A stretch of DNA of 64,000 nt from a virus: positions 1 to 64,000 of the IMG/VR virus record IMGVR_UViG_3300047160_020099; one strand, 5' to 3'. The notes beneath the pieces are model-generated. The model had not been told where the DNA came from and made no database searches. It worked only from the letters and a program-made list of their open reading frames with translations. Every line of letters starts with the position of its first letter. Positions within the stretch are counted from its first letter, which is position 1. The position numbers and the translations under genes are program-made. Below, piece by piece: positions 1 through 64,000 of the stretch.

Positions 1-44
1 GACTGCTGGCGAGGGGTAATACCCCCGCCAGCAGTCCTTTTTTT
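1..44 (+). terminator. Intrinsic terminator
   Basis: GACTGCTGGCG-a-GGGG/TAATA/CCCC-CGCCAGCAGTC stem followed by a T7 run. Confidence 0.85.
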
Positions 45-49
45 AGCCA

Positions 50-78
50 TTGCCGGACGCTGATTCTTCGGGTAGGCT
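50..78 (+). promoter_or_regulatory. Putative host sigma70-type promoter
   Basis: TTGCCG-N17-TAGGCT upstream of the ORF at 120. Confidence 0.45.
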
Positions 79-90
79 GTCAAAACAGGC

Positions 91-104
91 AGTATTCCAA
101 TACT
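91..104. promoter_or_regulatory. Palindrome AGTATT-SS-AATACT, copy 1
   Basis: AGTATTCCAATACT between the putative promoter and the RBS. Confidence 0.8.
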
Positions 105-119
105 TTTGAGGAGTCAGCC

Positions 120-668
120 ATGACCAAGTCTTACGGGAAGTCGGGCCGCCACTATCGTTATGAGCCTACGGACAAGAAGGGCCAGGGTGCCCTGGAGTTC
201 TGGGCCGAGAACGGGATGATCTGCATGCTCGACGAGCGCATTCCACCTCGCGACCCCGATCACTTCGTCGTCCTGACCGTACGCGAGTTCCTCGTCAACC
301 TCCGGGCCATCAACGCTTCTATTCAGCGCTGTGCCAATGCGGTGGCCCGTGTCGCTCTAAGCCGTGGTGTGAATCCAGGTGGGGCGGCTACTGAAGAGCG
401 CGAAGCCTTGCAGAAGTTGGTAGAGGATGGCATTGCCGCAGCCAAGGAAGCACAGCGAATGGGCGACCCACTGAATCCCCGTCATGCCGCTGATATGATA
501 AAAGAGCGACGGAAGAGCATGCTTCATGCCGGCGTTTCTACACAGACAGCCGGTATGGGCGCTGGTGCCGTCAGCCAGGATATTGCCCCGGAAGCCAGGG
601 AACTTCCGCCACTGATCCTGCCCGGACAGGATACGCCAAAGTCTGACAAAAAGCTCATCATCCCTTGA
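120..668 (+). CDS. Hypothetical protein
   Basis: 182-aa ORF with GAGGAG RBS; no recognised motif. Confidence 0.75.
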   Translation: MTKSYGKSGRHYRYEPTDKKGQGALEFWAENGMICMLDERIPPRDPDHFVVLTVREFLVNLRAINASIQRCANAVARVALSRGVNPGGAATEEREALQKLVEDGIAAAKEAQRMGDPLNPRHAADMIKERRKSMLHAGVSTQTAGMGAGAVSQDIAPEARELPPLILPGQDTPKSDKKLIIP

Positions 669-686
669 AGTACCAAGGAGACTCCA

Positions 687-1034
687 GTGGCACTCACACC
701 TCGCGAGGCTTTCAAGATTGGCTTCGTTCTGCGGTGTGCAGACGAGGGACTGTCTGCCACTGAAACCAGCGAGCGGGTCGAGAAAGCTGCTGCTCTCCTT
801 GAGAAACAGGCCGGCCTGTGGGACACCACCAAGGGTATTGGCAACCTGGGATGGAATATTGGTGTTATCGCGCCCCTTGCAGTCGGCCTCGGCGGTGCTT
901 ACATGCTTCACAAGGCTACCGAGGACACCGTCGATGTGGAAGACTTGCGTAAGCGTGAGTTGATCGCGGAGATGAAGCACTGGGCCAGGCGTGCTCGCGA
1001 ACAAAAGAAGATGAAGCAGCTCTGGTCCTCGTAA
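687..1034 (+). CDS. Small putative virion protein with one hydrophobic segment
   Basis: AAGGAG RBS, GTG start; EKAA and EKQAG motifs precede the hydrophobic IGVIAPLAVGLGGAYML stretch. Confidence 0.7.
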   Translation: MALTPREAFKIGFVLRCADEGLSATETSERVEKAAALLEKQAGLWDTTKGIGNLGWNIGVIAPLAVGLGGAYMLHKATEDTVDVEDLRKRELIAEMKHWARRAREQKKMKQLWSS

Positions 1035-1046
1035 CAGGAGGCCTCG

Positions 1047-1973
1047 ATGTCAGAGAAAAAGTTGGTGCTTGGTGGCTTTGTAACCTGCCGTCCCGCGCCA
1101 ATCCTTTTCGACTACGGCAAACCCGTCGGCCTATCTCTTCTCAGTGACCTCCACATTGGCGCTCCACACGTCGATTACAAGCTCATCAAGGAAGAAATAC
1201 AGCAGGCTGTGGATCACGAGGACCGGATCCTGATCAATGGCGACGTGCTGGATCTCATCCTTTGCAAGGACATGAAGCGTTTCAGTCCTGACTGCTTGCA
1301 TCCGCGCCTTCAAGGCAAGCGCAATGTCCTCAACCAGGCCGTCAACTGGGCAGTCGAGCTTCTGAAGCCGGCAGCGCATCTTATCGACATGATCGGTTTC
1401 GGCAATCACGAAAGCGCAGTCGAAAAGTGGCATGGTTTCGACCCTATTGCCGTCATCGTCGAGAAGCTTCAGAGCGGTCTACATCCTGTCCACGCTGGTC
1501 ACGTCATTCATTACGGCGGTTTCACTGGCTTTGTGGACTACCGCCTTCGCCATCCCCCTGTCGAGCAACGCCACGGCACCCGCTTCGTGATCTACTATCA
1601 TCACGGTGCCGGCCATAACGCTCCCGTCACCAAGGGCCTCATCGACTTCAACCGCTGTGATACGTTCGTGGACGCCGACATGATCTGGCTGGGCCACAAG
1701 CACAACCGGCTTCACGTCGCTGTCCAGAAACTATCCTGTGCATTGAGTGGTGACGACCCACGGGTCAAAGATGTTCGCCACGTCATGACGGGAGCATACT
1801 TCAAGACTTACGTCGGCCAGTCACAAGAAAGCGTCCGCAAGCACGGGCGTAGGAGCAATTATGCTGCCGACGCCTGCATGCCGCCTCAAGGAACGGGTGG
1901 TGCCCGGGTTGAGCTGACAGTACGCCAGTCTCAGGGCAAGACTGACCTCCTCAACATCCGTGTTAGCCAGTAA
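1047..1973 (+). CDS. Calcineurin-like metallophosphoesterase
   Basis: Motifs SDLHIG, NGDVLD, GNHE, HHGAG and GHKH in canonical order. Confidence 0.88.
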   Translation: MSEKKLVLGGFVTCRPAPILFDYGKPVGLSLLSDLHIGAPHVDYKLIKEEIQQAVDHEDRILINGDVLDLILCKDMKRFSPDCLHPRLQGKRNVLNQAVNWAVELLKPAAHLIDMIGFGNHESAVEKWHGFDPIAVIVEKLQSGLHPVHAGHVIHYGGFTGFVDYRLRHPPVEQRHGTRFVIYYHHGAGHNAPVTKGLIDFNRCDTFVDADMIWLGHKHNRLHVAVQKLSCALSGDDPRVKDVRHVMTGAYFKTYVGQSQESVRKHGRRSNYAADACMPPQGTGGARVELTVRQSQGKTDLLNIRVSQ

Positions 1974-2063
1974 AAGAGGTGTTTTATCTCGCTCTTTAGA
2001 TTCTTCGGAGAGCAGGGCGATGAACACGGGGGCCACCTGTTTTGGTCAGAAGCACTGGGCGGG

Positions 2064-2351
2064 TTGCCGTTCCGGGGACCGGCCGCGCCTTTACTGACCC
2101 GCGACGAGTTGGAAAACATGGTGGAGATCCACCATGATTATCATTGCGAGACGTTTGATCTGACCGACCCCGAACAGAAGGCGCGATACGTTCACGTCAT
2201 GACGCGAGTCGTCAATGGCTGGTACATTGTGCATAAGAGCACAGAGCCAACGCCAACTACTCGCATCCTTGAGTGGTCGCAACGCTACGGAGAACTGTCG
2301 CCCAGCGCAAAGGCGGCCATCGGAGGAAGGTCATATGACGTCCCTCGCTAA
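2064..2351 (+). CDS. Hypothetical protein (start uncertain; frame open back to 1974)
   Basis: ORF fills the gap between flanking genes and overlaps the next start. Confidence 0.6.
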   Translation: MPFRGPAAPLLTRDELENMVEIHHDYHCETFDLTDPEQKARYVHVMTRVVNGWYIVHKSTEPTPTTRILEWSQRYGELSPSAKAAIGGRSYDVPR

Positions 2352-3588
2352 TTTCATGGTCAAGATCGGCGGCCCGTACGTCGCCACCATGTCTCCTGAA
2401 CATGCACAGCACAACGAAGCCATGAAGGCTGAGGCCTTACGTAGGCTGCTGCGCATTAGCTTGCGAACCGCTGGTGCTGGTGCTGGCCTTGGGCTACTGG
2501 CTGGCTGGCTCGGCCGCAAGAACGTGCCGCGGCCGGAGAGTGAAGATATAGACGTTGACGTGCCGTACCCGCAGCTCAAGACAGGCGCTGTCAGCCCAAC
2601 GATGCCGTTGTTGTTGCCGCTTGTGGGCCTTGGCGCCGGTACTGCCTATGGTGCTATCCGATCGTCACACAGCCCCGGCTACGGGGCGACCTATGGGGCC
2701 GTCCGTGGACTTGGCGAGGGCGGCGGTGCTGGGCTGGGCAATCTGGGCGGTCAATATGGTGGTCTGGCGCTTGGAGAGGCATTGGCCAGCCTGCTGCCAG
2801 CCGGACGTCCCACACTCAAAAAGGCCCTGGCCACGGCTGGTCGATGGCTAGGTGGTACTGCCGGCGGTGCCGGTGGCGCTTACGCAGGCAACAGGGCGAC
2901 AGACCTTCTAGCCCGCGAGGTTCTCGGTAAGCCGCCGTGGCCGACCAAGCGAGCTGACTGGGCTGATGTCGTCACCAAGACGATCATGCCCACCACGCCC
3001 GGCGACACCATGCCGTCTATACTCATGCCTCGTTGGTGGCGTGGTGATTCACAGACTGCTCCTCACCGGATGCCCTGGTTCGGCGCCGCAGCTGCCGGCG
3101 CTGGCCTTGGCGGCTTCTTCGGCGGCAGTGCATTGATCCGACACCTGCTCAAGAAGAAGCGGCAGGCATCGCTTGACGCTGAAGTGGAGGCTGCCAAGAA
3201 GGAGTACGAGGACGCGATGATGGGGCAGTATGATCCCGAGAAGGTCCACAAGCTGGCGTCAGTGAAGAAGGACCGGCTGGACACTGCTTTCGATGTGCTG
3301 GAAAAGACTGGCTGGGACTCGAACGCCATTCTCGGCAACCTTGGTAGCGGGTATGGCGCCTTGGCAGCAATACTTGCCGGTGCCTCCGGCTATGGTCTGT
3401 GGAGGTTCCTCCGCGACAAGAGCAAGGCCAAGCTCTACACGGACGCCCTGAAGCAGCGGGCGCTGATCCGGCAGCTGTCCAACCCGCCGGAAGTGTACTT
3501 GCACCCCGTGCCGGCACATCGCAATGACAAGGGCGACGTGGTAGAAGACAGCCCCAACGCTGACACGTTGCGTGAAATAGGCGTTTGA
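2335..3588 (+). CDS. Glycine-zipper-rich putative internal virion protein
   Basis: ATG 2335 follows GGAGG; several GxxxG hydrophobic tracts separated by K-x-[AG] motifs. Confidence 0.7.
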   Translation: MTSLANFMVKIGGPYVATMSPEHAQHNEAMKAEALRRLLRISLRTAGAGAGLGLLAGWLGRKNVPRPESEDIDVDVPYPQLKTGAVSPTMPLLLPLVGLGAGTAYGAIRSSHSPGYGATYGAVRGLGEGGGAGLGNLGGQYGGLALGEALASLLPAGRPTLKKALATAGRWLGGTAGGAGGAYAGNRATDLLAREVLGKPPWPTKRADWADVVTKTIMPTTPGDTMPSILMPRWWRGDSQTAPHRMPWFGAAAAGAGLGGFFGGSALIRHLLKKKRQASLDAEVEAAKKEYEDAMMGQYDPEKVHKLASVKKDRLDTAFDVLEKTGWDSNAILGNLGSGYGALAAILAGASGYGLWRFLRDKSKAKLYTDALKQRALIRQLSNPPEVYLHPVPAHRNDKGDVVEDSPNADTLREIGV

Positions 3589-3590
3589 TC

Positions 3591-6500
3591 ATGCCCGACG
3601 TCATTACGCCAAGTCTGATGGAGTCTGCTCCCGTAGAGACTCCCAAGCTGGCCGACCCCAGCCAGATGCGCGAGTTCGGCGACGCTGATGCTACGCGCAA
3701 GGCCATCTACGACAATCTTCTTGTTTCTGCTGGCAAGATCCCCACGGTCAAGAACAAGTTCTACTCCCTCTCCGTCGAGGAGCCACATTATGACGGCCCC
3801 GACCATTACTCTATCGCCGAGCAGAAGAAAGCAATTCTTGAAGGGCGTACGCTCTCACGGCGACTTCGTGGCACCTGGGTTCTGAAGGACAACGACGGCA
3901 AGGAGGTCGAGCGGAAGCTCATGACGTTGGCACAGGTGCCGCACATGACCAACCGCGGCACCTTCATCCTCAACGGCAACGAGTACACACTCTCCCACCA
4001 GATGCGGCTCCGTTCCGGTGTGTTCACACGCATCAAGGAGAACGGTGAGATCGAGTCGCACCTGAACATCTTGCCTGGCAAGGGTCTCTCTCATCACTAC
4101 TTCCTGGAACCAGCGACCGGTATCTTCAAGGTCCAGGTCCGGCAGTCGGCCATGCCGCTCCTACCCTTGTTGCGGACGCTGGGTGTTACTCCCGAAGAGA
4201 TGAAGGGAGCGTGGGGGCCTGACCTGTATGCGGCTAACCAGCTCAAGGACGATCCACGGGTTGTGGACAAGCTGTACGACAAATTCGTCAGCAAGAAGGA
4301 AACCGGGCTGAGCCACCAGGAAAAGGAGCAGGCGGTCAAGAACGCCATCACGGCGATGGAGCTGGACCCGGAGGTCACGTCACGTACTCTTGGCAAGCCG
4401 TACGCACGGCTGGATCGCGACGCAGCACTGGCCACGACGAGGAAGTTGCTCACAGTGAGTCGTGGTGAGATGGAGCCTGATGACCGTGACCACCTGGCCT
4501 TCCAGCACTTCCTTGGGCCAGAGGATCTTTTGGCTGAGCGGATCGGGCGTGATCGTGGTGTCTTGAATCAGTTGCTATGGAGGGCGACAAGTCGGAAGGG
4601 ATTGGCCGGCGTGCAGCCGAACGTCTTCACGAAGCACGTTAACGCTGCAATCATGGATAGTGGACTTGGTCAATCTCTTGAGGAGATAAACGGAGCCGAC
4701 GTGTTTGATCAGCAGACGCGGGTATCGCGGTTGGGGTATGGCGGAATCCCCTGTCATTCTGCCGATACTGAAGTGTTTACAGCAGAGGGTTGGAAGGCGT
4801 GGCCAGCTGTCACGATGGCTGATCGACTCGCCTGCGTAATTGATAGACAGCTAGCTTTCCGCTGTCCGCGACAATTGTTTGCAGAGACTTATAACGGGGA
4901 GATGCTGCAAGCAGTCAATGAGCAGATAGATTACCTAGTGACACCGCAGCACCGTATGTACGTCCTGCCGACTGATGAGCCGGAACCATCGTGGCAGTTC
5001 AAAACTGCGGAAGAGATACACGGTAAATGTGTGTGGCAGCTGTTGGGTAAGGCGGGTCGTAGTATCTCGCAGTTGGCTGGCATTGTCGTTCAACCTGAAC
5101 ACTACCAGCGGATAGCATATGCTGGTCGGGTCTATTGCGCCGAGATCGAAGGCGGGCTCTTGTTGACCAGACGGAATGGCAAACTTCTTTGGTCCGGCAA
5201 TTCCATTGATGCGGTCCCTGATGAGGCCCGCTCAGTACAGCCTTCACATCTTGGATACGTAGACCTACTTCGCACACCGGAATGTTCAGGGCCACTGACC
5301 GAGGTCATGACTAGCAAAGGCTGGAAGTTTTGGCCAACGGTAACAGCCGATGACGAACTGGCCTGCTTGATTGACGACCGTCTTGAGTTCCATAAGCCGT
5401 TGAAGCTCATCGCTGCCGATTACGTCGGCCCGATGTGTGGCGCTCGCACAGATACTCTGGAGTATCTGAATACTCCCAACCATCGGCAGTATGTTCGTCC
5501 GATGCACAAGGGCGCTACGTGGCGAATCGAAACATCCGAGCAAATCGGCACCAAGTCTAGGATCCATCGCACAGGCGGGCATTTGCCGTGGGCCGGCATG
5601 CCCCAGTCCATGTTCGAGCTTCCTGCGATCGAGCGACTCGGCAATCATACGAACACTGTTCCGCCCATTCCGTTTCAGGACTGGGCAGAATTCATGGGTT
5701 GGTATCTCTCGGAGGGGCACTGCACCTATGAGGAGGTGAGGCCTACTTACAACGTAGGTATCTCTCAGAGCCAAGAAGCCAATCCTGAGAACTGCCAGCG
5801 TATCGAAGCGTTACTGGCCCGATTGCCGTTCGCGTGGCACTACAACCGGTCGATGCGATGCTACATCTTGCAGGGCAAGCAACTGGCATCCTATTGCCGC
5901 CAGTTCGGCTACTGCCAGGACAAGTGGATCCCGCGGGAACTGCTTGAAGCCGATGAGCCTACCCGTCGTCTCTTGATGGAGTCGATGCTGCTCGGAGACG
6001 GTCACCGCAGGAACGGAACTTCAAAGCGTGACCGATACGACACTACGAGCGAGAAGCTAGCCCAGGATTTTCAGTGGCTGGCTTTCACACTTGGTATTCC
6101 ATCGCGTATCACACGGAGTGTTGACAAGCGCAAAGAAAGCTATCTGCCGGTCTTCAGTGTCAATCTACATGACCGTACCGAACGGCAGATCCATCAATGC
6201 AATCGCTACACCATCCCGTACAGCGGCAAGGTGTATTGCGCTTCTGTGCCCGGTGGTTTGTTGTACATACGACATGGCGATACTGCCGGACATTGGTCCG
6301 GCAATAGCTTTCGCGTCGGTGTTGACTCCCGCGTCTCCTACGCCGCTCGCAAAGGTTCCGACCGCCGTATCTACACACCGTTCATCGACGCCCACTCTGG
6401 CCAGACCGTCTGGAAGTCGCCGCAGGAAGTAGCCGACTCCGTTATCGGTTTCCAGGATGCAGGCTGGGCTGCCCACGGTCTCGTGCCAGCACAAGTCGCC

Positions 6501-9485
6501 GGCAAGACGCGTATGGTCATGCCGAACAAGATCGACTTCTGGCTCCCTCACATGGAGCAAGCCTTCTCCCCGCTCAATAACCTGGTGCCGCTCAAGTCCA
6601 CGATCAAGGGTCAGCGGGCGGCCATGGCTTCCCGCTTCATCACCCAGGCACTACCACTGAACAAACCCGACGCGCCATTGGTTCGCGGACAGGTGCCTAA
6701 CCGTCCTGGCCAGTCATTCGAGGAGTTCTACGGCAGGTTCATGGGCGCTGTGCAGGCTGCTAACAGCCCAGGACGTGTGGCGTCTGTAACGCCTGACGAA
6801 ATCGTTGTCAAGCACGCGGACGGGACTACAAGGAACTACGAGCTATACAAGACGTTCCCGTACAATCGCAAGACTTACCTTCACAACACCCCACTTGTGC
6901 AAGAAGGCGACCCTGTTCAGCCTGGCCAGTTGCTCGCCAAGAGCAATCAAACCGACGACCAGGGCCACGTCGCCCTCGGCAAGAATCTCCGTGTTGCTTA
7001 CATCCCGTTCCGTGGTGGTAACTACGAAGACGCCTACATCATCTCGGAATCGGCCGCCAAGAAGCTAACCAGTGAGCACATGTATCAACATGTGCTGGAA
7101 TGGGACCCCAGCCACCGTAAGGGTAAGAGGATTTACTCCTCGATCTTCCCCGGCACTTACGACAAGAAGACGCTGGACAAGATGGATGACGATGGTGTCA
7201 TCAAGGAAGGTGAGACCGTTCACTTCAATGACCCGGTCGTTCTGGTCGCTGCCGAACGTGAGTTGTCGCAGAAGCAGATTCACTCGGCACACAAAGGCTC
7301 CTTCGTCGATCGCTCGTTGACATGGGAGCACCACGCCGACGGTATCGTTACCGACGTGGCCAAGACGCCGAAGGGCATTACGGTAGCCATTCGCGGGCTG
7401 GCCCCTTCGAACATTGGAGATAAAATTAGTGGGAGATTCGGCGATAAAGGGGTAGTGTCGCAAATCGTCCCCGACGACCAGATGCCTCACGATGAAGAGG
7501 GCCGCCCGTACGAAGTGCTGGCCAACCCACTCGGCATCATTTCACGCTGCAACGTCGGCCAGGCCATCGAAGCACGTCTGGGTAGGATTGCCGAGCGCAC
7601 CGGCAAGCCGTTCGTCATCGAGGACTTCCCGGCTGACGGTCGCGATATTACCCAGTGGGCAATGGACCAGGTGGCCAAGGCCGGCTTGCCCGACACCGAA
7701 ACGGTCATTGACCCAGCCACCGGCAAGCACATACCTGGCGTGCTGACAGGCAACCGCTACTTCATGAAGCTGATGCATACGGCCGAAGCGAAAGGTCAAG
7801 GCCGTGGTCTTGGTGCCTACACCGCGGAAGACGTGCCGGCTCGCGGTGGCGCCGAGGGCTCCAAGAAATTTGCCATGATGGACCTGCACGCAGTTCTCTC
7901 TCATGGTGCCACGGAAGTTCTCCGCGACGCCAAGCTGGTCCGCGGCCAGAAGAACCAGGAATACTGGTCGAACTACATGAGTGGTTTCCGTCCGCCCACT
8001 CCCAGGCCGCCTATTGTCTACGACAAGTTCATCAACATGCTGAAGGGTGCCGGCATCAACGTCCTTCGCGACGGCCAAAAGATGCGCATCATGGCTCTGA
8101 CGGATAAGGCCATCGACAAACTTAGCGAGGATCGAGAGCTTCAGAACGCCGAAACCGTTGACTGGAAGACTGGCTTGCAACCCAAGAGAGGCGGCCTCTT
8201 CGACGTACACCTGACGGGCGGTCACAGCGGCAACCGCTGGTGCCACATCAAGCTAGTCGAGCCCATGCCGAATCCAGTCATGGAGGAGCCTATTCGCCGG
8301 CTGCTCGGTCTGACGGCCAAGAAGTTCGAGGCTGTCGTGGCCGGACAGGAACAGCTCGACGGGCGTACCGGCCCTGCTGCCATCTCCGCGGCCCTCAACC
8401 GGGTGAATCTGGACCAGGCCATCGAGCAAGCACTGGCCGACGCGAAGTCTGGTCGAAAGACTCTTCGCGATAACGCCATCCGCAAGATTGGCTTCCTGGC
8501 CGGGGCCAAGAAAAATGGCATACACCCTCGCGAGTGGATGCTCTCCAAGGTGCCCGTCCTGCCGCCGCTTTTCCGTCCCGTTTCTGTCATGCAAGGCACG
8601 GGCGGGCAGCTAATCAGTGACGCCAACTACCTCTACAAGGAAGTGTTCGACGCCAACCAGCTACTCGGCCAACTCAAGCAGGCGACGGACGACGTCGGTG
8701 AAGAGCGACTGAACCTGTACAAAGCCTTCAAGGGCGTTACTGGCCTTGGCGAGCCTACACAGCCCAAGAACCAGGAGCGACGGGTCAAAGGCATGTTGGC
8801 CCAGATATTCGGAACGAGCCCCAAGTGGTCGTTCGTGCAGCAGAAGCTGCTCGGCACAGCCGTGGACCTCGTCGGCCGAGCTACTGTCATCCCGAATCCC
8901 GACTTGAACATGGACCAGGTCGGCTTGCCAGAGACTCGTGCCTGGGAGGTCTACACGCCCTTCGTGGTGCGTCGAATGGTGCGTCGTGGCGTGCCCCGTG
9001 TGCAGGCACTGGAGTATGCCAGGGACCATCATGCGCTCGCCCGGCAAGCTTTGATGGAGGAGCTCAACGAGCGGCCGGTGCTGGTCAACCGTGCTCCGGT
9101 GCTGCACCGCTACGGCATGATGGCCTTCTGGCCGCGACTGACCAAGGGAGATGTGCTGCAAGTGCCGCCACTGATTGTGGGCGGGTTTGGCATGGACTTC
9201 GACGGTGACGCTGCCAACTACCACGTGCCTGCCTCCGACGAGGCAAGAGATGAAGCCCTGGCCAAGATGTTGCCGTCGCACAATCTTTTCAGTGTGAGCC
9301 GGTTCCGAGTTCACTATTTGCCCCGGCAAGAATATCTTTCTGGGCTTTGGGCAGCCACGAATGGTGTAAACTCAAAGCAACGCCCTCGGGTGTTTGCCAC
9401 TACCCGGGAAGCAATCGAAGCTTTCAATCGCGGAGAGCTTGAGCCAGGGCAGCGGGTTGAGATCATGGAACACAGCAAGCCCTAA
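3591..9485 (+). CDS. rpoB: Phage multisubunit RNA polymerase: beta fused to the N-terminal (catalytic) part of beta', with two inteins
   Basis: Beta motifs FILNGNEYTLSHQ, GNYEDAYIISE, GDKISGRFGDKG, LANPLGIISRCNVGQ, YFMKLMH; after about 8080, beta' motifs VPVLPPLFRP, LLGTAVDLVGRA, VLVNRAPVLHR and DFDGD (9195-9209). Confidence 0.95.
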   Translation: MPDVITPSLMESAPVETPKLADPSQMREFGDADATRKAIYDNLLVSAGKIPTVKNKFYSLSVEEPHYDGPDHYSIAEQKKAILEGRTLSRRLRGTWVLKDNDGKEVERKLMTLAQVPHMTNRGTFILNGNEYTLSHQMRLRSGVFTRIKENGEIESHLNILPGKGLSHHYFLEPATGIFKVQVRQSAMPLLPLLRTLGVTPEEMKGAWGPDLYAANQLKDDPRVVDKLYDKFVSKKETGLSHQEKEQAVKNAITAMELDPEVTSRTLGKPYARLDRDAALATTRKLLTVSRGEMEPDDRDHLAFQHFLGPEDLLAERIGRDRGVLNQLLWRATSRKGLAGVQPNVFTKHVNAAIMDSGLGQSLEEINGADVFDQQTRVSRLGYGGIPCHSADTEVFTAEGWKAWPAVTMADRLACVIDRQLAFRCPRQLFAETYNGEMLQAVNEQIDYLVTPQHRMYVLPTDEPEPSWQFKTAEEIHGKCVWQLLGKAGRSISQLAGIVVQPEHYQRIAYAGRVYCAEIEGGLLLTRRNGKLLWSGNSIDAVPDEARSVQPSHLGYVDLLRTPECSGPLTEVMTSKGWKFWPTVTADDELACLIDDRLEFHKPLKLIAADYVGPMCGARTDTLEYLNTPNHRQYVRPMHKGATWRIETSEQIGTKSRIHRTGGHLPWAGMPQSMFELPAIERLGNHTNTVPPIPFQDWAEFMGWYLSEGHCTYEEVRPTYNVGISQSQEANPENCQRIEALLARLPFAWHYNRSMRCYILQGKQLASYCRQFGYCQDKWIPRELLEADEPTRRLLMESMLLGDGHRRNGTSKRDRYDTTSEKLAQDFQWLAFTLGIPSRITRSVDKRKESYLPVFSVNLHDRTERQIHQCNRYTIPYSGKVYCASVPGGLLYIRHGDTAGHWSGNSFRVGVDSRVSYAARKGSDRRIYTPFIDAHSGQTVWKSPQEVADSVIGFQDAGWAAHGLVPAQVAGKTRMVMPNKIDFWLPHMEQAFSPLNNLVPLKSTIKGQRAAMASRFITQALPLNKPDAPLVRGQVPNRPGQSFEEFYGRFMGAVQAANSPGRVASVTPDEIVVKHADGTTRNYELYKTFPYNRKTYLHNTPLVQEGDPVQPGQLLAKSNQTDDQGHVALGKNLRVAYIPFRGGNYEDAYIISESAAKKLTSEHMYQHVLEWDPSHRKGKRIYSSIFPGTYDKKTLDKMDDDGVIKEGETVHFNDPVVLVAAERELSQKQIHSAHKGSFVDRSLTWEHHADGIVTDVAKTPKGITVAIRGLAPSNIGDKISGRFGDKGVVSQIVPDDQMPHDEEGRPYEVLANPLGIISRCNVGQAIEARLGRIAERTGKPFVIEDFPADGRDITQWAMDQVAKAGLPDTETVIDPATGKHIPGVLTGNRYFMKLMHTAEAKGQGRGLGAYTAEDVPARGGAEGSKKFAMMDLHAVLSHGATEVLRDAKLVRGQKNQEYWSNYMSGFRPPTPRPPIVYDKFINMLKGAGINVLRDGQKMRIMALTDKAIDKLSEDRELQNAETVDWKTGLQPKRGGLFDVHLTGGHSGNRWCHIKLVEPMPNPVMEEPIRRLLGLTAKKFEAVVAGQEQLDGRTGPAAISAALNRVNLDQAIEQALADAKSGRKTLRDNAIRKIGFLAGAKKNGIHPREWMLSKVPVLPPLFRPVSVMQGTGGQLISDANYLYKEVFDANQLLGQLKQATDDVGEERLNLYKAFKGVTGLGEPTQPKNQERRVKGMLAQIFGTSPKWSFVQQKLLGTAVDLVGRATVIPNPDLNMDQVGLPETRAWEVYTPFVVRRMVRRGVPRVQALEYARDHHALARQALMEELNERPVLVNRAPVLHRYGMMAFWPRLTKGDVLQVPPLIVGGFGMDFDGDAANYHVPASDEARDEALAKMLPSHNLFSVSRFRVHYLPRQEYLSGLWAATNGVNSKQRPRVFATTREAIEAFNRGELEPGQRVEIMEHSKP
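4752..5201 (+). mobile_element. Mini-intein 1 (150 aa, no endonuclease) in RNAP beta
   Basis: Begins CHSADTEVFTAEGW after GYGGIP; block B VTPQHRM; block F VYCAEI; ends WSGN followed by Ser. Confidence 0.9.
5283..6305 (+). mobile_element. Intein 2 (341 aa) with LAGLIDADG homing endonuclease in RNAP beta
   Basis: Begins CSGPLTEVMTSKGW after RTPE; TPNHR; FMGWYLSEG, MESMLLGDG and TTSEKLAQDFQWLAFTLGI blocks; ends WSGN followed by Ser. Confidence 0.92.
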
Positions 9486-9500
9486 CGATAGGAAGTCATC

Positions 9501-10250
9501 ATGTTCAACGGACTGAATCCAGAGCTTATCACGATGGGCCTGCATGCTGTGAGGCGCCGCGAGAAAAGCGGTTTTGTTCCATCGGATGCTGTTGCAGGCG
9601 GACAGCCAGGCGGTGGCGGCGGCGATCCATCAGGTGGTGCTGGTGGCCCTCCGCCTGACCCGTCTGGTGGTGGAGGTGGCGGTCCACCGCCTGACCCGTC
9701 TGGTGGTGGAGGCGGTGGCGGTGGGCCCGGTCCTGGCGGCGTTGACCTTATGTCTGCGTTGCCGCAGATGATCCAACAGCAGATCCAGCAGGCTCTTCAA
9801 CAGAGTGGCATGGTGGGGCAGCCTGGTGTTGCTGGGACTGGTGGCGCTGGCAAGCCACCCAAGCCTGACATCAACACCGTGGCCATGGACCTCTTCCAGC
9901 TCAAGAAGATGTTCCTGCACTTCCTGAAGGTGCAAGGCATCGACCTGCCACCTGACATTCTCGATGGGCCGAACCGCGATCCGTCTACCGGTATGCCGAC
10001 GCCGCCTGACCCGACAGGTGGCATTGGTGGTGCTGGTGGTGGCGGTGGTGGCAATGGTGCTGGTCCTTCCAGTGCCATCAGCCCGGTCCAGCCGATGCAG
10101 GCTGCGTTCCCGACACCGCCAGGTGGTCAGGCCAAGGCGGGTGCGGTCATGCAGCCGCGGGTTGGTGAGGAGATCAACGGCCACAAGATCCTCTCGAAGG
10201 CTGCGGCCGTGGCTCGGATGTGCCGTCAACGAGCAGGGAGTAGCTCGTGA
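9501..10250 (+). CDS. Gly/Pro-rich low-complexity protein
   Basis: 249 aa; PPPDPSGGGGGG repeats around a short helical core. Confidence 0.75.
   Translation: MFNGLNPELITMGLHAVRRREKSGFVPSDAVAGGQPGGGGGDPSGGAGGPPPDPSGGGGGGPPPDPSGGGGGGGGPGPGGVDLMSALPQMIQQQIQQALQQSGMVGQPGVAGTGGAGKPPKPDINTVAMDLFQLKKMFLHFLKVQGIDLPPDILDGPNRDPSTGMPTPPDPTGGIGGAGGGGGGNGAGPSSAISPVQPMQAAFPTPPGGQAKAGAVMQPRVGEEINGHKILSKAAAVARMCRQRAGSSS
9651..9712 (+). repeat. Direct repeat with 36-nt period (coding PPDPSGGGG)
   Basis: ccgcctgacccgtctggtggtggagg at 9651 and 9687. Confidence 0.8.
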
Positions 10251-10492
10251 TCGTCGAGAGTCACAATGGCTTGCACGATCCGTTGAAGGTGCCGGCTACC
10301 CGGGTCCTTGTAACTGGCGACGACGGTACGCCGATCTGCCTAGTAGTGGAATACTCGAAATTACCCCACCCCTGGGTACGAGTCTTTCGTGTCGGGGACA
10401 AGGATTTCAACGAGCAGCTTCATCATCACGGCATCAACAAGACGGTGACGGTCACAAAGATGGCAGGGCAGGGACTGCACTTGCCGGGGTGA
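10247..10492 (+). CDS. Hypothetical protein
   Basis: 81 aa; GTGA overlap with the upstream stop; GGGAG RBS. Confidence 0.7.
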   Translation: MIVESHNGLHDPLKVPATRVLVTGDDGTPICLVVEYSKLPHPWVRVFRVGDKDFNEQLHHHGINKTVTVTKMAGQGLHLPG

Positions 10493-10496
10493 GACA

Positions 10497-12404
10497 ATGC
10501 TGCACGTGACGGCCGGACAACTTGCGGTGAATTCAGTCCTGCCGGAAGACTTGAGGGACTACAACCGGACTCTGGACAAGAAGGGTCTTGAGAAGCTTCT
10601 TCAAGCCGTTGCAGACAAGTACCCAGAAAAATACCGCCAGGTCGTTCATGACCTCTCTCGGCTCGGCTACCACACCGCCTATCTGACCGGTGGCAATTCC
10701 TTCGGCCTTTCCCACCTGCGACAGTCCATGGCCGGTCATAAGGCCCAGGTAGAACTGGAAGATGCTGTCTCCAAGATCTACACGGACCCTACGCTGAAGG
10801 GTCGTGAGAAGGACATGCGGGTTGTGGAGTTGTTGCTGGGCAAATCCAAGGACCTGGAAGACCAGACCTACAAGGAAAGTCTGGCCGAGAACAACCCCTT
10901 CGCTCACCAGGTCCTGTCTGGTGCCCGCGGCAACCCAACCAACCTCCGTTCGTTGCGGGCCGGCGACCTTCTTTACGTTGACCACCACGACAACCCGATA
11001 CCCGTGCCTGTGCTGCACAGCTATTCCCACGGGCTGAGCCCGGTCGAGTATTACGCCAGCACCTTCGGCGCTCGCAAGGGTGTGATCGACGTCAAGTTTG
11101 CCACGCAGGACGCTGGGGCTTTCTCCAAGAATCTCAACCAGATCGCACACCGACTCATCGTCGTCGCACCTGACAACGAAAAAGACCCCACCACAGTCCG
11201 CGGCCTGCCTGTCGAGACTGAAGACCCTGACAACGAAGGTGCTTTGCTGGCCAAGCCAGCCGGCGGCTACCCGCGCAACACGATGCTCACGCCCAAGATC
11301 CTTGGCGATCTCAAGGAAAAGGGCGTGATGAAGCTCCTGGTGCGTAGCCCGATGGTCGGCGGACACGAGACTGGCGGACTGCTGGCCAGAGATCTCGGCT
11401 ACCGAGAGCGTGGTGGTCTGCCTCCTGTAGGCGACTATGTGGGTATCGCTGCCGCACAGGCCCTGTCAGAGCCATTGAGTCAGGCACAGCTGTCGTCCAA
11501 GCACTCGGCCGGCGTTGCGGGAGCTGCCAAGGGTGTTTCTGGCTTCAAGCTGGTCAACCAGCTCGTTCAGGTTCCCAAGACTTTTCGCGGTGGTGCCGCA
11601 CATGCCCAGAAGGACGGACGCGTACAGTCGGTTGAGCCTGCTCCCCAGGGCGGTAACTACGTGACTGTGGACGGGACCCGTCACTATGTTGCTCAGGGCT
11701 TCGAGGTCACTGTGAAGCCCGGCCAGACTGTTGAAGCCGGTGACCTCCTGTCCGAAGGCATCCCCAACCCCTACGAGATCACCAAGCACAAAGGGAACGG
11801 CGAGGGCCGGCGTTACTTCACGGACGCCTTCCGCAAAGCCTTTGCGGACGCCGGCATCGGTGCCCATCGGAGGAATATTGAAATACTCGCGCGTGGCCTC
11901 ATTGATCATGTTCGACTCGCCGACGAGTTCGAACAGTACCAGCCCGGTGATGTAGTCTCCTACTCGCGGCTGGAACACCATTACAAGCCGCGGGACGGCT
12001 ATGACGTGGTGGAGCCGAAGCGTGCCCTGGGCATGTATCTGGAAGCACCAGTCTTGCATTACACGATTGGCACTAAGGTCCGCCCAAGCGTGGTCCAGAA
12101 CCTGGCCGACTTCAGCGTGCCGAGCATTGCCGTACACAAGGACCCACCGCCCTTCGAGCCTGAAATGATCCGTGGTATGGATACGATGTCCCATGACCCC
12201 GACTGGATGACCCGTTTCCTGGGTTCCTACCTTCAGAAGAACCTCTTGAAAGGTACCTACCGGGGTGACGTGTCCGACGAAGCTGGCACGAGCTACGTGC
12301 CGCCGCTCGCCCACGCTGTCGAGTTCGGCCACAAAGGCCTCACAAAGGGCTGGAAACTCGAAGACGTCAAGAAAATGCCCTCCTCTTCCATCATGTCTGA
12401 CTGA
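10497..12404 (+). CDS. rpoC: Phage RNA polymerase beta' C-terminal part
   Basis: SGARGN; bridge helix GLSPVEYYASTFGARKGVIDVKFATQDAG; trigger loop VGIAAAQALSEPLSQAQLSSKHSAG; HRRNIEILAR. Confidence 0.93.
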   Translation: MLHVTAGQLAVNSVLPEDLRDYNRTLDKKGLEKLLQAVADKYPEKYRQVVHDLSRLGYHTAYLTGGNSFGLSHLRQSMAGHKAQVELEDAVSKIYTDPTLKGREKDMRVVELLLGKSKDLEDQTYKESLAENNPFAHQVLSGARGNPTNLRSLRAGDLLYVDHHDNPIPVPVLHSYSHGLSPVEYYASTFGARKGVIDVKFATQDAGAFSKNLNQIAHRLIVVAPDNEKDPTTVRGLPVETEDPDNEGALLAKPAGGYPRNTMLTPKILGDLKEKGVMKLLVRSPMVGGHETGGLLARDLGYRERGGLPPVGDYVGIAAAQALSEPLSQAQLSSKHSAGVAGAAKGVSGFKLVNQLVQVPKTFRGGAAHAQKDGRVQSVEPAPQGGNYVTVDGTRHYVAQGFEVTVKPGQTVEAGDLLSEGIPNPYEITKHKGNGEGRRYFTDAFRKAFADAGIGAHRRNIEILARGLIDHVRLADEFEQYQPGDVVSYSRLEHHYKPRDGYDVVEPKRALGMYLEAPVLHYTIGTKVRPSVVQNLADFSVPSIAVHKDPPPFEPEMIRGMDTMSHDPDWMTRFLGSYLQKNLLKGTYRGDVSDEAGTSYVPPLAHAVEFGHKGLTKGWKLEDVKKMPSSSIMSD

Positions 12405-12416
12405 AAACAGCTCCGC

Positions 12417-12450
12417 TAAATTTCCAACTTCAACGTGTCACTATTACATG
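12417..12450 (+). promoter_or_regulatory. Phage promoter-like motif P1
   Basis: TAAA-N14-GTGTCACTATTACATG. Confidence 0.7.
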
Positions 12451-12509
12451 GAAGTCTCCTAGAGAGTCTGGGAGGCAACAGTTTCGAAACCCTCTTACAG
12501 GAGGTCGCC

Positions 12510-13472
12510 ATGAAATACTTGGCGGGTAGGAATCGCGATCGGCTGTTGGCCCAGTTGCGGGCCGAGATCGCGTTGCCGGCCAACACCGGCAAGGGGTTCG
12601 GCACGGTCGAGACCGTGTGGGGCCGCCAGACCATCGGCGTGGGTGACGGGGCCCTGCTGGCCCTGAACTACGTCGGCCCCCCGGGGACCTCGGCCGCGAT
12701 GGCGCCCAACTACGGGCATCCCGAGCGGCTGGCCATCATCGGCCTCGGGCCGCACTTCGACATGAACGTCCTGGTCGGCGCCCTCGCCCTCAACGGGCGC
12801 AAGCCGCCCGCCCACCAGTCGTTGTACGAACTGTTGGCATTTGTGGACCAGGAGGGTCTGCACAAGATCGGCACGGCCACGCGACCGAGATGGGAGACCG
12901 TGGACCTGGACATCTACAACGCCTTTCGGGTGTGGTCCCGGGCCAACCGCTTTCCGTCGCTGCCCAGCGACGGCACGCCGGTGGACGCGACGAGCCACAT
13001 GGAGGCGGCAACGACCGCGTTCAACACGGCGACGGCCCGCGACGCTGTCATGATCGAGTCCGGTCGGCGGCTCGTGGCCGACGAGGCCCGGCTGAATGGA
13101 GAATCGTACGTCCGGACCTACGGACGAACGATTCTCCGGCGGTCGCCGGAGTTCGTCAACGGTCTCTACGCGGAACCCGGGGGCACGCCCCGGGATGCCT
13201 GCGTGGCCATCAACCCCGACAAGGGGACGGTCATGATCACCGTGCCGTTCCCGATCGCCCGCCGGTACCCCAACATCAGCTGCGCGAGCCTCGCAACGCA
13301 GTTGTGGGGCTCGCGGGCGACGGGCCGCGAGGACGTGGCCAACTCGCCGCAGGGACAGCTCCTGAATGAGTCCCACGCGGAACAGGCCGCCGTGGAGCTG
13401 GACCGTCAGCTCCAGATGGCCAGCGGGGTCACGCCCACCTCCGCCGGGGCGCCCACCACGGCCGGGGCCTGA
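12510..13472 (+). CDS. Hypothetical protein, possibly a degenerate DHH/DHHA1-like fold
   Basis: ATG after AGGAGG; GC visibly higher than its neighbours; weak resemblance to phage DHH-like proteins (recalled, not searched). Confidence 0.6.
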   Translation: MKYLAGRNRDRLLAQLRAEIALPANTGKGFGTVETVWGRQTIGVGDGALLALNYVGPPGTSAAMAPNYGHPERLAIIGLGPHFDMNVLVGALALNGRKPPAHQSLYELLAFVDQEGLHKIGTATRPRWETVDLDIYNAFRVWSRANRFPSLPSDGTPVDATSHMEAATTAFNTATARDAVMIESGRRLVADEARLNGESYVRTYGRTILRRSPEFVNGLYAEPGGTPRDACVAINPDKGTVMITVPFPIARRYPNISCASLATQLWGSRATGREDVANSPQGQLLNESHAEQAAVELDRQLQMASGVTPTSAGAPTTAGA

Positions 13473-13550
13473 TCGTCGAATTCGCCGGCCACTTGCCCAC
13501 CACCGCGGCCGGCGCCCGTACGTGCCCCACTTGGAGTGGGGCAAAGAGGG

Positions 13551-13591
13551 GGACCCGGTATGCTGCCCCAGCAGCGTACCGGGTCTTTTTT
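13551..13591 (+). terminator. Intrinsic terminator
   Basis: GACCCGGTATGCTGC/GCAGCGTACCGGGTC stem followed by a T run. Confidence 0.85.
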
Positions 13592-13596
13592 AGCTA

Positions 13597-13629
13597 TAAA
13601 ACCACTCATTGTTGTGGCATTATTATGTG
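13597..13629 (+). promoter_or_regulatory. Phage promoter-like motif P2
   Basis: TAAA-N13-GTGGCATTATTATGTG. Confidence 0.7.
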
Positions 13630-13688
13630 ACATGGGTAACCCTGCCAAAGCGGCGGGAACCCGTCCCTCTGATAGAAGGAGTCAAGAC

Positions 13689-14132
13689 GTGGTGGAAATC
13701 CGTGACCCTCTCCAGCGCCATTTCGTGGCACTGGTGGAGGAAGGTCGTCTGCTGACCGAACGGGTCAGTAAGGCGACTGAGGTAGCCGAGCGGATTGCTC
13801 GGCTGGAGCAGGAGCTTGCCGAGGCGAAGAAGGAACTCGGCGAGTTGGTCCAGCCGGCAGTGACGCCGGCCAAGATTTCGTCGGCCCTGGCGGACGCCTG
13901 TCAGGGGAAGACGGGTCCGCAGCCAGGAAACCTGCGGTGGGCGATCTTGCGTGAGCTGAGGGAAAGGGGACCGCTCACTTCCAGGCAAGTCTTTCACAAC
14001 TTGCGTAGGGAGTTCAAGGCCAAGTTGCGTGGCGAGAAACCCCAGCAGCGGATCTACAGTGAGCTCTACCAGCTGAAAAACGTCGGACAGATCGTCCGAG
14101 AGGACGACGGGAGCTACGCTCTCGTCGAGTGA
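13689..14132 (+). CDS. Coiled-coil plus winged-helix putative DNA-binding protein
   Basis: GTG after AAGGAG; heptad region then LRWAILRELRERGPLTSRQVFHNL...IYSELYQLKNVGQIVREDDGSYAL, a wHTH pattern. Confidence 0.65.
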   Translation: MVEIRDPLQRHFVALVEEGRLLTERVSKATEVAERIARLEQELAEAKKELGELVQPAVTPAKISSALADACQGKTGPQPGNLRWAILRELRERGPLTSRQVFHNLRREFKAKLRGEKPQQRIYSELYQLKNVGQIVREDDGSYALVE

Positions 14133-14140
14133 TATCGACA

Positions 14141-14179
14141 GGCGGGTCCGGACTCTGTTCCGGACCCGCCCGTCTCTTT
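14141..14179 (+). terminator. Hairpin terminator
   Basis: 12-bp perfect stem GGCGGGTCCGGA/TCCGGACCCGCC followed by a pyrimidine tail. Confidence 0.75.
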
Positions 14180-14185
14180 AACTAC

Positions 14186-14219
14186 TAAATCCCACCCCTT
14201 TATGTGTCACTATGTAGTG
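14186..14219 (+). promoter_or_regulatory. Phage promoter-like motif P3 (no downstream ORF)
   Basis: TAAA-N14-GTGTCACTATGTAGTG. Confidence 0.65.
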
Positions 14220-14272
14220 ACAATCGCATAGGCCTTCCCCTTTGGGGAAGTCCTTCAGCTACCTATCAGTAT

Positions 14273-14306
14273 TAAATTCAGCTGAAATCGGTGGCATTCT
14301 TTAATG
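14273..14306 (+). promoter_or_regulatory. Phage promoter-like motif P4
   Basis: TAAA-N14-GTGGCATTCTTTAATG, immediately followed by the GAGGAG RBS. Confidence 0.7.
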
Positions 14307-14319
14307 AGGAGAATTACGG

Positions 14320-14871
14320 ATGCATGTTCTCGTGACTGGACCTTCGGGAGCCGGAAAATCTACCTTCGCTCAGACCCTGGCGAAGGTACGAGGTTTGCCC
14401 GTCTGCAACCTCGATCGGGATACTGTCTGGCGGCAGTACGTGGACGAGGACAAGGACGCGTTCCGCCGGCTGATCATGCGGCAGGACCCGGCCTCCCGTG
14501 AATACGCCAGGCTCAAAGAGGCGCAGGAGGAGGTGGTCAACCGGGCGCTCAAGCAGGGACCCTCGATCATCGAGGGCTGTCAGCTTCTGGCGTTCCCGAT
14601 GCTGACTCGTCTCTATGAGACATTCCTGCTGACGCCGCCAATGCCTGTAGTTCTTGCCCAGAGGATGGAGCGCAAGAAGCGGCACAGAGTCGAGCGTGGT
14701 GAACCTCCCATGGCCAGGGAGGAGGAAGAGCGCGCTGCGGAGTTTTCGGCAGCGCTATACCGCTCCATGGAAAAGGAGGTGGCGAGCTTCAAGCAGCGAC
14801 CTGGAGTCACGGTGATCTACTCGCCGCGATATGTCGCTGCAAGAATGCGGGCTCGTCCTGAAGGTGCGTAA
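14320..14871 (+). CDS. P-loop nucleotide/nucleoside kinase-like protein
   Basis: N-terminal VLVTGPSGAGKST Walker A; IIEG strand; LAQRMER lid. Confidence 0.8.
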   Translation: MHVLVTGPSGAGKSTFAQTLAKVRGLPVCNLDRDTVWRQYVDEDKDAFRRLIMRQDPASREYARLKEAQEEVVNRALKQGPSIIEGCQLLAFPMLTRLYETFLLTPPMPVVLAQRMERKKRHRVERGEPPMAREEEERAAEFSAALYRSMEKEVASFKQRPGVTVIYSPRYVAARMRARPEGA

Positions 14872-14893
14872 GGTCTTACTGCGTAGGTAGGAC

Positions 14894-14907
14894 AGTATTG
14901 CAATACT
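14894..14907. promoter_or_regulatory. Palindrome copy 2
   Basis: AGTATTGCAATACT, intergenic. Confidence 0.8.
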
Positions 14908-14935
14908 CGTGGAATTTGTGGAAAGGATGGCGCGT

Positions 14936-15175
14936 ATGGCCGACGAAGACGACGGTATGTACAAGTTCAAGGTTTACACGGAAGAAACGGTTGCCAAGGT
15001 AGGCATTGAGAGTCCCCCCATGGGGCCCGGCTTCACGCCGGAACAGCTGCAGGGGGCAACCTTGATGGAAGTCTGGGGCACTCTTGCAAGCGCGAAAGGC
15101 CCCGACCGGACGGAGTTCCGGTTGTTCGACAAGGAAGGACGGCTCAAGGCCGTCCGAGAGGTGAAAGGATATTGA
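14936..15175 (+). CDS. Hypothetical protein
   Basis: ATG after AAAGGA; 79 aa. Confidence 0.65.
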   Translation: MADEDDGMYKFKVYTEETVAKVGIESPPMGPGFTPEQLQGATLMEVWGTLASAKGPDRTEFRLFDKEGRLKAVREVKGY

Positions 15176-15176
15176 C

Positions 15177-15332
15177 GTGACGCAACGTGAGAAGAGTCAG
15201 AGAATCGTAACCTACACGACGTGCGGCATGCTGTCGCTCGTCGTGTCGGTGTTTTTCCCGCCTGCATTCTTCATGACCATGGCCTGCTTCGTTGGGCTGA
15301 TGGCCATGGTGGGGACAACGCCCACCAAGTAA
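15177..15332 (+). CDS. Small two-helix membrane protein (51 aa; not in the ORF track)
   Basis: GTG after AAAGGA; MTQREKSQRIVTYTTCGMLSLVVSVFFPPAFFMTMACFVGLMAMVGTTPTK; ends just before a hairpin. Confidence 0.6.
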   Translation: MTQREKSQRIVTYTTCGMLSLVVSVFFPPAFFMTMACFVGLMAMVGTTPTK

Positions 15333-15339
15333 ACCAACA

Positions 15340-15365
15340 AGGCCGGCTCCTTCGGGGGCCGGCCT
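15340..15365 (+). terminator. UUCG hairpin, probable terminator
   Basis: AGGCCGGCTCC-TTCG-GGGGCCGGCCT. Confidence 0.65.
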
Positions 15366-15475
15366 CGCCCTTTCATGGCTTTCTTTTAGTTGTGGGATTA
15401 TAGTGAAAGCAGCCCGACAGGCACCTGGACGTGCCCATCGGGCCTGACCGATACCGATCTTGTAGGGAGACCGAT

Positions 15476-16030
15476 ATGGCTATGACTGAAGCTAGCCGAA
15501 AGGCTCGTCGCGATCAATGGCGTCGCGATGGTCGTTGCACGATGTGTGGCCGTGACCCGATTCCAGGTCGCAGGCTGTGTCCACGCTGTACTAAGTACCA
15601 CCGCAAGCTCAGAGCTAAACGAGCCGCTGCTGGCATTTGTAAACGCTGTGGCGGGATAGTTGCCGAGGGTCATATTCATTGCCAGGATTGTCTCAGGAAG
15701 GTACGGGAAGACAATCAAGCAGTCAGAAGGGAAGTCATTGCGGCATACGGTGGCACGTGTGCCTGTTGTGGCGAGCCGGAGGAAGATTTTCTCCAAATCG
15801 ATCACATTCATGATGACGGTGCTGAACATCGGCGGCAGATAGGTGGAGGGGGAGCCATCTATCGATGGTTGAAACGTCACGGCTTCCCCAAAGACAGGTT
15901 CCAGCTGCTTTGTGCCAACTGTAACTACGCCAAGGAATTTTACGGCAGCTGTCCACACCAAAGGACTGGCACGGAGATAAGAGAACATGCAAGGCTCAAC
16001 AGATGTGCTGGAAAGAAACCGGCTGCGTGA
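15476..16030 (+). CDS. HNH homing endonuclease with N-terminal Cys repeats
   Basis: YGGTCACCGE...LQIDHIH...FQLLCANCN; two CxxC..CxxC units. Confidence 0.85.
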   Translation: MAMTEASRKARRDQWRRDGRCTMCGRDPIPGRRLCPRCTKYHRKLRAKRAAAGICKRCGGIVAEGHIHCQDCLRKVREDNQAVRREVIAAYGGTCACCGEPEEDFLQIDHIHDDGAEHRRQIGGGGAIYRWLKRHGFPKDRFQLLCANCNYAKEFYGSCPHQRTGTEIREHARLNRCAGKKPAA

Positions 16031-18800
16031 GCGATTGCGATCACTCTCTTTCGGGCACGGTCTCGTAAAGGTAGCTGATTTGGGTGGATCGCCCGATCAG
16101 ACTTTTGAGGCCGCGTTTTCGAATTTATCGCATGCGTATCTGAAAGATAAAGCGCCTAAACTACTCGACTATGAGTTGGGCTTCCAGCTCATTGACAAGA
16201 ACGAGGAGAACACCAAAGCTGTTGGTGTCTTCGGCTTCAAGCTTGGCTCTCAATACCTCTACGCGCCTGTCTTCTTCCTCAATGGTGAGCTCAAAGGTCA
16301 CGAACTGCTCTATATCAAGAACCAGGATCTGTTCGTGCCTCTGAAGGACAACTGGGTGAACTATCTGCTCGGTCGTCGTCCGTCTGTTCTCGGCGAAGGC
16401 ATGAATCGCAATTTGTCGCTCGTCGGCGTGATGCCACCCAACCTCTATCAGCTCTCTCGCTCCCCGAACAAGTTTGCTTCTGTCACAAAGTATTACTGTC
16501 CGAAGTGTGGCTGTGATGAACACGGCAAGAAGTGCGAGCATTGTGGTTGTGCTACTGTCGAACGCACCAAGATGGCTTCCTGGGTTCACGAGGTCATGCC
16601 AGACCTGGCATACTTCGCTACACAGGACGTGGCCACCGAGCCAAAGTATGCCGGCCTGAAGACCTTCCCCGAGTTCTTGAAGGAAGCCGGGGAAACGGCG
16701 TTCCGTTTTCTGGTCGAGAAGGTCGGCAGCGAATACCCGACCGTCTTGCGTGCGGTCGATACATTATACGGCCCGGACATGCTGACAAAGCTGGCCCAGC
16801 AACTTGCTGCACAGAGACAGGCTGCTGCTCCGACCAACTCCATCCTCAAGCAAGGCACACTGGCCATGGCCGGCGAGACACCTCCCGGCTGGAACGGCGG
16901 TTTCCAGAATCCCTCGGTCGAGAATGGCGGCCGGCTAAGCACCGGGCGTGAAGCCTGGGATAGCTCTCATGTTGGCCGTCGTCGCAGTGAAGCTCAGGTC
17001 GGCAGCCTGGATGACATGGGTGTCAAATCCGGCCACTATCCAGGCTGTGGCGCCAAGGCCGGCCACTACCCCGGTTGCGGTGCCAGAGGACCTGCCAAGC
17101 CCAAGGCTCCCACCAAGGTAACCCGTCCACGACCTGTCAAGCACGCCTCCATCATGAAGGTGGCCAAGCCAGTCGGCTCCGAGCACGTTTCGGAGATGAA
17201 GCCACGCAAGGTGAAGGTAGTTACACACGACGAAATCAACGACAAGAACCGTGCAGACCTTCTGCACAACCTGGACAAGGACGAACGCGAGCGTCTGCTC
17301 AAAGAGCGGATCGTGGTTAAGGACGATCGCGATGACAAGGAGGTCACGCTCGCTTATAACGTCCAGACGGAGATCAAGCTCCAGACTCCCGACCGAACAA
17401 ACATCTACCGCCTGCTGGTCAAGCCCGACACATTCAAGGACTGCCTCGTACTGTTCGGGCCGTATGACGAGACAGGCCGCAATACATTCTGCACCGTCGT
17501 TGACCTGGACACCAAGCGCTGGGTGAACATCCACCCGTCACGTATCTGGGCCGAGAGTGAGTATGACGACGAGGCCTGGCGGGAATGGTTCGACGGGCTG
17601 AAGAAGCTCGACTCGCCGCCCGACAAGGGCGACCTGTACCTTGTTCTCACTCCGTGGGGTCAGGGTACTTGCCCCTGTGAGCTGGTTGAGTCTTACGGGA
17701 GTGACGCGGCGGACACGGACCTGTACGACGTACGCTTCCGCAGCTATGCCGACATTAGCCAGCCGTTCTACCAGAACGACTACCCGCGTATGGTTCGTCC
17801 TTTCCGCGAAGGCGTCTGGAACGGCTCTCGTATTCGGCTGACGCATCAGCCTGGCAAGGCATTCAAGGTCACTGAAGGTGACGTCTGTGTGCCGGACGGC
17901 GCCCGCTACCTTGAGCTGAAGAAGGCCAAGCCCTCGAAGCCTGACTTCGACGCAGACTCGGACGACCATTCCCCGGAACCATCCGGCACGGAGCCCGAAC
18001 CCCTCCAGCTTGGCAACCTTGTTGACGTGCAGCTGGCTCTTGCCAATCAAACCAAGGCGCTACACCTTTATGCAGACGGCACCGACGTGACCTTCGATCG
18101 TGCCAAGAAGCTCAACAAGGTGGCTGCACTCAAGGAGCTGGTACTCACCTACAACCTTCGAGAAAAGGTTGCCCGACAGATTCTCGAAGAGGCAGAACGA
18201 CAAGGTCAGCTCTTCCGGCGTTCATACACCTGTCTGCTCAAGAAGGCCGCGCCCGGCAGTCCGATGGGCGACATGGTCTCTGGTGCGCCCAACTCGCCAC
18301 CCTTCCCCGAGCCAAACATCGGCTATGACCCGATGACGGGTTCGAACGTTCCCACCATGGGTGAGTCTGAGTTCAACGTCAAGGTGCCCGACATGTCGGC
18401 ATCCAAGACTGACCGCTCAATTTACTACCCGCTCAGTCCAGATGCTGCCTCCATGCAGGTGGCCCAGCGTGCCGCCCAGACCGGCCAGCGGGAAGTCTTC
18501 GATACGGCAATGCTCGGTTCCATGCTCAAGTCAGTCCGCCAGGACTCAATGGTCGAGAAGTATCTCGGCGACCTGACCAAGGGCATGGACCGACTGGGGC
18601 GTATCTTGTTCCTCTTCTACTGGCATGGCGAAGAGTTCGAGGAGCGCTACGGCAAGCAAGACATGCCTGAGCTCGAAGACGGCATCCGCAACGCCTTCGA
18701 GGGTGTCGGTGACATTCTCTGGAAGCTGAAGCAGAAGACGGTTGACCCGTATCCTGACGAGGGTACGGATGCCGACCTGTCTGAGATCGCCAACCAGTAA
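15987..18800 (+). CDS. Large putative virion (head-associated) protein
   Basis: 937 aa; many K-x-A motifs; Zn ribbon CPKC..CEHC; GHYPGCGA tandem repeat at 17031-17084; start uncertain. Confidence 0.65.
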   Translation: MQGSTDVLERNRLRERLRSLSFGHGLVKVADLGGSPDQTFEAAFSNLSHAYLKDKAPKLLDYELGFQLIDKNEENTKAVGVFGFKLGSQYLYAPVFFLNGELKGHELLYIKNQDLFVPLKDNWVNYLLGRRPSVLGEGMNRNLSLVGVMPPNLYQLSRSPNKFASVTKYYCPKCGCDEHGKKCEHCGCATVERTKMASWVHEVMPDLAYFATQDVATEPKYAGLKTFPEFLKEAGETAFRFLVEKVGSEYPTVLRAVDTLYGPDMLTKLAQQLAAQRQAAAPTNSILKQGTLAMAGETPPGWNGGFQNPSVENGGRLSTGREAWDSSHVGRRRSEAQVGSLDDMGVKSGHYPGCGAKAGHYPGCGARGPAKPKAPTKVTRPRPVKHASIMKVAKPVGSEHVSEMKPRKVKVVTHDEINDKNRADLLHNLDKDERERLLKERIVVKDDRDDKEVTLAYNVQTEIKLQTPDRTNIYRLLVKPDTFKDCLVLFGPYDETGRNTFCTVVDLDTKRWVNIHPSRIWAESEYDDEAWREWFDGLKKLDSPPDKGDLYLVLTPWGQGTCPCELVESYGSDAADTDLYDVRFRSYADISQPFYQNDYPRMVRPFREGVWNGSRIRLTHQPGKAFKVTEGDVCVPDGARYLELKKAKPSKPDFDADSDDHSPEPSGTEPEPLQLGNLVDVQLALANQTKALHLYADGTDVTFDRAKKLNKVAALKELVLTYNLREKVARQILEEAERQGQLFRRSYTCLLKKAAPGSPMGDMVSGAPNSPPFPEPNIGYDPMTGSNVPTMGESEFNVKVPDMSASKTDRSIYYPLSPDAASMQVAQRAAQTGQREVFDTAMLGSMLKSVRQDSMVEKYLGDLTKGMDRLGRILFLFYWHGEEFEERYGKQDMPELEDGIRNAFEGVGDILWKLKQKTVDPYPDEGTDADLSEIANQ

Positions 18801-18810
18801 GGGGTGAGCG

Positions 18811-19980
18811 ATGTTCCAGGTTTACGAACGGGTCTACAGCCTGTTGAAAGGCAATCCTATTTCGATTGCAGTCAACGGCGATGCATATCTATTGCAGATC
18901 CCGTTTATGCCGGTTGGCTTTCTGACCAAAGTCCTGGTAGAGCAAATCCAGGGTGCTAGTGTTACGTTCACTGTGGACGTATTTAACTCTAGCCTTGGCC
19001 TGACGCCTGGTGAAATCAGTGGTTTGGTGCTGCCGCCTAGCTGGAAGCAGTATCACATCCTGGATCAGCTGAGTGGAACTGCCGGAGGTCAGGTTAAGTC
19101 TTACGTCACAGCCGGTAATCCATATCGCAACCAGGACGGCCCTGATCCTGTTCGGTCAGGTGTTTCAGCCGCCGGCCTTGGTCCTGGCTTCACCAACGCT
19201 CAGCGGTTTATCTACGTACTACTGCAACCAGCAGTAGCCAGCCTTGCAGCACCGCCAGGTGCCAATACCGCTACGATCAGCCCACCGGTCCAGAATAGTC
19301 CAGCTGTTGCAGCTGGTGGTGGGACATGGGCCGGCACCGGGACTTACTATTACGCGATTACCGCAGTTACAGCGGCTGGCGAATCCACGATCTCGAATGA
19401 AAAGTCGGCCATCGTCACTGCCCTCACACAGACAGTTAACCTGTCCTGGACTGCGGTCGCGGGAGCCACAAGTTACAAGGTCTATCGAGCTACCTCGTCC
19501 GGTGCCGAAACTTCTGGCTCTACACTGATCACAACGATCGGTAGTGGTTCGACAGTCACCTATGCCGACACAGGCACTGCTGCCTCGGCTAGCCACGCTC
19601 CGACTTCCAATACTGCCGCAATCCCTGCTCCGACGGTCACTCCTACTGTGGCCGTAACAGGTGGTGGTACCACAGGTGGTCACCTGCCGCCCGGTGCTTA
19701 CTATCTCAAGTACACCTTCACCAACGCGGCTGGCGAAACAACCGTTTCCGCTGAATCTACCCAGTTCACTGTGGCAGCCGGCAATATCCCGCAGGTTACC
19801 TTGCCAGCACTGGAAGCCGGGGCAACGGGTATTTCCATTTACCTCACACCGGCTAATGGAGCTAGCGGCTCCGAAATATATTACACGTCGGGTGTGACGG
19901 TAACCGCCTTCAACATGGTCAACGCTGCTGGCTCGTCAATGTGGGAAGTGTCGGTCAACGCGTACGAAGATACCCGTTGA
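18811..19980 (+). CDS. Virion surface protein with two FN3/Ig-like modules
   Basis: YYYAITAVTAAGEST..VNLSWTAVAGATSYKVYR and GAYYLKYTFTNAAGETT modules. Confidence 0.7.
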   Translation: MFQVYERVYSLLKGNPISIAVNGDAYLLQIPFMPVGFLTKVLVEQIQGASVTFTVDVFNSSLGLTPGEISGLVLPPSWKQYHILDQLSGTAGGQVKSYVTAGNPYRNQDGPDPVRSGVSAAGLGPGFTNAQRFIYVLLQPAVASLAAPPGANTATISPPVQNSPAVAAGGGTWAGTGTYYYAITAVTAAGESTISNEKSAIVTALTQTVNLSWTAVAGATSYKVYRATSSGAETSGSTLITTIGSGSTVTYADTGTAASASHAPTSNTAAIPAPTVTPTVAVTGGGTTGGHLPPGAYYLKYTFTNAAGETTVSAESTQFTVAAGNIPQVTLPALEAGATGISIYLTPANGASGSEIYYTSGVTVTAFNMVNAAGSSMWEVSVNAYEDTR

Positions 19981-20004
19981 GTATTGCACTACTCGGGAAA
20001 CTCC

Positions 20005-20949
20005 ATGTTTGTCCCCCACGAGAATGACCCTTTTCGGCCTCCCGACTGGCGCTGGGAGCGAGCGAAGTGGCTGCGCGTACACGGCAAGTACTTGCGGAAG
20101 GATCGTGAGGACACGTTCGTCCGGGTAGCGATGGCCTACCAGACCGACGAGACAAGGGCCCGCAACGAGATCGATCGGGAAGCTCTGTCGTACAAGTACC
20201 CGGGCATCTTCAATGCTCGCCGGCTGCACGAGCGGCTGGACATTGATGCTCGCTGGCAGCTTGAAGGTTACCTTCTCGGCCGTGCGTCTGCCGAACAGAC
20301 AGCTGTATATACGGGCATCGACCCCGAGACCGTGATCTGGTACGAGCGGTTGTTCTACAACGTGCTGCCACACCTGGAACACGACACATACATTACGTCC
20401 GTAGTCATGGGCAGTAGCATTCATCACGGGCTCCTGGAGCGGGACTTCGCCCTACTCTGGAAGATGATTGGCTACGGACTCGGCCACGTGGTGCTGCGCG
20501 ATTGGATCAAGCCGATGGGTTCCCCGTTCGTGCGAGACCTGGACCAGGCGCCCGGTGCCGAGACTGCCGTCTTCGATGCCAAGCTACGCCGCAAGGCCAT
20601 CGTCGCAATTCATACCATCCCGGTCTATAACAACCAGGCCATTATCTTTGATGCCTGGCAACGGTCGCGAGAGCTGGCTCGACAGAGTGGCGGCCAGGAC
20701 GCTACCGCCATGATCGTTACCAACATCCAGGCGGCGCTTTGTGCGTTGCCGCTCGTCGTGGGCAAGCAGGGGGCAATGGATTTGCCCAAGCTGGCCCACT
20801 ATGATGAACAAAGCGTGGAACTGCGTGCCGGCGAGCAAATGCAGATTGCTTGTGGCCACGAGACTGAGGCTCATCGACAGGCACTCACCTGGAAGTTTCC
20901 AGAGACGGCAACTGCAACCACAGCCAACGGCTGCGGAGGTCAGGGATGA
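20005..20949 (+). CDS. Hypothetical protein
   Basis: ATG 20005; co-linear with the head module. Confidence 0.7.
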   Translation: MFVPHENDPFRPPDWRWERAKWLRVHGKYLRKDREDTFVRVAMAYQTDETRARNEIDREALSYKYPGIFNARRLHERLDIDARWQLEGYLLGRASAEQTAVYTGIDPETVIWYERLFYNVLPHLEHDTYITSVVMGSSIHHGLLERDFALLWKMIGYGLGHVVLRDWIKPMGSPFVRDLDQAPGAETAVFDAKLRRKAIVAIHTIPVYNNQAIIFDAWQRSRELARQSGGQDATAMIVTNIQAALCALPLVVGKQGAMDLPKLAHYDEQSVELRAGEQMQIACGHETEAHRQALTWKFPETATATTANGCGGQG

Positions 20950-22331
20950 CTAAGCGGATGACCAAGGAAGCTGAAGAGCGAATCGTCCGCGGCGTCGAGC
21001 AGGTGGTTGACCTGGTCGGCGATGGCTGGACTCCAAATGATGCCATCGTCAAGATCGCTCATGACGGGGAGTATACGCCCGGACACATCCGGCTCATGGT
21101 CCAGGCATACAACACTGGTCGTACGAACTACCAGCGAAAGACCCACGCCGACCTTTTCGAGAAGACAGCAGATTTCCCGTTAGCGGATGCGGCTGTCGTT
21201 CTCGAAGCTCTCTATCCCTCCACCGTCAAATCAGCTGCCATGCTCCACCGGGAGTCGTCGGTCTCTGACGATTACCTGTACCCGCCCGAGTCGCCAGGAC
21301 ACAAACTGGCCACAGTGCCACCATTGGTACAGCCAGTCTCGCCCTATCCTTGCGACCCTGATCGACGCGTCAAGAAGGCTTTCGCCTTACTGCGAGATCT
21401 TGACCGTGAACGGGACGAACGGCGTATGCTCGTATCGCACACACGGGACAAGCTAGCGGCGGCACTCGATGAGCTGGACCTGTATTTCAAGCAGGCCGGC
21501 CCGCCGATCGCTTTCAAGGCCGTACGCAATAACGCCTCGGCGCTGTGGGGTCGCCCGGCGGAGGTAGTACTGGACAAGGTGGCAGAGGCGAATCCACGCT
21601 TGCTGAAAACAGCGTCGTGGGACTCATACGGTGGCCGTGTTGACAGGACCAGGGAGCCGTATGTTCTTGTCGGCAAGTGTATCGAGCTGGCGCAGGAACA
21701 CCACAAGCTTGCACAGGACTACCAGGAGTTTGAGAAGGCAGCTGTTGAAGCTGCCGCCAGACTCCTGGGTGAGTTTCTGCCGGTGACCCACAAGGAGCCG
21801 TCGGTTCTGACTACCTCGATCATGGGCACGGAGAAGGCAGCTCTTTTGGGTTCCGGGATTCTGGATCCGATTAGTGCAGCTCCGTTTGCCGTCACTAGCG
21901 AGTTCACTCGTTCGGTAATGGACAAGATCAAACCGGACAGTGAGGACAAACTCAAGAGCAAGGCCCTGGCTGAACTCATGGACCCAGCCCACGAGGCTCG
22001 GCTTCGCAAGATACGGACCCAGGCGACTCTGCACAACCTGATGGCCAACGACGAATTCGTCAGTGCCGAGCATCCAGAACGGGTCGCTGAACTGTTCAAT
22101 AAGATCACGTCGCTGGCGCCGCGGGCCGCTGAACAACCTATCCTCATGCAGGCCTTGATGCGGCGTTATCTGGCCCAGGGACAGGTTGATCCGCACGACA
22201 TTGATCAGCTGGTCGGCATCGAGTACAAGCTCAAGCAGCGGGACCAGCCAATGGAGGATATACCGGCCTACCCCGGACTCCAGTTTGGGGGTAGCAAGCC
22301 ACCCAGGGCACAGAAGGAAGGGTTGACGTAA
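20946..22331 (+). CDS. Helical putative internal head protein
   Basis: 461 aa; about 11 K-x-A motifs; ATGA overlap with the upstream gene. Confidence 0.65.
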   Translation: MTKRMTKEAEERIVRGVEQVVDLVGDGWTPNDAIVKIAHDGEYTPGHIRLMVQAYNTGRTNYQRKTHADLFEKTADFPLADAAVVLEALYPSTVKSAAMLHRESSVSDDYLYPPESPGHKLATVPPLVQPVSPYPCDPDRRVKKAFALLRDLDRERDERRMLVSHTRDKLAAALDELDLYFKQAGPPIAFKAVRNNASALWGRPAEVVLDKVAEANPRLLKTASWDSYGGRVDRTREPYVLVGKCIELAQEHHKLAQDYQEFEKAAVEAAARLLGEFLPVTHKEPSVLTTSIMGTEKAALLGSGILDPISAAPFAVTSEFTRSVMDKIKPDSEDKLKSKALAELMDPAHEARLRKIRTQATLHNLMANDEFVSAEHPERVAELFNKITSLAPRAAEQPILMQALMRRYLAQGQVDPHDIDQLVGIEYKLKQRDQPMEDIPAYPGLQFGGSKPPRAQKEGLT

Positions 22332-23392
22332 TGACTCGACCGGCATGGCTCGATGGCACCTACGCAGACGCTATTCGCGTCGTCGCAGAGCGTGCGCTTT
22401 ACAGCCGGTCCGTCGGTGGGCTGGTCAAGAACGCTGGGTTCTTTTCGAACCCGGTGGACTCACCGGAACGTGTCGAGGCAGTTAACAAGGCACAAGCTGC
22501 ACGACAGGAGCTGGGCATTCTGGGTGCTGACGAGAAAGGACTGAATGCCGCTTTGAAGAACATGGCTGCCGGCAAGTCTTCTCCCGGCGGGACCAGGGAG
22601 AAGATGGAAGACGCGGTGCCTGGGGCGTACACTCAGTTTCGCTCACTCGTACCAAGCTTTGCGAGTGCCGGAACGGCTATGCAGCAAGGACGGTTTGGAC
22701 AGGCTGCCAAACAGTTCGATATTCTGGGCATAAAGAACCTTATCCCCTTCAGCGGTCACTTTAGTCCGCTGACGGCAGCCGCAGCTCTGGGTGCCCATCA
22801 GCTTGCCAGCCGCGGTCCGTCTAACGTGTTGCACGGCCTTGAGGACCTGATAAGGACCAACCGGTTTAGTAGCTATCTGCCGCAGGGTTTCCGGGACTGG
22901 CTACAGGAACGTCATCACGGACGCTTGGGTGAGTTCCTGCGGGGGCCATTGCCAGCAGGTGTAGACACAAGCCATTTGACAGAAGGGCAACACGTCACAT
23001 TAAGACAAGCACGTCAAGCAGCCACTCCTATGCGAGTGGGCGATTATGTTGATCCGTTTACCATGGAAACTACACGGGCGTTTGAGCCGCCTAACAGGGA
23101 TATCCCGGAGGTAACGCTAGGACGAAGCAGACGCCCAGGCCGCGAGGTACATCCACAAGATATCCCTGTACAGCTTGCAGAACGACTCCGTCGCAGCGTG
23201 CCGCGTGCCGAAGCAGCCGCTAAGGATGCTAAGTGGTATCAGATTGTGCGTAGACTAGGTGGCTGGGGGCCATCACTAGCGTTCTTCGCGCCACTAGCTG
23301 CCCGCGAATGGCTCGGTGCCGGCTATCGTTCCGGCCAGAAGCCCATCCGAGAGCTGGTCGAAGCCAACCGTGTTCTCAACAAAAAGAGGTAA
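22331..23392 (+). CDS. Hypothetical (putative virion) protein
   Basis: TAATG overlap; LVKNAGFF motif. Confidence 0.65.
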   Translation: MTRPAWLDGTYADAIRVVAERALYSRSVGGLVKNAGFFSNPVDSPERVEAVNKAQAARQELGILGADEKGLNAALKNMAAGKSSPGGTREKMEDAVPGAYTQFRSLVPSFASAGTAMQQGRFGQAAKQFDILGIKNLIPFSGHFSPLTAAAALGAHQLASRGPSNVLHGLEDLIRTNRFSSYLPQGFRDWLQERHHGRLGEFLRGPLPAGVDTSHLTEGQHVTLRQARQAATPMRVGDYVDPFTMETTRAFEPPNRDIPEVTLGRSRRPGREVHPQDIPVQLAERLRRSVPRAEAAAKDAKWYQIVRRLGGWGPSLAFFAPLAAREWLGAGYRSGQKPIRELVEANRVLNKKR

Positions 23393-23395
23393 GCC

Positions 23396-23578
23396 GTGGA
23401 CAAAGCCGGTAGTACGAAGATTCATGACATTCGGGAACTGGTCAGGGTCGCCAACGCAAGGAAGGAAACGCTGGTCGTCAACATGGACAGAGGCGATCAG
23501 AAGGCTGTCGTTGTGGTAGCCACCGGCAAACGAGCAACGTTGTTGCGGCGTCTTGCCGAGGAGTTTTCGGAGGTTTGA
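23396..23578 (+). CDS. Small hypothetical protein
   Basis: 60 aa; GAGGT RBS; fills the gap exactly. Confidence 0.5.
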   Translation: MDKAGSTKIHDIRELVRVANARKETLVVNMDRGDQKAVVVVATGKRATLLRRLAEEFSEV

Positions 23579-23581
23579 CCA

Positions 23582-25036
23582 ATGATGATCAAGGTGATGT
23601 CGGCTCAGGACCAGAGCAAGGTGCTCATGGGAGAGCCGGCCAACCGGTTGATCAAGATGGCTTCAGGCGGCTGGAGTGGCGAAGACTTCAGGGCGCTCGT
23701 GAAGCGCGCCGGACACCTTGTCGCCGACGCTGTGAAAGACGTGAAGTTCGAGAAGGGAGAGGTGCCGGTTCATTCGATCGCACTGGGTTCCGGGGAGTGG
23801 TACGGGCACAACCGCAACGGCGACTTCTTCAGCGAAGACGCCTGCCGCAAACACCACAAGACCTTCGAGAAGTACGCCCGCGCGTATCGCGACCACGAGA
23901 ACAAGGACCCTTCCAAGAGCTACGGCACCGTCAAGCTAGCCCTGTACAACGAGCCGATGCACCGCATCGAGCTGATCATTGGCTACAACGGCACCAAGGA
24001 AGCGGCCGAACGAAATGGCGGGCTGGTCGCTGACGAGGAGCTGAACCTTCTGAACAAGGGTTCGGACTTCGACACGTCAATGGCCTGTAAGGTTGCCTAT
24101 GACGTATGTAGCTGCTGTGGCAACAGAGCTCGCACTCGTGCTGACTACTGCAAAGGCACACACGAAGGCGGTCACTGCAAGGGCGGCGGACTCAAGAACA
24201 ACATGGGTACCGTTCTTGACGACGGTACCCAGGTCTATGCTGAAAATCCGCACCCCTTGTGGTTCGATAACTCCAAGGTCTGGCGACACGCTGATCGCAT
24301 TGCTGTTGCCGGCCTGCTCAAGTCTGCCGCGAGTATTCCAATACTTGGTGGTGCAGCCCTGGCCGAGTCACTTGGTGTGACCATGCCGTGGGAGGTTGCC
24401 ATGGCCGGCTATGAGACTGCTCCTTATGCGGTCCGTTTAGCTGTCAAACTTGCCAGCCACGAGCGGGCTTTGTCTCTGGTCAAGCCGCGAGACACGCTAG
24501 CCCTGGCTCTTGCTTATGCTCCAGCTTCCTGGACCAATCATGGCGGGACCATGCAGCAGGCCATCACGGCACTGGCTCATGAGAAGATTGCCCTGCCGCT
24601 TCGTGGTTTCCTGGAGTTGGTACTGAACGAGCCGGAGCGTGCCGCTATCAACCTTGCACCCACACAGGCTCGCTTGCCTGGTGTGTATACACGCATGCTC
24701 GAAGACGGCTCTGCGGAGAAGCTGGCGTACGACAATCCTTTCGCTGTTTCTCCACGACCAGCGCCACCTCGTGTCCGTGAATGGGCACACAAGCTGGCCG
24801 CTGATTACTCTTTGGACCGCGAACACTTGTTGAGGCGGGCAATGCGAGCAGGCATCTATCGCAGCAACCCTGAGTTGCTGGCGCTGCCACTCGTCAAGGA
24901 AGCTGGTGCGGCTGAAGAATTGGCCCGGCACTATGCCGCCTACAAGTTGGCCTTTCTGCACAGTCTGGCAGGTACAGACCCCTGTTTTGAGTTGACAAGC
25001 ACAATGGTCGTGCGGCAGAATTACGTACAGCAATGA
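23582..25036 (+). CDS. Prohead (capsid maturation) protease
   Basis: NRNGDFF, DHEN, TSMACKVAYDVCSCCGN and WFDNSKVWRHADRIA match the Zn-containing assemblin-type phage protease pattern; lies upstream of scaffold and MCP. Confidence 0.75.
   Translation: MMIKVMSAQDQSKVLMGEPANRLIKMASGGWSGEDFRALVKRAGHLVADAVKDVKFEKGEVPVHSIALGSGEWYGHNRNGDFFSEDACRKHHKTFEKYARAYRDHENKDPSKSYGTVKLALYNEPMHRIELIIGYNGTKEAAERNGGLVADEELNLLNKGSDFDTSMACKVAYDVCSCCGNRARTRADYCKGTHEGGHCKGGGLKNNMGTVLDDGTQVYAENPHPLWFDNSKVWRHADRIAVAGLLKSAASIPILGGAALAESLGVTMPWEVAMAGYETAPYAVRLAVKLASHERALSLVKPRDTLALALAYAPASWTNHGGTMQQAITALAHEKIALPLRGFLELVLNEPERAAINLAPTQARLPGVYTRMLEDGSAEKLAYDNPFAVSPRPAPPRVREWAHKLAADYSLDREHLLRRAMRAGIYRSNPELLALPLVKEAGAAEELARHYAAYKLAFLHSLAGTDPCFELTSTMVVRQNYVQQ
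24332..24345. promoter_or_regulatory. Palindrome copy 3 (intragenic)
   Basis: AGTATTCCAATACT. Confidence 0.7.
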
Positions 25037-25082
25037 ACCGTCGGCAGCACGACGCTAACGGTCGAGCCAAAGGAGTGGCACG

Positions 25083-26411
25083 ATGCCTTTTGCACCTGAA
25101 ACATCTGTCATCAGCCGGATCTCGAATCTTCTCAACGAGATCAACGGCGAGACAAAACAAGCCAGCAACAAGCGGGCTGACGACGGAACCGTGCTTGACC
25201 ATAGCGGCCAGGGTTCCAAGGACCCAGGCGGCTATCAAGGCCCGTCCAGTCATCCCAGCGCCAAGGTGGACTCCAACACCCAGGCCGCACCTATCGGCTC
25301 GCGGTTCCGCGAGAACCACTCCGACATGAAGGACCAGTTCGCCGTCGGCAACGTTGACCGTACATCGGCTGGCGGAGGCGGCGACCAGGATGCCAAGCAA
25401 ATCGAGCAAGGCACCGACCAGTCGTCCACCGGCCAAGAGCCCAAGGTCGAAGACCACTACAAGGGTCGTAAGGACGACCCGGGGACTACACATCCGGCGA
25501 ATGCCGAGGAAGTGGGTCCAAAGTACGGCTCGATGCATGTGGGCCAGTTGACCAAGATGGCCTATGACCGGATGAACGAGTGTCTGGCCGACATGGCCAA
25601 CGGCGTTTATCTCAACAAGCAAGGCTCTCAGCTGCCCACCTCCCGACCTCTCACCGAACAACAGAAGCAGGCCCAGGCCGCCGCACAGGCTGGCTATGAG
25701 CTTGCCGCGTCTGTCCCCAACTTCGAGTTGGAGAAGGCGGCTGCGGTCAACGGACTGATCGAGCACTGGATCAAGACGGCCGAGGAAGACGCTGACATCG
25801 TCGCCGATTTCCTCTACAAGTATGCGGCCGAGCGCGAGCGTGAGCTGCACAAGCAGGCTGACGACGTGATGCCGCCCATGCCGCCTGGTGGTGCTGCCGG
25901 TCCTGGTGGTGATCCAACGGGCGGTGGCGCTCCTCCGATGCTGCCTCCAGACGCTGCTGCCGGTCCTGGCGGTGGGCCTGGTGGTGGCCCTGGTCCTGAC
26001 ATGGGTGGTGGCCCTCCTCCTGGTGCTGACATGGGTGGTGGCCCTCCTGGTGGTGGCCCTGGCGGTGGTGGTGGTGAGGAAGAGGCTATCAACGAGCTTG
26101 CCAACGCTCTGCTTGAGCTTGGTGTATCGCCCGAGCAACTCATCGCTGCGATGCAGGGCGCTGGCGGTGGCGGTGGTGGTGAAGGTGGTGGCCCTCCAGG
26201 GCTGGAAGGCGGACCTCCCGGTGGCGAAAAGGCCGGCGCGGCCAGGATGGCTGCGGACGACCGGCACCTCTTCGTCACACTCATGCACAAGGTTGCCGCT
26301 CACAGTCGCACTGGCAGGATGCAAATCAAGGAAGCGCGACCGGGTACACCGTTGCGGGCGGAGCGCGACGAAATCAAGGGCTACATCCGCGATGTATGTG
26401 GTATCCGGTAA
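25083..26411 (+). CDS. Scaffold-like protein with Gly/Pro-rich tract
   Basis: AAGGAG RBS; low complexity, K-x-A rich; between protease and MCP. Confidence 0.65.
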   Translation: MPFAPETSVISRISNLLNEINGETKQASNKRADDGTVLDHSGQGSKDPGGYQGPSSHPSAKVDSNTQAAPIGSRFRENHSDMKDQFAVGNVDRTSAGGGGDQDAKQIEQGTDQSSTGQEPKVEDHYKGRKDDPGTTHPANAEEVGPKYGSMHVGQLTKMAYDRMNECLADMANGVYLNKQGSQLPTSRPLTEQQKQAQAAAQAGYELAASVPNFELEKAAAVNGLIEHWIKTAEEDADIVADFLYKYAAERERELHKQADDVMPPMPPGGAAGPGGDPTGGGAPPMLPPDAAAGPGGGPGGGPGPDMGGGPPPGADMGGGPPGGGPGGGGGEEEAINELANALLELGVSPEQLIAAMQGAGGGGGGEGGGPPGLEGGPPGGEKAGAARMAADDRHLFVTLMHKVAAHSRTGRMQIKEARPGTPLRAERDEIKGYIRDVCGIR

Positions 26412-26414
26412 GGC

Positions 26415-26428
26415 AGTATTCCAATACT
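26415..26428. promoter_or_regulatory. Palindrome copy 4
   Basis: C-AGTATTCCAATACT-G, intergenic. Confidence 0.8.
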
Positions 26429-26447
26429 GTGATCATGGAGGATTGAC

Positions 26448-26870
26448 ATGCCAGCTCCAACGTTCGAAGAGAAGGTGATTGACGCCTTCCAGCTCGCGGG
26501 TGCTGCTCTCGTCAAGTACGAGAAGATGGCAGAGGAAAAGAAGGCCGAGGACGAAAAGGTCGCTGCGGCCATTCCGACTGTCGTCGAAGCCTTGCTCCGC
26601 TTCAACCGCATCGACGCGACCGACAAGGAGGCTTGTGCCCGTGCATTGGCCAATCCTGTCGAAGTCCTGAACCTGATGAAGAAGCTTGCCGCCCATCGCA
26701 ATGCGACTGAGATCGCGTCGCTGGGTGAGCAGGTGGACGGTCAGGGCAACGCTGCAAACGGCCAGTCCAAGGAAGCTTCCGTCGAGAAGCGAGGCGGCTA
26801 CGTTGGTCGTGTGACCAGCGAGAAGCCTGAGTCCTGGCGGCGTTTCGAGGCCGGCCTCGGAATGCACTGA
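26448..26870 (+). CDS. Small scaffold/head assembly-like protein
   Basis: GGAGG RBS; EKMA, EKVA, KKLA and KEAS motifs. Confidence 0.65.
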   Translation: MPAPTFEEKVIDAFQLAGAALVKYEKMAEEKKAEDEKVAAAIPTVVEALLRFNRIDATDKEACARALANPVEVLNLMKKLAAHRNATEIASLGEQVDGQGNAANGQSKEASVEKRGGYVGRVTSEKPESWRRFEAGLGMH

Positions 26871-26934
26871 TCGAAATTGACAGGTCGGAGCCGTTTTGGT
26901 TGAATGTGGCAAGCCCGACTCATCGGAGAAGGTA

Positions 26935-27393
26935 ATGTCACAGGCTTCGGAACGAACGGCAACCCGACGGGAAAAGTTAGCGGCAGCCGGCCTTTGCACA
27001 GACAGCTGTGGCCGCATGGCTATCCCAGGTGAGGTTAGGTGTTCGATCTGCAAGGACAAGAACATTGCGAGAAATTTGGCACTTCGTGCTGCTTTGAAAG
27101 CTGATGTCATTCAGCATTACGGTGGCCCGACCTGTGCCTGTTGTCTCGAAACTTTCGATCTGTGTTTCTTGTCGATCGATCACGTTCACGGCGGCGGCAG
27201 AGAGCACCGGAAGGAAATTGGGGGTGGTGGTCACAAGACATACAAATGGCTGAAAGACCACAATTATCCCGACGGTTTCCAGGTTCTTTGCCACAACTGT
27301 AACCAAGCCAAGGGCATGAGAGGCGAGTGCCCGCATAAGCAACAGCAGACGGAACTGCTGAAGAAACTGGCAACGATTCCGCTCGAATATTGA
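26935..27393 (+). CDS. HNH homing endonuclease (paralog of 15476)
   Basis: YGGPTCACCLE...LSIDHVH...FQVLCHNCN. Confidence 0.85.
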   Translation: MSQASERTATRREKLAAAGLCTDSCGRMAIPGEVRCSICKDKNIARNLALRAALKADVIQHYGGPTCACCLETFDLCFLSIDHVHGGGREHRKEIGGGGHKTYKWLKDHNYPDGFQVLCHNCNQAKGMRGECPHKQQQTELLKKLATIPLEY

Positions 27394-27408
27394 GACAAGG
27401 AGGATCTC

Positions 27409-28002
27409 ATGCCTTCCACTCCTGGACAGATGTTTACGAATCTCTTGAACCCCGCCAAGGGCTGGCCGAATCCCGTTGCGCTCGACTACCGCGCGAAGGT
27501 GGATGCCACGGTTCTCTACAACATGGTGGCTGGCCAAGCCGCCCACCTGAACGCCACAACCGGCAACACCCTTCTGCCTGGTGTCGTGAACAACCAGATG
27601 GGCTTGTTCCTCTTCCAGGGTGTGAACGAGCTCGACACGAACAACGCTGTCGGCACCGCTGGTGGCATCACGCAGTGGATCCCCATCAACCCGGTCGGCT
27701 GGATCATGTGTCTGGTCGCGAAGGGTCCGTACGAGCTCGAAACGACCGAGTTCGACTCGACACAGACCTATACAGCGAATCAGCCGCTGCGTGCTCCGAC
27801 GGGTGTGGCTGCCAACTCCTATCCGGGTTCCGGCCAGCTGACCAACCAGAGCGTGACCATGGCCTCGCAGACCAACACTCCGCAGTCGAGCTCGACTGCT
27901 GTCTGTGGCCTGGTCTCCCGCGGCCAGTTCCGCAACTCCTACGGCATGCCTGCCCTGGCGTTCTGGCCGATCTACAACCCAGGACGTTCCGGGGAGACGT
28001 GA
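27409..28002 (+). CDS. Putative capsid decoration/cement protein
   Basis: AAGGAGG RBS; beta-rich, 197 aa; immediately upstream of the MCP. Confidence 0.6.
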   Translation: MPSTPGQMFTNLLNPAKGWPNPVALDYRAKVDATVLYNMVAGQAAHLNATTGNTLLPGVVNNQMGLFLFQGVNELDTNNAVGTAGGITQWIPINPVGWIMCLVAKGPYELETTEFDSTQTYTANQPLRAPTGVAANSYPGSGQLTNQSVTMASQTNTPQSSSTAVCGLVSRGQFRNSYGMPALAFWPIYNPGRSGET

Positions 28003-28083
28003 GAAACTACCGGCCGCGGCGCCGGGAGTTCCGACGTCGCTTCTTCGAAGGAATCGATTTCATTGCACACGGAGGTGCCTTCA

Positions 28084-29010
28084 ATGGCGACTCAGTCGGA
28101 AACCCGGGTCATCAACGAGACGCTCTTTGAGCAGCTCGGGACGCCCGGTCTGGAAAAGCGAGCCATCGACGCGGTGAATGATTTCACTCGCGTCAAGATG
28201 CGTGAAGACGGTTTCTTCCGTCGCATCATCCCGCCGCTTCAGATCAGCAACGACGATCTGGACCGCCAGGTCGATACGGACAAGCCAGTCAAGGTCGTGG
28301 ACAAGGAGCCCGACTCCCCGGCCGCGATCAGCTTGCCGTTCGCGTCCTTGCCGATCAACATCTACATCAAGGGCCCACGCTACCGCGTCCTGTTCGACCG
28401 CGTCGTTACGCCGCGGTTCACCAAGGACGTCGATGAGCTGCGTACCTGGGTGATGGATATCCGGCAGGTGCTGTCCGACAACGCCATCAAGGACATGCTG
28501 GCCGAGGAGGATTCCAAGTTCCTCACCGCGGTCAACGTCGGCCTTGTCGGCCAGGACACGGTCGTGCCGGCTTCTGGCGTGCCGCAGTGGCAGACCATCA
28601 GCGGTGGCATCACTCGTGATACCTTGCAGGACGCGTTCAAGATCATGCCGCGTACCCCCAGCCATCTGGAGGTTCATACGGTCCTGATCAACAACGTAAC
28701 CATTCGCGAGGTCATGAAGTGGGGCCGCGACGAGATGGGCGGCGACTTCAGCCAGGACCTGGTGAAGAACGGGTGGAGCGAGCAGGAATTCATGAACGCT
28801 CGGTGGATCATCACCATCAAGCGTGACCTGGTTCCTGACGACTCCGTCTACATGTTCAGCGACCCGAAGTTCATCGGGAAGAGCTACCTTCTTGAAGATA
28901 CGACCATGTATATCAAGAGGGAGGCCTTCATGCTTGAGTTCTTCGCCTACGAGACGATGGGCGCGGCGATCGGTAACACGAGCGGGCTCGCTCGTGCCGA
29001 CTTCGTCTGA
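28084..29010 (+). CDS. Major capsid protein (HK97-fold candidate)
   Basis: GGAGG RBS; strongly biased codons; C-terminal EFFAYETMGAAIGNTSGLARADF pattern; follows protease and scaffold; followed by a hairpin. Confidence 0.8.
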   Translation: MATQSETRVINETLFEQLGTPGLEKRAIDAVNDFTRVKMREDGFFRRIIPPLQISNDDLDRQVDTDKPVKVVDKEPDSPAAISLPFASLPINIYIKGPRYRVLFDRVVTPRFTKDVDELRTWVMDIRQVLSDNAIKDMLAEEDSKFLTAVNVGLVGQDTVVPASGVPQWQTISGGITRDTLQDAFKIMPRTPSHLEVHTVLINNVTIREVMKWGRDEMGGDFSQDLVKNGWSEQEFMNARWIITIKRDLVPDDSVYMFSDPKFIGKSYLLEDTTMYIKREAFMLEFFAYETMGAAIGNTSGLARADFV

Positions 29011-29038
29011 TACGCGAGGATTCGACAACTTCCTCTTC

Positions 29039-29070
29039 AACAGGCGGCCTTCGGGCCGCCTGTTCTATTT
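29039..29070 (+). terminator. Terminator after the MCP
   Basis: AACAGGCGGCC-TTCG-GGCCGCCTGTT followed by a T-rich tail. Confidence 0.85.
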
Positions 29071-29113
29071 CTATCTGGCTGCTCTGGTTCGTCTCTCGTG
29101 TTTCTGTTAATAT

Positions 29114-29155
29114 CATCGTTGTTCCTATCTCAGGCCTTGAGGAGTAACAACGATG
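29114..29155 (+). promoter_or_regulatory. Hairpin sequestering the RBS and start codon of an HNH gene
   Basis: CATCGTTGTT pairs with AACAACGATG, which includes the ATG; GAGGAG lies inside the hairpin. Confidence 0.6.
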
Positions 29156-30028
29156 GACGTCGTATCATTCGATCATTCGCAAACCGCACTGATCGCAGCG
29201 AAGCCGACCAAGGAATCCTCCAAACGGAAGAATCGGGAGGCTGGTCTTTGTGCCAATAACAAGGACCACGCACGTCCCACCGGTACACACAGCGAGTGCG
29301 ACGCTTGTTTGAAGCAACGCCGTGACATACTGGCTGAGAAAAAGAGACTTGGTATTTGCAGCCGCTGTACCGAGCCTGTTGAACCCGGCAAGCAGGCGTG
29401 CAAAAAGCACCTGAAGATACGCAGAGACAAGAAACAGACCTACAAGCAACGGGGACTTTGTACTGACTGCGGGCTTAGGCAAGCACGACCTAACAAGGTG
29501 AAGTGCAAAATATGCAGTGACATCAATAAGAAGCTTCTGCGGGAAGGTCGTGACAAGCTCCGGCTAGAAACGTTTAAGGCTTACGGTGGCGCTTTCTGTT
29601 GCTGCTGTTACGACACGGAACTAACGGTTCTCACCCTCGATCACATCTTCAATAACGGGAATGCCCATCGACGGGAAATTGACAAGAAGGGCCGTGGCGG
29701 TGGCGCCAAGTTCTACAGCTACCTCCAGAAGCGCGGTTATCCCGACCGCGACAAGTACCAGGTTCTCTGCTTTTCCTGCAACGTAAGCAAATACCGTAAT
29801 CACGGTTGTTGCCACCACGCTGCCTGGCCACCCGAAAAGCTTGAGGCTCTCCGGCGACTCCACCGGTGCATGGAATCGCCGGTGACCATAATCGAGCCGC
29901 GGCAGTATTGGAATACTGGCACGGCGTTTGCAGCTGCTTGCGACTCCATGGTGCTGCCGGACTATGCGACCGACAAGGAGCTGGTCCCTGCGATCTACGA
30001 ACTAGCTGTTTCTTTCGACTTGTTCTGA
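29153..30028 (+). CDS. HNH homing endonuclease with three N-terminal Cys repeats
   Basis: YGGAFCCCC...LTLDHIF...YQVLCFSCN. Confidence 0.85.
   Translation: MDVVSFDHSQTALIAAKPTKESSKRKNREAGLCANNKDHARPTGTHSECDACLKQRRDILAEKKRLGICSRCTEPVEPGKQACKKHLKIRRDKKQTYKQRGLCTDCGLRQARPNKVKCKICSDINKKLLREGRDKLRLETFKAYGGAFCCCCYDTELTVLTLDHIFNNGNAHRREIDKKGRGGGAKFYSYLQKRGYPDRDKYQVLCFSCNVSKYRNHGCCHHAAWPPEKLEALRRLHRCMESPVTIIEPRQYWNTGTAFAAACDSMVLPDYATDKELVPAIYELAVSFDLF
29904..29917. promoter_or_regulatory. Palindrome copy 5 (intragenic)
   Basis: C-AGTATTGGAATACT-G. Confidence 0.7.
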
Positions 30029-30050
30029 TAACCCTTAACAGTGTCCTCTC

Positions 30051-30082
30051 AAAGGCCTGCCAACAACTGGCAGGCCTTTTTT
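30051..30082 (+). terminator. Intrinsic terminator
   Basis: AAAGGCCTGCCA/TGGCAGGCCTTT followed by a T run. Confidence 0.85.
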
Positions 30083-30086
30083 CGTC

Positions 30087-30120
30087 TAAATTTCTACCAT
30101 TTATGTGGCATAAATAGATG
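30087..30120 (+). promoter_or_regulatory. Phage promoter-like motif P5
   Basis: TAAA-N14-GTGGCATAAATAGATG. Confidence 0.7.
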
Positions 30121-30152
30121 AACCAACCCTACCCTCTTTCCAGGAGTCTCAC

Positions 30153-30572
30153 ATGAACGTTGGGCTGCCCAACAGTCGGAACGCCGAAAACATCGCGCTG
30201 GATTTCGTGCGATTCCTGGCCAGGGCGGAATACCCGCCGGCCATACCCAACCCAGCGATCCATGACAGTATTCAGCCGGGGCCGATCTACTGCGGCTCCG
30301 GCCTCGACATCGTCTGGTACCTCTTCTGCTTGGGGGACGAAGAGCCCTTCTGGATTCGTGACGACGTGCGTGTCGTCAGGGTAGGCAAGGATGCCTGCCT
30401 CAAGAACCTCCAGACGATTCCGCCCCCGCGACTGCACGCGGTGATCGCCAATGGCGGTACCACCGCGCTGACGTGGGCGCTGGCACGGTTGGCGTTCGCC
30501 ACCGAGCCCCAGCCGCACGTCTACAACGTCCAGCAGGACGGGGTCACGGAACTGTCACCGTACCCGTCCTAA
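30153..30572 (+). CDS. Hypothetical protein
   Basis: AGGAG RBS; 139 aa; single-gene unit between P5 and a hairpin. Confidence 0.7.
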   Translation: MNVGLPNSRNAENIALDFVRFLARAEYPPAIPNPAIHDSIQPGPIYCGSGLDIVWYLFCLGDEEPFWIRDDVRVVRVGKDACLKNLQTIPPPRLHAVIANGGTTALTWALARLAFATEPQPHVYNVQQDGVTELSPYPS

Positions 30573-30586
30573 CCCACTAGTTCGAC

Positions 30587-30616
30587 AGGCCCTCCCCACC
30601 TCTTCGGGGAGGGCCT
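30587..30616 (+). terminator. Hairpin, probable terminator
   Basis: AGGCCCTCCCC/GGGGAGGGCCT, 11-bp stem. Confidence 0.65.
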
Positions 30617-30650
30617 TAAATTTACTCATCATTTGCGGCATTATTCAATG
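30617..30650 (+). promoter_or_regulatory. Phage promoter-like motif P6
   Basis: TAAA-N14-GCGGCATTATTCAATG. Confidence 0.7.
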
Positions 30651-30703
30651 GACTTGCTTACTCGCGTAAGCAGGCCCGCGGTTCTTTTAGGTAGGAGGTT
30701 TGG

Positions 30704-31336
30704 ATGTACGCGAATACTGTGGCAGCGCGAAAGGTTGCAGGACTTTGTATCGAGACCGCTTGCGGAAGGCCGTGCGACGGCACAAAACTGAGGTGCAAGG
30801 AACATCTGGAAGCTGCGCGTAAACATGACAGGGCGCGCTACGCGGCAAGAAAGGCCGCTGGAAAATGCGTGCAGTGCGGCCGTCGTCCTGCAACGTCGGG
30901 TTATGTCCGGTGTGCAGTATGCCGTGTTAGTCACAACGCGATTGATGAAGAACACCGCCGTTACTGCAAAGAACAGCGCTTGTGTTCGCGCTGCCCGTGG
31001 GATCATCCCGAGCCAATCTGCGACGAAAGCGTGGTGTTCTGCGCGAAACACTTGCTCGAAGAAAAGGAGACAGGACAGCTGCGAGCCCGGCCCAGCAAAC
31101 AACCACGCCACGAAACACGCAGCACGCACGCTCGCCCGCCCGAGGAGTACGTCGCCCCCGCGCGGATTGAGGTCGGTTCCACTTGTGAAGAGGAGCCATA
31201 CCCACAGTATCCAGACGGTTACCTCAACAACCGCGGAAAGAGCATGACGCTGGGGCTGCGTCGCTGGGATGGTCGGCTGGGAACCAGAGGAGATGATGTC
31301 AACAGTGCCTCTTTTCCGATTGGAGACCATGAATGA
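30704..31336 (+). CDS. Cys/His repeat (zinc-finger-like) protein, paralog A
   Basis: Three GLC..C..CxxH/C units, no HNH core; AGGAGG RBS. Confidence 0.7.
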   Translation: MYANTVAARKVAGLCIETACGRPCDGTKLRCKEHLEAARKHDRARYAARKAAGKCVQCGRRPATSGYVRCAVCRVSHNAIDEEHRRYCKEQRLCSRCPWDHPEPICDESVVFCAKHLLEEKETGQLRARPSKQPRHETRSTHARPPEEYVAPARIEVGSTCEEEPYPQYPDGYLNNRGKSMTLGLRRWDGRLGTRGDDVNSASFPIGDHE

Positions 31337-31875
31337 GACAAAACTGTCGGACGCGTTACGAAGCTGGGCTGTGCATAATGGCCACCTGCGGAAAGCCGCG
31401 TGACGGTACCAGTCCGATGTGCAAAGAACACAACGAACAGAAGAAGTGCAAGGCCAGGGAACGATACGCCAGGCGAAAGGCTGCTGGTCTCTGTGCAACA
31501 TGCAAGAAGCGGGCAACGCCGGGTTTCAGCAGATGTCGTGAGTGCCTTGATCGCAACATCGAAGAAGCGTTGAAGCACTACCACGACTGCATAGCTCGTG
31601 GCGTGTGCCCGCTGTGTCCGAGAGCTAACCCGAAACCACACTGTGCCGGTAGTAAGGTATACTGCGAGGCTCACTGGCAGAAAGTCAGGAAAGAGGACAC
31701 ACGTCGCCGTCGGCAAACGCGGCCCAGGATACGACATACCAGCCCTGCCGTGCTGGCTGAAGCCAGCACGCCTCACGAAGAGGGAATGTACCCCGAATAC
31801 CCAACCGGCTACCTCAACCAGCCAGGTTTCGCTCTGCCCGGTCAGTGGGACGAACGACTGTTCCAAAGGAGGTGA
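31333..31875 (+). CDS. Cys/His repeat (zinc-finger-like) protein, paralog B
   Basis: Same three units; shares ARxRYAxRKAAGxC and YPxYPxGYLN with paralog A. Confidence 0.7.
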   Translation: MRQNCRTRYEAGLCIMATCGKPRDGTSPMCKEHNEQKKCKARERYARRKAAGLCATCKKRATPGFSRCRECLDRNIEEALKHYHDCIARGVCPLCPRANPKPHCAGSKVYCEAHWQKVRKEDTRRRRQTRPRIRHTSPAVLAEASTPHEEGMYPEYPTGYLNQPGFALPGQWDERLFQRR

Positions 31876-31910
31876 TGCCGGCTGACACTACCAACAATCC
31901 CGTTGCTACG

Positions 31911-31950
31911 AGGCCCTGCCGGGCACAAACCGGCAGGGCCTTTTCTCTTT
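31911..31950 (+). terminator. Intrinsic terminator
   Basis: AGGCCCTGCCGG/CCGGCAGGGCCT followed by TTTCTCTTT. Confidence 0.8.
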
Positions 31951-31965
31951 CAAAAGGAGATCCCG

Positions 31966-32226
31966 ATGCGTATTCTGTTTCTCGCTATCATCGTCCTGCT
32001 GCTCTCCGGCTGTGCCATGTCGCCTGAAGAGCGGCAAAAGTTCATGCGGGAAAACCCACCACAACTCGTTGGCGAGCAAGACGGCGTCAAGCTGTGGCAC
32101 GCCCTGGTGCCACTCAAGTACGGCGGCACCCAGGACGTTTTCTTCACCACTCCGGGCGGTGCCACCAACTGGCGGGAAAAGCAAGGAAAGGTGTGGGTAG
32201 AGAAGGGCGTTCCCGGTACTCCGTAA
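31966..32226 (+). CDS. Putative lipoprotein
   Basis: MRILFLAIIVLLLSGC lipobox; AAGGAG RBS. Confidence 0.75.
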   Translation: MRILFLAIIVLLLSGCAMSPEERQKFMRENPPQLVGEQDGVKLWHALVPLKYGGTQDVFFTTPGGATNWREKQGKVWVEKGVPGTP

Positions 32227-32231
32227 CCGGC

Positions 32232-32265
32232 TAAATTCCAATCACTTTGGTGGCATTCTTCAGTG
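32232..32265 (+). promoter_or_regulatory. Phage promoter-like motif P7
   Basis: TAAA-N14-GTGGCATTCTTCAGTG. Confidence 0.7.
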
Positions 32266-32296
32266 GAGGATCCTTTCCCCACACAAGGAGGTTCGT

Positions 32297-32584
32297 ATGG
32301 AGGCGAAGTTGATTGTGCCGTATCTCGACCGGGACGGTCGGGTACAGCACCTCATGAAGCGAGTGCCGCTTGCCCTGCGGCCGTGCTGTGGTTCAGAAGT
32401 AGCGCTGGAGCCTGAACAGCGAGACCGTTCGCCGATAGCCTGCGTCAAGGCTATCAAGTATGACTGCTGTGGCTGTCTCTTGATCTACTTCAACGTGGTA
32501 AAGCCTGGCTCCGGCTGGTTCGGGATCTCCCACGAGGCCTTCCAGAAGGCGATGGCTTCGTGGTCCCGGGTGGTCCTCGTGTGA
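32297..32584 (+). CDS. Hypothetical Cys-containing protein
   Basis: AAGGAGGT RBS; 95 aa. Confidence 0.7.
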   Translation: MEAKLIVPYLDRDGRVQHLMKRVPLALRPCCGSEVALEPEQRDRSPIACVKAIKYDCCGCLLIYFNVVKPGSGWFGISHEAFQKAMASWSRVVLV

Positions 32585-32598
32585 GAAGTGAAGTGATC

Positions 32599-32635
32599 GG
32601 TTCTCCTCGTCAAAGCGACGAGGAGAGCCTTTTTT
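32599..32635 (+). terminator. Intrinsic terminator
   Basis: GGTTCTCCTCGTC/GACGAGGAGAGCC followed by T6. Confidence 0.85.
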
Positions 32636-32643
32636 CTAGCTGT

Positions 32644-32677
32644 TAAAAAACGACAAGAGCGGTGGCATTATTAGATG
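32644..32677 (+). promoter_or_regulatory. Phage promoter-like motif P8
   Basis: TAAA-N14-GTGGCATTATTAGATG. Confidence 0.7.
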
Positions 32678-32744
32678 ACATGCCAAGTATATAACGTTTG
32701 TCGCAGTATGGTGGTGTCAGTAATTAGCTATCGGCAGGAGGACC

Positions 32745-33155
32745 ATGAAAGCAACAGTATTCCAATACTTCGATCTTCACGCTGCCAGTCTGGACCGTCC
32801 TGTCGCAGCAGATTGGCTTGAGGATCAGGGCTGGTACCCCATTGAGGCGGCAGCATTGAGAGGCAAGCTAGACTTGCCTGCGGAACCACATTCCTGTGAA
32901 GAAACAGACCCTGACAGTATGGCTAGCGTGTATGCCTATCACGGCAATGGCGTTGGTGGCCTGGACGTGAATTTTAGCGGTGGTTGCGACCGGTCCATAA
33001 TTGAACACAAAGGTGCCGTGTCTACAAACGGCATAAGCGGACAGCAAGGCGGCATTGCTGACGGAGCTCAAGGCTACGACATTTACGATGCCGATGATGA
33101 TGCGGGAAATGCGGGCGATGAGACACCGGCCTGGCGTCCTGCGGCCGGCTGTTAG
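32745..33155 (+). CDS. Hypothetical protein with ADWLEDQG motif and Gly/Asp tail (paralog 1)
   Basis: AGGAGG RBS; similar to the ORF at 33517; palindrome copy 6 at 32756-32769. Confidence 0.7.
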   Translation: MKATVFQYFDLHAASLDRPVAADWLEDQGWYPIEAAALRGKLDLPAEPHSCEETDPDSMASVYAYHGNGVGGLDVNFSGGCDRSIIEHKGAVSTNGISGQQGGIADGAQGYDIYDADDDAGNAGDETPAWRPAAGC

Positions 33156-33178
33156 TGGTATTGAAATGAGGAGGAGAA

Positions 33179-33529
33179 ATGATAGGCGAATTCGTCCTAA
33201 TTAGAACGTACTCAGCTGGCGTACACATGGGTACGCTGGTCAGTTGTAATGGCACCGCGGTTTTGCTGGAAGCACCCGAGCTGCACATCAAAGACCCAAA
33301 GGAACGGGCCGCAGCGATGGCCAGGAATCCAGACAAGAAGGGGTGGCCCCGTCGGCTATGGCGGTGGCGTGGGGCAAACACTTTGCACGAGGTATCGCTA
33401 TACGGTATCGAGCCTGGCTCACGCATCAGCGAGCCGATCGAGCAGATCCTGCTGACTCAGGCCATCGAGGTCCTGGTGCCCACGGAAAAGGCTCGGGAGA
33501 CGTTGGAAGTTTCGGCATGGCCAGATTGA
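33179..33529 (+). CDS. Conserved phage hypothetical protein
   Basis: IRTYSAGVHMG..RRLWRW.G..TLHEVSLYG pattern; GAGGAG RBS. Confidence 0.75.
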   Translation: MIGEFVLIRTYSAGVHMGTLVSCNGTAVLLEAPELHIKDPKERAAAMARNPDKKGWPRRLWRWRGANTLHEVSLYGIEPGSRISEPIEQILLTQAIEVLVPTEKARETLEVSAWPD

Positions 33530-33909
33530 TAGTATTCGAATACTTCGACCTTCATGCAGGCAGCATTGACTGGCCTATTGCTGCCGACTGGTTCGAGGAC
33601 CGCTACCCTGACCCTGTTCAACCAGCGGCCTTGCGTATCGCTCTTTTTCTTCCAGATCATATCAAGATGGCCATCCAGCACCACGATGAACGGGCGAGTG
33701 GTTCGGCCTGTGGCGCCGGTACAGGAAACGGTCGCGGTCATGCGGCCGGACCTGCGGCCAGTGGTGGCACATACGCTTGGGCCAATTCTTGTGGTACGGG
33801 TGACGGTGCTGGCCACATAGGCCTGGCCGGGTATGTTTATGGCGGTGGTACAGGCGACGGCAGCTCAGAAGGTGCCGACGACTCTGATATCCCACCCGGA
33901 GCTTTTTAA
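33517..33909 (+). CDS. Hypothetical protein with ADWFED motif and GxG tail (paralog 2)
   Basis: MARLIVFEYFDLHAGSIDWPIAADWFED aligns with the ORF at 32745; palindrome copy 7 at 33531-33544. Confidence 0.7.
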   Translation: MARLIVFEYFDLHAGSIDWPIAADWFEDRYPDPVQPAALRIALFLPDHIKMAIQHHDERASGSACGAGTGNGRGHAAGPAASGGTYAWANSCGTGDGAGHIGLAGYVYGGGTGDGSSEGADDSDIPPGAF

Positions 33910-33951
33910 GTAAGATGAGTTTCGTTCCTGTCCTATTTGGAGGGCCACATC

Positions 33952-34401
33952 ATGCCGAAGACCAAGATCACTGACGACGACGTTCTGCACGTGCTGAACG
34001 AAGCCGGATTGGATGCCGAGGACATCACGGCCTTTCGGATGGCCCGGCACCTCCTGTCGCACGGCGTGCCGGCCTGCTGTGTGTATTACCACATGGCCCT
34101 GGACACGGAAGTGCCTTCCCCGTCCGCCGAGCTGATCAACGAGCTGATGGCTGACAGCGGGCTGCTGGGGGCCTATGCCAACTGTACATTGGCCTCGTTC
34201 GCCCACGCGAACCGAGCACGTATTCTGGCCAAGAAGGCCCACGTCAACCTGCGGTATGTGCCCTGCCCCGCCTGTGTGCTGACGCGCAAGTTCGTCCGTC
34301 TGCCAAAGGGTTGTGGCTGCTGTCTGGACCGGAAGAAGCATCCCGGCACTGACTGCGACCCGCCTCCTGACGACACGACGGAGAAGGCTTCGACAGAATG
34401 A
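33952..34401 (+). CDS. Hypothetical Cys-rich protein
   Basis: GGAGG RBS; CPAC and CGCC motifs. Confidence 0.65.
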   Translation: MPKTKITDDDVLHVLNEAGLDAEDITAFRMARHLLSHGVPACCVYYHMALDTEVPSPSAELINELMADSGLLGAYANCTLASFAHANRARILAKKAHVNLRYVPCPACVLTRKFVRLPKGCGCCLDRKKHPGTDCDPPPDDTTEKASTE

Positions 34402-34407
34402 TCTGAT

Positions 34408-34436
34408 TTGCGTGGTCCAGGGACGTCTGCCATAAT
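34408..34436 (+). promoter_or_regulatory. Putative sigma70-type promoter
   Basis: TTGCGT-N17-CATAAT with TGn extension. Confidence 0.5.
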
Positions 34437-34469
34437 GCTGGCAGACGTCCCTCTTACGGAGATTTGTGA

Positions 34470-34919
34470 ATGAAGACCCTGAAGCTCTTCGGACTCGCCC
34501 TGCTTCTGGCGTTGATTCCGACCGTGAGTCGTGCAGGTTGTGGGTATGGCTACGGATACAGCTCGTATTACCCGAGCTACTCCTATTCCTACCCGAGTTA
34601 CTCTTACCCAAGCTACTCTTACCCGAGTGTCTACTACCCGCCCTACGTTGCTTACCCAAGCTACTACCCGGCGACACTCGGCCAGCCACAACTCGGGCTT
34701 GGTGGCTTGAACAGTCTCGCCCAGCTTCAGCAACTTGCTGGGTTGGGAACCGCCGGAACTGACTTGCAGCAGTTGCAATTGATCCTTCAGCTCAAGCAGC
34801 TGTTGGGGCAGCAACAGACGACCCAGCAGCAAGTTCCGCCGGCGCCGGGTCCCATTCCTCAGCTGACTGCCGAGGAAGTTACTCGCCTGCGAGCCATCTT
34901 GCAGGGCGGGCTCAAGTGA
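34470..34919 (+). CDS. Secreted Tyr/Ser/Pro-repeat protein
   Basis: Signal peptide MKTLKLFGLALLLALIPTVSRA; YPSYS repeats; Gln/Leu-rich tail. Confidence 0.7.
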   Translation: MKTLKLFGLALLLALIPTVSRAGCGYGYGYSSYYPSYSYSYPSYSYPSYSYPSVYYPPYVAYPSYYPATLGQPQLGLGGLNSLAQLQQLAGLGTAGTDLQQLQLILQLKQLLGQQQTTQQQVPPAPGPIPQLTAEEVTRLRAILQGGLK

Positions 34920-34968
34920 ACAAGTTGTTCACAGGTGAACAGGCTCAATATTGAGGAAGGAACCTCTC

Positions 34969-35373
34969 ATGGCCGAACAGCAACAGCTCCAGTTTCCGCA
35001 GGCCGCGTACGAAGTCCTGGTCAACAAGGTCCACCGGCCTGTTTTCCTGGAGAAGCTGGCCGCCGAGTACAACATCATCCCGCAGTCGCCGCAGGACGAG
35101 TTCCAGTTGCTGGAGCTTGCCGGCCTCTTGCGGGAAGCCCGCGAGTCACAGACCGTCAAGACGGCTGCGGCCGGTGGCGGCAACAACTTCCTGACGGAAG
35201 CTACTGACAGCCTCAAGGGCGCCTTGTCGCAGCTTGGCTATGGCCAGGTTCCGACTTTCCGTGACCGGCTGATCAAGCAGGCCGCGGCTGGGCTGTCGCA
35301 AGATCCCGAGGTCGTCAGGGCCGTCGAGGAGTTCGGTAGCTACTGGGGCAAGGTGGCCGAGCAGAACGGCTAA
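34969..35373 (+). CDS. Putative head protein rich in K-x-A
   Basis: EKLA, VKTA, IKQA and GKVA motifs; AAGGA RBS. Confidence 0.65.
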   Translation: MAEQQQLQFPQAAYEVLVNKVHRPVFLEKLAAEYNIIPQSPQDEFQLLELAGLLREARESQTVKTAAAGGGNNFLTEATDSLKGALSQLGYGQVPTFRDRLIKQAAAGLSQDPEVVRAVEEFGSYWGKVAEQNG

Positions 35374-35423
35374 TTGCCGCTTCGCTAATCTTTTTTTACA
35401 TGTGACCACGGAGGGTTCTCCAC

Positions 35424-37004
35424 ATGGCTGGTCTGTATACAACCGTCAAGAACCTCATGGGTGTGGACCACGTTTTTGGCTACATTCCGCCCCACGGCAA
35501 GAAGCTGCTCGCCAACGCGGCCTACACTTTGCCGGGCGATCTGCTCAGCCACACGTTGTTCGGTCGCACCAGCAATTTCAGCCGCATGCGCTTCAAGTCG
35601 CTGGAACGTGACTTGTATCGTGGCCGGCTGGCTGTCGAGAGCACGCCCGCGCCGATCTTCTTCGATGCGGCTGCGCCAACGGCCCTCACAGCTGCCAGCG
35701 GTGCCCCGACACTCGGTACAGCTGGCGGCACCACCTGGACTGGCACAACCGGCAGCTACTACTTCGTCTACACCTACCTGAACGCGTACGGTGAAACGAC
35801 GATTGGTTCGAGCCGCACCGCTGCCACCACACTGACCAACGGCACAACCAAGGAACAGATCACCATCCCGACGAAGACAGGCGCTACCAGCGCCAACGTC
35901 TACGCCAGCACCACAAGCGGTTCCGAGGTGTTCTTGCAGAACATCGCTTCGGCCAGCTTCGGCTCTGCTGTGGACATCGTGGCCAACTTCCCGAGCGGCA
36001 CGGCGTTGCCAAGCTCCAACACAGCGACACTGCCTGCTCCGACTCTGATCCCGGCGGTCAACGTCACAGGTGGTGGTGCCACAGGCGGCTCGCTTCAGTC
36101 CGGTGCGTACTTTGCCAAGTACACCTGGACCAACGCCAATGGCGAGACCACGGTTTCGCCCGAGACGCTCCAGTTCACCGTCGCCACCGGCAACATCCCT
36201 GCACTGACTTTGCAGCCGGCGCCTAACGGTGCGACCGGTGTCAACATCTACCTCACCGCGGCTGCTGGTGGAACAGGTACAGAAACCCTCTACGACAGTG
36301 TGCCGATCCCGGCTGGTGGCCTTGCCAGCAACCTGGCCGGCTACTTGCAGCCGGGTATTGGTGGTTCGGGTTCCAACCCGGAGACGCCACTCTCGCTGTA
36401 TCTCTTCCAGAAGGCCCAGGCGACTGGCGCCTCCATGCCTGGTGCCAATACGGCGGTGGTTTCGGCTCCGACTGTCACACCGGTCGTGACAGTTCTGGCG
36501 TCTGGTGTGCCCGGCGTGACGCCGCCACTGAGCAACCTCGCACCTTACCTTGCCCCTGGTATGCAGGGCGATGTGTGGTTCGGGGCGCAACAGTACAACG
36601 GTCAGCTTCAGCCTGGTACATACTACGCCAAGTTCACCTACGTCAACGCTGGTGGTGAGACCACTCCGTCCCCAGAGTCCAGCCCGTTCACTGTCGTGGC
36701 CGGGCAGATTCCGGTGATGCAGCTGGTGCCACCGGGCCGATCGCCGGAAGGGTTGGCCCTATTCCCGCCTGGTGTGACCAGTGTGAACGTGTACCTGACA
36801 GCTGCTGGCGGTGGCGCTGGCAACGAGACGCTTTACCTGAGCGGTGTCACTGCGGCTTTCGCCCTGCTGACCATTCCGACCGGTAACGTATCGTGGCCGA
36901 CAACCAACACGACTGGTGGCCACTCCGTTCGAACGATTCGCGTGAATGCCGATACTCTCGGCACCCTTGACCCGGCCTGGGGTGCCTACCGCGGGCCGGC
37001 GTGA
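35424..37004 (+). CDS. Virion surface protein with three Ig/FN3-like modules
   Basis: Repeated Y(Y/F)xxYTxxNAxGETT..VNxYLT modules shared with 18811 and the sheath. Confidence 0.7.
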   Translation: MAGLYTTVKNLMGVDHVFGYIPPHGKKLLANAAYTLPGDLLSHTLFGRTSNFSRMRFKSLERDLYRGRLAVESTPAPIFFDAAAPTALTAASGAPTLGTAGGTTWTGTTGSYYFVYTYLNAYGETTIGSSRTAATTLTNGTTKEQITIPTKTGATSANVYASTTSGSEVFLQNIASASFGSAVDIVANFPSGTALPSSNTATLPAPTLIPAVNVTGGGATGGSLQSGAYFAKYTWTNANGETTVSPETLQFTVATGNIPALTLQPAPNGATGVNIYLTAAAGGTGTETLYDSVPIPAGGLASNLAGYLQPGIGGSGSNPETPLSLYLFQKAQATGASMPGANTAVVSAPTVTPVVTVLASGVPGVTPPLSNLAPYLAPGMQGDVWFGAQQYNGQLQPGTYYAKFTYVNAGGETTPSPESSPFTVVAGQIPVMQLVPPGRSPEGLALFPPGVTSVNVYLTAAGGGAGNETLYLSGVTAAFALLTIPTGNVSWPTTNTTGGHSVRTIRVNADTLGTLDPAWGAYRGPA

Positions 37005-37029
37005 ACGAAGCTCCTGTTCTCCCTCTCGG

Positions 37030-37061
37030 CCGGCCCCTGTTCTGCAGGGGCCGGTTTTTTT
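37030..37061 (+). terminator. Intrinsic terminator
   Basis: CCGGCCCCTG/CAGGGGCCGG followed by T7. Confidence 0.85.
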
Positions 37062-37070
37062 AGCACTCAC

Positions 37071-37625
37071 ATGCTGCCACTGAACTACGCGCTTGCATTG
37101 GCTTTACTGACAGCCGGCGGGCCGGACGAAGGCCCACTGGACTGCAAGGGCTACGGCACCCTTCTGCCTACGCTGCAAGACGTGGCGGTTTCGATCGAGG
37201 TTCTCGACAAACGTGAGCTACGCTACTGGCTAGCCAAGTACGAAGAACTGCCTCTTGACCTGCGCAACATACGGAAGCGCTGTCGGGAGCTAGGAGACGC
37301 ACCGCCTCTGGCAGAACACTGGCGTTTTCCTACCCGCGAGCTCCTGATCGAACAGAAAGGTTTCAACCGGGAATGCCACGCGTATCTCGAAGGGCAGCGG
37401 GAGATGGACTTCTTGCGACCGGGCTGGTACGTGGAACGGCTAGCAGAATTGGACAGGCTCTTACTGATATATGACAAGGCGACGGACGTGAAGACCGAGT
37501 ATTACTATACTACGGTCAGGCGAGGCGCCCTGAAAGATCTCCGCGAGCTGCTAGGCTGGAAGCGCTACAGCGAGGGAACGTTACCGCCTTGCGTGCCTGT
37601 GAACCTGTTTAGGGTGGCCAACTGA
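37071..37625 (+). CDS. Putative exported protein, possibly host-derived
   Basis: Hydrophobic N-terminus; recalled resemblance to a Gemmataceae hypothetical family (unverified). Confidence 0.6.
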   Translation: MLPLNYALALALLTAGGPDEGPLDCKGYGTLLPTLQDVAVSIEVLDKRELRYWLAKYEELPLDLRNIRKRCRELGDAPPLAEHWRFPTRELLIEQKGFNRECHAYLEGQREMDFLRPGWYVERLAELDRLLLIYDKATDVKTEYYYTTVRRGALKDLRELLGWKRYSEGTLPPCVPVNLFRVAN

Positions 37626-37634
37626 CCTGTTGAT

Positions 37635-37663
37635 TTGTAGCGTCGTCCTGGCCTTGTTATAGT
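37635..37663 (+). promoter_or_regulatory. Putative sigma70-type promoter
   Basis: TTGTAG-N17-TATAGT with TGn extension. Confidence 0.45.
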
Positions 37664-37710
37664 CAAGGTGGACATCGTAGCTGGCTCATAAACGGGCAAA
37701 GGACTGCACC

Positions 37711-38499
37711 ATGAGCATTATCCTCACCGCACTTCTGGTCGTTGTGTTCCTGCTGTTGCTTGATCTCAACAAGCTCATCATGGTGCCTTCGGCCGGTGGC
37801 GTGGAGTTGCTGAAGCGGCAGCTCTATGGCCGCGGCGGCACCATTACAGCCGCCACCAACGCCAGCCCCACGGTCATCACCAGCACTTCCCACGGCCTGT
37901 CTAACGGTGATGCCGTCTACATCGCGGGTGCGACAGGCAACACGAACATCAACGGCGGTCCCTTTGTGGTCAACAACGTGGCCACAAACACTTTCCAGAT
38001 CGCCACGATTTCAGGCACCACCCTTACCCTGGTCAACGGTAACGGCACGTTCGGCGGCACCTGCTACTGGTCGCTCGCCAACATGGAAAACTGTGCCCTG
38101 AAGCTTTACTCCAGCAACACCACCCCGGCTGAGGGTGACACAGCTGGTACGTACACCGAAGTGGCCAACGGCTCCGGCTACACGACCGGCGGCGTTACGC
38201 TCAACAGCGTTACCCAGGCGACCGGTCAGTCCGGCTGGACAGTGCCGGCCACAGTGGGTTCAGGCGGTACTGGTGCCTGGGGCACAGGTCTTGGCACTGG
38301 TTCGACAAACGTGCCGGAAAGCACGTACAACCAGCAAACCTGGTCCTGGACCGGCAACGTGACAGCGTACGGTTACTTCGTGGTCGGAGGCACTTCGACG
38401 ACAATCTGGTGGAGCGAGCGGTTTGCCAACCCGCCAAAAAACTTCGGGTCGGGCGATACACTCCAGCTAACGCCGAGGTTGGGCTTGACGCACGCTTGA
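37711..38499 (+). CDS. Virion structural (fibre-associated) protein
   Basis: Thr/Gly-rich; ITAATNASPTVITSTSHGLSNGD module; LKLYSSNTTP..YTEV..GY..YGYFV pattern; alternative start at 37780. Confidence 0.65.
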   Translation: MSIILTALLVVVFLLLLDLNKLIMVPSAGGVELLKRQLYGRGGTITAATNASPTVITSTSHGLSNGDAVYIAGATGNTNINGGPFVVNNVATNTFQIATISGTTLTLVNGNGTFGGTCYWSLANMENCALKLYSSNTTPAEGDTAGTYTEVANGSGYTTGGVTLNSVTQATGQSGWTVPATVGSGGTGAWGTGLGTGSTNVPESTYNQQTWSWTGNVTAYGYFVVGGTSTTIWWSERFANPPKNFGSGDTLQLTPRLGLTHA

Positions 38500-38557
38500 C
38501 AGAATTCTACGTTATCTGTAAATTAGCTCCTGATGGTAACTTAATCAGGAGCTAATT
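38496..38557 (+). promoter_or_regulatory. Sigma70-type promoter overlapping an RBS-sequestering hairpin
   Basis: TTGACA-N17-TAAATT; 14-bp perfect inverted repeat AATTAGCTCCTGAT/ATCAGGAGCTAATT (38521-38557) covering AGGAG. Confidence 0.7.
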
Positions 38558-39538
38558 ATGACAGAGACATGGAAATCGCCGTTGGGTAAACGACCGAGAA
38601 CTTACAGTCCAGAATTCGAGCAAACAGTTTTACAAGCGTTCCGCGAGGGAAAATCCGCTTCAGATATCGGTCGCGAAACAAATAAGCCGGCTTACTTGAT
38701 TCGGCTCATTCTGCAACGGTTTGGACTTAAAGCATCCGTGAATCAGCGGAGAGGACCACAAGGAAAACCACCAGAGACCCAACAAGCTATCGTGGTTTTT
38801 TATCAGGAGCCTCATACGATTCACGCAACAATGGAGCGCTTTGGCATGTCATATGGAGGTATTCGCAAGATACTGTCCAAAAATAATGCGCTTCGTGGTG
38901 ATGAGGGTCGCCGAGCTTTTAGTCCAGACGAAGTAGCTGAAATGAAAAGGCTGTTTCTGGCTGGCACGTCGCTCTGTGAAATAGCTGAGCAATTCCACAC
39001 ATGCGCACGAACAACGGAACGCTGGCTACACGAGAACGGTGTTGAACTTCCGGTTAAAAAGGATCAGCGACGTACAGAATTAGCCGAAGGGGTGGCCGAG
39101 GCAATCAAAGCATTGTGGGCTGACGGCAATAACACCGGTACGATCGCAGAAGCGTGTGGATTGAAACGAGGAGCGGTGATCTGGTTTATACGACGCGAGG
39201 GATTGAGTCGTCCACGTAAAGATGGCCGTATTTTCCATCGCAGAGATGGTTATTGGTACATTCTTGTTCGCGCGGACGATCCTATGCACGCTATGGCTAA
39301 TACCAATAGCTATGTCCTTGAACACCGCCTCGTCGTGGCCCGCCACCTCGGCCGTCCGCTGACCCGGCACGAAACCGTTCACCACATCAACGGTGACAAG
39401 AACGACAACCGGCTGGACAACCTCCAGCTTCGCCACGGCAACCATGGGACTGGAATCGTTCTCCAGTGTCGCTGCTGTGGCTCAACCGATATCACCGAAC
39501 GACCTTTGGCCGTCAGTGAACTTAAACCAGGAGATTGA
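38558..39538 (+). CDS. HNH homing endonuclease with tandem HTH repeats
   Basis: YVLEHRLVVARHLGRPLTRHETVHHINGDKNDNRLDNL; four HTH-like units; lower GC than neighbours. Confidence 0.88.
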   Translation: MTETWKSPLGKRPRTYSPEFEQTVLQAFREGKSASDIGRETNKPAYLIRLILQRFGLKASVNQRRGPQGKPPETQQAIVVFYQEPHTIHATMERFGMSYGGIRKILSKNNALRGDEGRRAFSPDEVAEMKRLFLAGTSLCEIAEQFHTCARTTERWLHENGVELPVKKDQRRTELAEGVAEAIKALWADGNNTGTIAEACGLKRGAVIWFIRREGLSRPRKDGRIFHRRDGYWYILVRADDPMHAMANTNSYVLEHRLVVARHLGRPLTRHETVHHINGDKNDNRLDNLQLRHGNHGTGIVLQCRCCGSTDITERPLAVSELKPGD

Positions 39539-39541
39539 TTC

Positions 39542-40153
39542 ATGAAGGATTCTCTCGGCCTCGAAGCTCCAGTGCAGCCGGCTCCCCGGCTTCGTCCTCG
39601 CTCGTTCGTCAAGCTTCAGCTCAAGGACAAAGCGAAGCAGAAGTACTTTACGGAGCAGGGCGCACACACTGCCCGTGACGGCTCCCTCGTTGCGATCTTC
39701 TATGGCGGCTTTACTTCCACCGCCATCGAGGTCACCCGTCAGGACGGGACCAAGGAGACACATAGCAGCGAGTGGATTCCTGAACACTTCCAGCTCATTC
39801 GGGCCAATGGGACCAACCTCTCGTTGCCTGTGCTGGAGGAGAAGCTCGGGCACTGGGTGATCCAGGACATCAACTTCCTGCCTCACACCAAGGACGGTGC
39901 TCCCAACCCGAACATCGTGTCCTGGGCGCCTGTCAATGATGCCCGGGACCTGCCGCCTGGCCGGATCGTCCATCCTCAGTGGCTTGAGGCACTTCACAAT
40001 GCCGACAAGAAACCAGGCGAGGAAGGGCACCGGCTGACCGACGCACAACACACGGAACACGCAGCCGGCCTGACGCCTGCCCAGTTCATGGCCAAGGCCG
40101 CGAAGTTCGTGCCTCACCCAGCAGCGGAAGCTGCTTTGACCGCGAAGGACTGA
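39542..40153 (+). CDS. Hypothetical protein
   Basis: AGGAG RBS; 203 aa. Confidence 0.7.
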   Translation: MKDSLGLEAPVQPAPRLRPRSFVKLQLKDKAKQKYFTEQGAHTARDGSLVAIFYGGFTSTAIEVTRQDGTKETHSSEWIPEHFQLIRANGTNLSLPVLEEKLGHWVIQDINFLPHTKDGAPNPNIVSWAPVNDARDLPPGRIVHPQWLEALHNADKKPGEEGHRLTDAQHTEHAAGLTPAQFMAKAAKFVPHPAAEAALTAKD

Positions 40154-40179
40154 ACGTTGAAGCTAGGGAGGGCTTACCC

Positions 40180-40785
40180 ATGGCCGTGCGTCTGTCAGAT
40201 ACGGAAAAGCTGCTTGCCGTGATGTGGCGGTCCAAGATGGAGGCCGCCAATATCCCTCTCGATCCAGCTCACCGCAATCCCAGCCAGCTGCAAGCCTCTG
40301 TATTCATGCTGTGGACTGCCCGAATGGAAATGGCAGTGGACGGGCAGACAGTAGACTACAGGATCTTGCAAGAGTGGATTCATCCAGCCTCGGGTCCGCC
40401 GGGTTCACTCGCGCCGCCAGTGTCAGCAGACGTCCTTGCCGCTTCTGGGCCGACGCCCATCACGTTCTCGATCGCTCCCGCTGCGCGTTCAGGCGCCTTT
40501 GGCTCGTCCGTTGTGACGCATCCGGGCGGTGCTTACACCCGGCTCTACTGGGAACTCAACCTGCCGACGGTCACGGACTACGTCAATCCGGCGAACCAGA
40601 TTGTCATGAACTTCATCGTCAATGGCAATCCAAGCCAGATCATCTGGCAAGGAAACGACGGCAACGTACCTCCTTTCGCAATGGAGTACGACATCAGCCG
40701 TTACGGCGCCGGCACGACGTTCCAGATAACAGGCAGCCTGAACAATACAATGAACATGGGCATAGCGAACGGTAAGCTATCGTGA
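40180..40785 (+). CDS. Hypothetical (putative virion) protein
   Basis: GGGAGG RBS; beta-rich C-terminal half. Confidence 0.65.
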   Translation: MAVRLSDTEKLLAVMWRSKMEAANIPLDPAHRNPSQLQASVFMLWTARMEMAVDGQTVDYRILQEWIHPASGPPGSLAPPVSADVLAASGPTPITFSIAPAARSGAFGSSVVTHPGGAYTRLYWELNLPTVTDYVNPANQIVMNFIVNGNPSQIIWQGNDGNVPPFAMEYDISRYGAGTTFQITGSLNNTMNMGIANGKLS

Positions 40786-40786
40786 C

Positions 40787-43700
40787 ATGGCCACTATTGC
40801 CTATGTTACCGGTCAGACAACCGGAACCTCAGCGGCCAGTGCCGCGTCTGTTCAGACATTGGGGATGCCCAATCCCCCGACGGTGGGCAATGTAGTAGTC
40901 GCCTTTTGTGCTGCATCAGCAGGCGCTGCTGCTGTTTATTCGGTTACTGACAACGCCTCTCCTCCCAACACTTTCAATCTGCTGGGCTCATTCGCCTCTT
41001 CCAGCAACCGTGACTCGCTAATCTACGCCGCCTACATTGCCACCAGTACAGTCGGCGCCAACTCCTACAAAGTAACCTTCAGTGAAACAGGCGGCTCTGG
41101 TCCTGGCCTACGAGTCTCTGCGCTTGAGTTCTCTGGGGTGAAAATATCAGGTTCTGCGCCCGTACAGGACGGTAGCTCCGTGGGCGCTACTGGTACAAGT
41201 TCCGCTCCTGCACCAGGCAACATGACAGTCAGTGCCGGAGACCTGGTGTTGGGCGTTTCGATCAACAGCTCGGGAACCTATACGGGTCCAACCGGCTGGA
41301 CCCAGGCGATGAATACTAGCACGAACCCGGCTAGTGACGGGGAATACATCATCAATCCGGCCTCGCCCACGAATCCTACATGGGGTTTGAGTGGTAGCTT
41401 CAGCTGGTCGGCGGTACAGGCGGCTCTTCTTGCGGCCCCGAGCGTCGTTACTATAGGCGGTACGGGAGGTTCAGTAACAGGCAGCGATTCCAGCGGCACC
41501 TATGTCCCAACGTTGTCGGGTGGTTCCGTTGGTGGCAGCAGCCCTGCAGTTCCTGCCACTTACAACCCAGCACCTTCAGGCGGAGCGATAGACGGCTCTG
41601 ACGGTTCACCTATCGACGTCCCGGGAATCAAAGGCGGAACCCTGGACGGGTCTGGCATAGGAGCCACAGCCACTTACACTCCGGCTCCATCAGGGGGTGA
41701 CATAGTTGGTACCACCGCAAACGTGCCCAACGCTGCTGCTAGTGTTACGTTGCTGGGCCATACAACCGCTACCAACGCTAGTGCCACATCGCTTATCGTC
41801 AACCGTCCAACAGGCGCGACCGTAGCTGGCAACATTTTGCGAGCCACGTTTGCATCTGGTACAACTAACGGCTTCACACCCGGTACGCCAAGTGGCTGGA
41901 CTCGGGTGATAGCTAACAACCTGGACTCCAACAATTACCTGTACGTTTTCGAGAAGGTTACGGGCGCCTCGGAGCCCACAACATACACCTTTACCCAAGG
42001 TGGCGCTAACGACAATATGGCCGTGATCCTGGCGTGCTACGGCGGAGCTGCCAGTATATCGGAAGCCCAGGCGACCAATAACTCAGGGCTCCCTGGTGTT
42101 ACGCCAACGGCCAATAGCGTAACCACGTTAGGTACGAATCGTCTCCTGTGTAGTGACTTCCTTGCCGACGGTGCCACGACCATCAGTCCACAAGGCTCAA
42201 TGACCAGCGTTGCTGGCACCATAGCTGTAGGTGCTATCTCACTCAACTGTGCCTATGAAACCGTGGCAGCTTCTGGCAGTACAGGTACACGCACGGCCAG
42301 CTACAGTCCCATAAAGACCTGGGCCACTTCGGCAGACGCTCTTCCTCCCGGTGGTGGAACAACCGGTACTCAGGCCATCTACAATCCGCCTCCTTCGGGC
42401 GGTACGGTTGATGGCAGCCAGGCCAGTCCAGCCTGGACTGATACTCCAGTTCCTTCGGGTGGTGACATAGTTGGCACCACTGTCGGCACGCAGGCCACCT
42501 ACAATCCTGCTCCTTCAGGCGGTTCGCTTGATGGCAGCAAAGCCAGCCCAGCCTGGACTGACACTCAGACTCCGTCTGGCGGGTCGCTAACCGGCACTAC
42601 CGCTAACGTTCCCACTGTTCCCACTCCAGCTCTACGTAGCTCTTCGACGCAACACGGGAGTGCTACTTCTCTCACCGTTAACAAACCGGCAGGCACACAG
42701 TCCGGCGACTTGTTGAGAGCTGTCGTATCGGTGAGTCAAGTAGGTGGTAGCTTCCCAGCCACGCCAACTGGTTGGTCAGTTGACGTCTCTACCCAAGACT
42801 ATGTCGGGAACACCTACACCACAGCTTTCTGGAAGATAGCCGGATCAAGTGAACCTAGCACGTACACGTTCACTCAGCCAGGTGTGGCAGACCACATGAT
42901 GGTCATCCTGGCCGCCTATACTGGCATTTCGGCTGGGCCAGAAGCTCACGTTGGCAACTACAACATTGCCAGTACAACAACTGCCACGGCAAACGGTGTC
43001 ACTACGCTGGGTGCATACCGGCTGCTTTGCTGCGACTTCATGCCCACTACAGCAGTCTCCATAACACCACAAGCTTCCATGACCAGTGTGGCGGGCACGG
43101 TCACGGAAGGTTACGCAATGAACTGTGCCTTCGAGATCGTGCCGGCAACGGGGGTTACTGGAAGCCGTACAGCCACACTCGGCTCAGCTTCGTCTAGCTC
43201 TGAAATCTCAAGTGCCTTCCCGCCCACCGGAGTTCCTTCGACTGGTACTCAGGCTACTTACAACCCAGCACCTGCTGGCGGCACGATCGATGGCAGTCAG
43301 GCCAGTCCGGCTGGAACGGACATTCAAACGCCGACTGGTGGAGACGTGATTGGCACTGTTGCCGACACTCCAACCATCTACAACCCGCCTCCTTCCGGCG
43401 GCTCACTTGATGGCAGCCAGGCCGATATAGCCAAGACCACTACGCCAGTACCGGCTGGTGGCACTCTTGATGGCTCACAAGCCGACGTATCTAGCAGCTA
43501 CGTGCCGACAGCAACCGGCGGCAGTTTGACAGGGTCTCAGGAAACATTGACCTTGCTGCCAGCACCGCAAGGGGGCAGCTCTGTTAGCTCACAAGCCAAT
43601 ACACCCAGCAGTTACGTACCAAAAGCTACTGGCGGTGGTTTGGAAGGAAGCGAAGCTGGCGTTGGTTCTGTTCCTCCAGTAATAGCTAGTGGCGGCAGTT

Positions 43701-44887
43701 TGGCTGGGTCTCAGGCAGCGACAACCTTGCTTCCAACGCTACAAGGTGGCGACCTTGCTGGAAGCCAGGCTGACGTGTCCAGCATTCCGCTGGTAACAGC
43801 TACCGGTGGTAGCCTGACAGGTTCTCAAGCACCACCGACTTTGCTTCCTGCACCGCAAGGTGGTAGTGCTGTCGGCAGCCAGGCCAACACAACCGGTACT
43901 TTGATAACACCCTCTGGCGGTGGTGTGGAAGGTTCCCAGGCTGACGAATCGAGTACTGCTCCTCCAGTCGTGGCTGTCGGCGGTAGTTTGACGGGGTCTC
44001 AAGGAACGATAACCTTGTTTCCGCCAACGCAAGGTGGAGAACTTGCTGGAAGCCAGGCTGGCGCTTTGACAACTGTTCCAACAACAGGCGGAACTGCAGA
44101 GGGTAGCACTGCGGCCGGTACGACAACTACGCCCACTGCAACGGGCGGCGGCCTTGACGGCTCACAAGCAGACAGTGGCCCGATTACAGCCCCTATCGCG
44201 ACAGGTGGCACTTCTGCTGGAAGTACAACAGCTCCAGGCACGGTTCCTGGAATATCAGGCGGTACGGTGGCTGGCAGCGTGGCTCAGCAGCTGCAAACGG
44301 CCAATCCACCACCTACCGGTGGAACAATAGCCGGCTCCTACGCCGATGCTGGTAGACCGGCCATCTACGTCATACCCATAGGCGGCACGATCACTGGCGC
44401 AATGAGTAGTCCAGCGGCCACTTATCCGTTGTCGGCCAAGGGAGGCGCTGTAACTGGTGGTACCGCTACTTCACCTTCTACCTTCGTGTCGAGGCCTACT
44501 GGTGGCGGGCTAACCAGCGGAATCAGTGACTGGATAATCATCAGAGTGAGCTTCCCCGAGGGTGGTTCGCTTGTCGGTAGTACGGCGAACGCCATCTCGG
44601 AGATTATTGCGGCCGGTGGAGGCGGTGGACTTACTGGCGGACAGGCCAGCTCCTTCCTGGTCGTGCAAGCTCACGGTGGTACGCTAGAGGGTGGTATTGT
44701 CACCCCGATCTTGCTGGTCACTCCACACGGAGGAAGCGTAGACGGCTCGCGAGTGGTAACGCACGGCCTGGTAATCATGCCAACTCGCGGTGGAAGCATA
44801 GTGGGCGGTCTGATGATGGTCATGATTCCGCCGCGCGGTACAGGCGCTGGAATTTTTATGGCCCCGGTAGAGTCCGTCTTCACATGA
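40787..44887 (+). CDS. Large Ser/Thr/Gly-rich fibre/adhesin-like protein
   Basis: 1366 aa; dozens of about 19-aa GG(S/T)xxGSxA repeats; duplicated about 200-aa domain (PxGW..ASEPxTYTFTQ). Confidence 0.7.
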   Translation: MATIAYVTGQTTGTSAASAASVQTLGMPNPPTVGNVVVAFCAASAGAAAVYSVTDNASPPNTFNLLGSFASSSNRDSLIYAAYIATSTVGANSYKVTFSETGGSGPGLRVSALEFSGVKISGSAPVQDGSSVGATGTSSAPAPGNMTVSAGDLVLGVSINSSGTYTGPTGWTQAMNTSTNPASDGEYIINPASPTNPTWGLSGSFSWSAVQAALLAAPSVVTIGGTGGSVTGSDSSGTYVPTLSGGSVGGSSPAVPATYNPAPSGGAIDGSDGSPIDVPGIKGGTLDGSGIGATATYTPAPSGGDIVGTTANVPNAAASVTLLGHTTATNASATSLIVNRPTGATVAGNILRATFASGTTNGFTPGTPSGWTRVIANNLDSNNYLYVFEKVTGASEPTTYTFTQGGANDNMAVILACYGGAASISEAQATNNSGLPGVTPTANSVTTLGTNRLLCSDFLADGATTISPQGSMTSVAGTIAVGAISLNCAYETVAASGSTGTRTASYSPIKTWATSADALPPGGGTTGTQAIYNPPPSGGTVDGSQASPAWTDTPVPSGGDIVGTTVGTQATYNPAPSGGSLDGSKASPAWTDTQTPSGGSLTGTTANVPTVPTPALRSSSTQHGSATSLTVNKPAGTQSGDLLRAVVSVSQVGGSFPATPTGWSVDVSTQDYVGNTYTTAFWKIAGSSEPSTYTFTQPGVADHMMVILAAYTGISAGPEAHVGNYNIASTTTATANGVTTLGAYRLLCCDFMPTTAVSITPQASMTSVAGTVTEGYAMNCAFEIVPATGVTGSRTATLGSASSSSEISSAFPPTGVPSTGTQATYNPAPAGGTIDGSQASPAGTDIQTPTGGDVIGTVADTPTIYNPPPSGGSLDGSQADIAKTTTPVPAGGTLDGSQADVSSSYVPTATGGSLTGSQETLTLLPAPQGGSSVSSQANTPSSYVPKATGGGLEGSEAGVGSVPPVIASGGSLAGSQAATTLLPTLQGGDLAGSQADVSSIPLVTATGGSLTGSQAPPTLLPAPQGGSAVGSQANTTGTLITPSGGGVEGSQADESSTAPPVVAVGGSLTGSQGTITLFPPTQGGELAGSQAGALTTVPTTGGTAEGSTAAGTTTTPTATGGGLDGSQADSGPITAPIATGGTSAGSTTAPGTVPGISGGTVAGSVAQQLQTANPPPTGGTIAGSYADAGRPAIYVIPIGGTITGAMSSPAATYPLSAKGGAVTGGTATSPSTFVSRPTGGGLTSGISDWIIIRVSFPEGGSLVGSTANAISEIIAAGGGGGLTGGQASSFLVVQAHGGTLEGGIVTPILLVTPHGGSVDGSRVVTHGLVIMPTRGGSIVGGLMMVMIPPRGTGAGIFMAPVESVFT

Positions 44888-44894
44888 GGCGGCC

Positions 44895-45563
44895 ATGCAG
44901 CTGATCAAAACTGTCACGCCGAACGTGAACATCAGCGCTGAAGCGCAGGTGCTGCTCTACACCTACACGGGCAGCGATCCGGTGGAGGTCATTGCTCGCG
45001 TTGATCTCGGTGACTCCATCAAGCCCATCATCGGTGGCGGCAGTTACGTGGTGAACTTCTACGTCAACAACGTTCTGCTGACCCCGGTCACGGTAGATCA
45101 GGTGCCGTCAGGACAGACACGGACGATCCTGGTCAGCCGGCCGGTCCCGCTTTACACCAGCGACACGGTCTCCTTGACAGTGGTTGGGCAACCGGCTGAC
45201 ACGTCGGTGAACATAACGGCCAGCCTGCGTACCTCGACACCGTTGCAGATAACCGATGTCTACGGCACCGGTCCTACGGCCGTGGACCAGAACTACGGTG
45301 GCCCCAATACCCTGGCTTACCAGACTTCGACGGGTGGTGGGATCGTCGGCGCAACGGTGCTGGCCTACCTGACTACCGACTACAATGCCGGGCGTCGTGG
45401 ACAAGCGTACGCACAAGGGCGCACCGTTACGATTGCTGGCGGAGCCTGGCAGGAACCGATTTACCTGACGCCTGGCGCTGGCGGTGGCGGCGCCGGCAAC
45501 TACACGCTCGTGTACTACCTGCAGAACCAGTACGGCACGGACACGATAACCATCACGGTCTGA
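44895..45563 (+). CDS. Putative virion structural protein
   Basis: Beta-rich, 222 aa; next to the neck genes. Confidence 0.6.
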   Translation: MQLIKTVTPNVNISAEAQVLLYTYTGSDPVEVIARVDLGDSIKPIIGGGSYVVNFYVNNVLLTPVTVDQVPSGQTRTILVSRPVPLYTSDTVSLTVVGQPADTSVNITASLRTSTPLQITDVYGTGPTAVDQNYGGPNTLAYQTSTGGGIVGATVLAYLTTDYNAGRRGQAYAQGRTVTIAGGAWQEPIYLTPGAGGGGAGNYTLVYYLQNQYGTDTITITV

Positions 45564-45575
45564 CCAGGAGGCACC

Positions 45576-46499
45576 ATGCCCGTAATCGGCACCCCGGTAC
45601 AGACGCCGACCATTCCTGGTCAAGGCACTGGGCTTGGTCAATTGACCATCGTCCCCACCTTGACGCAGGTCGAAGGTTCGTCCGTTCCCGCCAAGATCCA
45701 GGGCATTCAAGTTGTCCAGGGACAGCTCGCGACTGTTTCCTGGACGATGAAGGACCGCAATGGCGATCCGGTCGATCTGACCAACGTCAGCGGCGGCACA
45801 GTCAATCTGATCATCCGCGAGTCCATGTCGCTGGACGGCCAGGTAGACGCCGGTACGCTTCTTGTGGGCAGCATCGTCAACGCCACGGCCGGGCAGGTTC
45901 AGGCCACGCTCACCGCTGACGTGACCTACGCTCCTGGCATTTCAGTGGCCGAGTTCGGGATCTTCCTGAACAACGCACTCGTCTTCACGAACTGGTTTTA
46001 CCTGATCGTTGAGCCCAGCCAGTCCGGCTTCCTGCTTGGCGAGCGGCTGACCATGCAAGGGCCGCCGAGCATGGCCGAGATCCGGTTGCATCTGCGGGAC
46101 GTGGACCCAGGCGGGAACCTGTGGATGGGTACCTACGAGTGGGATCTGGCAGAGATTGCAGCCTGCATCGTCCGACCTATCCAGCAGTTCAACGAGGCAC
46201 CGCCGCCCATAACCAGGACGTACACCACGGCAACCTTCCCGTGGCGGCACAACTGGCTGAACGCTATCTGCGGCAACCTCATGCGAATCTCGGCCGACTG
46301 GTACCGGCGTGTCCATTTGCCTTACCAGGGCGGCGGGTTGGCCATCGATGACAAAAATAAGTTCCAGCAGTACGACGCGAGAGGGAAAGAATTGCAGGAT
46401 GAGTGGAAGACGTGGACCCAGTGGAAACGAGTGCAGCTCAATGCTGACGAGGCATATCAGACAATGGGGAGCAGCTATAGTAATTTTGGCTGGTACTGA
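45576..46499 (+). CDS. Neck / head-tail adaptor protein
   Basis: BppU-like N-terminus, then EIRLHLRD..FNEAPP..LPYQGGGLAIDDKNK; position in the module. Confidence 0.6.
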   Translation: MPVIGTPVQTPTIPGQGTGLGQLTIVPTLTQVEGSSVPAKIQGIQVVQGQLATVSWTMKDRNGDPVDLTNVSGGTVNLIIRESMSLDGQVDAGTLLVGSIVNATAGQVQATLTADVTYAPGISVAEFGIFLNNALVFTNWFYLIVEPSQSGFLLGERLTMQGPPSMAEIRLHLRDVDPGGNLWMGTYEWDLAEIAACIVRPIQQFNEAPPPITRTYTTATFPWRHNWLNAICGNLMRISADWYRRVHLPYQGGGLAIDDKNKFQQYDARGKELQDEWKTWTQWKRVQLNADEAYQTMGSSYSNFGWY

Positions 46500-46510
46500 G
46501 CCATGGCCTG

Positions 46511-46524
46511 AATATTGGAATACT
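46511..46524. promoter_or_regulatory. Palindrome variant (1 mismatch) abutting a start codon
   Basis: AATATTGGAATACT, intergenic. Confidence 0.6.
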
Positions 46525-46525
46525 C

Positions 46526-47359
46526 ATGCCGGCGTCACCGTTCGTACCCTACAATCCGATCACGCGTGTAGTCGTGGACTACTCGATGCGTGGCAAGGCC
46601 ACGATCTCGTGGGAGCTCTGTCCACACTTCTTCGAAACGGAGCCGTGGTCCTTCCAGGTGCAGGTCGCCGACAGCCAGCTTCCTACGGCCGCCTGGACCA
46701 ACGTCGGTAACCCTGTGGTCGGCACGTTGACCACATCCATACAGGACACCACGCTCCGTCTGCCGGCCGGCAAGGAGCCGCAGCTCTTCTACCGTGTCGT
46801 TGTCACAACCAGCACACCGAACACATACATCTCCCCGGTAGCCAACGTGCTTGGCGATCTGCCGAAGTTCCTGTGGCTGAAGTACCAGGAGCTGCTCCGC
46901 AAGGAACTGCTTATGTTGTCCCGCCATCACGTCGGCGGCAACGAGGGCATCCTGCTGCGAGCCAAGCGCTCGGGGCAGCCGTGTACTGCCTGCACCGATC
47001 CCAACACCGAGGAGCAGACGGACGCACAGTGCCCCACCTGCTTCGGCCAGCGTTTCGTCGGTGGTTACTACCAGGCACAGGCCAAGGTATATTTCGACAA
47101 CCAGCCGTTGAGTCGTTACCAGCTCCTTGACCTGCAAAATCGTGGCAACGTCAACGACGCAACGGTCTTCATGGGTCGCAGTGCCGGCTATCCGCTTCTG
47201 AGCACCTACGACATCTGGATCGACAAGACGTCTGACATCCGCTACTTCATCCACAAGGTGGACACGTTGTACCATGTACGTATGGTGCCTGTTGCACACC
47301 AGATATCGTTGAAGCTGATCCCGTTCGACTCGATCATCTATCTGTTCCCAACCTCATGA
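46526..47359 (+). CDS. Neck / head-closure protein with Zn ribbon
   Basis: SGQPCTAC..CPTCFGQRFVGGYY; position between adaptor and sheath. Confidence 0.6.
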   Translation: MPASPFVPYNPITRVVVDYSMRGKATISWELCPHFFETEPWSFQVQVADSQLPTAAWTNVGNPVVGTLTTSIQDTTLRLPAGKEPQLFYRVVVTTSTPNTYISPVANVLGDLPKFLWLKYQELLRKELLMLSRHHVGGNEGILLRAKRSGQPCTACTDPNTEEQTDAQCPTCFGQRFVGGYYQAQAKVYFDNQPLSRYQLLDLQNRGNVNDATVFMGRSAGYPLLSTYDIWIDKTSDIRYFIHKVDTLYHVRMVPVAHQISLKLIPFDSIIYLFPTS

Positions 47360-47366
47360 GGCGGCC

Positions 47367-47552
47367 ATGGACAAACCCGCCAGAGACGTGCGAGCCGACG
47401 AAGCTGTCAAGAACCCATTCATCCGCAAGATCAAGGACCTTGGTGAGTTTGTCCCTGACCAGAACGCCATCGACGTGGCGGCATCGACGGATGAGGGGGC
47501 CGTGGTGTCAGCCTTGCGACGGAAGCTCAGGGTCGGCGAGGACGTCCGGTAA
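47367..47552 (+). CDS. Small hypothetical protein
   Basis: GAGG RBS; TAATG overlap with the next gene. Confidence 0.55.
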   Translation: MDKPARDVRADEAVKNPFIRKIKDLGEFVPDQNAIDVAASTDEGAVVSALRRKLRVGEDVR

Positions 47553-48178
47553 TGGTCTATCCGCAGTTCGACAGCAACTGGGTCAGTCTGCTCTGTACTG
47601 CCGGCCCTCGCCCACTCATTACTACGGGTTGGTTACGCCTGTGGCTGACCGGCCACTTTCAACTGGCCAACCTGGAGGATCAGTCCCAGGCCGTCCAGCA
47701 CATGCTCTGGACCCCGGTCTCCACGACCGGGATCATGATCGAGAGCATTACGCGCTGGCTTCCGGAGATGACCGAAAAACGCCCGGCGGTTATTATCAAG
47801 AGGAACCCCTGGAAGAGGATTCGGCTGGGCATCGGCGACAAAATGCTGGGCCTGACGGAACTCGATGGGCAGGGTGTATACGCCAACGCCTGGCAAGGCA
47901 GTCACACGTTATTCTGTATCACAGGGAAAGGCGCTGAGACCGAACTGCTGGCAGCCGAAGTCTACCGGGAGATGAATGAGTTTGGCCCGGTCTTCCGCGA
48001 AGTTCTCGACCTGTTGCGGTTCGAAGTCTCAGAAGTCGGCGACCTGATGATACTGGACGAAGCAAGGCAGAATTTCGTTGTCCCGATCGTTGTTGCCTAT
48101 GCATTCGTCGAAGGCTGGCGTATCAGGCGGGAAGTGCCGGTACTCAAGACGGCGTCGGTTACTTTACTGACGCCTTGA
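47552..48178 (+). CDS. Tail completion/terminator-like protein
   Basis: EKRPAVIIKR motif; immediately upstream of the sheath. Confidence 0.55.
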   Translation: MVYPQFDSNWVSLLCTAGPRPLITTGWLRLWLTGHFQLANLEDQSQAVQHMLWTPVSTTGIMIESITRWLPEMTEKRPAVIIKRNPWKRIRLGIGDKMLGLTELDGQGVYANAWQGSHTLFCITGKGAETELLAAEVYREMNEFGPVFREVLDLLRFEVSEVGDLMILDEARQNFVVPIVVAYAFVEGWRIRREVPVLKTASVTLLTP

Positions 48179-48207
48179 CAAGTCAACGGGACACGGAGGT
48201 CCGATAA

Positions 48208-51200
48208 ATGCCTTCCCTCGTTCTGGACCAGGCCACGGTCTTCAAGGAGTTCACCGACAACATCCCGGTGGATATCTACGGCTCGTTGCGAAGCCATGTT
48301 TGCGGCGGCCACGCGGCACTGCACCGCTACAAAGCACCAGCTGAAAAGCCGACGATCGCGCTGGGTGCCTACAACTCGGTTCAAAACCAGGCCTACGCCT
48401 GGCCCGGTCTCGTCTCGCCGACGTCCGTCATCGACCTGTCCTACTTCCAGCTCTTCATCGACAACGCGTACCTCCAGTACTACCAGGACCTGATCGGTAG
48501 CGGCGACACCATCGCACCGGTTACCAACTTCCCCAATCGCATCCGGGCTCTGGCTACCAACTGGGTGGCCAATGGTACTTCGTACCCGCGTGCTGCCGGT
48601 CTGTTTGACCGCGACGTTCGCATCGGTGACTGGATCTACTTGTCGGGCGGTGGTGACACACTCTGGACTTCGGTTGCCTCGATCCTGCCAGACTCCCTCT
48701 CCGGTACAGTCGGCTCGGCTTCTGGCGACCCCGGCAACTACGGCAGCCAATCTGCCAGCACTACCTCGTCGCAGACTGGCGGTTCGAGCAACTACATCAG
48801 TCTGTCGTCAATCACGGGGACCTATTACGACGGTTCGCCTACAGGAGACCTGTCTGAAACCTACACCCTGGTCGTGACAACGGCTTCGACTGGTGGTGAT
48901 GCGACGCTGGCTCGCTTCAGCGTGGCTAGCGCCTCTGGTCGAGACAATGTTGCGTCGGTGCAGCCGGCTGCCTTTGGCACCGCCTTCGCCGTAGGCACTC
49001 GTGGGCTGCGGATCACGTTCACCAACACGAACACCGGCAACCCGCTAACCGGTGGTGCTACCCCGATCGACTTCATCGTCGGACAGACCTGGCAGGTTAC
49101 CGTTCTACAGGCCTGGACGCCACCAAACGCTACCAGCGGTGGAAGCTACATCGGAACCGCCAACCAGAAGTACATCGTGACCGTGACTCGCGGTGGACTT
49201 TACCAGGTCCAGCTGCCTATCACGGCACCAACAGCGACGCCTACCGTCAGCCCAACCGGCGGCGGACCAACCGGCGGTAACTTGCAGGCTGGCACCTATT
49301 ACGTCAAGTACACCTACGTCAACGCAATCGGTGAGACGACGCCCAGCCCGGAGTCCACACAGTTCACGGTTGCTACGGGCAACGTGCCACAAGTTACCTT
49401 GCCGGCGCTGCCGACAGGCGTGACGAGCATCAACCTGTATCTGACACCGACCAACGGTGCTTCGGGTACTGAGGTGCTTTACGCGACAAGCATCACGACA
49501 ACGACCTACAATCTTTCGGCCGCTGTCACACAGCAGCCGCCAACCAGCAACAACGCAATTGGTGTGGAGTCTGCACCAACGGTTGTGCCGACGGTCAATC
49601 CTACTGGTGGTGGTGCCACTGGCGGCGCCTTGCAGGCTGGCGTTTTCTACCTGAAGTACACCTATGTCAATGCGAACGGTGAAACCGCTCCAAGTCCTGA
49701 GTCGGCTGCGTTCACAGTGGCTTCTACCAACCAGCCACAGGTCACTTTGCCAGCTCTCCCAGCTGGTGTGACGAGCATTTCGCTCTACATCACGCCTCCG
49801 GGTGGTGCTTCTGGCGGTGAATGCATCCGGTACGCAACGGGTATTACAACCACGACGTACACCATGGCGACGGCTTCTATCAAGCTGCCGCCTACAACGA
49901 ACACCACATCCCCGTCTGTGACCAACCCGGCCTTTACGCCAACAGTCAGCGCGTCGGGTGGTGGTTCGTCCGGCGGCAAACTGCCGGCCGGTGTGTACTA
50001 CCTGAAGGTGACCTACACCGGAACGTCCGGTGAAACCCTTCCTGGGCCTGAATCCGCCTCGTTCACAGTCGTTGCTGGCGGCGTGCCACAGATCACCAAT
50101 GTCCCAACAGCGGCACCGACCAACGCGACCGGCTTCAATGTTTACCTGACGCCGGTTGGCAGTGCTTCCGGTTCCGAAGTCCTGTATTCCACCGCCAACG
50201 CTTTCCCGGGTGGTGGAACGTACAACCTGTCCACTGCCTTCCCAACTACGGCAGGCTCGCCGCCTGGCTCCAATACGACCAATCCGGCCGTCTCCAATCC
50301 GGCGACGACACCTACTGTCAACGTCACAGGCGGTGGTGCGAGTGGAGGTTTGCTGCCACCTGGTGCGTACTACGTCAAGTACACATACTCAGGCAAGGGT
50401 GGTGAGACTCAGGCAAGTTCGGAGTCCACACTCTTCACCGTTGCTGCCGGCAACATTCCGCAGGTCACTCTGCCGTCATTGCCGACCAACGTAACGGCCA
50501 TCAACCTGTACCTCACTCCTACAGGTGGTGCTTCCGGCAGTGAAATCTTGTATGCCCAGGGCATCACCACGGTGACCTACAACCTGGCGCTACCACTGCC
50601 GGTACAGACGCCACCGCCAGGGCCCAACACGGCGGCCACATTCTCGCTGAGCAATCCGTCTATTGCCCCAACGGTCAACGCGACAGGTGGTGGGACGACA
50701 GGCGGCAACCTCACTGCCGGTTCCTATCGACTGGACTACACCTGGGTTGGTGGAGTCAGCGGCGAGACGCTTAGCAGCGTAGAAGCGGCCTTCACGATCG
50801 GCGCCGGTAACATTCCCCAGGTCACCATTCCCAGCCTGCCAAACGGTGTGTCTGGGGCCAACATCTACTTGACCCAGCCGGGTGGTGCGGCTGGCTCGGA
50901 GACCAAGTTCCCGTCTGCGGTCAACCAGGCCGGGCCAACCATCAACCTGAACGCTTCTTCGACAAGCGGGTTGGTCGGCCGGCCGCCGACCACTACCACA
51001 GCCACGGCACTCGGTGCGAACCCCAGCCCACCGCAAGTGACAGTGACGACCAGCTCGGGGCTGGATTCGTCTGGGCCGACGAATGTCACCGCAGCGACGA
51101 CGAACGTTTCGATCGGCACGGAAGGCGTCTTGATGCAGTGGAGTGGTAATGGGCTTCGCAAGAGCGATCTTTACACACTCCAGGCCACTGAAGTCGCTCA

Positions 51201-52848
51201 AGGGCCGTTCCGCACGCTGGTACTGACCAACAACATGTCGGCGGCCATGCAGGGTGCCAGCGACCTGTCTGTTACCTTGTACATCAAGGAGAACATGACG
51301 GTCCCGCAGCAGCGACTGTCGTCGCCGCCCAACCTGAACTGGACGGTTACCCAGGCTGCCATCACTGTTAACTCCGGGCTGACTGCCTACAACCCGACGC
51401 TGACCAACGGCGGCGTGCCTTTCTCGGTGCCGGTCGTCTCTGGCCTGGACACCGTGATGTACGCCAACTACCGCGAATGGTTGATGACTTACGCACAGGT
51501 GCTGACGCCCGTCAGCGTGCCTGTCAGCAGCGACCCGCTGACCGTTGCGACCACAGCGCTGGGTACGGTGGACCCGGACAACCCGCTGGCCTACGGCGTC
51601 TACAAGGCCTTGCTGAATTGCAATGGCACCCTACTGTACTTCAGCGCTTCTGGAGACCCCACGGTCGAGGCCAACTGGGCTGGCTGTCTGGCGATCCTGG
51701 CTGGCCTGAAGAACATCCGTCACCTGGTGCCACTGACAGCCAACCAGGCTGTGCTGACCGCTTACCAGCAGCACATCGATACGCAGTCGGACGACAACGT
51801 CGGTGGCGAGTGGCGGTTCGGCCTGTTCAATCTGAAGGCCCAGACATCGATCCCGGTCGTCTTCGGACCACCGACCTCGACGACGCTCAACCTTACGCCT
51901 ACGACGTCGGACGGCAATGCGGCCAACGCCACGATTGCCAACAATCCGTTGCTCACCGGTACCAACTACACGTACGTTGCTTGCACGACCCGCAACGGCA
52001 AGTTCGTGACCAACGGCGTGCAGCCTGGCGACGTGATGAGGTTCCTGTTCACTCAGGATGCCTTCGGCAATCCATCCTGGACTTCGTTTACCGTCCTGTC
52101 GGTTGTCAACGAGGACACGCTCACACTGGCGGCCGGGCCTAACGCGGCTGTCAGTACGGCGCAGCGGTTCGAGATCTGGCGTAACTTGACGTCCAACCAG
52201 GTCGCCGACAACCTGGCCGACACGATCGAGGCCACGAACGACCGGCGTATCGCTTATGTGTGGCCCGACTTCATGCTGGACGGCGGCCAGCAGGTTGACG
52301 GCGTCTTCCTCTGTGCAGCCATCGGTGGCTTCCTCTCCGGCATCGCCCCTCACCAAGGCATCCGGTATGTCGCGATCGGCGGCTTCGACGGTTCGGTGCC
52401 AAGGAGCCAGCAGTTCTTCACCAATGCACAGTTGCAGATCTTGAAGACGGCCGGTGCCATCGTCGTTACGGCCGACGAGTTCAGCAACGTCTACTCGATG
52501 TGTGCGTTGACGACCTCGCAGAGTGGTGTGATCGATGACGAGAGTGAACAGGCGGTGCGGACCAACGACGCTCTCAAGTACAGCTTCTATAACGCTACCC
52601 AACAGTTCTTTGGGAAGGCGAACATCACACCGACGGCAATGAGCATGATCAACGCTCAGGTGCAAGGAGCCATCCAGACGGCCAAGCAGCAAACGAACAT
52701 CAATCGAATTGGGCCACTGCTCACAGATGGCTCGATCAACACACTGAGGCCGCACGCCACCATACGCGATCGCATCGTACTCATCGTCAATGTCACGTAC
52801 AGTTACGCTGTGGATGATGCCACGGTGTCGGTGATCATCGGTACGTGA
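48208..52848 (+). CDS. Contractile tail sheath protein with five inserted Ig-like repeats
   Basis: C-terminal sheath pattern RIAYVWPD..LCAAIGG..PHQGI..FTNAQLQIL..FGKANIT..RIVLIVNV; upstream of the tube. Confidence 0.85.
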   Translation: MPSLVLDQATVFKEFTDNIPVDIYGSLRSHVCGGHAALHRYKAPAEKPTIALGAYNSVQNQAYAWPGLVSPTSVIDLSYFQLFIDNAYLQYYQDLIGSGDTIAPVTNFPNRIRALATNWVANGTSYPRAAGLFDRDVRIGDWIYLSGGGDTLWTSVASILPDSLSGTVGSASGDPGNYGSQSASTTSSQTGGSSNYISLSSITGTYYDGSPTGDLSETYTLVVTTASTGGDATLARFSVASASGRDNVASVQPAAFGTAFAVGTRGLRITFTNTNTGNPLTGGATPIDFIVGQTWQVTVLQAWTPPNATSGGSYIGTANQKYIVTVTRGGLYQVQLPITAPTATPTVSPTGGGPTGGNLQAGTYYVKYTYVNAIGETTPSPESTQFTVATGNVPQVTLPALPTGVTSINLYLTPTNGASGTEVLYATSITTTTYNLSAAVTQQPPTSNNAIGVESAPTVVPTVNPTGGGATGGALQAGVFYLKYTYVNANGETAPSPESAAFTVASTNQPQVTLPALPAGVTSISLYITPPGGASGGECIRYATGITTTTYTMATASIKLPPTTNTTSPSVTNPAFTPTVSASGGGSSGGKLPAGVYYLKVTYTGTSGETLPGPESASFTVVAGGVPQITNVPTAAPTNATGFNVYLTPVGSASGSEVLYSTANAFPGGGTYNLSTAFPTTAGSPPGSNTTNPAVSNPATTPTVNVTGGGASGGLLPPGAYYVKYTYSGKGGETQASSESTLFTVAAGNIPQVTLPSLPTNVTAINLYLTPTGGASGSEILYAQGITTVTYNLALPLPVQTPPPGPNTAATFSLSNPSIAPTVNATGGGTTGGNLTAGSYRLDYTWVGGVSGETLSSVEAAFTIGAGNIPQVTIPSLPNGVSGANIYLTQPGGAAGSETKFPSAVNQAGPTINLNASSTSGLVGRPPTTTTATALGANPSPPQVTVTTSSGLDSSGPTNVTAATTNVSIGTEGVLMQWSGNGLRKSDLYTLQATEVAQGPFRTLVLTNNMSAAMQGASDLSVTLYIKENMTVPQQRLSSPPNLNWTVTQAAITVNSGLTAYNPTLTNGGVPFSVPVVSGLDTVMYANYREWLMTYAQVLTPVSVPVSSDPLTVATTALGTVDPDNPLAYGVYKALLNCNGTLLYFSASGDPTVEANWAGCLAILAGLKNIRHLVPLTANQAVLTAYQQHIDTQSDDNVGGEWRFGLFNLKAQTSIPVVFGPPTSTTLNLTPTTSDGNAANATIANNPLLTGTNYTYVACTTRNGKFVTNGVQPGDVMRFLFTQDAFGNPSWTSFTVLSVVNEDTLTLAAGPNAAVSTAQRFEIWRNLTSNQVADNLADTIEATNDRRIAYVWPDFMLDGGQQVDGVFLCAAIGGFLSGIAPHQGIRYVAIGGFDGSVPRSQQFFTNAQLQILKTAGAIVVTADEFSNVYSMCALTTSQSGVIDDESEQAVRTNDALKYSFYNATQQFFGKANITPTAMSMINAQVQGAIQTAKQQTNINRIGPLLTDGSINTLRPHATIRDRIVLIVNVTYSYAVDDATVSVIIGT

Positions 52849-52855
52849 GGTAGCT

Positions 52856-53431
52856 ATGCCGGAAGTATTCGAATACTGCTCTGAGGAACGGCGGATGGTC
52901 GAGACAACGACCAAGAAATGTCGTCGTTGCAAAGAGGTGAAGCCGCTGGCGGAGTTCAACAGGCAGCAACGAACCCCTGATGGCTTGAACTACTATTGCC
53001 GGCAGTGCCAGAGCGAATGGAACCGGAAATGGGCAGCCGAGTTGTCTGAAGAGAAGCGGGAGGCTCGCAAGAAATACAATCAAGAATGGCGAGATAGCCA
53101 TCGTGACAGACTGCGAGCCAAACAGCCCCGAAATCAGCGCAAGTCGAATTACGGGCTAGATGACACGATCTATCAACAGATGCTTCGTGATCAGAATGGC
53201 CGATGTGCGATTTGCGGTGAGCTGGAGACAACGGAACTGCGAGGTAAAGTTTGGAGTCTCTCGGTTGATCACGATCACGTAACCGGACAGATACGTGGGC
53301 TGCTGTGCAGGCGATGTAACTCCATGCTTGGACACGTTCAAGATAATCCAAGCTTGCTGGAGAAAGCGATAGCTTATCTCCTTAAACACCAACCGACCGA
53401 CATGGTCGTGCCTCCGAATAAGGGAGATTAA
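52856..53431 (+). CDS. Endonuclease VII-like HNH homing endonuclease
   Basis: YGL..YQQMLRDQNGRCAICG..LSVDHDHVTGQIRGLLCRRCNSMLG; alternative start at 52895. Confidence 0.9.
   Translation: MPEVFEYCSEERRMVETTTKKCRRCKEVKPLAEFNRQQRTPDGLNYYCRQCQSEWNRKWAAELSEEKREARKKYNQEWRDSHRDRLRAKQPRNQRKSNYGLDDTIYQQMLRDQNGRCAICGELETTELRGKVWSLSVDHDHVTGQIRGLLCRRCNSMLGHVQDNPSLLEKAIAYLLKHQPTDMVVPPNKGD
52864..52877. promoter_or_regulatory. Palindrome copy 8
   Basis: AGTATTCGAATACT. Confidence 0.75.
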
Positions 53432-53436
53432 AGACA

Positions 53437-53910
53437 ATGGCGGTCACAGATGTCTTCGGAAGACTGCCCCTGGAGTTTGGTGGAGCCTTCGCTGCCGACG
53501 CGGCTATTGCAACTTTCGGCGGCGTGGCCGGTGGTGGTGTGGGACTTCTAACGCAACAAATACAACTCGGATATCAACAGTCTATTACTAGATTGTACGA
53601 AGTCGGCACCCGTGCCACCTTCTACGTCGCTGGCCGTTCCCAGGGCAACGCCAACGTATCCCGCGTGCTTGGTCCCCGACCAGTGAGCGCAGCCTTCTAC
53701 GCTGCCTACGGCAACATCTGTAACGCAGCCGCCAACACCTTGATCTTCCAGGTCATCAGTGGCTGTAACGTTGCCGGCGACACTGGTGCGGGCTTGACCT
53801 TCGCGGCCATCGGTGTTGTGATCGTATCCCTGGGTATGACGGTCACCGCCGAGAACATGATCATCAACGAAGCCCTGGCACTGATGTACGTCGCTCTTCT
53901 GGCCAGCTGA
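53437..53910 (+). CDS. Tail tube protein
   Basis: 157 aa after the sheath; QQIQLGYQQSITRLYEVG..GRSQG..VSRVLGP. Confidence 0.78.
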   Translation: MAVTDVFGRLPLEFGGAFAADAAIATFGGVAGGGVGLLTQQIQLGYQQSITRLYEVGTRATFYVAGRSQGNANVSRVLGPRPVSAAFYAAYGNICNAAANTLIFQVISGCNVAGDTGAGLTFAAIGVVIVSLGMTVTAENMIINEALALMYVALLAS

Positions 53911-53928
53911 CCCGCGTGACAGCCAGGC

Positions 53929-53968
53929 AAGCCCGTCAGAAAAGCGTCATGCTTTCCTGACGGGCTTT
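53929..53968 (+). terminator. Terminator after the tail tube
   Basis: AAGCCCGTCAG..AAAGC/GCTTT..CTGACGGGCTT stem. Confidence 0.75.
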
Positions 53969-53982
53969 AGTATTGGAATACT
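53969..53982. promoter_or_regulatory. Palindrome copy 9
   Basis: T-AGTATTGGAATACT-A between the terminator and the RBS. Confidence 0.8.
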
Positions 53983-53994
53983 ACGAGGTCAAGG

Positions 53995-56577
53995 ATGCCA
54001 GAGCGGGCTTACTCGCTGGAGCTTCGCGGGTCCCGGGATTTCCCGGGTCCTGTCGGCAACACCCGTCCCCACCAAGACCCGACCGTTTCCTCTGGCTTGC
54101 ACAGCATGGGGCTGCACGTCGAGCCCCGCCTCCTCTTCGGCCGGATCGTCGATTGCGTCGCGTACGGCCATCTCTACAAGGTCCAGCTGGAACGTAGCGG
54201 TCAGATCATCCTTTGCACGTCTTCCGGTCAAGGCACTTTCCAGCTTGTCGGCGCCCGCGTCATCAACACCTACAACTACGGGTGCGGCGTCATCGTCTTC
54301 TACCACCCGCAGTCGCCTCTCGGCTTCATCCTCTGTGCCCTGCCCGATTTCATGTTTGACGGCACCAGCGGCATGGCCGACTTCCTCGTGCAGGGTTCCA
54401 ACGTCGGCCTTCGCACTGACGGCGTTCACAAATTCCCGTTCTTCATGGCTGGTGCCGGCGGCCTGGAAGACCGTTCTGGTGGCCGACCGTTCGACAGCTT
54501 GCCTGTCGGCGAATGGGGCGCTATCACCGAGACCGGGCTAGCTTTCTTCCTCGATCCATTTCTGGCTTATATGCGAGTGGACGAGGAGACAGGACTCTTC
54601 CTCTTCTATCACGACCAGCTGGCCCGTCTTGCCGGCCACAACTTGCAAATCTGGTCAGCCGGCCGACAGCGCGAAGAGCTTGACGATCAGAACGAGTTCA
54701 TCGGTGAGGAAGGCTGGACACACCAGCTCTTCGAGGCCCGCGGCACCTTCGGGCCGTTGACTGGTACTGCCGTTTCCCGCTCCTACGGTTCTTCCGACAC
54801 CCAAGTCGCGTCACCCTGGTATTCGGCACTGGAGCCGGCCTATGACGACCAGGTGCCTTTCCACCGGCGCCGCAGCTACAGAGGCTATCTCGGGCAAGGC
54901 GGCACAGAAGTGCTGGCACTGCCGCCCGTTGGTGCCTACAACGACTCGTTCAACCGGCTCTCTGAACCACCGACCATACCCGGGGCCTTCGAAGAGGGTG
55001 TGGGCGTAGACGGCACCTACGCACTGCGCTCGGCCAAGTCCGTCATCATTTCGAAGTGTCCGAACATCCCGGTGCCAGCCAGGAAAGCTGCTCCAGACGA
55101 CCCGGAAGGCGACACGCCAACCGACTACAAGTTTGCTGGCATTTACGGCTCCGGCCCTTCACATTCGGTCCATGACATTTCCGGTCCGTCGTCCGGTACC
55201 CCCAGCCAGGTACGAGCCGCTGCCGTTGCCGACTACTACGACTTCGTCTTCAACTGGAAGGCCTGGCGACACGCCTTCCACTACCACACGCTCGACTGGT
55301 ATCTGCCGGACGAGTCCGGCATGCCAATGGAAAGCAACATGGCTTCCGGCGTGCCGAGTTACGGCTCCCTGGCAACCCAGCAGTACCTGCCCACGCCAAC
55401 GTCGTTCACGCTCAAGGTTGACGAGCGCTACGGCAACATCATCTACTTCCCGAACAACGCCTTCATCGCTCTCCTCGAAGACGGCGGCATCATGTTCGTG
55501 GACGGCTGGGGCAGTGAGTTCCTCATGTCAGCCGGCTCCATACGTCAATCCTGTGCCGGCGACCATTGGGTTGTGGCAGGCCGCAACGCCAACGTGCTGG
55601 CCGGCTATGACGTCATCCAGCGAGCTAACAACGAAGTCAACCTGACCGCCAATCTGGGCAACGTGCGTGTCGAAGCCTACCAGAGCGTCATGGCGCTTGC
55701 AGGCAACGGCGGCTGTGGTGGCTTCCTGTTTGAGAGCAGGGCCATACAGGCCGGTTATGCGTACGACGCACACAACCCTGTGTGTTCCGGCTTTCTTGTC
55801 CGCTGCAAGGAGAGCCCTGTTGTGCTGCTCGGCGCCGACATGCTGATCTCCACACGTTACCCGTCGCAGGGCGGTCACATCGTGCTCGACGCCGGCACTG
55901 CCAAGACCATGCTGCACGGCAGCGACATCGAATTGCAGGCCACATACTCGGTGCTACTGGCGGCTGACGGCACGGCGTTTGAATTCTGGAGTGACGAGGC
56001 GAATTTTGGTGCCGACGTCGGTATCGATGGCAAGCTGGTCGCAACCGACTGCGGCATGTTTGGTACCAGTGTCTCGTCGCCTACCGTAGCCGGCAGCCTG
56101 GCCACTTACACGTCCGGCGTGGCTTCTACTGTTACTACCGCCAAGACAGCAGTCGCTGACCGGGCAACTGTAGCCAACGCTTACGCAGTGGCAGCACTTG
56201 CCGACATACAGGAACTGTATACTGCCGCACCGGCTATTGTTTCGGTACAATTTGAGCACCGTGACCAGGCTGACTATTTGACAACCGGCATGAGTTTCTA
56301 CGAGCCACGCTGGCACCAGATAGCCCGGCTGAGTGGGCAGACACTGGCGTACTGGACCGAGACTCCTTGCACAGACGACGCGGCCAATGTGACCTATCCG
56401 TACCCTGGCAAGACTGTCTGGCTAGGTTCGCATTACGCCAAGGAGAACCTGGCTCTGCACAACCAGGTCACCAACCTGGCAGCCGACCGCGGTTCGACTT
56501 ATGAGACCGCTGCATATGACTCGCCCAGCTTTGTGGTAATGGACGGTAACTTCCCAGTGATCGTTAACCCCTCATAA
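53995..56577 (+). CDS. Putative baseplate spike (gp5/VgrG-like)
   Basis: N-terminal OB-like GRIVD..YKVQ; beta-helix-like tract (IALLEDGGIMFVDGWGSEFLMSAGSI); position. Confidence 0.55.
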   Translation: MPERAYSLELRGSRDFPGPVGNTRPHQDPTVSSGLHSMGLHVEPRLLFGRIVDCVAYGHLYKVQLERSGQIILCTSSGQGTFQLVGARVINTYNYGCGVIVFYHPQSPLGFILCALPDFMFDGTSGMADFLVQGSNVGLRTDGVHKFPFFMAGAGGLEDRSGGRPFDSLPVGEWGAITETGLAFFLDPFLAYMRVDEETGLFLFYHDQLARLAGHNLQIWSAGRQREELDDQNEFIGEEGWTHQLFEARGTFGPLTGTAVSRSYGSSDTQVASPWYSALEPAYDDQVPFHRRRSYRGYLGQGGTEVLALPPVGAYNDSFNRLSEPPTIPGAFEEGVGVDGTYALRSAKSVIISKCPNIPVPARKAAPDDPEGDTPTDYKFAGIYGSGPSHSVHDISGPSSGTPSQVRAAAVADYYDFVFNWKAWRHAFHYHTLDWYLPDESGMPMESNMASGVPSYGSLATQQYLPTPTSFTLKVDERYGNIIYFPNNAFIALLEDGGIMFVDGWGSEFLMSAGSIRQSCAGDHWVVAGRNANVLAGYDVIQRANNEVNLTANLGNVRVEAYQSVMALAGNGGCGGFLFESRAIQAGYAYDAHNPVCSGFLVRCKESPVVLLGADMLISTRYPSQGGHIVLDAGTAKTMLHGSDIELQATYSVLLAADGTAFEFWSDEANFGADVGIDGKLVATDCGMFGTSVSSPTVAGSLATYTSGVASTVTTAKTAVADRATVANAYAVAALADIQELYTAAPAIVSVQFEHRDQADYLTTGMSFYEPRWHQIARLSGQTLAYWTETPCTDDAANVTYPYPGKTVWLGSHYAKENLALHNQVTNLAADRGSTYETAAYDSPSFVVMDGNFPVIVNPS

Positions 56578-56587
56578 CGGAGGACAA

Positions 56588-57682
56588 ATGAACGATTTCA
56601 ATCTCATCGGCGACCGCAGGCCACAGCCTCCTGTCAGGCCGAAGCAAGTCAACACCCTGTCCGGTAGGCTACCTCTGCCTGCTGGCGTCGTACTCCACGA
56701 GAGTGAGACACAGGACCTCAGACCCTTTGGCTGGGAACAGGGCGATCCCATCCCACCGGATTTTGCCCAGGCACTGTCGCAAGCCCGTGCTGAGGCGCTC
56801 GATGACGTGCAAAGCGGCAAGCTGCACGATGTCGGGGACATCCCGCCCCTGAGAACGCCAGAGGAAGTACCGCTTCACCTGCTCGCTCCGGAACGTCGTA
56901 AAGAGCTGGAGGAGATGGTCACGACCTACAGGCGACTCGCGCCGCAGATAGCTGCTGCCGCAGCCGAACAGCAGTCACCTCAGCAGCAGATGACGGGTAT
57001 TGACCCGAGCGTGCGTCGGGCCATTCACGCTGCCATGGCCAGGGACGGCATCCAGTTCCCAGCCGCTGAACCTGCAGCGCCGGCACCGGAAGCGGCACCG
57101 GAGGTTGCCAAGCCCTCCTCGCCGGCTGCTCCCTCTCTGCCACAACGTTGCCCAAGCTGTCTGTATGACCTGGTGAACGGGACCGTCGTCGAGCCGACCG
57201 AAGACGACAAGGTCAACTTCGTCGGGGCCATTCTTGGGCAGCAACGCTTCGTCAAGCAGTACACCTTCCTCGGTGGCCGGCTCCGTGTGGTGTTCCGGTC
57301 GGCCACGAGCAGTGACAGCAGTGCCGTGGCCGAGCAGCTTAGCCGCGATCAGCGTGATGGCCTCGTTCTCAACCTGGACGACATGTTCCGCCGCGGCTTC
57401 GACTATCGCACGATGCTGGCGCTGGACGTGGTCGAAACCGGAAACCAGGTCCTGCAAGTCGGTAAGGCTGTGGATGAGTTCCTGGCGAAGCCGCCTGGTG
57501 AATTCCTGGAGAGTAAGGCCGTGCTTCCGGCCATCCTGGAACGCCTGTTGGCCCGGCAGCCTTTCCAGAACGAGGCCGTGTGGGGCATGCTGCTCAATGC
57601 GTCCCGCCGCTTCAACGATCTGGTAAAGCTGCTGCAGGACAGAGCCGACAAGCCGGATTTTTGGAAGACGGTCGGGGGCTAA
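56588..57682 (+). CDS. Tail assembly chaperone (short form)
   Basis: GGAGG RBS; ends PDFWKTVGG over a slippery site; upstream of the tape measure. Confidence 0.6.
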   Translation: MNDFNLIGDRRPQPPVRPKQVNTLSGRLPLPAGVVLHESETQDLRPFGWEQGDPIPPDFAQALSQARAEALDDVQSGKLHDVGDIPPLRTPEEVPLHLLAPERRKELEEMVTTYRRLAPQIAAAAAEQQSPQQQMTGIDPSVRRAIHAAMARDGIQFPAAEPAAPAPEAAPEVAKPSSPAAPSLPQRCPSCLYDLVNGTVVEPTEDDKVNFVGAILGQQRFVKQYTFLGGRLRVVFRSATSSDSSAVAEQLSRDQRDGLVLNLDDMFRRGFDYRTMLALDVVETGNQVLQVGKAVDEFLAKPPGEFLESKAVLPAILERLLARQPFQNEAVWGMLLNASRRFNDLVKLLQDRADKPDFWKTVGG

Positions 57683-58119
57683 TACTGCTCCGCGAGGCTC
57701 ACGTTCGGAAGTTGATCGACTTCCGCGAAGCCAAGTTCCTCGACCGTAACTGGTGGCTCTCTGCCGGCTGGGTTCTGGAGTGGCTGGAGAAGGAGCTCTA
57801 CGGCGAGGTGTATGGGCTGAAGTATGCCCTGCACCTTGCCCTGCTGGAGTACGCTCTCGAACAACGGACGTTCGACCTGCACTGGGAACAGGCACAGGAT
57901 TTCCAGGCGAGGATCATACGCCACAAGCTGCCTTGGCTGAAAATAGAGCATGGGCCTTCGCAGCAGGAGGTCAAGAGCATGGCGGCCAAGTGGGCTGAGA
58001 TTTTCGGCGACCCGAATGACCCGGAGGTTGCACAGAAGATTGAGGCCACGGCTGCCGCGCTGCGTTCTGGTGCTGCCGTTGGATTGGATCCGACAAGATT
58101 GGCTGGCAGGGTGAACTGA
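57655..58119 (+). CDS. Tail assembly chaperone -1 frameshift extension
   Basis: G GAT TTT T at 57655; -1 frame is open (FLEDGRGLILL...) and has no good start of its own. Confidence 0.6.
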   Translation, partial: GFLEDGRGLILLREAHVRKLIDFREAKFLDRNWWLSAGWVLEWLEKELYGEVYGLKYALHLALLEYALEQRTFDLHWEQAQDFQARIIRHKLPWLKIEHGPSQQEVKSMAAKWAEIFGDPNDPEVAQKIEATAAALRSGAAVGLDPTRLAGRVN

Positions 58120-58121
58120 GT

Positions 58122-60287
58122 ATGCTGCCCTTTGACCCATCACGTCCGCGAGCAGACCCGCAGTTCAACGTCGGCGGGGCTATGGGGCTGCTGTCTCAGC
58201 TGTTCCAGGGGCCCGCCAACCAGATGATGGGCAGCCAGGGCTTTGTCCCTGGACAGTTCTCTCCCACCCAGAGCTTCTACTCGCGACTGGAAGGCCAGCA
58301 GTACAACCGCGAGATGATGGCGGCCATGAAGACAGCCGCCGAGTCCGACAAGCCTACCTACTCGGCCCTGGCACAGGGCGCCTGGAACCTTAGCCACAAA
58401 GATCAACCTTGGGGGCCACAGCAGCAACAGAGCGCAGCCGCTTTTGCCAACCAGATGGCAGCAGCTGGCCCGATGATGGCCCAGCTCTTCCCTGCCACTT
58501 TTGATTCCCTGCACGGACAGCGTGGTTCCGCGCAGGTCATGGCGATGAACGTCTTCGATGCTTCTCGCTTCTTGCAGACGCCGGGTGGAGCGCCAATGAG
58601 CGGTGCTGCCGCCGGCAACCTGACTCGCGGCTTGCACGAGCAACTTTTCGGCAAGGGAGCCAACCTTTCTGAGATGCACGGTCTGGGTGGCGGCCAGGCT
58701 GGCATGATGTTCGGCGAGATGGTCCGCCGTGGACAGATCGGGCAAGTCTCAGGAGATAACCGCACTGACACGTCACGCATTGCCGGACAGATGAAGGAGA
58801 TGTCTGGCGCCGTCAAGGCCATGCAGGAAATCTTCGGTGACGCCGGCCATCCCGATGCGCCGATGAAGGCGATCTTCGACGCGCTGGAAAAGGTCACGCA
58901 AGGTGGTCTCACCAGCATGAGCCCGGCCAATGTGCAGGGTATCGTCAGGCAGATGCATACCCTGGCCCACAACACCGGGCAGAGCTTCGAAGCTATTGCG
59001 GGCATGGTGAGTACCGGCGGGCAAATGGCCCAGGCCGTCGGGCTCAACCGGCAGTTTGGCGTCGTTTCGGCGATGGGTGCCGCTGGATTCAGTCAGGCTT
59101 TTGCGAATATGGCCGGACCACAAGGCTTTGGTGGACTCTCCCGTGACGAGGCCACACAACTGGACATGCGACTGCGTACGTCTGCTGCAGCAAGCGCCCG
59201 CGGCAACGACCTTGGTGCCATCGCCAATCTGGCCGAGCAGGGTCTTATCAGTGGCATCGGGTTCGACCCCAAAAGCGGTAGCATGACCGATGCCGGTAAG
59301 GCTGAGTTGCAAGGCATCATGCGGCAGGCAGCCAACCTGTCTCCGGACCAGCTTGGTGCGTTTCTAAAGAGTCGTGGTGTTAGCGAGCGTACTTTCTCCG
59401 CCTTCCGCAATGCGCGAGAAGCCAACCAGGGAGCGGGCTTGCGACACGGTGCTGGTGAGATCGCGAGAGAGAACCAGTGGAAAGACGTTGCCCCGATGAT
59501 GGAAAACGCCTTGGCGGCAGGGGCCATGAACGCTGGGGCCGGAGCACAAAGCGACCGCATCGGTCGTGTCATGCGAGGCATGCTTGAAGCTGGTGTCTTG
59601 TCGCCCGAAATGCTAAGCGATCCGACGAAGATTCGTGCGCGTAACAAGGCTATGCGGGATGCCTTGGCTGGGCAAGGTATCAACGTGAGCGACGAGGTCA
59701 TAGCCAATTCACTGAATGAACTGGACCAGACGGTCAGATCTGACCCAACGCTGAGTGCCTTCGGCAATATCAGTGGCGTGCTGGCCATGACCCGCCCAGG
59801 GATCCTGGCCCAGGGCAAGAAGAACGTGCAGGCAGCTGACGCTGCTGCCAAACTGGCGGGTGTTACCTCGGGCCTCGGGCAGCAAGACGTCGTTCAGAGA
59901 ATCTCTGATGCCATACAGAAGGCGAAACCAGGAGATGACGCGCTCAAGGTTGCCGCCGCAGCGCTCGGTGGCATTGACATGGAGCAGATCAAACAGGCTC
60001 TCGGTCCCGACGCCGAGAAGATCATCAAGGATATTGCGGGGGCAGCTACTGGAGATGGTGGGGGTGCGGCAGCTGCTAGTGTTGCTGGTGCAGTTGCTGG
60101 TGATAAGAAATTACCCGCTGGTATGGGTGGTGTTCTCGGTGCTCTTGCAGGTGTAGGTGGCGGTGGTGGCGGTGGTGGCGGTGGTGGCGGTGGCACCATG
60201 ACGATTACCGGTAACTTGAACTTGACTACCGGTGCGATCAAGGCCGAGGGACATACTGGCGACGCACCGTCTCCGGACACGAAGTAA
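58122..60287 (+). CDS. Tape measure protein
   Basis: 721 aa, Ala/Gly/Gln/Met-rich and helical; follows the chaperones. Confidence 0.7.
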   Translation: MLPFDPSRPRADPQFNVGGAMGLLSQLFQGPANQMMGSQGFVPGQFSPTQSFYSRLEGQQYNREMMAAMKTAAESDKPTYSALAQGAWNLSHKDQPWGPQQQQSAAAFANQMAAAGPMMAQLFPATFDSLHGQRGSAQVMAMNVFDASRFLQTPGGAPMSGAAAGNLTRGLHEQLFGKGANLSEMHGLGGGQAGMMFGEMVRRGQIGQVSGDNRTDTSRIAGQMKEMSGAVKAMQEIFGDAGHPDAPMKAIFDALEKVTQGGLTSMSPANVQGIVRQMHTLAHNTGQSFEAIAGMVSTGGQMAQAVGLNRQFGVVSAMGAAGFSQAFANMAGPQGFGGLSRDEATQLDMRLRTSAAASARGNDLGAIANLAEQGLISGIGFDPKSGSMTDAGKAELQGIMRQAANLSPDQLGAFLKSRGVSERTFSAFRNAREANQGAGLRHGAGEIARENQWKDVAPMMENALAAGAMNAGAGAQSDRIGRVMRGMLEAGVLSPEMLSDPTKIRARNKAMRDALAGQGINVSDEVIANSLNELDQTVRSDPTLSAFGNISGVLAMTRPGILAQGKKNVQAADAAAKLAGVTSGLGQQDVVQRISDAIQKAKPGDDALKVAAAALGGIDMEQIKQALGPDAEKIIKDIAGAATGDGGGAAAASVAGAVAGDKKLPAGMGGVLGALAGVGGGGGGGGGGGGGTMTITGNLNLTTGAIKAEGHTGDAPSPDTK

Positions 60288-60289
60288 CG

Positions 60290-60763
60290 ATGGACGTATT
60301 TCTTACACATCCTGGCATTGCCATAGCTGTTGACTCGCCAGGCATACCCATGAACCTCTTCGTGGGTAACTGGAAGGGCTACACCGGCTACAAGTCCATC
60401 CTCACCAGCTTTGCCGTACACATGAAGGGTGGCGTTCGCTACATGCACACCCTCCGTGACATGATATATGTCTACACGTTCGGCGAGCGCATGGCACCGA
60501 TCACCATAAGCGGCGTTTCCTTCGCCGCAGTCTGCGAAAATCTGAAAGACCGTGTTGCCACAACCAGCCATGGTCTGGAATACGCCATGTCGTACTACTG
60601 GACTCAGCGAGTGACGGCGACAGGGCTGCCAATAAGACTCGTACTCGGTCTGGCAGCCATATTCCAGGGCTTCCTTGATGAGGGAACTTTCCAACTGGCT
60701 GATCCGAACAGTTACGTTGGGCAGTTCTCATTCAACTTCAATGCTATTCAGATGGGTCGCTGA
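60290..60763 (+). CDS. Baseplate/tube-initiator-like protein
   Basis: YMHTLRDMIYVYTFGERMAPITISG; follows the tape measure. Confidence 0.55.
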   Translation: MDVFLTHPGIAIAVDSPGIPMNLFVGNWKGYTGYKSILTSFAVHMKGGVRYMHTLRDMIYVYTFGERMAPITISGVSFAAVCENLKDRVATTSHGLEYAMSYYWTQRVTATGLPIRLVLGLAAIFQGFLDEGTFQLADPNSYVGQFSFNFNAIQMGR

Positions 60764-60765
60764 TT

Positions 60766-61560
60766 ATGGTTAATCACCTGCGAACCTGTTTGCTGAACGT
60801 CAACGGTAGCTTGTCGCCATCGCCTGCATATCCCGGCGAGGAGTACGTGCCACCTACCTACGTGGCGAAGTTTTTGCCTGGCGAGCTAGCACAGGGCTAC
60901 GAGCTGCTCTTCGGCCTGCAGCCAGATCGAGCCTTGATGAACTATAACCTTCGGGCCTTGCTCGACATGCTTCACGCGTCTGAGCTGGAGTCGCACGTAC
61001 TGGCGTTGGACCCGCGTATCACGTACATGCCGCCCAAGACAGACCTATTCGATCTGGTAGCCAGCGGTGCCGTGATAACGCAACTGGCCGGTACGCAGAC
61101 GCTCACGTTTGCTGGCGGCAACGCTGTCAGTCAGGTCGGCAATAACATCAGCTTCCGCTGGCAAGTGGCTGTACTGGATAGCTCGCACGTCCAGGTGACC
61201 CAGTATTCGAATACTTTCACGTCCGCAGTGACGACCATCCTTCCTTACACAGTCAGCAACGGTCTTTCTTGCCCGATCGCCTTGCCTGGCTCCAGCTTGT
61301 CTGTCCACTTCACAGCAGGAACAGGTAGCTCATGGCAGATTGACGCAATGGCCAGACCGGCACTCGACATACCAGCACTTTCGTACGGGTTGTCAACCAG
61401 TCTGACCGCCGACATGGCTGACGCTATCTTCGGCCCAGTTGGCTCGCCGGAGCCCTACAAGACCTTCCGCAACTTGTGGGAGATGCACGACCAGCTACCC
61501 TACCGGTTGGGTGGCTTGGTGTTAGCTCTCGGTTACCAGATAGACAGCTTGAAGAAATGA
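60766..61560 (+). CDS. Hypothetical baseplate-region protein
   Basis: 264 aa; palindrome copy 10 at 61202-61215. Confidence 0.6.
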   Translation: MVNHLRTCLLNVNGSLSPSPAYPGEEYVPPTYVAKFLPGELAQGYELLFGLQPDRALMNYNLRALLDMLHASELESHVLALDPRITYMPPKTDLFDLVASGAVITQLAGTQTLTFAGGNAVSQVGNNISFRWQVAVLDSSHVQVTQYSNTFTSAVTTILPYTVSNGLSCPIALPGSSLSVHFTAGTGSSWQIDAMARPALDIPALSYGLSTSLTADMADAIFGPVGSPEPYKTFRNLWEMHDQLPYRLGGLVLALGYQIDSLKK

Positions 61561-61563
61561 GCT

Positions 61564-63288
61564 ATGGCTGTACCAAACTGGTCTCTGTCAGACATCAAAT
61601 TGTTCGGCCTTGTGTGGCTTACCATCCAGGGCAAGCTCACTCCCTACATTCTGGACATTGTTAATGCGAGCGTCAGCTGGGGCCTGAACACCATACCGCG
61701 GGCTCGTATCACCGTTGCAGCCGGCCGAGAACTCAAGAGTCTGCAGCCATCAAACATCCACAACCTTGTTGACTACCTGAAGATGCAGCTGCCATTCCAG
61801 CTGTACATGGTAGCCCAGGAGAAAGGCAACTCCTACGGCATTCCTGTGGAACAGTGGCCGGCCAACCAGCAGCCCTTTCTCATCTTCGACGGCTACACGG
61901 CCAACGCTGGCTTCGCAAAGTCAATGTCTGGCGACGTCAACTACACACTCACCCTGACACACTGGCTGACGAACATGAACTTCTCGTCCTGTCTGAGCAG
62001 GACGACGAACACATTCAACCCAGCCCAGTTCGCGAAATCGGCAGCCATACGCGGCGGCTTTGGGGTTACCAACAGCTTCGTGGCCAGTACGCTCGGCAAT
62101 ACCTTTTTCACCACCGCGAACATACGACAGGACTTCTGGGGCTCTGCTTTGCTGCCCTGGCTGCAGAGGGTCTGCACCCAGGACATTCTGACTGATTCCA
62201 AGGACCCATTACTCCAGAACCCGGCTGGCAAACTCAACTACGAAGCCACACGAGCTCTACAACTCTTTGAACCGATCGTCAGGAACGGTGTGCCCACCTA
62301 CATCTACGGCGTACCGTTGTCCCTGGATGTCAACGCCCCATTAGCTGGCAGCATCATTACCGCGATCTCGGCAAACATCTCGAAGACGACCGGCGAAGCC
62401 ATGGCTTCGACAACCTTGTGGGACAAGCTTGTGGGCAACATGGGCTTTGCCGGCAGCTACTTGTTCTCGGTGGTACCGCTCGTGCGTTCGGCACTTGTCG
62501 TACCATTCCAGCCGGGGCTGCGAGCCGTCTGGCAGACCATCTACGCCCAGGAATACGATTCCATTGGTCTGGAAGGTGATACACCACGGGCCTTGCGTGG
62601 CGTCCGCATCTTTGGCGGCTTCGGTGATTCATACGGGCTGGGAGGTGCGCGTGTCGGCACGGCTGCGGATCAGACTTCCATCGGCGGTGCTTACACGAAC
62701 CCGAACATGACAGACGGTATGATCCGCTATTTCAATGCCGTCAGCTGGATGAGCAGTATCGTCAGCCCAAATGTTTACGGCACACAGGCGATGCAGCCAG
62801 CCGGCGTGATCGGCAATGCACTATTCCCTGGAAACGGGCAGCCACTGGTGGGACCTCGACCCGGGCTGGTGCGGCAGCAGGTGCAACCGTTACTAAACCA
62901 GTTCGCCCAGGCAGTGTATGTGAACGAGGTGTTGCAGGACCGCTCAGGAGTCATCAAGAGCAAGCTGCGGTTCGACATTGGGCCCGGCTCCTCGGTACAG
63001 ATCATGATCAACGAGGAGCCGTTCGTGGATCGGGCACTGGGATTGGGCGGCAGAAACTCTCTCTTCGGCTCTGTCCGCTCACTGACGCATTATTTCGACG
63101 CCGAGTCAGCAGATGCGTATACGGTCTTTGACATTGGCTGGCTCCGCAGCCCGCTGGAAAATACGCAAGACGGTACGTCGGTGATCGGGCATCCTTTGTG
63201 GCAGAATCAGTGGGTGGGCTCCCCGAACGTGGAGGGCTTCCTACCCAATCAACAACTGCCATTGCAGCTCGGCTGGACAGCAGGATGA
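61564..63288 (+). CDS. Putative baseplate hub protein
   Basis: ASVSWGLNTIPRARITV, IFDGY and RSGVIKSKLRFDIGPGSSV; gp27/GpD-like layout. Confidence 0.55.
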   Translation: MAVPNWSLSDIKLFGLVWLTIQGKLTPYILDIVNASVSWGLNTIPRARITVAAGRELKSLQPSNIHNLVDYLKMQLPFQLYMVAQEKGNSYGIPVEQWPANQQPFLIFDGYTANAGFAKSMSGDVNYTLTLTHWLTNMNFSSCLSRTTNTFNPAQFAKSAAIRGGFGVTNSFVASTLGNTFFTTANIRQDFWGSALLPWLQRVCTQDILTDSKDPLLQNPAGKLNYEATRALQLFEPIVRNGVPTYIYGVPLSLDVNAPLAGSIITAISANISKTTGEAMASTTLWDKLVGNMGFAGSYLFSVVPLVRSALVVPFQPGLRAVWQTIYAQEYDSIGLEGDTPRALRGVRIFGGFGDSYGLGGARVGTAADQTSIGGAYTNPNMTDGMIRYFNAVSWMSSIVSPNVYGTQAMQPAGVIGNALFPGNGQPLVGPRPGLVRQQVQPLLNQFAQAVYVNEVLQDRSGVIKSKLRFDIGPGSSVQIMINEEPFVDRALGLGGRNSLFGSVRSLTHYFDAESADAYTVFDIGWLRSPLENTQDGTSVIGHPLWQNQWVGSPNVEGFLPNQQLPLQLGWTAG

Positions 63289-63294
63289 CAAGAC

Positions 63295-64000
63295 ATGGAC
63301 TCGTTACTTGAGCCTGAATTCAAGCAACCGTTTGAGCTCTGGAAGCAGGACCCAGGCCCGCATACGGCTGGTCCTTTCCTGGCGGCCATCGACCCGGTGC
63401 TGCAGTCCGCCATACGGACTTATGGAGGTAGCCGGCCCAGCACGGCGCTGCATAGCCACGCCAAGTTGCTGGCACTCGATGCCGCGGCTCGCTACGACCC
63501 ATCACGGGCGAAGCTGCGTACCCATCTGATGACCAATCTCCAGGGCCTGCGACGCATCGGCGCCCGGCAAACGCAGATCATCTCCGTGCCGGAAAGAGTC
63601 GGTCTGGACCTGCATCGGTTGCATATTGCCAACCAGGAACTGCACGATCGGCTTGGTAGGGAGCCTTCGGACGCCGAGCTTGCTGACCACACGGGGCTGT
63701 CTCTGAAGCGGCTGACGCACATTCGCAGGGCTCGTCCCGGCTTTGCCGAGAGTCAGCTCGTATCGCGACACGAGGACAGTGAAACGACCTTCAACCCAGC
63801 GGTGACAGACACGGGCGATGACACCTGGGTCAACTTCGTCTATCACGACCTGCAGCCGACGGACCAGCTCATTCTCGAACACATCCTCGGCCTGCATGGC
63901 AAACGGGTCTTGTCAAAGCAACAGATAGCAGCCAAGCTGAAGTTGTCGCCTGGTGCTATCAGTCAGAGGGCTGCTAAGATCCAGATGATGCTGGACAAAC
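63295..64000 (+). CDS. Sigma-70 family (FliA/WhiG/SigF-like) RNA polymerase sigma factor, 3' end outside the window
   Basis: Own translation: region 2 ALDAAARYDPSRAKLRTH, IISVPER; region 3 ELHDRLGREPSDAELADHTGLS; region 4 LQPTDQLILEHILGLHGKRVLSKQQIAAKLKLSPGAISQR. Confidence 0.88.
   Translation, partial: MDSLLEPEFKQPFELWKQDPGPHTAGPFLAAIDPVLQSAIRTYGGSRPSTALHSHAKLLALDAAARYDPSRAKLRTHLMTNLQGLRRIGARQTQIISVPERVGLDLHRLHIANQELHDRLGREPSDAELADHTGLSLKRLTHIRRARPGFAESQLVSRHEDSETTFNPAVTDTGDDTWVNFVYHDLQPTDQLILEHILGLHGKRVLSKQQIAAKLKLSPGAISQRAAKIQMMLDK

Follow-up and report, generated by a model that had tools for sequence, protein, structure and literature searches.

A diverged sigma-70-family protein encoded in the baseplate operon of a large phage is most likely the promoter-recognition subunit of the phage's own RNA polymerase

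Reviews sort the transcription strategies of large phages into two mutually exclusive kinds, namely, a multisubunit RNA polymerase (RNAP) brought by the phage and lacking a sigma homologue, as in phiKZ and AR9, or sigma factors that are used with the host core enzyme, and they state that an RNAP and a sigma factor are not paired in one phage. The sigma-bearing phages include the "group 2" jumbo phages with RpoD-like sigmas (Iyer et al. 2021, PMC7824862). These phages, T4 (gp55), and SPO1 (gp28 and gp33/34) encode sigma-70-family proteins that redirect transcription to phage promoters by docking on the host core, and none of them encodes its own RNAP. The polymerases of phiKZ and AR9 consist of four or five chains, with separate virion and non-virion enzymes, and the subunits that give the phage beta/beta' enzyme its promoter specificity (Gp68 of the phiKZ nvRNAP and Gp226 of the AR9 nvRNAP) have, according to the reviews, no usable sequence similarity to sigma factors, in line with the initial annotation, which called them barely recognizable as sigmas. 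Machinery that is made late, travels in the particle, and begins transcription in the following infection is represented by the N4 vRNAP, the phiKZ vRNAP, and the P23-45 RNAP; none of these virion RNAPs is known to carry a sigma-70-family factor. The tape-measure-fused RNAP of Thermus phage P23-45 provides a precedent for a tail-borne transcription protein (preprint 10.1101/2022.12.01.518664).

We analyzed a window of 64,000 nucleotides, corresponding to positions 1 to 64,000 of the virus record IMGVR_UViG_3300047160_020099 (161,936 bp), in which a sigma-70-family gene accompanies genes for a phage RNAP (Table 1). The reading frame of the sigma gene is still open at the end of the window, and the full record supplies the stop codon, yielding a product of 243 aa. 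The gene starts exactly 6 nt (CAAGAC) after the stop codon of a baseplate hub-like gene, with an AGGA 8 nt upstream of its ATG, so that the initial observation of a sigma ORF directly behind the hub gene, within the baseplate operon, is confirmed. It is an ordinary ATG-initiated ORF, and relatives of its product are already labeled "specialized sigma subunit" in public sources.

Table 1. Coordinates of the features discussed in the text (positions in the record, all on the forward strand).
Feature	Coordinates	Strand	Details
RNAP beta fused to N-terminal beta', 1966 aa	3585..9485	+	Rpb2_6 E 6e-49, Rpb1_2 E 4.8e-21, Rpb1_1
RNAP beta' C-terminal part, 635 aa	10497..12404	+	Rpb1_5 E 2e-17; E. coli beta' 573-1286
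Candidate promoter TAAA-N13-GTGGCATTATT	13597..13624	+	
Candidate promoter TAAA-N14-GTGGCATTCTT	14273..14301	+	47 nt before gene at 14320
Candidate promoter TAAA-N14-GTGGCATAAAT	30087..30115	+	66 nt before gene at 30153
Candidate promoter TAAA-N14-GCGGCATTATT	30617..30645	+	
Candidate promoter TAAA-N14-GTGGCATTCTT	32232..32260	+	65 nt before gene at 32297
Candidate promoter TAAA-N14-GTGGCATTATT	32644..32672	+	101 nt before gene at 32745
Operon head, terminator-like hairpin (53931-53965) followed by TTT	53931..53982	+	84-nt gap sequence
Tail/baseplate gene run, upstream part	53995..63288	+	proteins of 860, 364, 721, 157, 264, and 574 aa
Baseplate hub-like gene, 574 aa	61564..63288	+	ends 6 nt before sigma ATG
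Sigma gene	63295-64026 of record (63295..64000 in window)	+	window holds residues 1-235; last 8 lie beyond
sigma-2 (regions 1.2-2.4)	63307..63585	+	residues ~5-97; profile alignment and model helices
sigma-3 (regions 3.0-3.1)	63592..63732	+	residues 100-146; Sigma70_r3 spans 110-147
Region 3.2-like linker ("sigma finger")	63733..63816	+	residues 147-174; predicted disordered
sigma-4	63817..64000 in window, ends 64014	+	residues 175-240; helix-turn-helix; structure fit

The sigma gene lies within a tail and baseplate gene run that continues beyond it to record position 67844. The hub-like protein has structural look-alikes among the gpD, Mu gp44, and VgrG hubs (TM 0.62-0.76, depending on the target), and the gene downstream of the sigma gene encodes a 549-aa Baseplate_J protein (48.7 bits against a cutoff of 21.1), which bears out the description of the gene as embedded in a baseplate operon. 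The roles of the neighbors were assigned from structural look-alikes plus this Baseplate_J match, which was the single hit of the large neighboring proteins in PHROGs and Pfam. Gaps among the called genes of the run do not exceed 12 nt, except at 57683-58121, where an overlapping alternative frame is open, and the sigma gene itself is separated from its flanking genes by 6 and -1 nt. A scan of 52000-64000 for sigma70-like promoters, with 3.5 expected, yielded none, and the head of the operon carries, beside the terminator-like hairpin, the palindrome AGTATTGGAATACT (53969-53982), 12 nt before the first ATG. The hub-sigma-wedge order is retained in 64 of 76 related loci and extends to distant relatives and to Salmonella phage Arash and Vibrio phage D69. 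Judging from the gene packing, the sigma would very probably be co-transcribed with the baseplate proteins and made late together with them.

The product of 63295-64026 is a real three-domain (sigma-2, sigma-3, sigma-4) sigma-70-family protein, in agreement with the initial annotation. Sigma70_r3 (PF04539) matches it with 29.3 bits against the Pfam cutoff of 25.3, and PHROG 351 ("RNA polymerase sigma factor") does so with an E value of 3.6e-8. A profile of its 37-sequence family matched sigma factors only in the PDB, led by SigA 8h3v (E 2.9e-8, residues 61-237), with other matches spanning residues 24-144. The AlphaFold model (pLDDT 85) likewise retrieved sigma factors exclusively in Foldseek searches, with alignments of 230-260 columns. 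In VIA-align comparisons, the best whole-chain structural match was S. aureus SigB (Z 10.2, 218 residues), the model matched SigE region 2 with Z 8.6 and an rmsd of 3.1 Å over 89 residues, and domain 4 alone matched the region-4 structures of SigA, SigE, and SigD with Z 9.7-10 and rmsd of 1.5-2.3 Å over 62-69 residues. Independent relatives were recovered from E 3e-109 downwards, 724 clusters of them at E≤1e-30; the match of the protein to its own family profile (E 2e-119) is strong by construction, because the protein is included in the alignment. Taken as the first step of the mechanism proposed below, the protein would almost certainly be a working sigma factor.

The initial annotation had described sigma regions 2, 3, and 4 as recognizable. 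This is correct for region 3, which is matched by Pfam in all 37 family members, and weakly so for region 4, for which PF04545 yields 12.2 bits (E 0.025) on the single sequence and matches 10 of the 37 members. It does not apply to region 2, given that PF04542 (Sigma70_r2) had no match across the genome of this phage or in any of the 37 family members. Region 2 is visible by profile and fold only, with residues 24-144 aligning to regions 1.2-3.1 of Taq/Tth SigA. On the evidence of the predicted model, the sigma-2 domain has kept its fold and lost its sequence signature.

The model places sigma-2 helices at residues 7-18, 22-31, 33-43, 50-65, and 74-94, which include a diverged core-binding stretch (residues 51-61) and a helix for melting and -10 recognition that has likewise diverged (AKLRTHLMTNLQGLRR, residues 72-87). 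In the core-binding stretch, the canonical region 2.2 residues Q406/E407/N409 are replaced by S/K/K in the family. The lack of the usual aromatic residues in region 2.3 proved to be a family-wide property, with the sigma70 residues Y430, W433, and W434 replaced by H, by T, S, or V, and by Q, H, or N, respectively. The equivalents of F419, T429, R441, and P453 are invariant, as is that of Q589 in the recognition helix. Sigma-3 begins with an invariant P99-E100; the linker, in which pLDDT falls below 50 at residues 153-167, carries a nearly invariant E152 and P168; and sigma-4, with the recognition helix SPGAISQRAAKIQ, contains the family-invariant Q224, R225, and Q230. A few family members (P0212, P0126, and others) have N-terminal extensions unrelated to the genes of this phage, and no form was found in which the sigma is fused to an RNAP or to a baseplate protein. 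We considered the invariant N-terminal LLEPEF as a shared capsid-targeting or protease signal and dropped the idea because the RNAP subunits and all other ORFs lack a similar motif.

The assignment to the FliA/WhiG subfamily, proposed initially, was not borne out. The TIGR02479 model (FliA/WhiG) gives 30.6 bits, far below its cutoff of 189.6 and also less than the cyanobacterial RpoD model (31.6 bits). The RpoD, SigB/F/G, and FliA models are equally weak, those of the group-3 subfamilies giving 23-31 bits against cutoffs of 190-234. Among the 37 family members, 29 are matched by the FliA_WhiG model, 35 by RpoD-type models, and 34 by SigBFG. Koo and colleagues reportedly found in 2009 that FliA residues D81, R84, and R91 read the sigma-28 -10 region; in an alignment to E. 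coli FliA, the equivalents here are I88, R91, and E100. Across the family, these positions hold A/H/V/I, R/Q/K, and an invariant E, so that a basic residue is retained only at the R84 position, and there in part of the family. The protein nevertheless resembles group-3 sigmas (FliA/WhiG/SigD, TIGR02479; SigB/SigF/SigG, TIGR02980) in its length of about 240 aa, its sigma-2/sigma-3/linker/sigma-4 layout, and the absence of region 1.1 and of the non-conserved insert. It also shares with FliA the lack of the W433/W434 pair and a Ser-Gln in the region 4.2 recognition helix, whereas it lacks the Tyr present in FliA at the equivalent of Y430. It differs from bacterial group-3 sigmas in that the core-binding motif is not conserved and the family is essentially confined to phages.

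The presence of a bacterial-type RNAP belonging to the phage itself, presupposed in the initial annotation, is supported by the Rpb2_6, Rpb1_2, Rpb1_1, and Rpb1_5 matches. The fused subunit aligns with E. coli beta 616-1337 and beta' 174-557, and the catalytic DFDGD is retained. A single-protein scan for relatives of the beta' C-terminal part gave no match, and an alignment was required. Both RNAP genes are located in the head module, as they are in Arash. The surfaces on which a bacterial sigma docks are altered: in the phage beta' coiled-coil, the equivalents of E. coli R275/R278/R281 are A/L/Q, and E/D replace R271/N274. In addition, the phage enzyme has no beta' zinc-binding domain, and its beta flap tip is shortened, with an alignment too weak for a residue-level reading. 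The roles of the coiled-coil and region 2.2 residues are those that we take them to have in bacteria, and the alignments are at about 25-30% identity. The core-binding helix of the sigma and the matching phage coiled-coil have thus both diverged from the bacterial pattern, on the basis of which the binding partner of the sigma would probably be the phage core and not that of the host.

No second sigma was detected in the 162-kb record with Sigma70_r2, r3, r4, r4_2, PHROG 351, or the family profile, and 18 of 23 complete relatives lack any Sigma70_r2-positive gene. The phage RNAP is present in 30 of 33 large sigma-bearing records, and in 23 of 24 at ≥90% completeness; in the relative G028 (95% complete), the sigma and the shared tail module are present, with the RNAP not detected. 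Conversely, records ascertained by their RNAP outside the sigma set contain exactly one family member in 15 of 15 cases (11 of 11 at ≥90% completeness). Shared ancestry alone may account for such co-occurrence within one phage lineage. This lineage comprises phages of ~160-230 kb and at least 388 viral contigs, with Arash and Vibrio phages D69, D148, and D181 as cultured members, and the family occurs in phages of Salmonella and Vibrio and in soil and lake metagenomes. In cellular genomes, representing 185,579 species, the family is all but missing, with matches in 3 short MAG contigs.

In the cultured relative Arash, Gp10, annotated as "RNA polymerase sigma factor RpoS" (OQ632216.1, 11892-12596; PMC10585845), is the best hit of the sigma studied here, with 27% identity and a profile E value of 2e-24, and is its orthologue. 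Both proteins have a His at the sigma70 Y430 position within a K-L-x-T-H motif, whereas their region 4.2 recognition helices are wholly different (NINQYNYESSK against SPGAISQRAAK). In Arash and D69, the sigma gene is likewise surrounded by genes for virion tail proteins, the Baseplate_J-like and 499-aa genes downstream of it being syntenic, and Arash, too, encodes a fused beta-beta'N plus a beta'C polymerase. These two phages additionally have a second, canonical sigma (Gp196 in Arash), which is missing here and from most of the clade. Gp196 has no significant match to the sigma of this phage, retains DLI..GN.GL and TYAGWW, and passes Pfam r2. In Arash virions, Gp10 is abundant, having been detected with 100% coverage, 24 unique peptides, and 467 spectra, together with the polymerase subunits beta (Gp206), which was detected more than any other protein, and beta' (Gp216); the portal and Gp13 yielded 32 and 29 unique peptides, and Gp196 is absent from the virion protein table (PMC10585845). 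The 116 "virion" proteins of the particles include ligase, primase, and reductases, so some carry-over of non-structural proteins is certain, and the paper reports Gp10 in virions without functional analysis (PMC10585845). By analogy with the Arash orthologue, virion packaging of this sigma gains indirect support. A preprint on Vibrio phages (10.1101/2024.12.24.630238) deals with other phages.

The initial annotation coupled the sigma to a TAAA-N14 motif. The motif has six clear copies, all located at 13-33 kb ahead of small genes (Table 1), and none in the operon of the sigma or in the structural run. The promoter count rests on these copies because a 40-nt weight matrix built from them was over-fitted, recovering its seeds alone, and a loose two-box search of the genome gave counts no higher than in shuffled DNA. 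In relatives, the pattern had 49 matches versus 10 for a control, with low exact-pattern counts per genome. A related box, TGGTATAAGTAA, occurs 16 times in Arash ahead of non-structural genes, with no fixed TAAA upstream. Compared with the sigma-28 form, TAAA-N15-GCCGATAA, the candidates share the TAAA at about -35 and a similar spacing, but have GTGGCATTATT as the downstream box, which is no less compatible with an extended -10 (TGnTATAAT). Since the candidate box TGGCATTAT is near the extended -10, host sigma-70 could read the candidate promoters. We infer a link between the sigma and the motif, and whether the TAAA-N14-GTGGCATTATT sites ahead of small accessory genes would be the promoters of the sigma appears evenly balanced. 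With six clear copies in 162 kb, transcription of the majority of genes must depend on other signals, and one sigma cannot by itself explain the temporal program.

Taken together, these observations partly support the earlier interpretation of the sigma. The family would represent the private promoter-specificity subunit of the lineage's bacterial-type RNAP (beta-beta'N plus beta'C), and the protein is most likely the promoter-recognition subunit of the phage's own polymerase. The usual role of phage sigmas, assigned by reviews to all sigma-bearing large phages, is to redirect the host core to phage middle or late promoters, in which case the phage RNAP would use another factor or none. The sigma gene made with the late genes, the candidate -10 box resembling an extended -10 of the kind read by bacterial enzymes, and the near-complete G028 with its undetected RNAP would all suit such a role. 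We nonetheless regard it as unlikely, considering that every member has lost the canonical region 2.2 motif for core binding and none of the 37 is matched by Pfam r2, whereas sigmas that dock on the conserved bacterial beta' coiled-coil normally retain this motif, as Arash Gp196 does. The near-perfect co-occurrence of the sigma and the phage RNAP in both directions, the retention of the family across phages of very different hosts, and the detection of the Arash orthologue in virions together with the phage polymerase also argue against the host core as partner. The loss of the docking motif further sets the family apart from sigmas of the T4 gp55 and SPO1 type.

If the partner is the phage RNAP, the sigma might still act solely as a late-phase switch to structural promoters, its orthologue being present in Arash particles as carry-over. 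A gene within the late structural operon, an Arash particle proteome contaminated with replication enzymes, and the lack of an N-terminal targeting motif shared by the sigma and the RNAP subunits are compatible with this scenario. We consider it improbable because the sigma is the only one in the clade and, were it to act late alone, nothing recognizable would direct the phage enzyme early; moreover, the only clear promoter class precedes small accessory genes rather than structural operons, and the unique peptides of Gp10 are on par with those of structural proteins, with Gp196 undetected. Exaptation of the sigma fold as a DNA-binding regulator or as a baseplate or ejection accessory protein, with transcription initiation given up, would suit the loss of the region 2.3 melting aromatics, the occupation of a hub-wedge slot that in other myophages encodes spike or gp25-like proteins, and the Pfam detection of region 3 and generic HTH families only. 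This is very improbable, since all of the domains, together with the region 3.2 linker and the helix order, are kept across at least 724 clusters under strong purifying selection, the F419, T429, R441, P453, and Q589 equivalents are invariant, and FliA, which also lacks W433/W434, is a working sigma.

On balance, we favor a dedicated sigma of the phage polymerase that is synthesized late and probably enters the virion to initiate the next round of infection. Sigma and polymerase would be loaded into virions and enter the next cell, where the phage-encoded holoenzyme would start early transcription, a step that the Arash proteome makes somewhat more probable than its opposite. Such a sigma would be comparable to the virion RNAPs of N4, phiKZ, and P23-45 in being late-made and particle-borne, and to phiKZ Gp68 and AR9 Gp226 in giving a phage beta/beta' enzyme its promoter specificity, with the difference, drawn from published descriptions, that it is recognizable as a sigma by sequence and that the polymerase has two chains and apparently one copy. 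A bolder version, which we put forward tentatively and with some doubt, is that the virions of the lineage contain a complete and self-contained holoenzyme of bacterial type, in which the docking surface of the sigma has co-evolved with the phage beta' coiled-coil and misfits the host polymerase, and that the sigma may ride in the tail or baseplate and enter before the DNA.

A lineage with both a bacterial-type RNAP and a recognizable sigma would therefore offer a minimal two- or three-chain bacterial-like holoenzyme whose sigma and core form a natural orthogonal pair, and the cultured Salmonella phage relative, with its virion proteomics, makes the pairing and the packaging directly accessible to experiment. 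If the bolder version is true, the sigma would be the first member of the sigma-70 family that a virus particle delivers, and the enzyme would be the first multisubunit phage RNAP with a true sigma. Should both pairing and packaging hold, the family would show how sigma-core interfaces can be rewired and provide candidate orthogonal transcription parts, and its phages would be capable of host-independent early transcription, which may explain resistance to host shut-off or to anti-RNAP defenses.

The open reading frame beginning at position 63295 encodes a sigma factor and runs past the window, which is the leading 64-kb part of a viral record 161,936 bp long (CheckV completeness 78%). The initial annotation placed its start 6 nt past the upstream gene, and 6 nt indeed separate the stop codon of that 574-aa gene from the sigma ATG, a start supported by the conservation of the N-terminus among relatives from LLEPEF onward. 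The stop codon overlaps the next start codon (ATGA). The protein, hereafter the baseplate sigma, scores 29.3 against Pfam Sigma70_r3 (gathering score 25.3), and PHROG 351 ("RNA polymerase sigma factor") aligns with its residues 61–229. There are 358 close homologues at 90% clustering, many from 150–230-kb contigs and several carrying the IMG name "specialized sigma subunit". The profile of a 37-member family alignment (A1; mean column identity 53%) matched only sigma factors among solved structures, including cyanobacterial SigA (E 2.9e-8, residues 61–237), Taq/Tth SigA (residues 24–144 aligned), and Aquifex FliA (E 4e-5). The AlphaFold model (pLDDT 85.4) comprises a sigma-2 domain in which a long helix follows four N-terminal ones, a three-helix sigma-3, and a four-helix sigma-4, with linker residues 147–174 disordered. 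Foldseek likewise retrieved sigma factors only (alignments of 230–260 columns), and VIA-align matched Staphylococcus aureus SigB (Z 10.2 over 218 residues) and isolated region-4 structures (Z 9.7–10, rmsd 1.5–2.3 Å); whole-chain TM-scores are low because the free model and holoenzyme-bound chains differ in domain arrangement. The gene, within the baseplate operon, genuinely belongs to the sigma-70 family; it is diverged and strongly conserved, and in itself a further member of a family already annotated. A few other members carry low-complexity leaders of 60–150 aa before LLEPEF, and one metagenomic member (P0212, 518 aa) an unrelated 278-aa N-terminal domain.

Features of the sigma locus, the phage RNA polymerase (RNAP), and candidate promoters (record coordinates)
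Feature	Position	Strand	Remark
Beta-beta'N fusion, 1966 aa	3585-9485	+	Pfam Rpb2_6 (beta), then Rpb1_1 and Rpb1_2 (front of beta')
Beta' back part	10497-12404	+	Pfam Rpb1_5
TAAA-N13-GTGGCATTATT candidate promoter	13597	+	Motif re-derived from sequence
TAAA-N14-GTGGCATTATT candidate promoters	14273, 30087, 30617, 32232, 32644	+	Motif re-derived from sequence
Terminator-like hairpin, directly followed by palindrome AGTATTGGAATACT	53931-53982		12 nt before first tail/baseplate gene
Baseplate sigma gene	63295 (ATG)-64026	+	243-aa open frame; ends past window
94-aa ORF	64026-64310 (L001:2527-2811)		Past window end; overlaps sigma stop (ATGA)

The gene had been labeled FliA/WhiG-like, an assignment that we reject: the NCBIfam FliA_WhiG model scores 30.6 against a cutoff of 189.6, cyano-RpoD is higher at 31.6, and RpoD_Cterm (24.5) and SigBFG (23.3) are equally weak. 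Among the 37 members, RpoD-type models matched 35, SigBFG 34, and FliA 29. Sigma regions 2, 3, and 4 had all been described as recognizable; in Pfam this stands for region 3, above cutoff and present in 37/37 members, and weakly for region 4 (10/37), but not for region 2 (0/37). Residues were mapped by aligning the family with the actual sigma-70 and FliA sequences of Escherichia coli MG1655. The sigma-70 positions F419 (as Tyr), T429, R441, P453, and Q589 are invariant, whereas Y430 is replaced by His in 35/37 members, W433 by T/S/V, and W434 by Q/H/N, bearing out the proposed divergence of region 2.3–2.4 and its loss of aromatic residues. In FliA, too, both Trp are absent, but the Tyr, which the baseplate sigma has lost, is retained. 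The FliA residues D81, R84, and R91, which reportedly read the sigma-28 -10 region, correspond to I88, R91, and E100 here and to A/H/V/I, R/Q/K, and an invariant Glu across the family. Resemblance to FliA is confined to general size and architecture and to a Ser-Gln pair within the recognition helix of region 4.2.

The initial annotation also embedded the gene in a baseplate operon, and its surroundings agree. The upstream 574-aa protein has no match in Pfam or PHROG, and its Atlas model resembles the gpD, Mu gp44, and VgrG hubs (TM 0.62–0.76, target-normalized). A 549-aa protein 1.3 kb downstream of the sigma is a Baseplate_J protein (48.7 bits, cutoff 21.1), followed farther downstream by a fibre-like protein with collagen repeats. 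From 53995 to 67844, called genes lie at most 12 nt apart, except at 57683–58121, where the sole open frame is an overlapping alternative frame. An 84-nt gap precedes this run; it contains a hairpin and a single copy of the palindrome that is dispersed in the phage genome. This copy, just ahead of the first gene, is therefore at the position expected for a late promoter or operator. Sigma-70-type promoters in the 52–64-kb region numbered 0 against 3.5 expected. With such tight packing and no internal promoter of this type, the placement within the operon holds, and it is fair to infer that the sigma is co-transcribed with late genes. Elsewhere, an HNH endonuclease gene (38558–39538; PHROG 20891, E 1.2e-23) interrupts the structural gene block.

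The hub–sigma–baseplate arrangement is old. A hub homologue lies upstream at the same offset in 64 of 76 related viral loci, and the 145-, 187-, and 549-aa genes follow the sigma in 57–72 of the 76. Even the most distant relatives (29–37% identity) keep the J gene downstream, with 860-aa and 364-aa genes upstream, and in the cultured phages D69 and Arash, the latter a Salmonella phage, virion genes likewise surround the sigma, and the genes downstream of it are syntenic. The 94-aa ORF is a small lineage-specific gene inserted beside the sigma: it has no match among the 76 loci or in Pfam, its GC content is 0.51 versus 0.58 for the genome, and in relatives the 145-aa gene directly follows the sigma.

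The phage encodes its own RNAP, with the catalytic DFDGD motif retained. RNAP genes are present in 30/33 large records found through the sigma (23/24 of those at least 90% complete). Conversely, an RNAP profile search returned 388 viral contigs, and 15/15 large ones from outside the sigma set carried exactly one sigma-family member each (11/11 of those at least 90% complete). Among cellular genomes of 185,579 species, only 3 sigma-family matches appeared, all on short MAG contigs. Both genes are therefore core to the lineage; since the phages are all related, co-occurrence is not proof of protein contact. The three sigma-bearing records without an RNAP match were also negative in an Rpb2_6 search; two are 75–78% complete. 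The third, G028 (IMGVR_UViG_3300050821_017570, locus L071; 187 kb, rated 95% complete), shares the tail module, carries the sigma, and gave no RNAP in protein or Rpb2_6 searches; either the record is incomplete, or this phage naturally has the sigma without the polymerase. Within the beta part, 5985–6137 (aa 801–851 of the fusion) weakly matches LAGLIDADG_3 (22.1 bits, cutoff 22.5), and relatives' RNAP frames range from 1458 to 2515 aa, which suggests that inteins or homing endonucleases have inserted into the polymerase gene. In G033 (IMGVR_UViG_3300045988_176357), the RNAP match at 64991–69868 contains 26 in-frame TAG codons (17, 7, and 2 across three pieces), suggesting that TAG is a sense codon in this related phage.

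No further sigma was found in the 162-kb record with Sigma70_r2, r3, r4, r4_2, PHROG 351, or the family profile. Among 23 complete relatives, 18 lack a Sigma70_r2-positive gene, and the 5 that have one belong mostly to a distant branch. Arash and D69 carry a second sigma, whereas this phage carries one only; that of Arash, Gp196, is canonical (345 aa, with DLIAAGNEGL and TYAGWW). The baseplate sigma is therefore the single specificity factor that the entire lineage has in common, and this phage's clade has no other.

Sigma-70 region 2.2 docks onto the beta' clamp coiled-coil. In the family, Q406/E407/N409 become S/K/K, flanked by Arg/Lys; the phage beta' has the coiled-coil, in which A/L/Q occupy the positions of E. 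coli R275/R278/R281 and E/D those of R271/N274. On these low-identity alignments, charges appear to be swapped across both sides of the sigma–beta' interface. The beta flap tip is shortened and diverged, and the beta' zinc-binding domain is absent, because a 95-residue junction with a single Cys (~8064–8348; aa 1494–1588 of the fusion) replaces E. coli beta' 1–173. The Pfam region 2 model detects the additional sigmas that Arash-type phages carry and fails on all baseplate-sigma members; together with the changed docking surfaces, this would fit a private sigma–core pair.

In this phage as in Arash, the RNAP is encoded within the head module, close to the genes for portal and capsid. In the Arash particle proteome, beta (Gp206) was the most detected protein (3516 spectra), beta' (Gp216) gave 1210 spectra, and the baseplate-sigma orthologue Gp10 was covered to 100% (24 unique peptides, 467 spectra), similar to bona fide structural proteins, for example the portal (32 unique peptides); Gp196 is missing from the table, which passes from Gp194 to Gp197 (PMC10585845). 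Virion association was called for 116/272 Arash proteins, including ligase, primase, and reductases at 2 peptides each, and the authors allowed for carry-over (PMC10585845). Our sigma matches Gp10 (profile E 2e-24) and gave no match to Gp196; by analogy, it is probably virion-borne.

Most TAAA-N13/14 candidate promoters sit 47–101 nt ahead of small genes, and none falls within the structural block at 35–76 kb. Relatives show enrichment of the exact pattern (49 matches versus 10 with a reversed control). Arash has 16 copies of TGGTATAAGTAA, all on the minus strand ahead of non-structural genes, whose core resembles TGGCATTA of this phage (6 of 8 bases). Unlike this phage's motif, the Arash box has no fixed upstream TAAA, and the region 4.2 helix of Gp10 differs from that of the baseplate sigma, which is consistent with this sigma type reading both sets, although two genomes can do no more than suggest it. 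The two boxes are also similar to the extended -10 element (TGnTATAAT), and their reader may thus instead be host sigma-70 or a Gp196-type sigma. Arash (OQ632216.1) additionally contains five CAAACGTTGTAACC pairs, with copies 153 nt apart on opposite strands (26630/26783, 66377/66530, 100133/100286, 138480/138633, and 173254/173407) and conserved flanks (…CCCACCTCAAGAC); the sites compared with the annotation lie in unannotated gaps, and the pairs look like a repeated element of ~200 nt.

RNAP-encoding group 1 jumbo phages were reported to have no sigma and sigma-bearing group 2 phages no RNAP (Iyer et al. 2021, PMC7824862), and a 2026 review likewise describes jumbo-phage RNAPs as devoid of sigma homologues and assigns the sigmas of RNAP-lacking phages to the host RNAP (PMC13282480). 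In literature outside subscription journals, our search found no analysis of the sigma of this lineage other than its annotation and proteomic detection in Arash. The baseplate sigma is most likely the dedicated sigma, as predicted partner, of the phage's own polymerase, set apart from known phage sigmas by its probable pairing with an RNAP, its constant position within the baseplate module, and its apparently rewired core-docking region.
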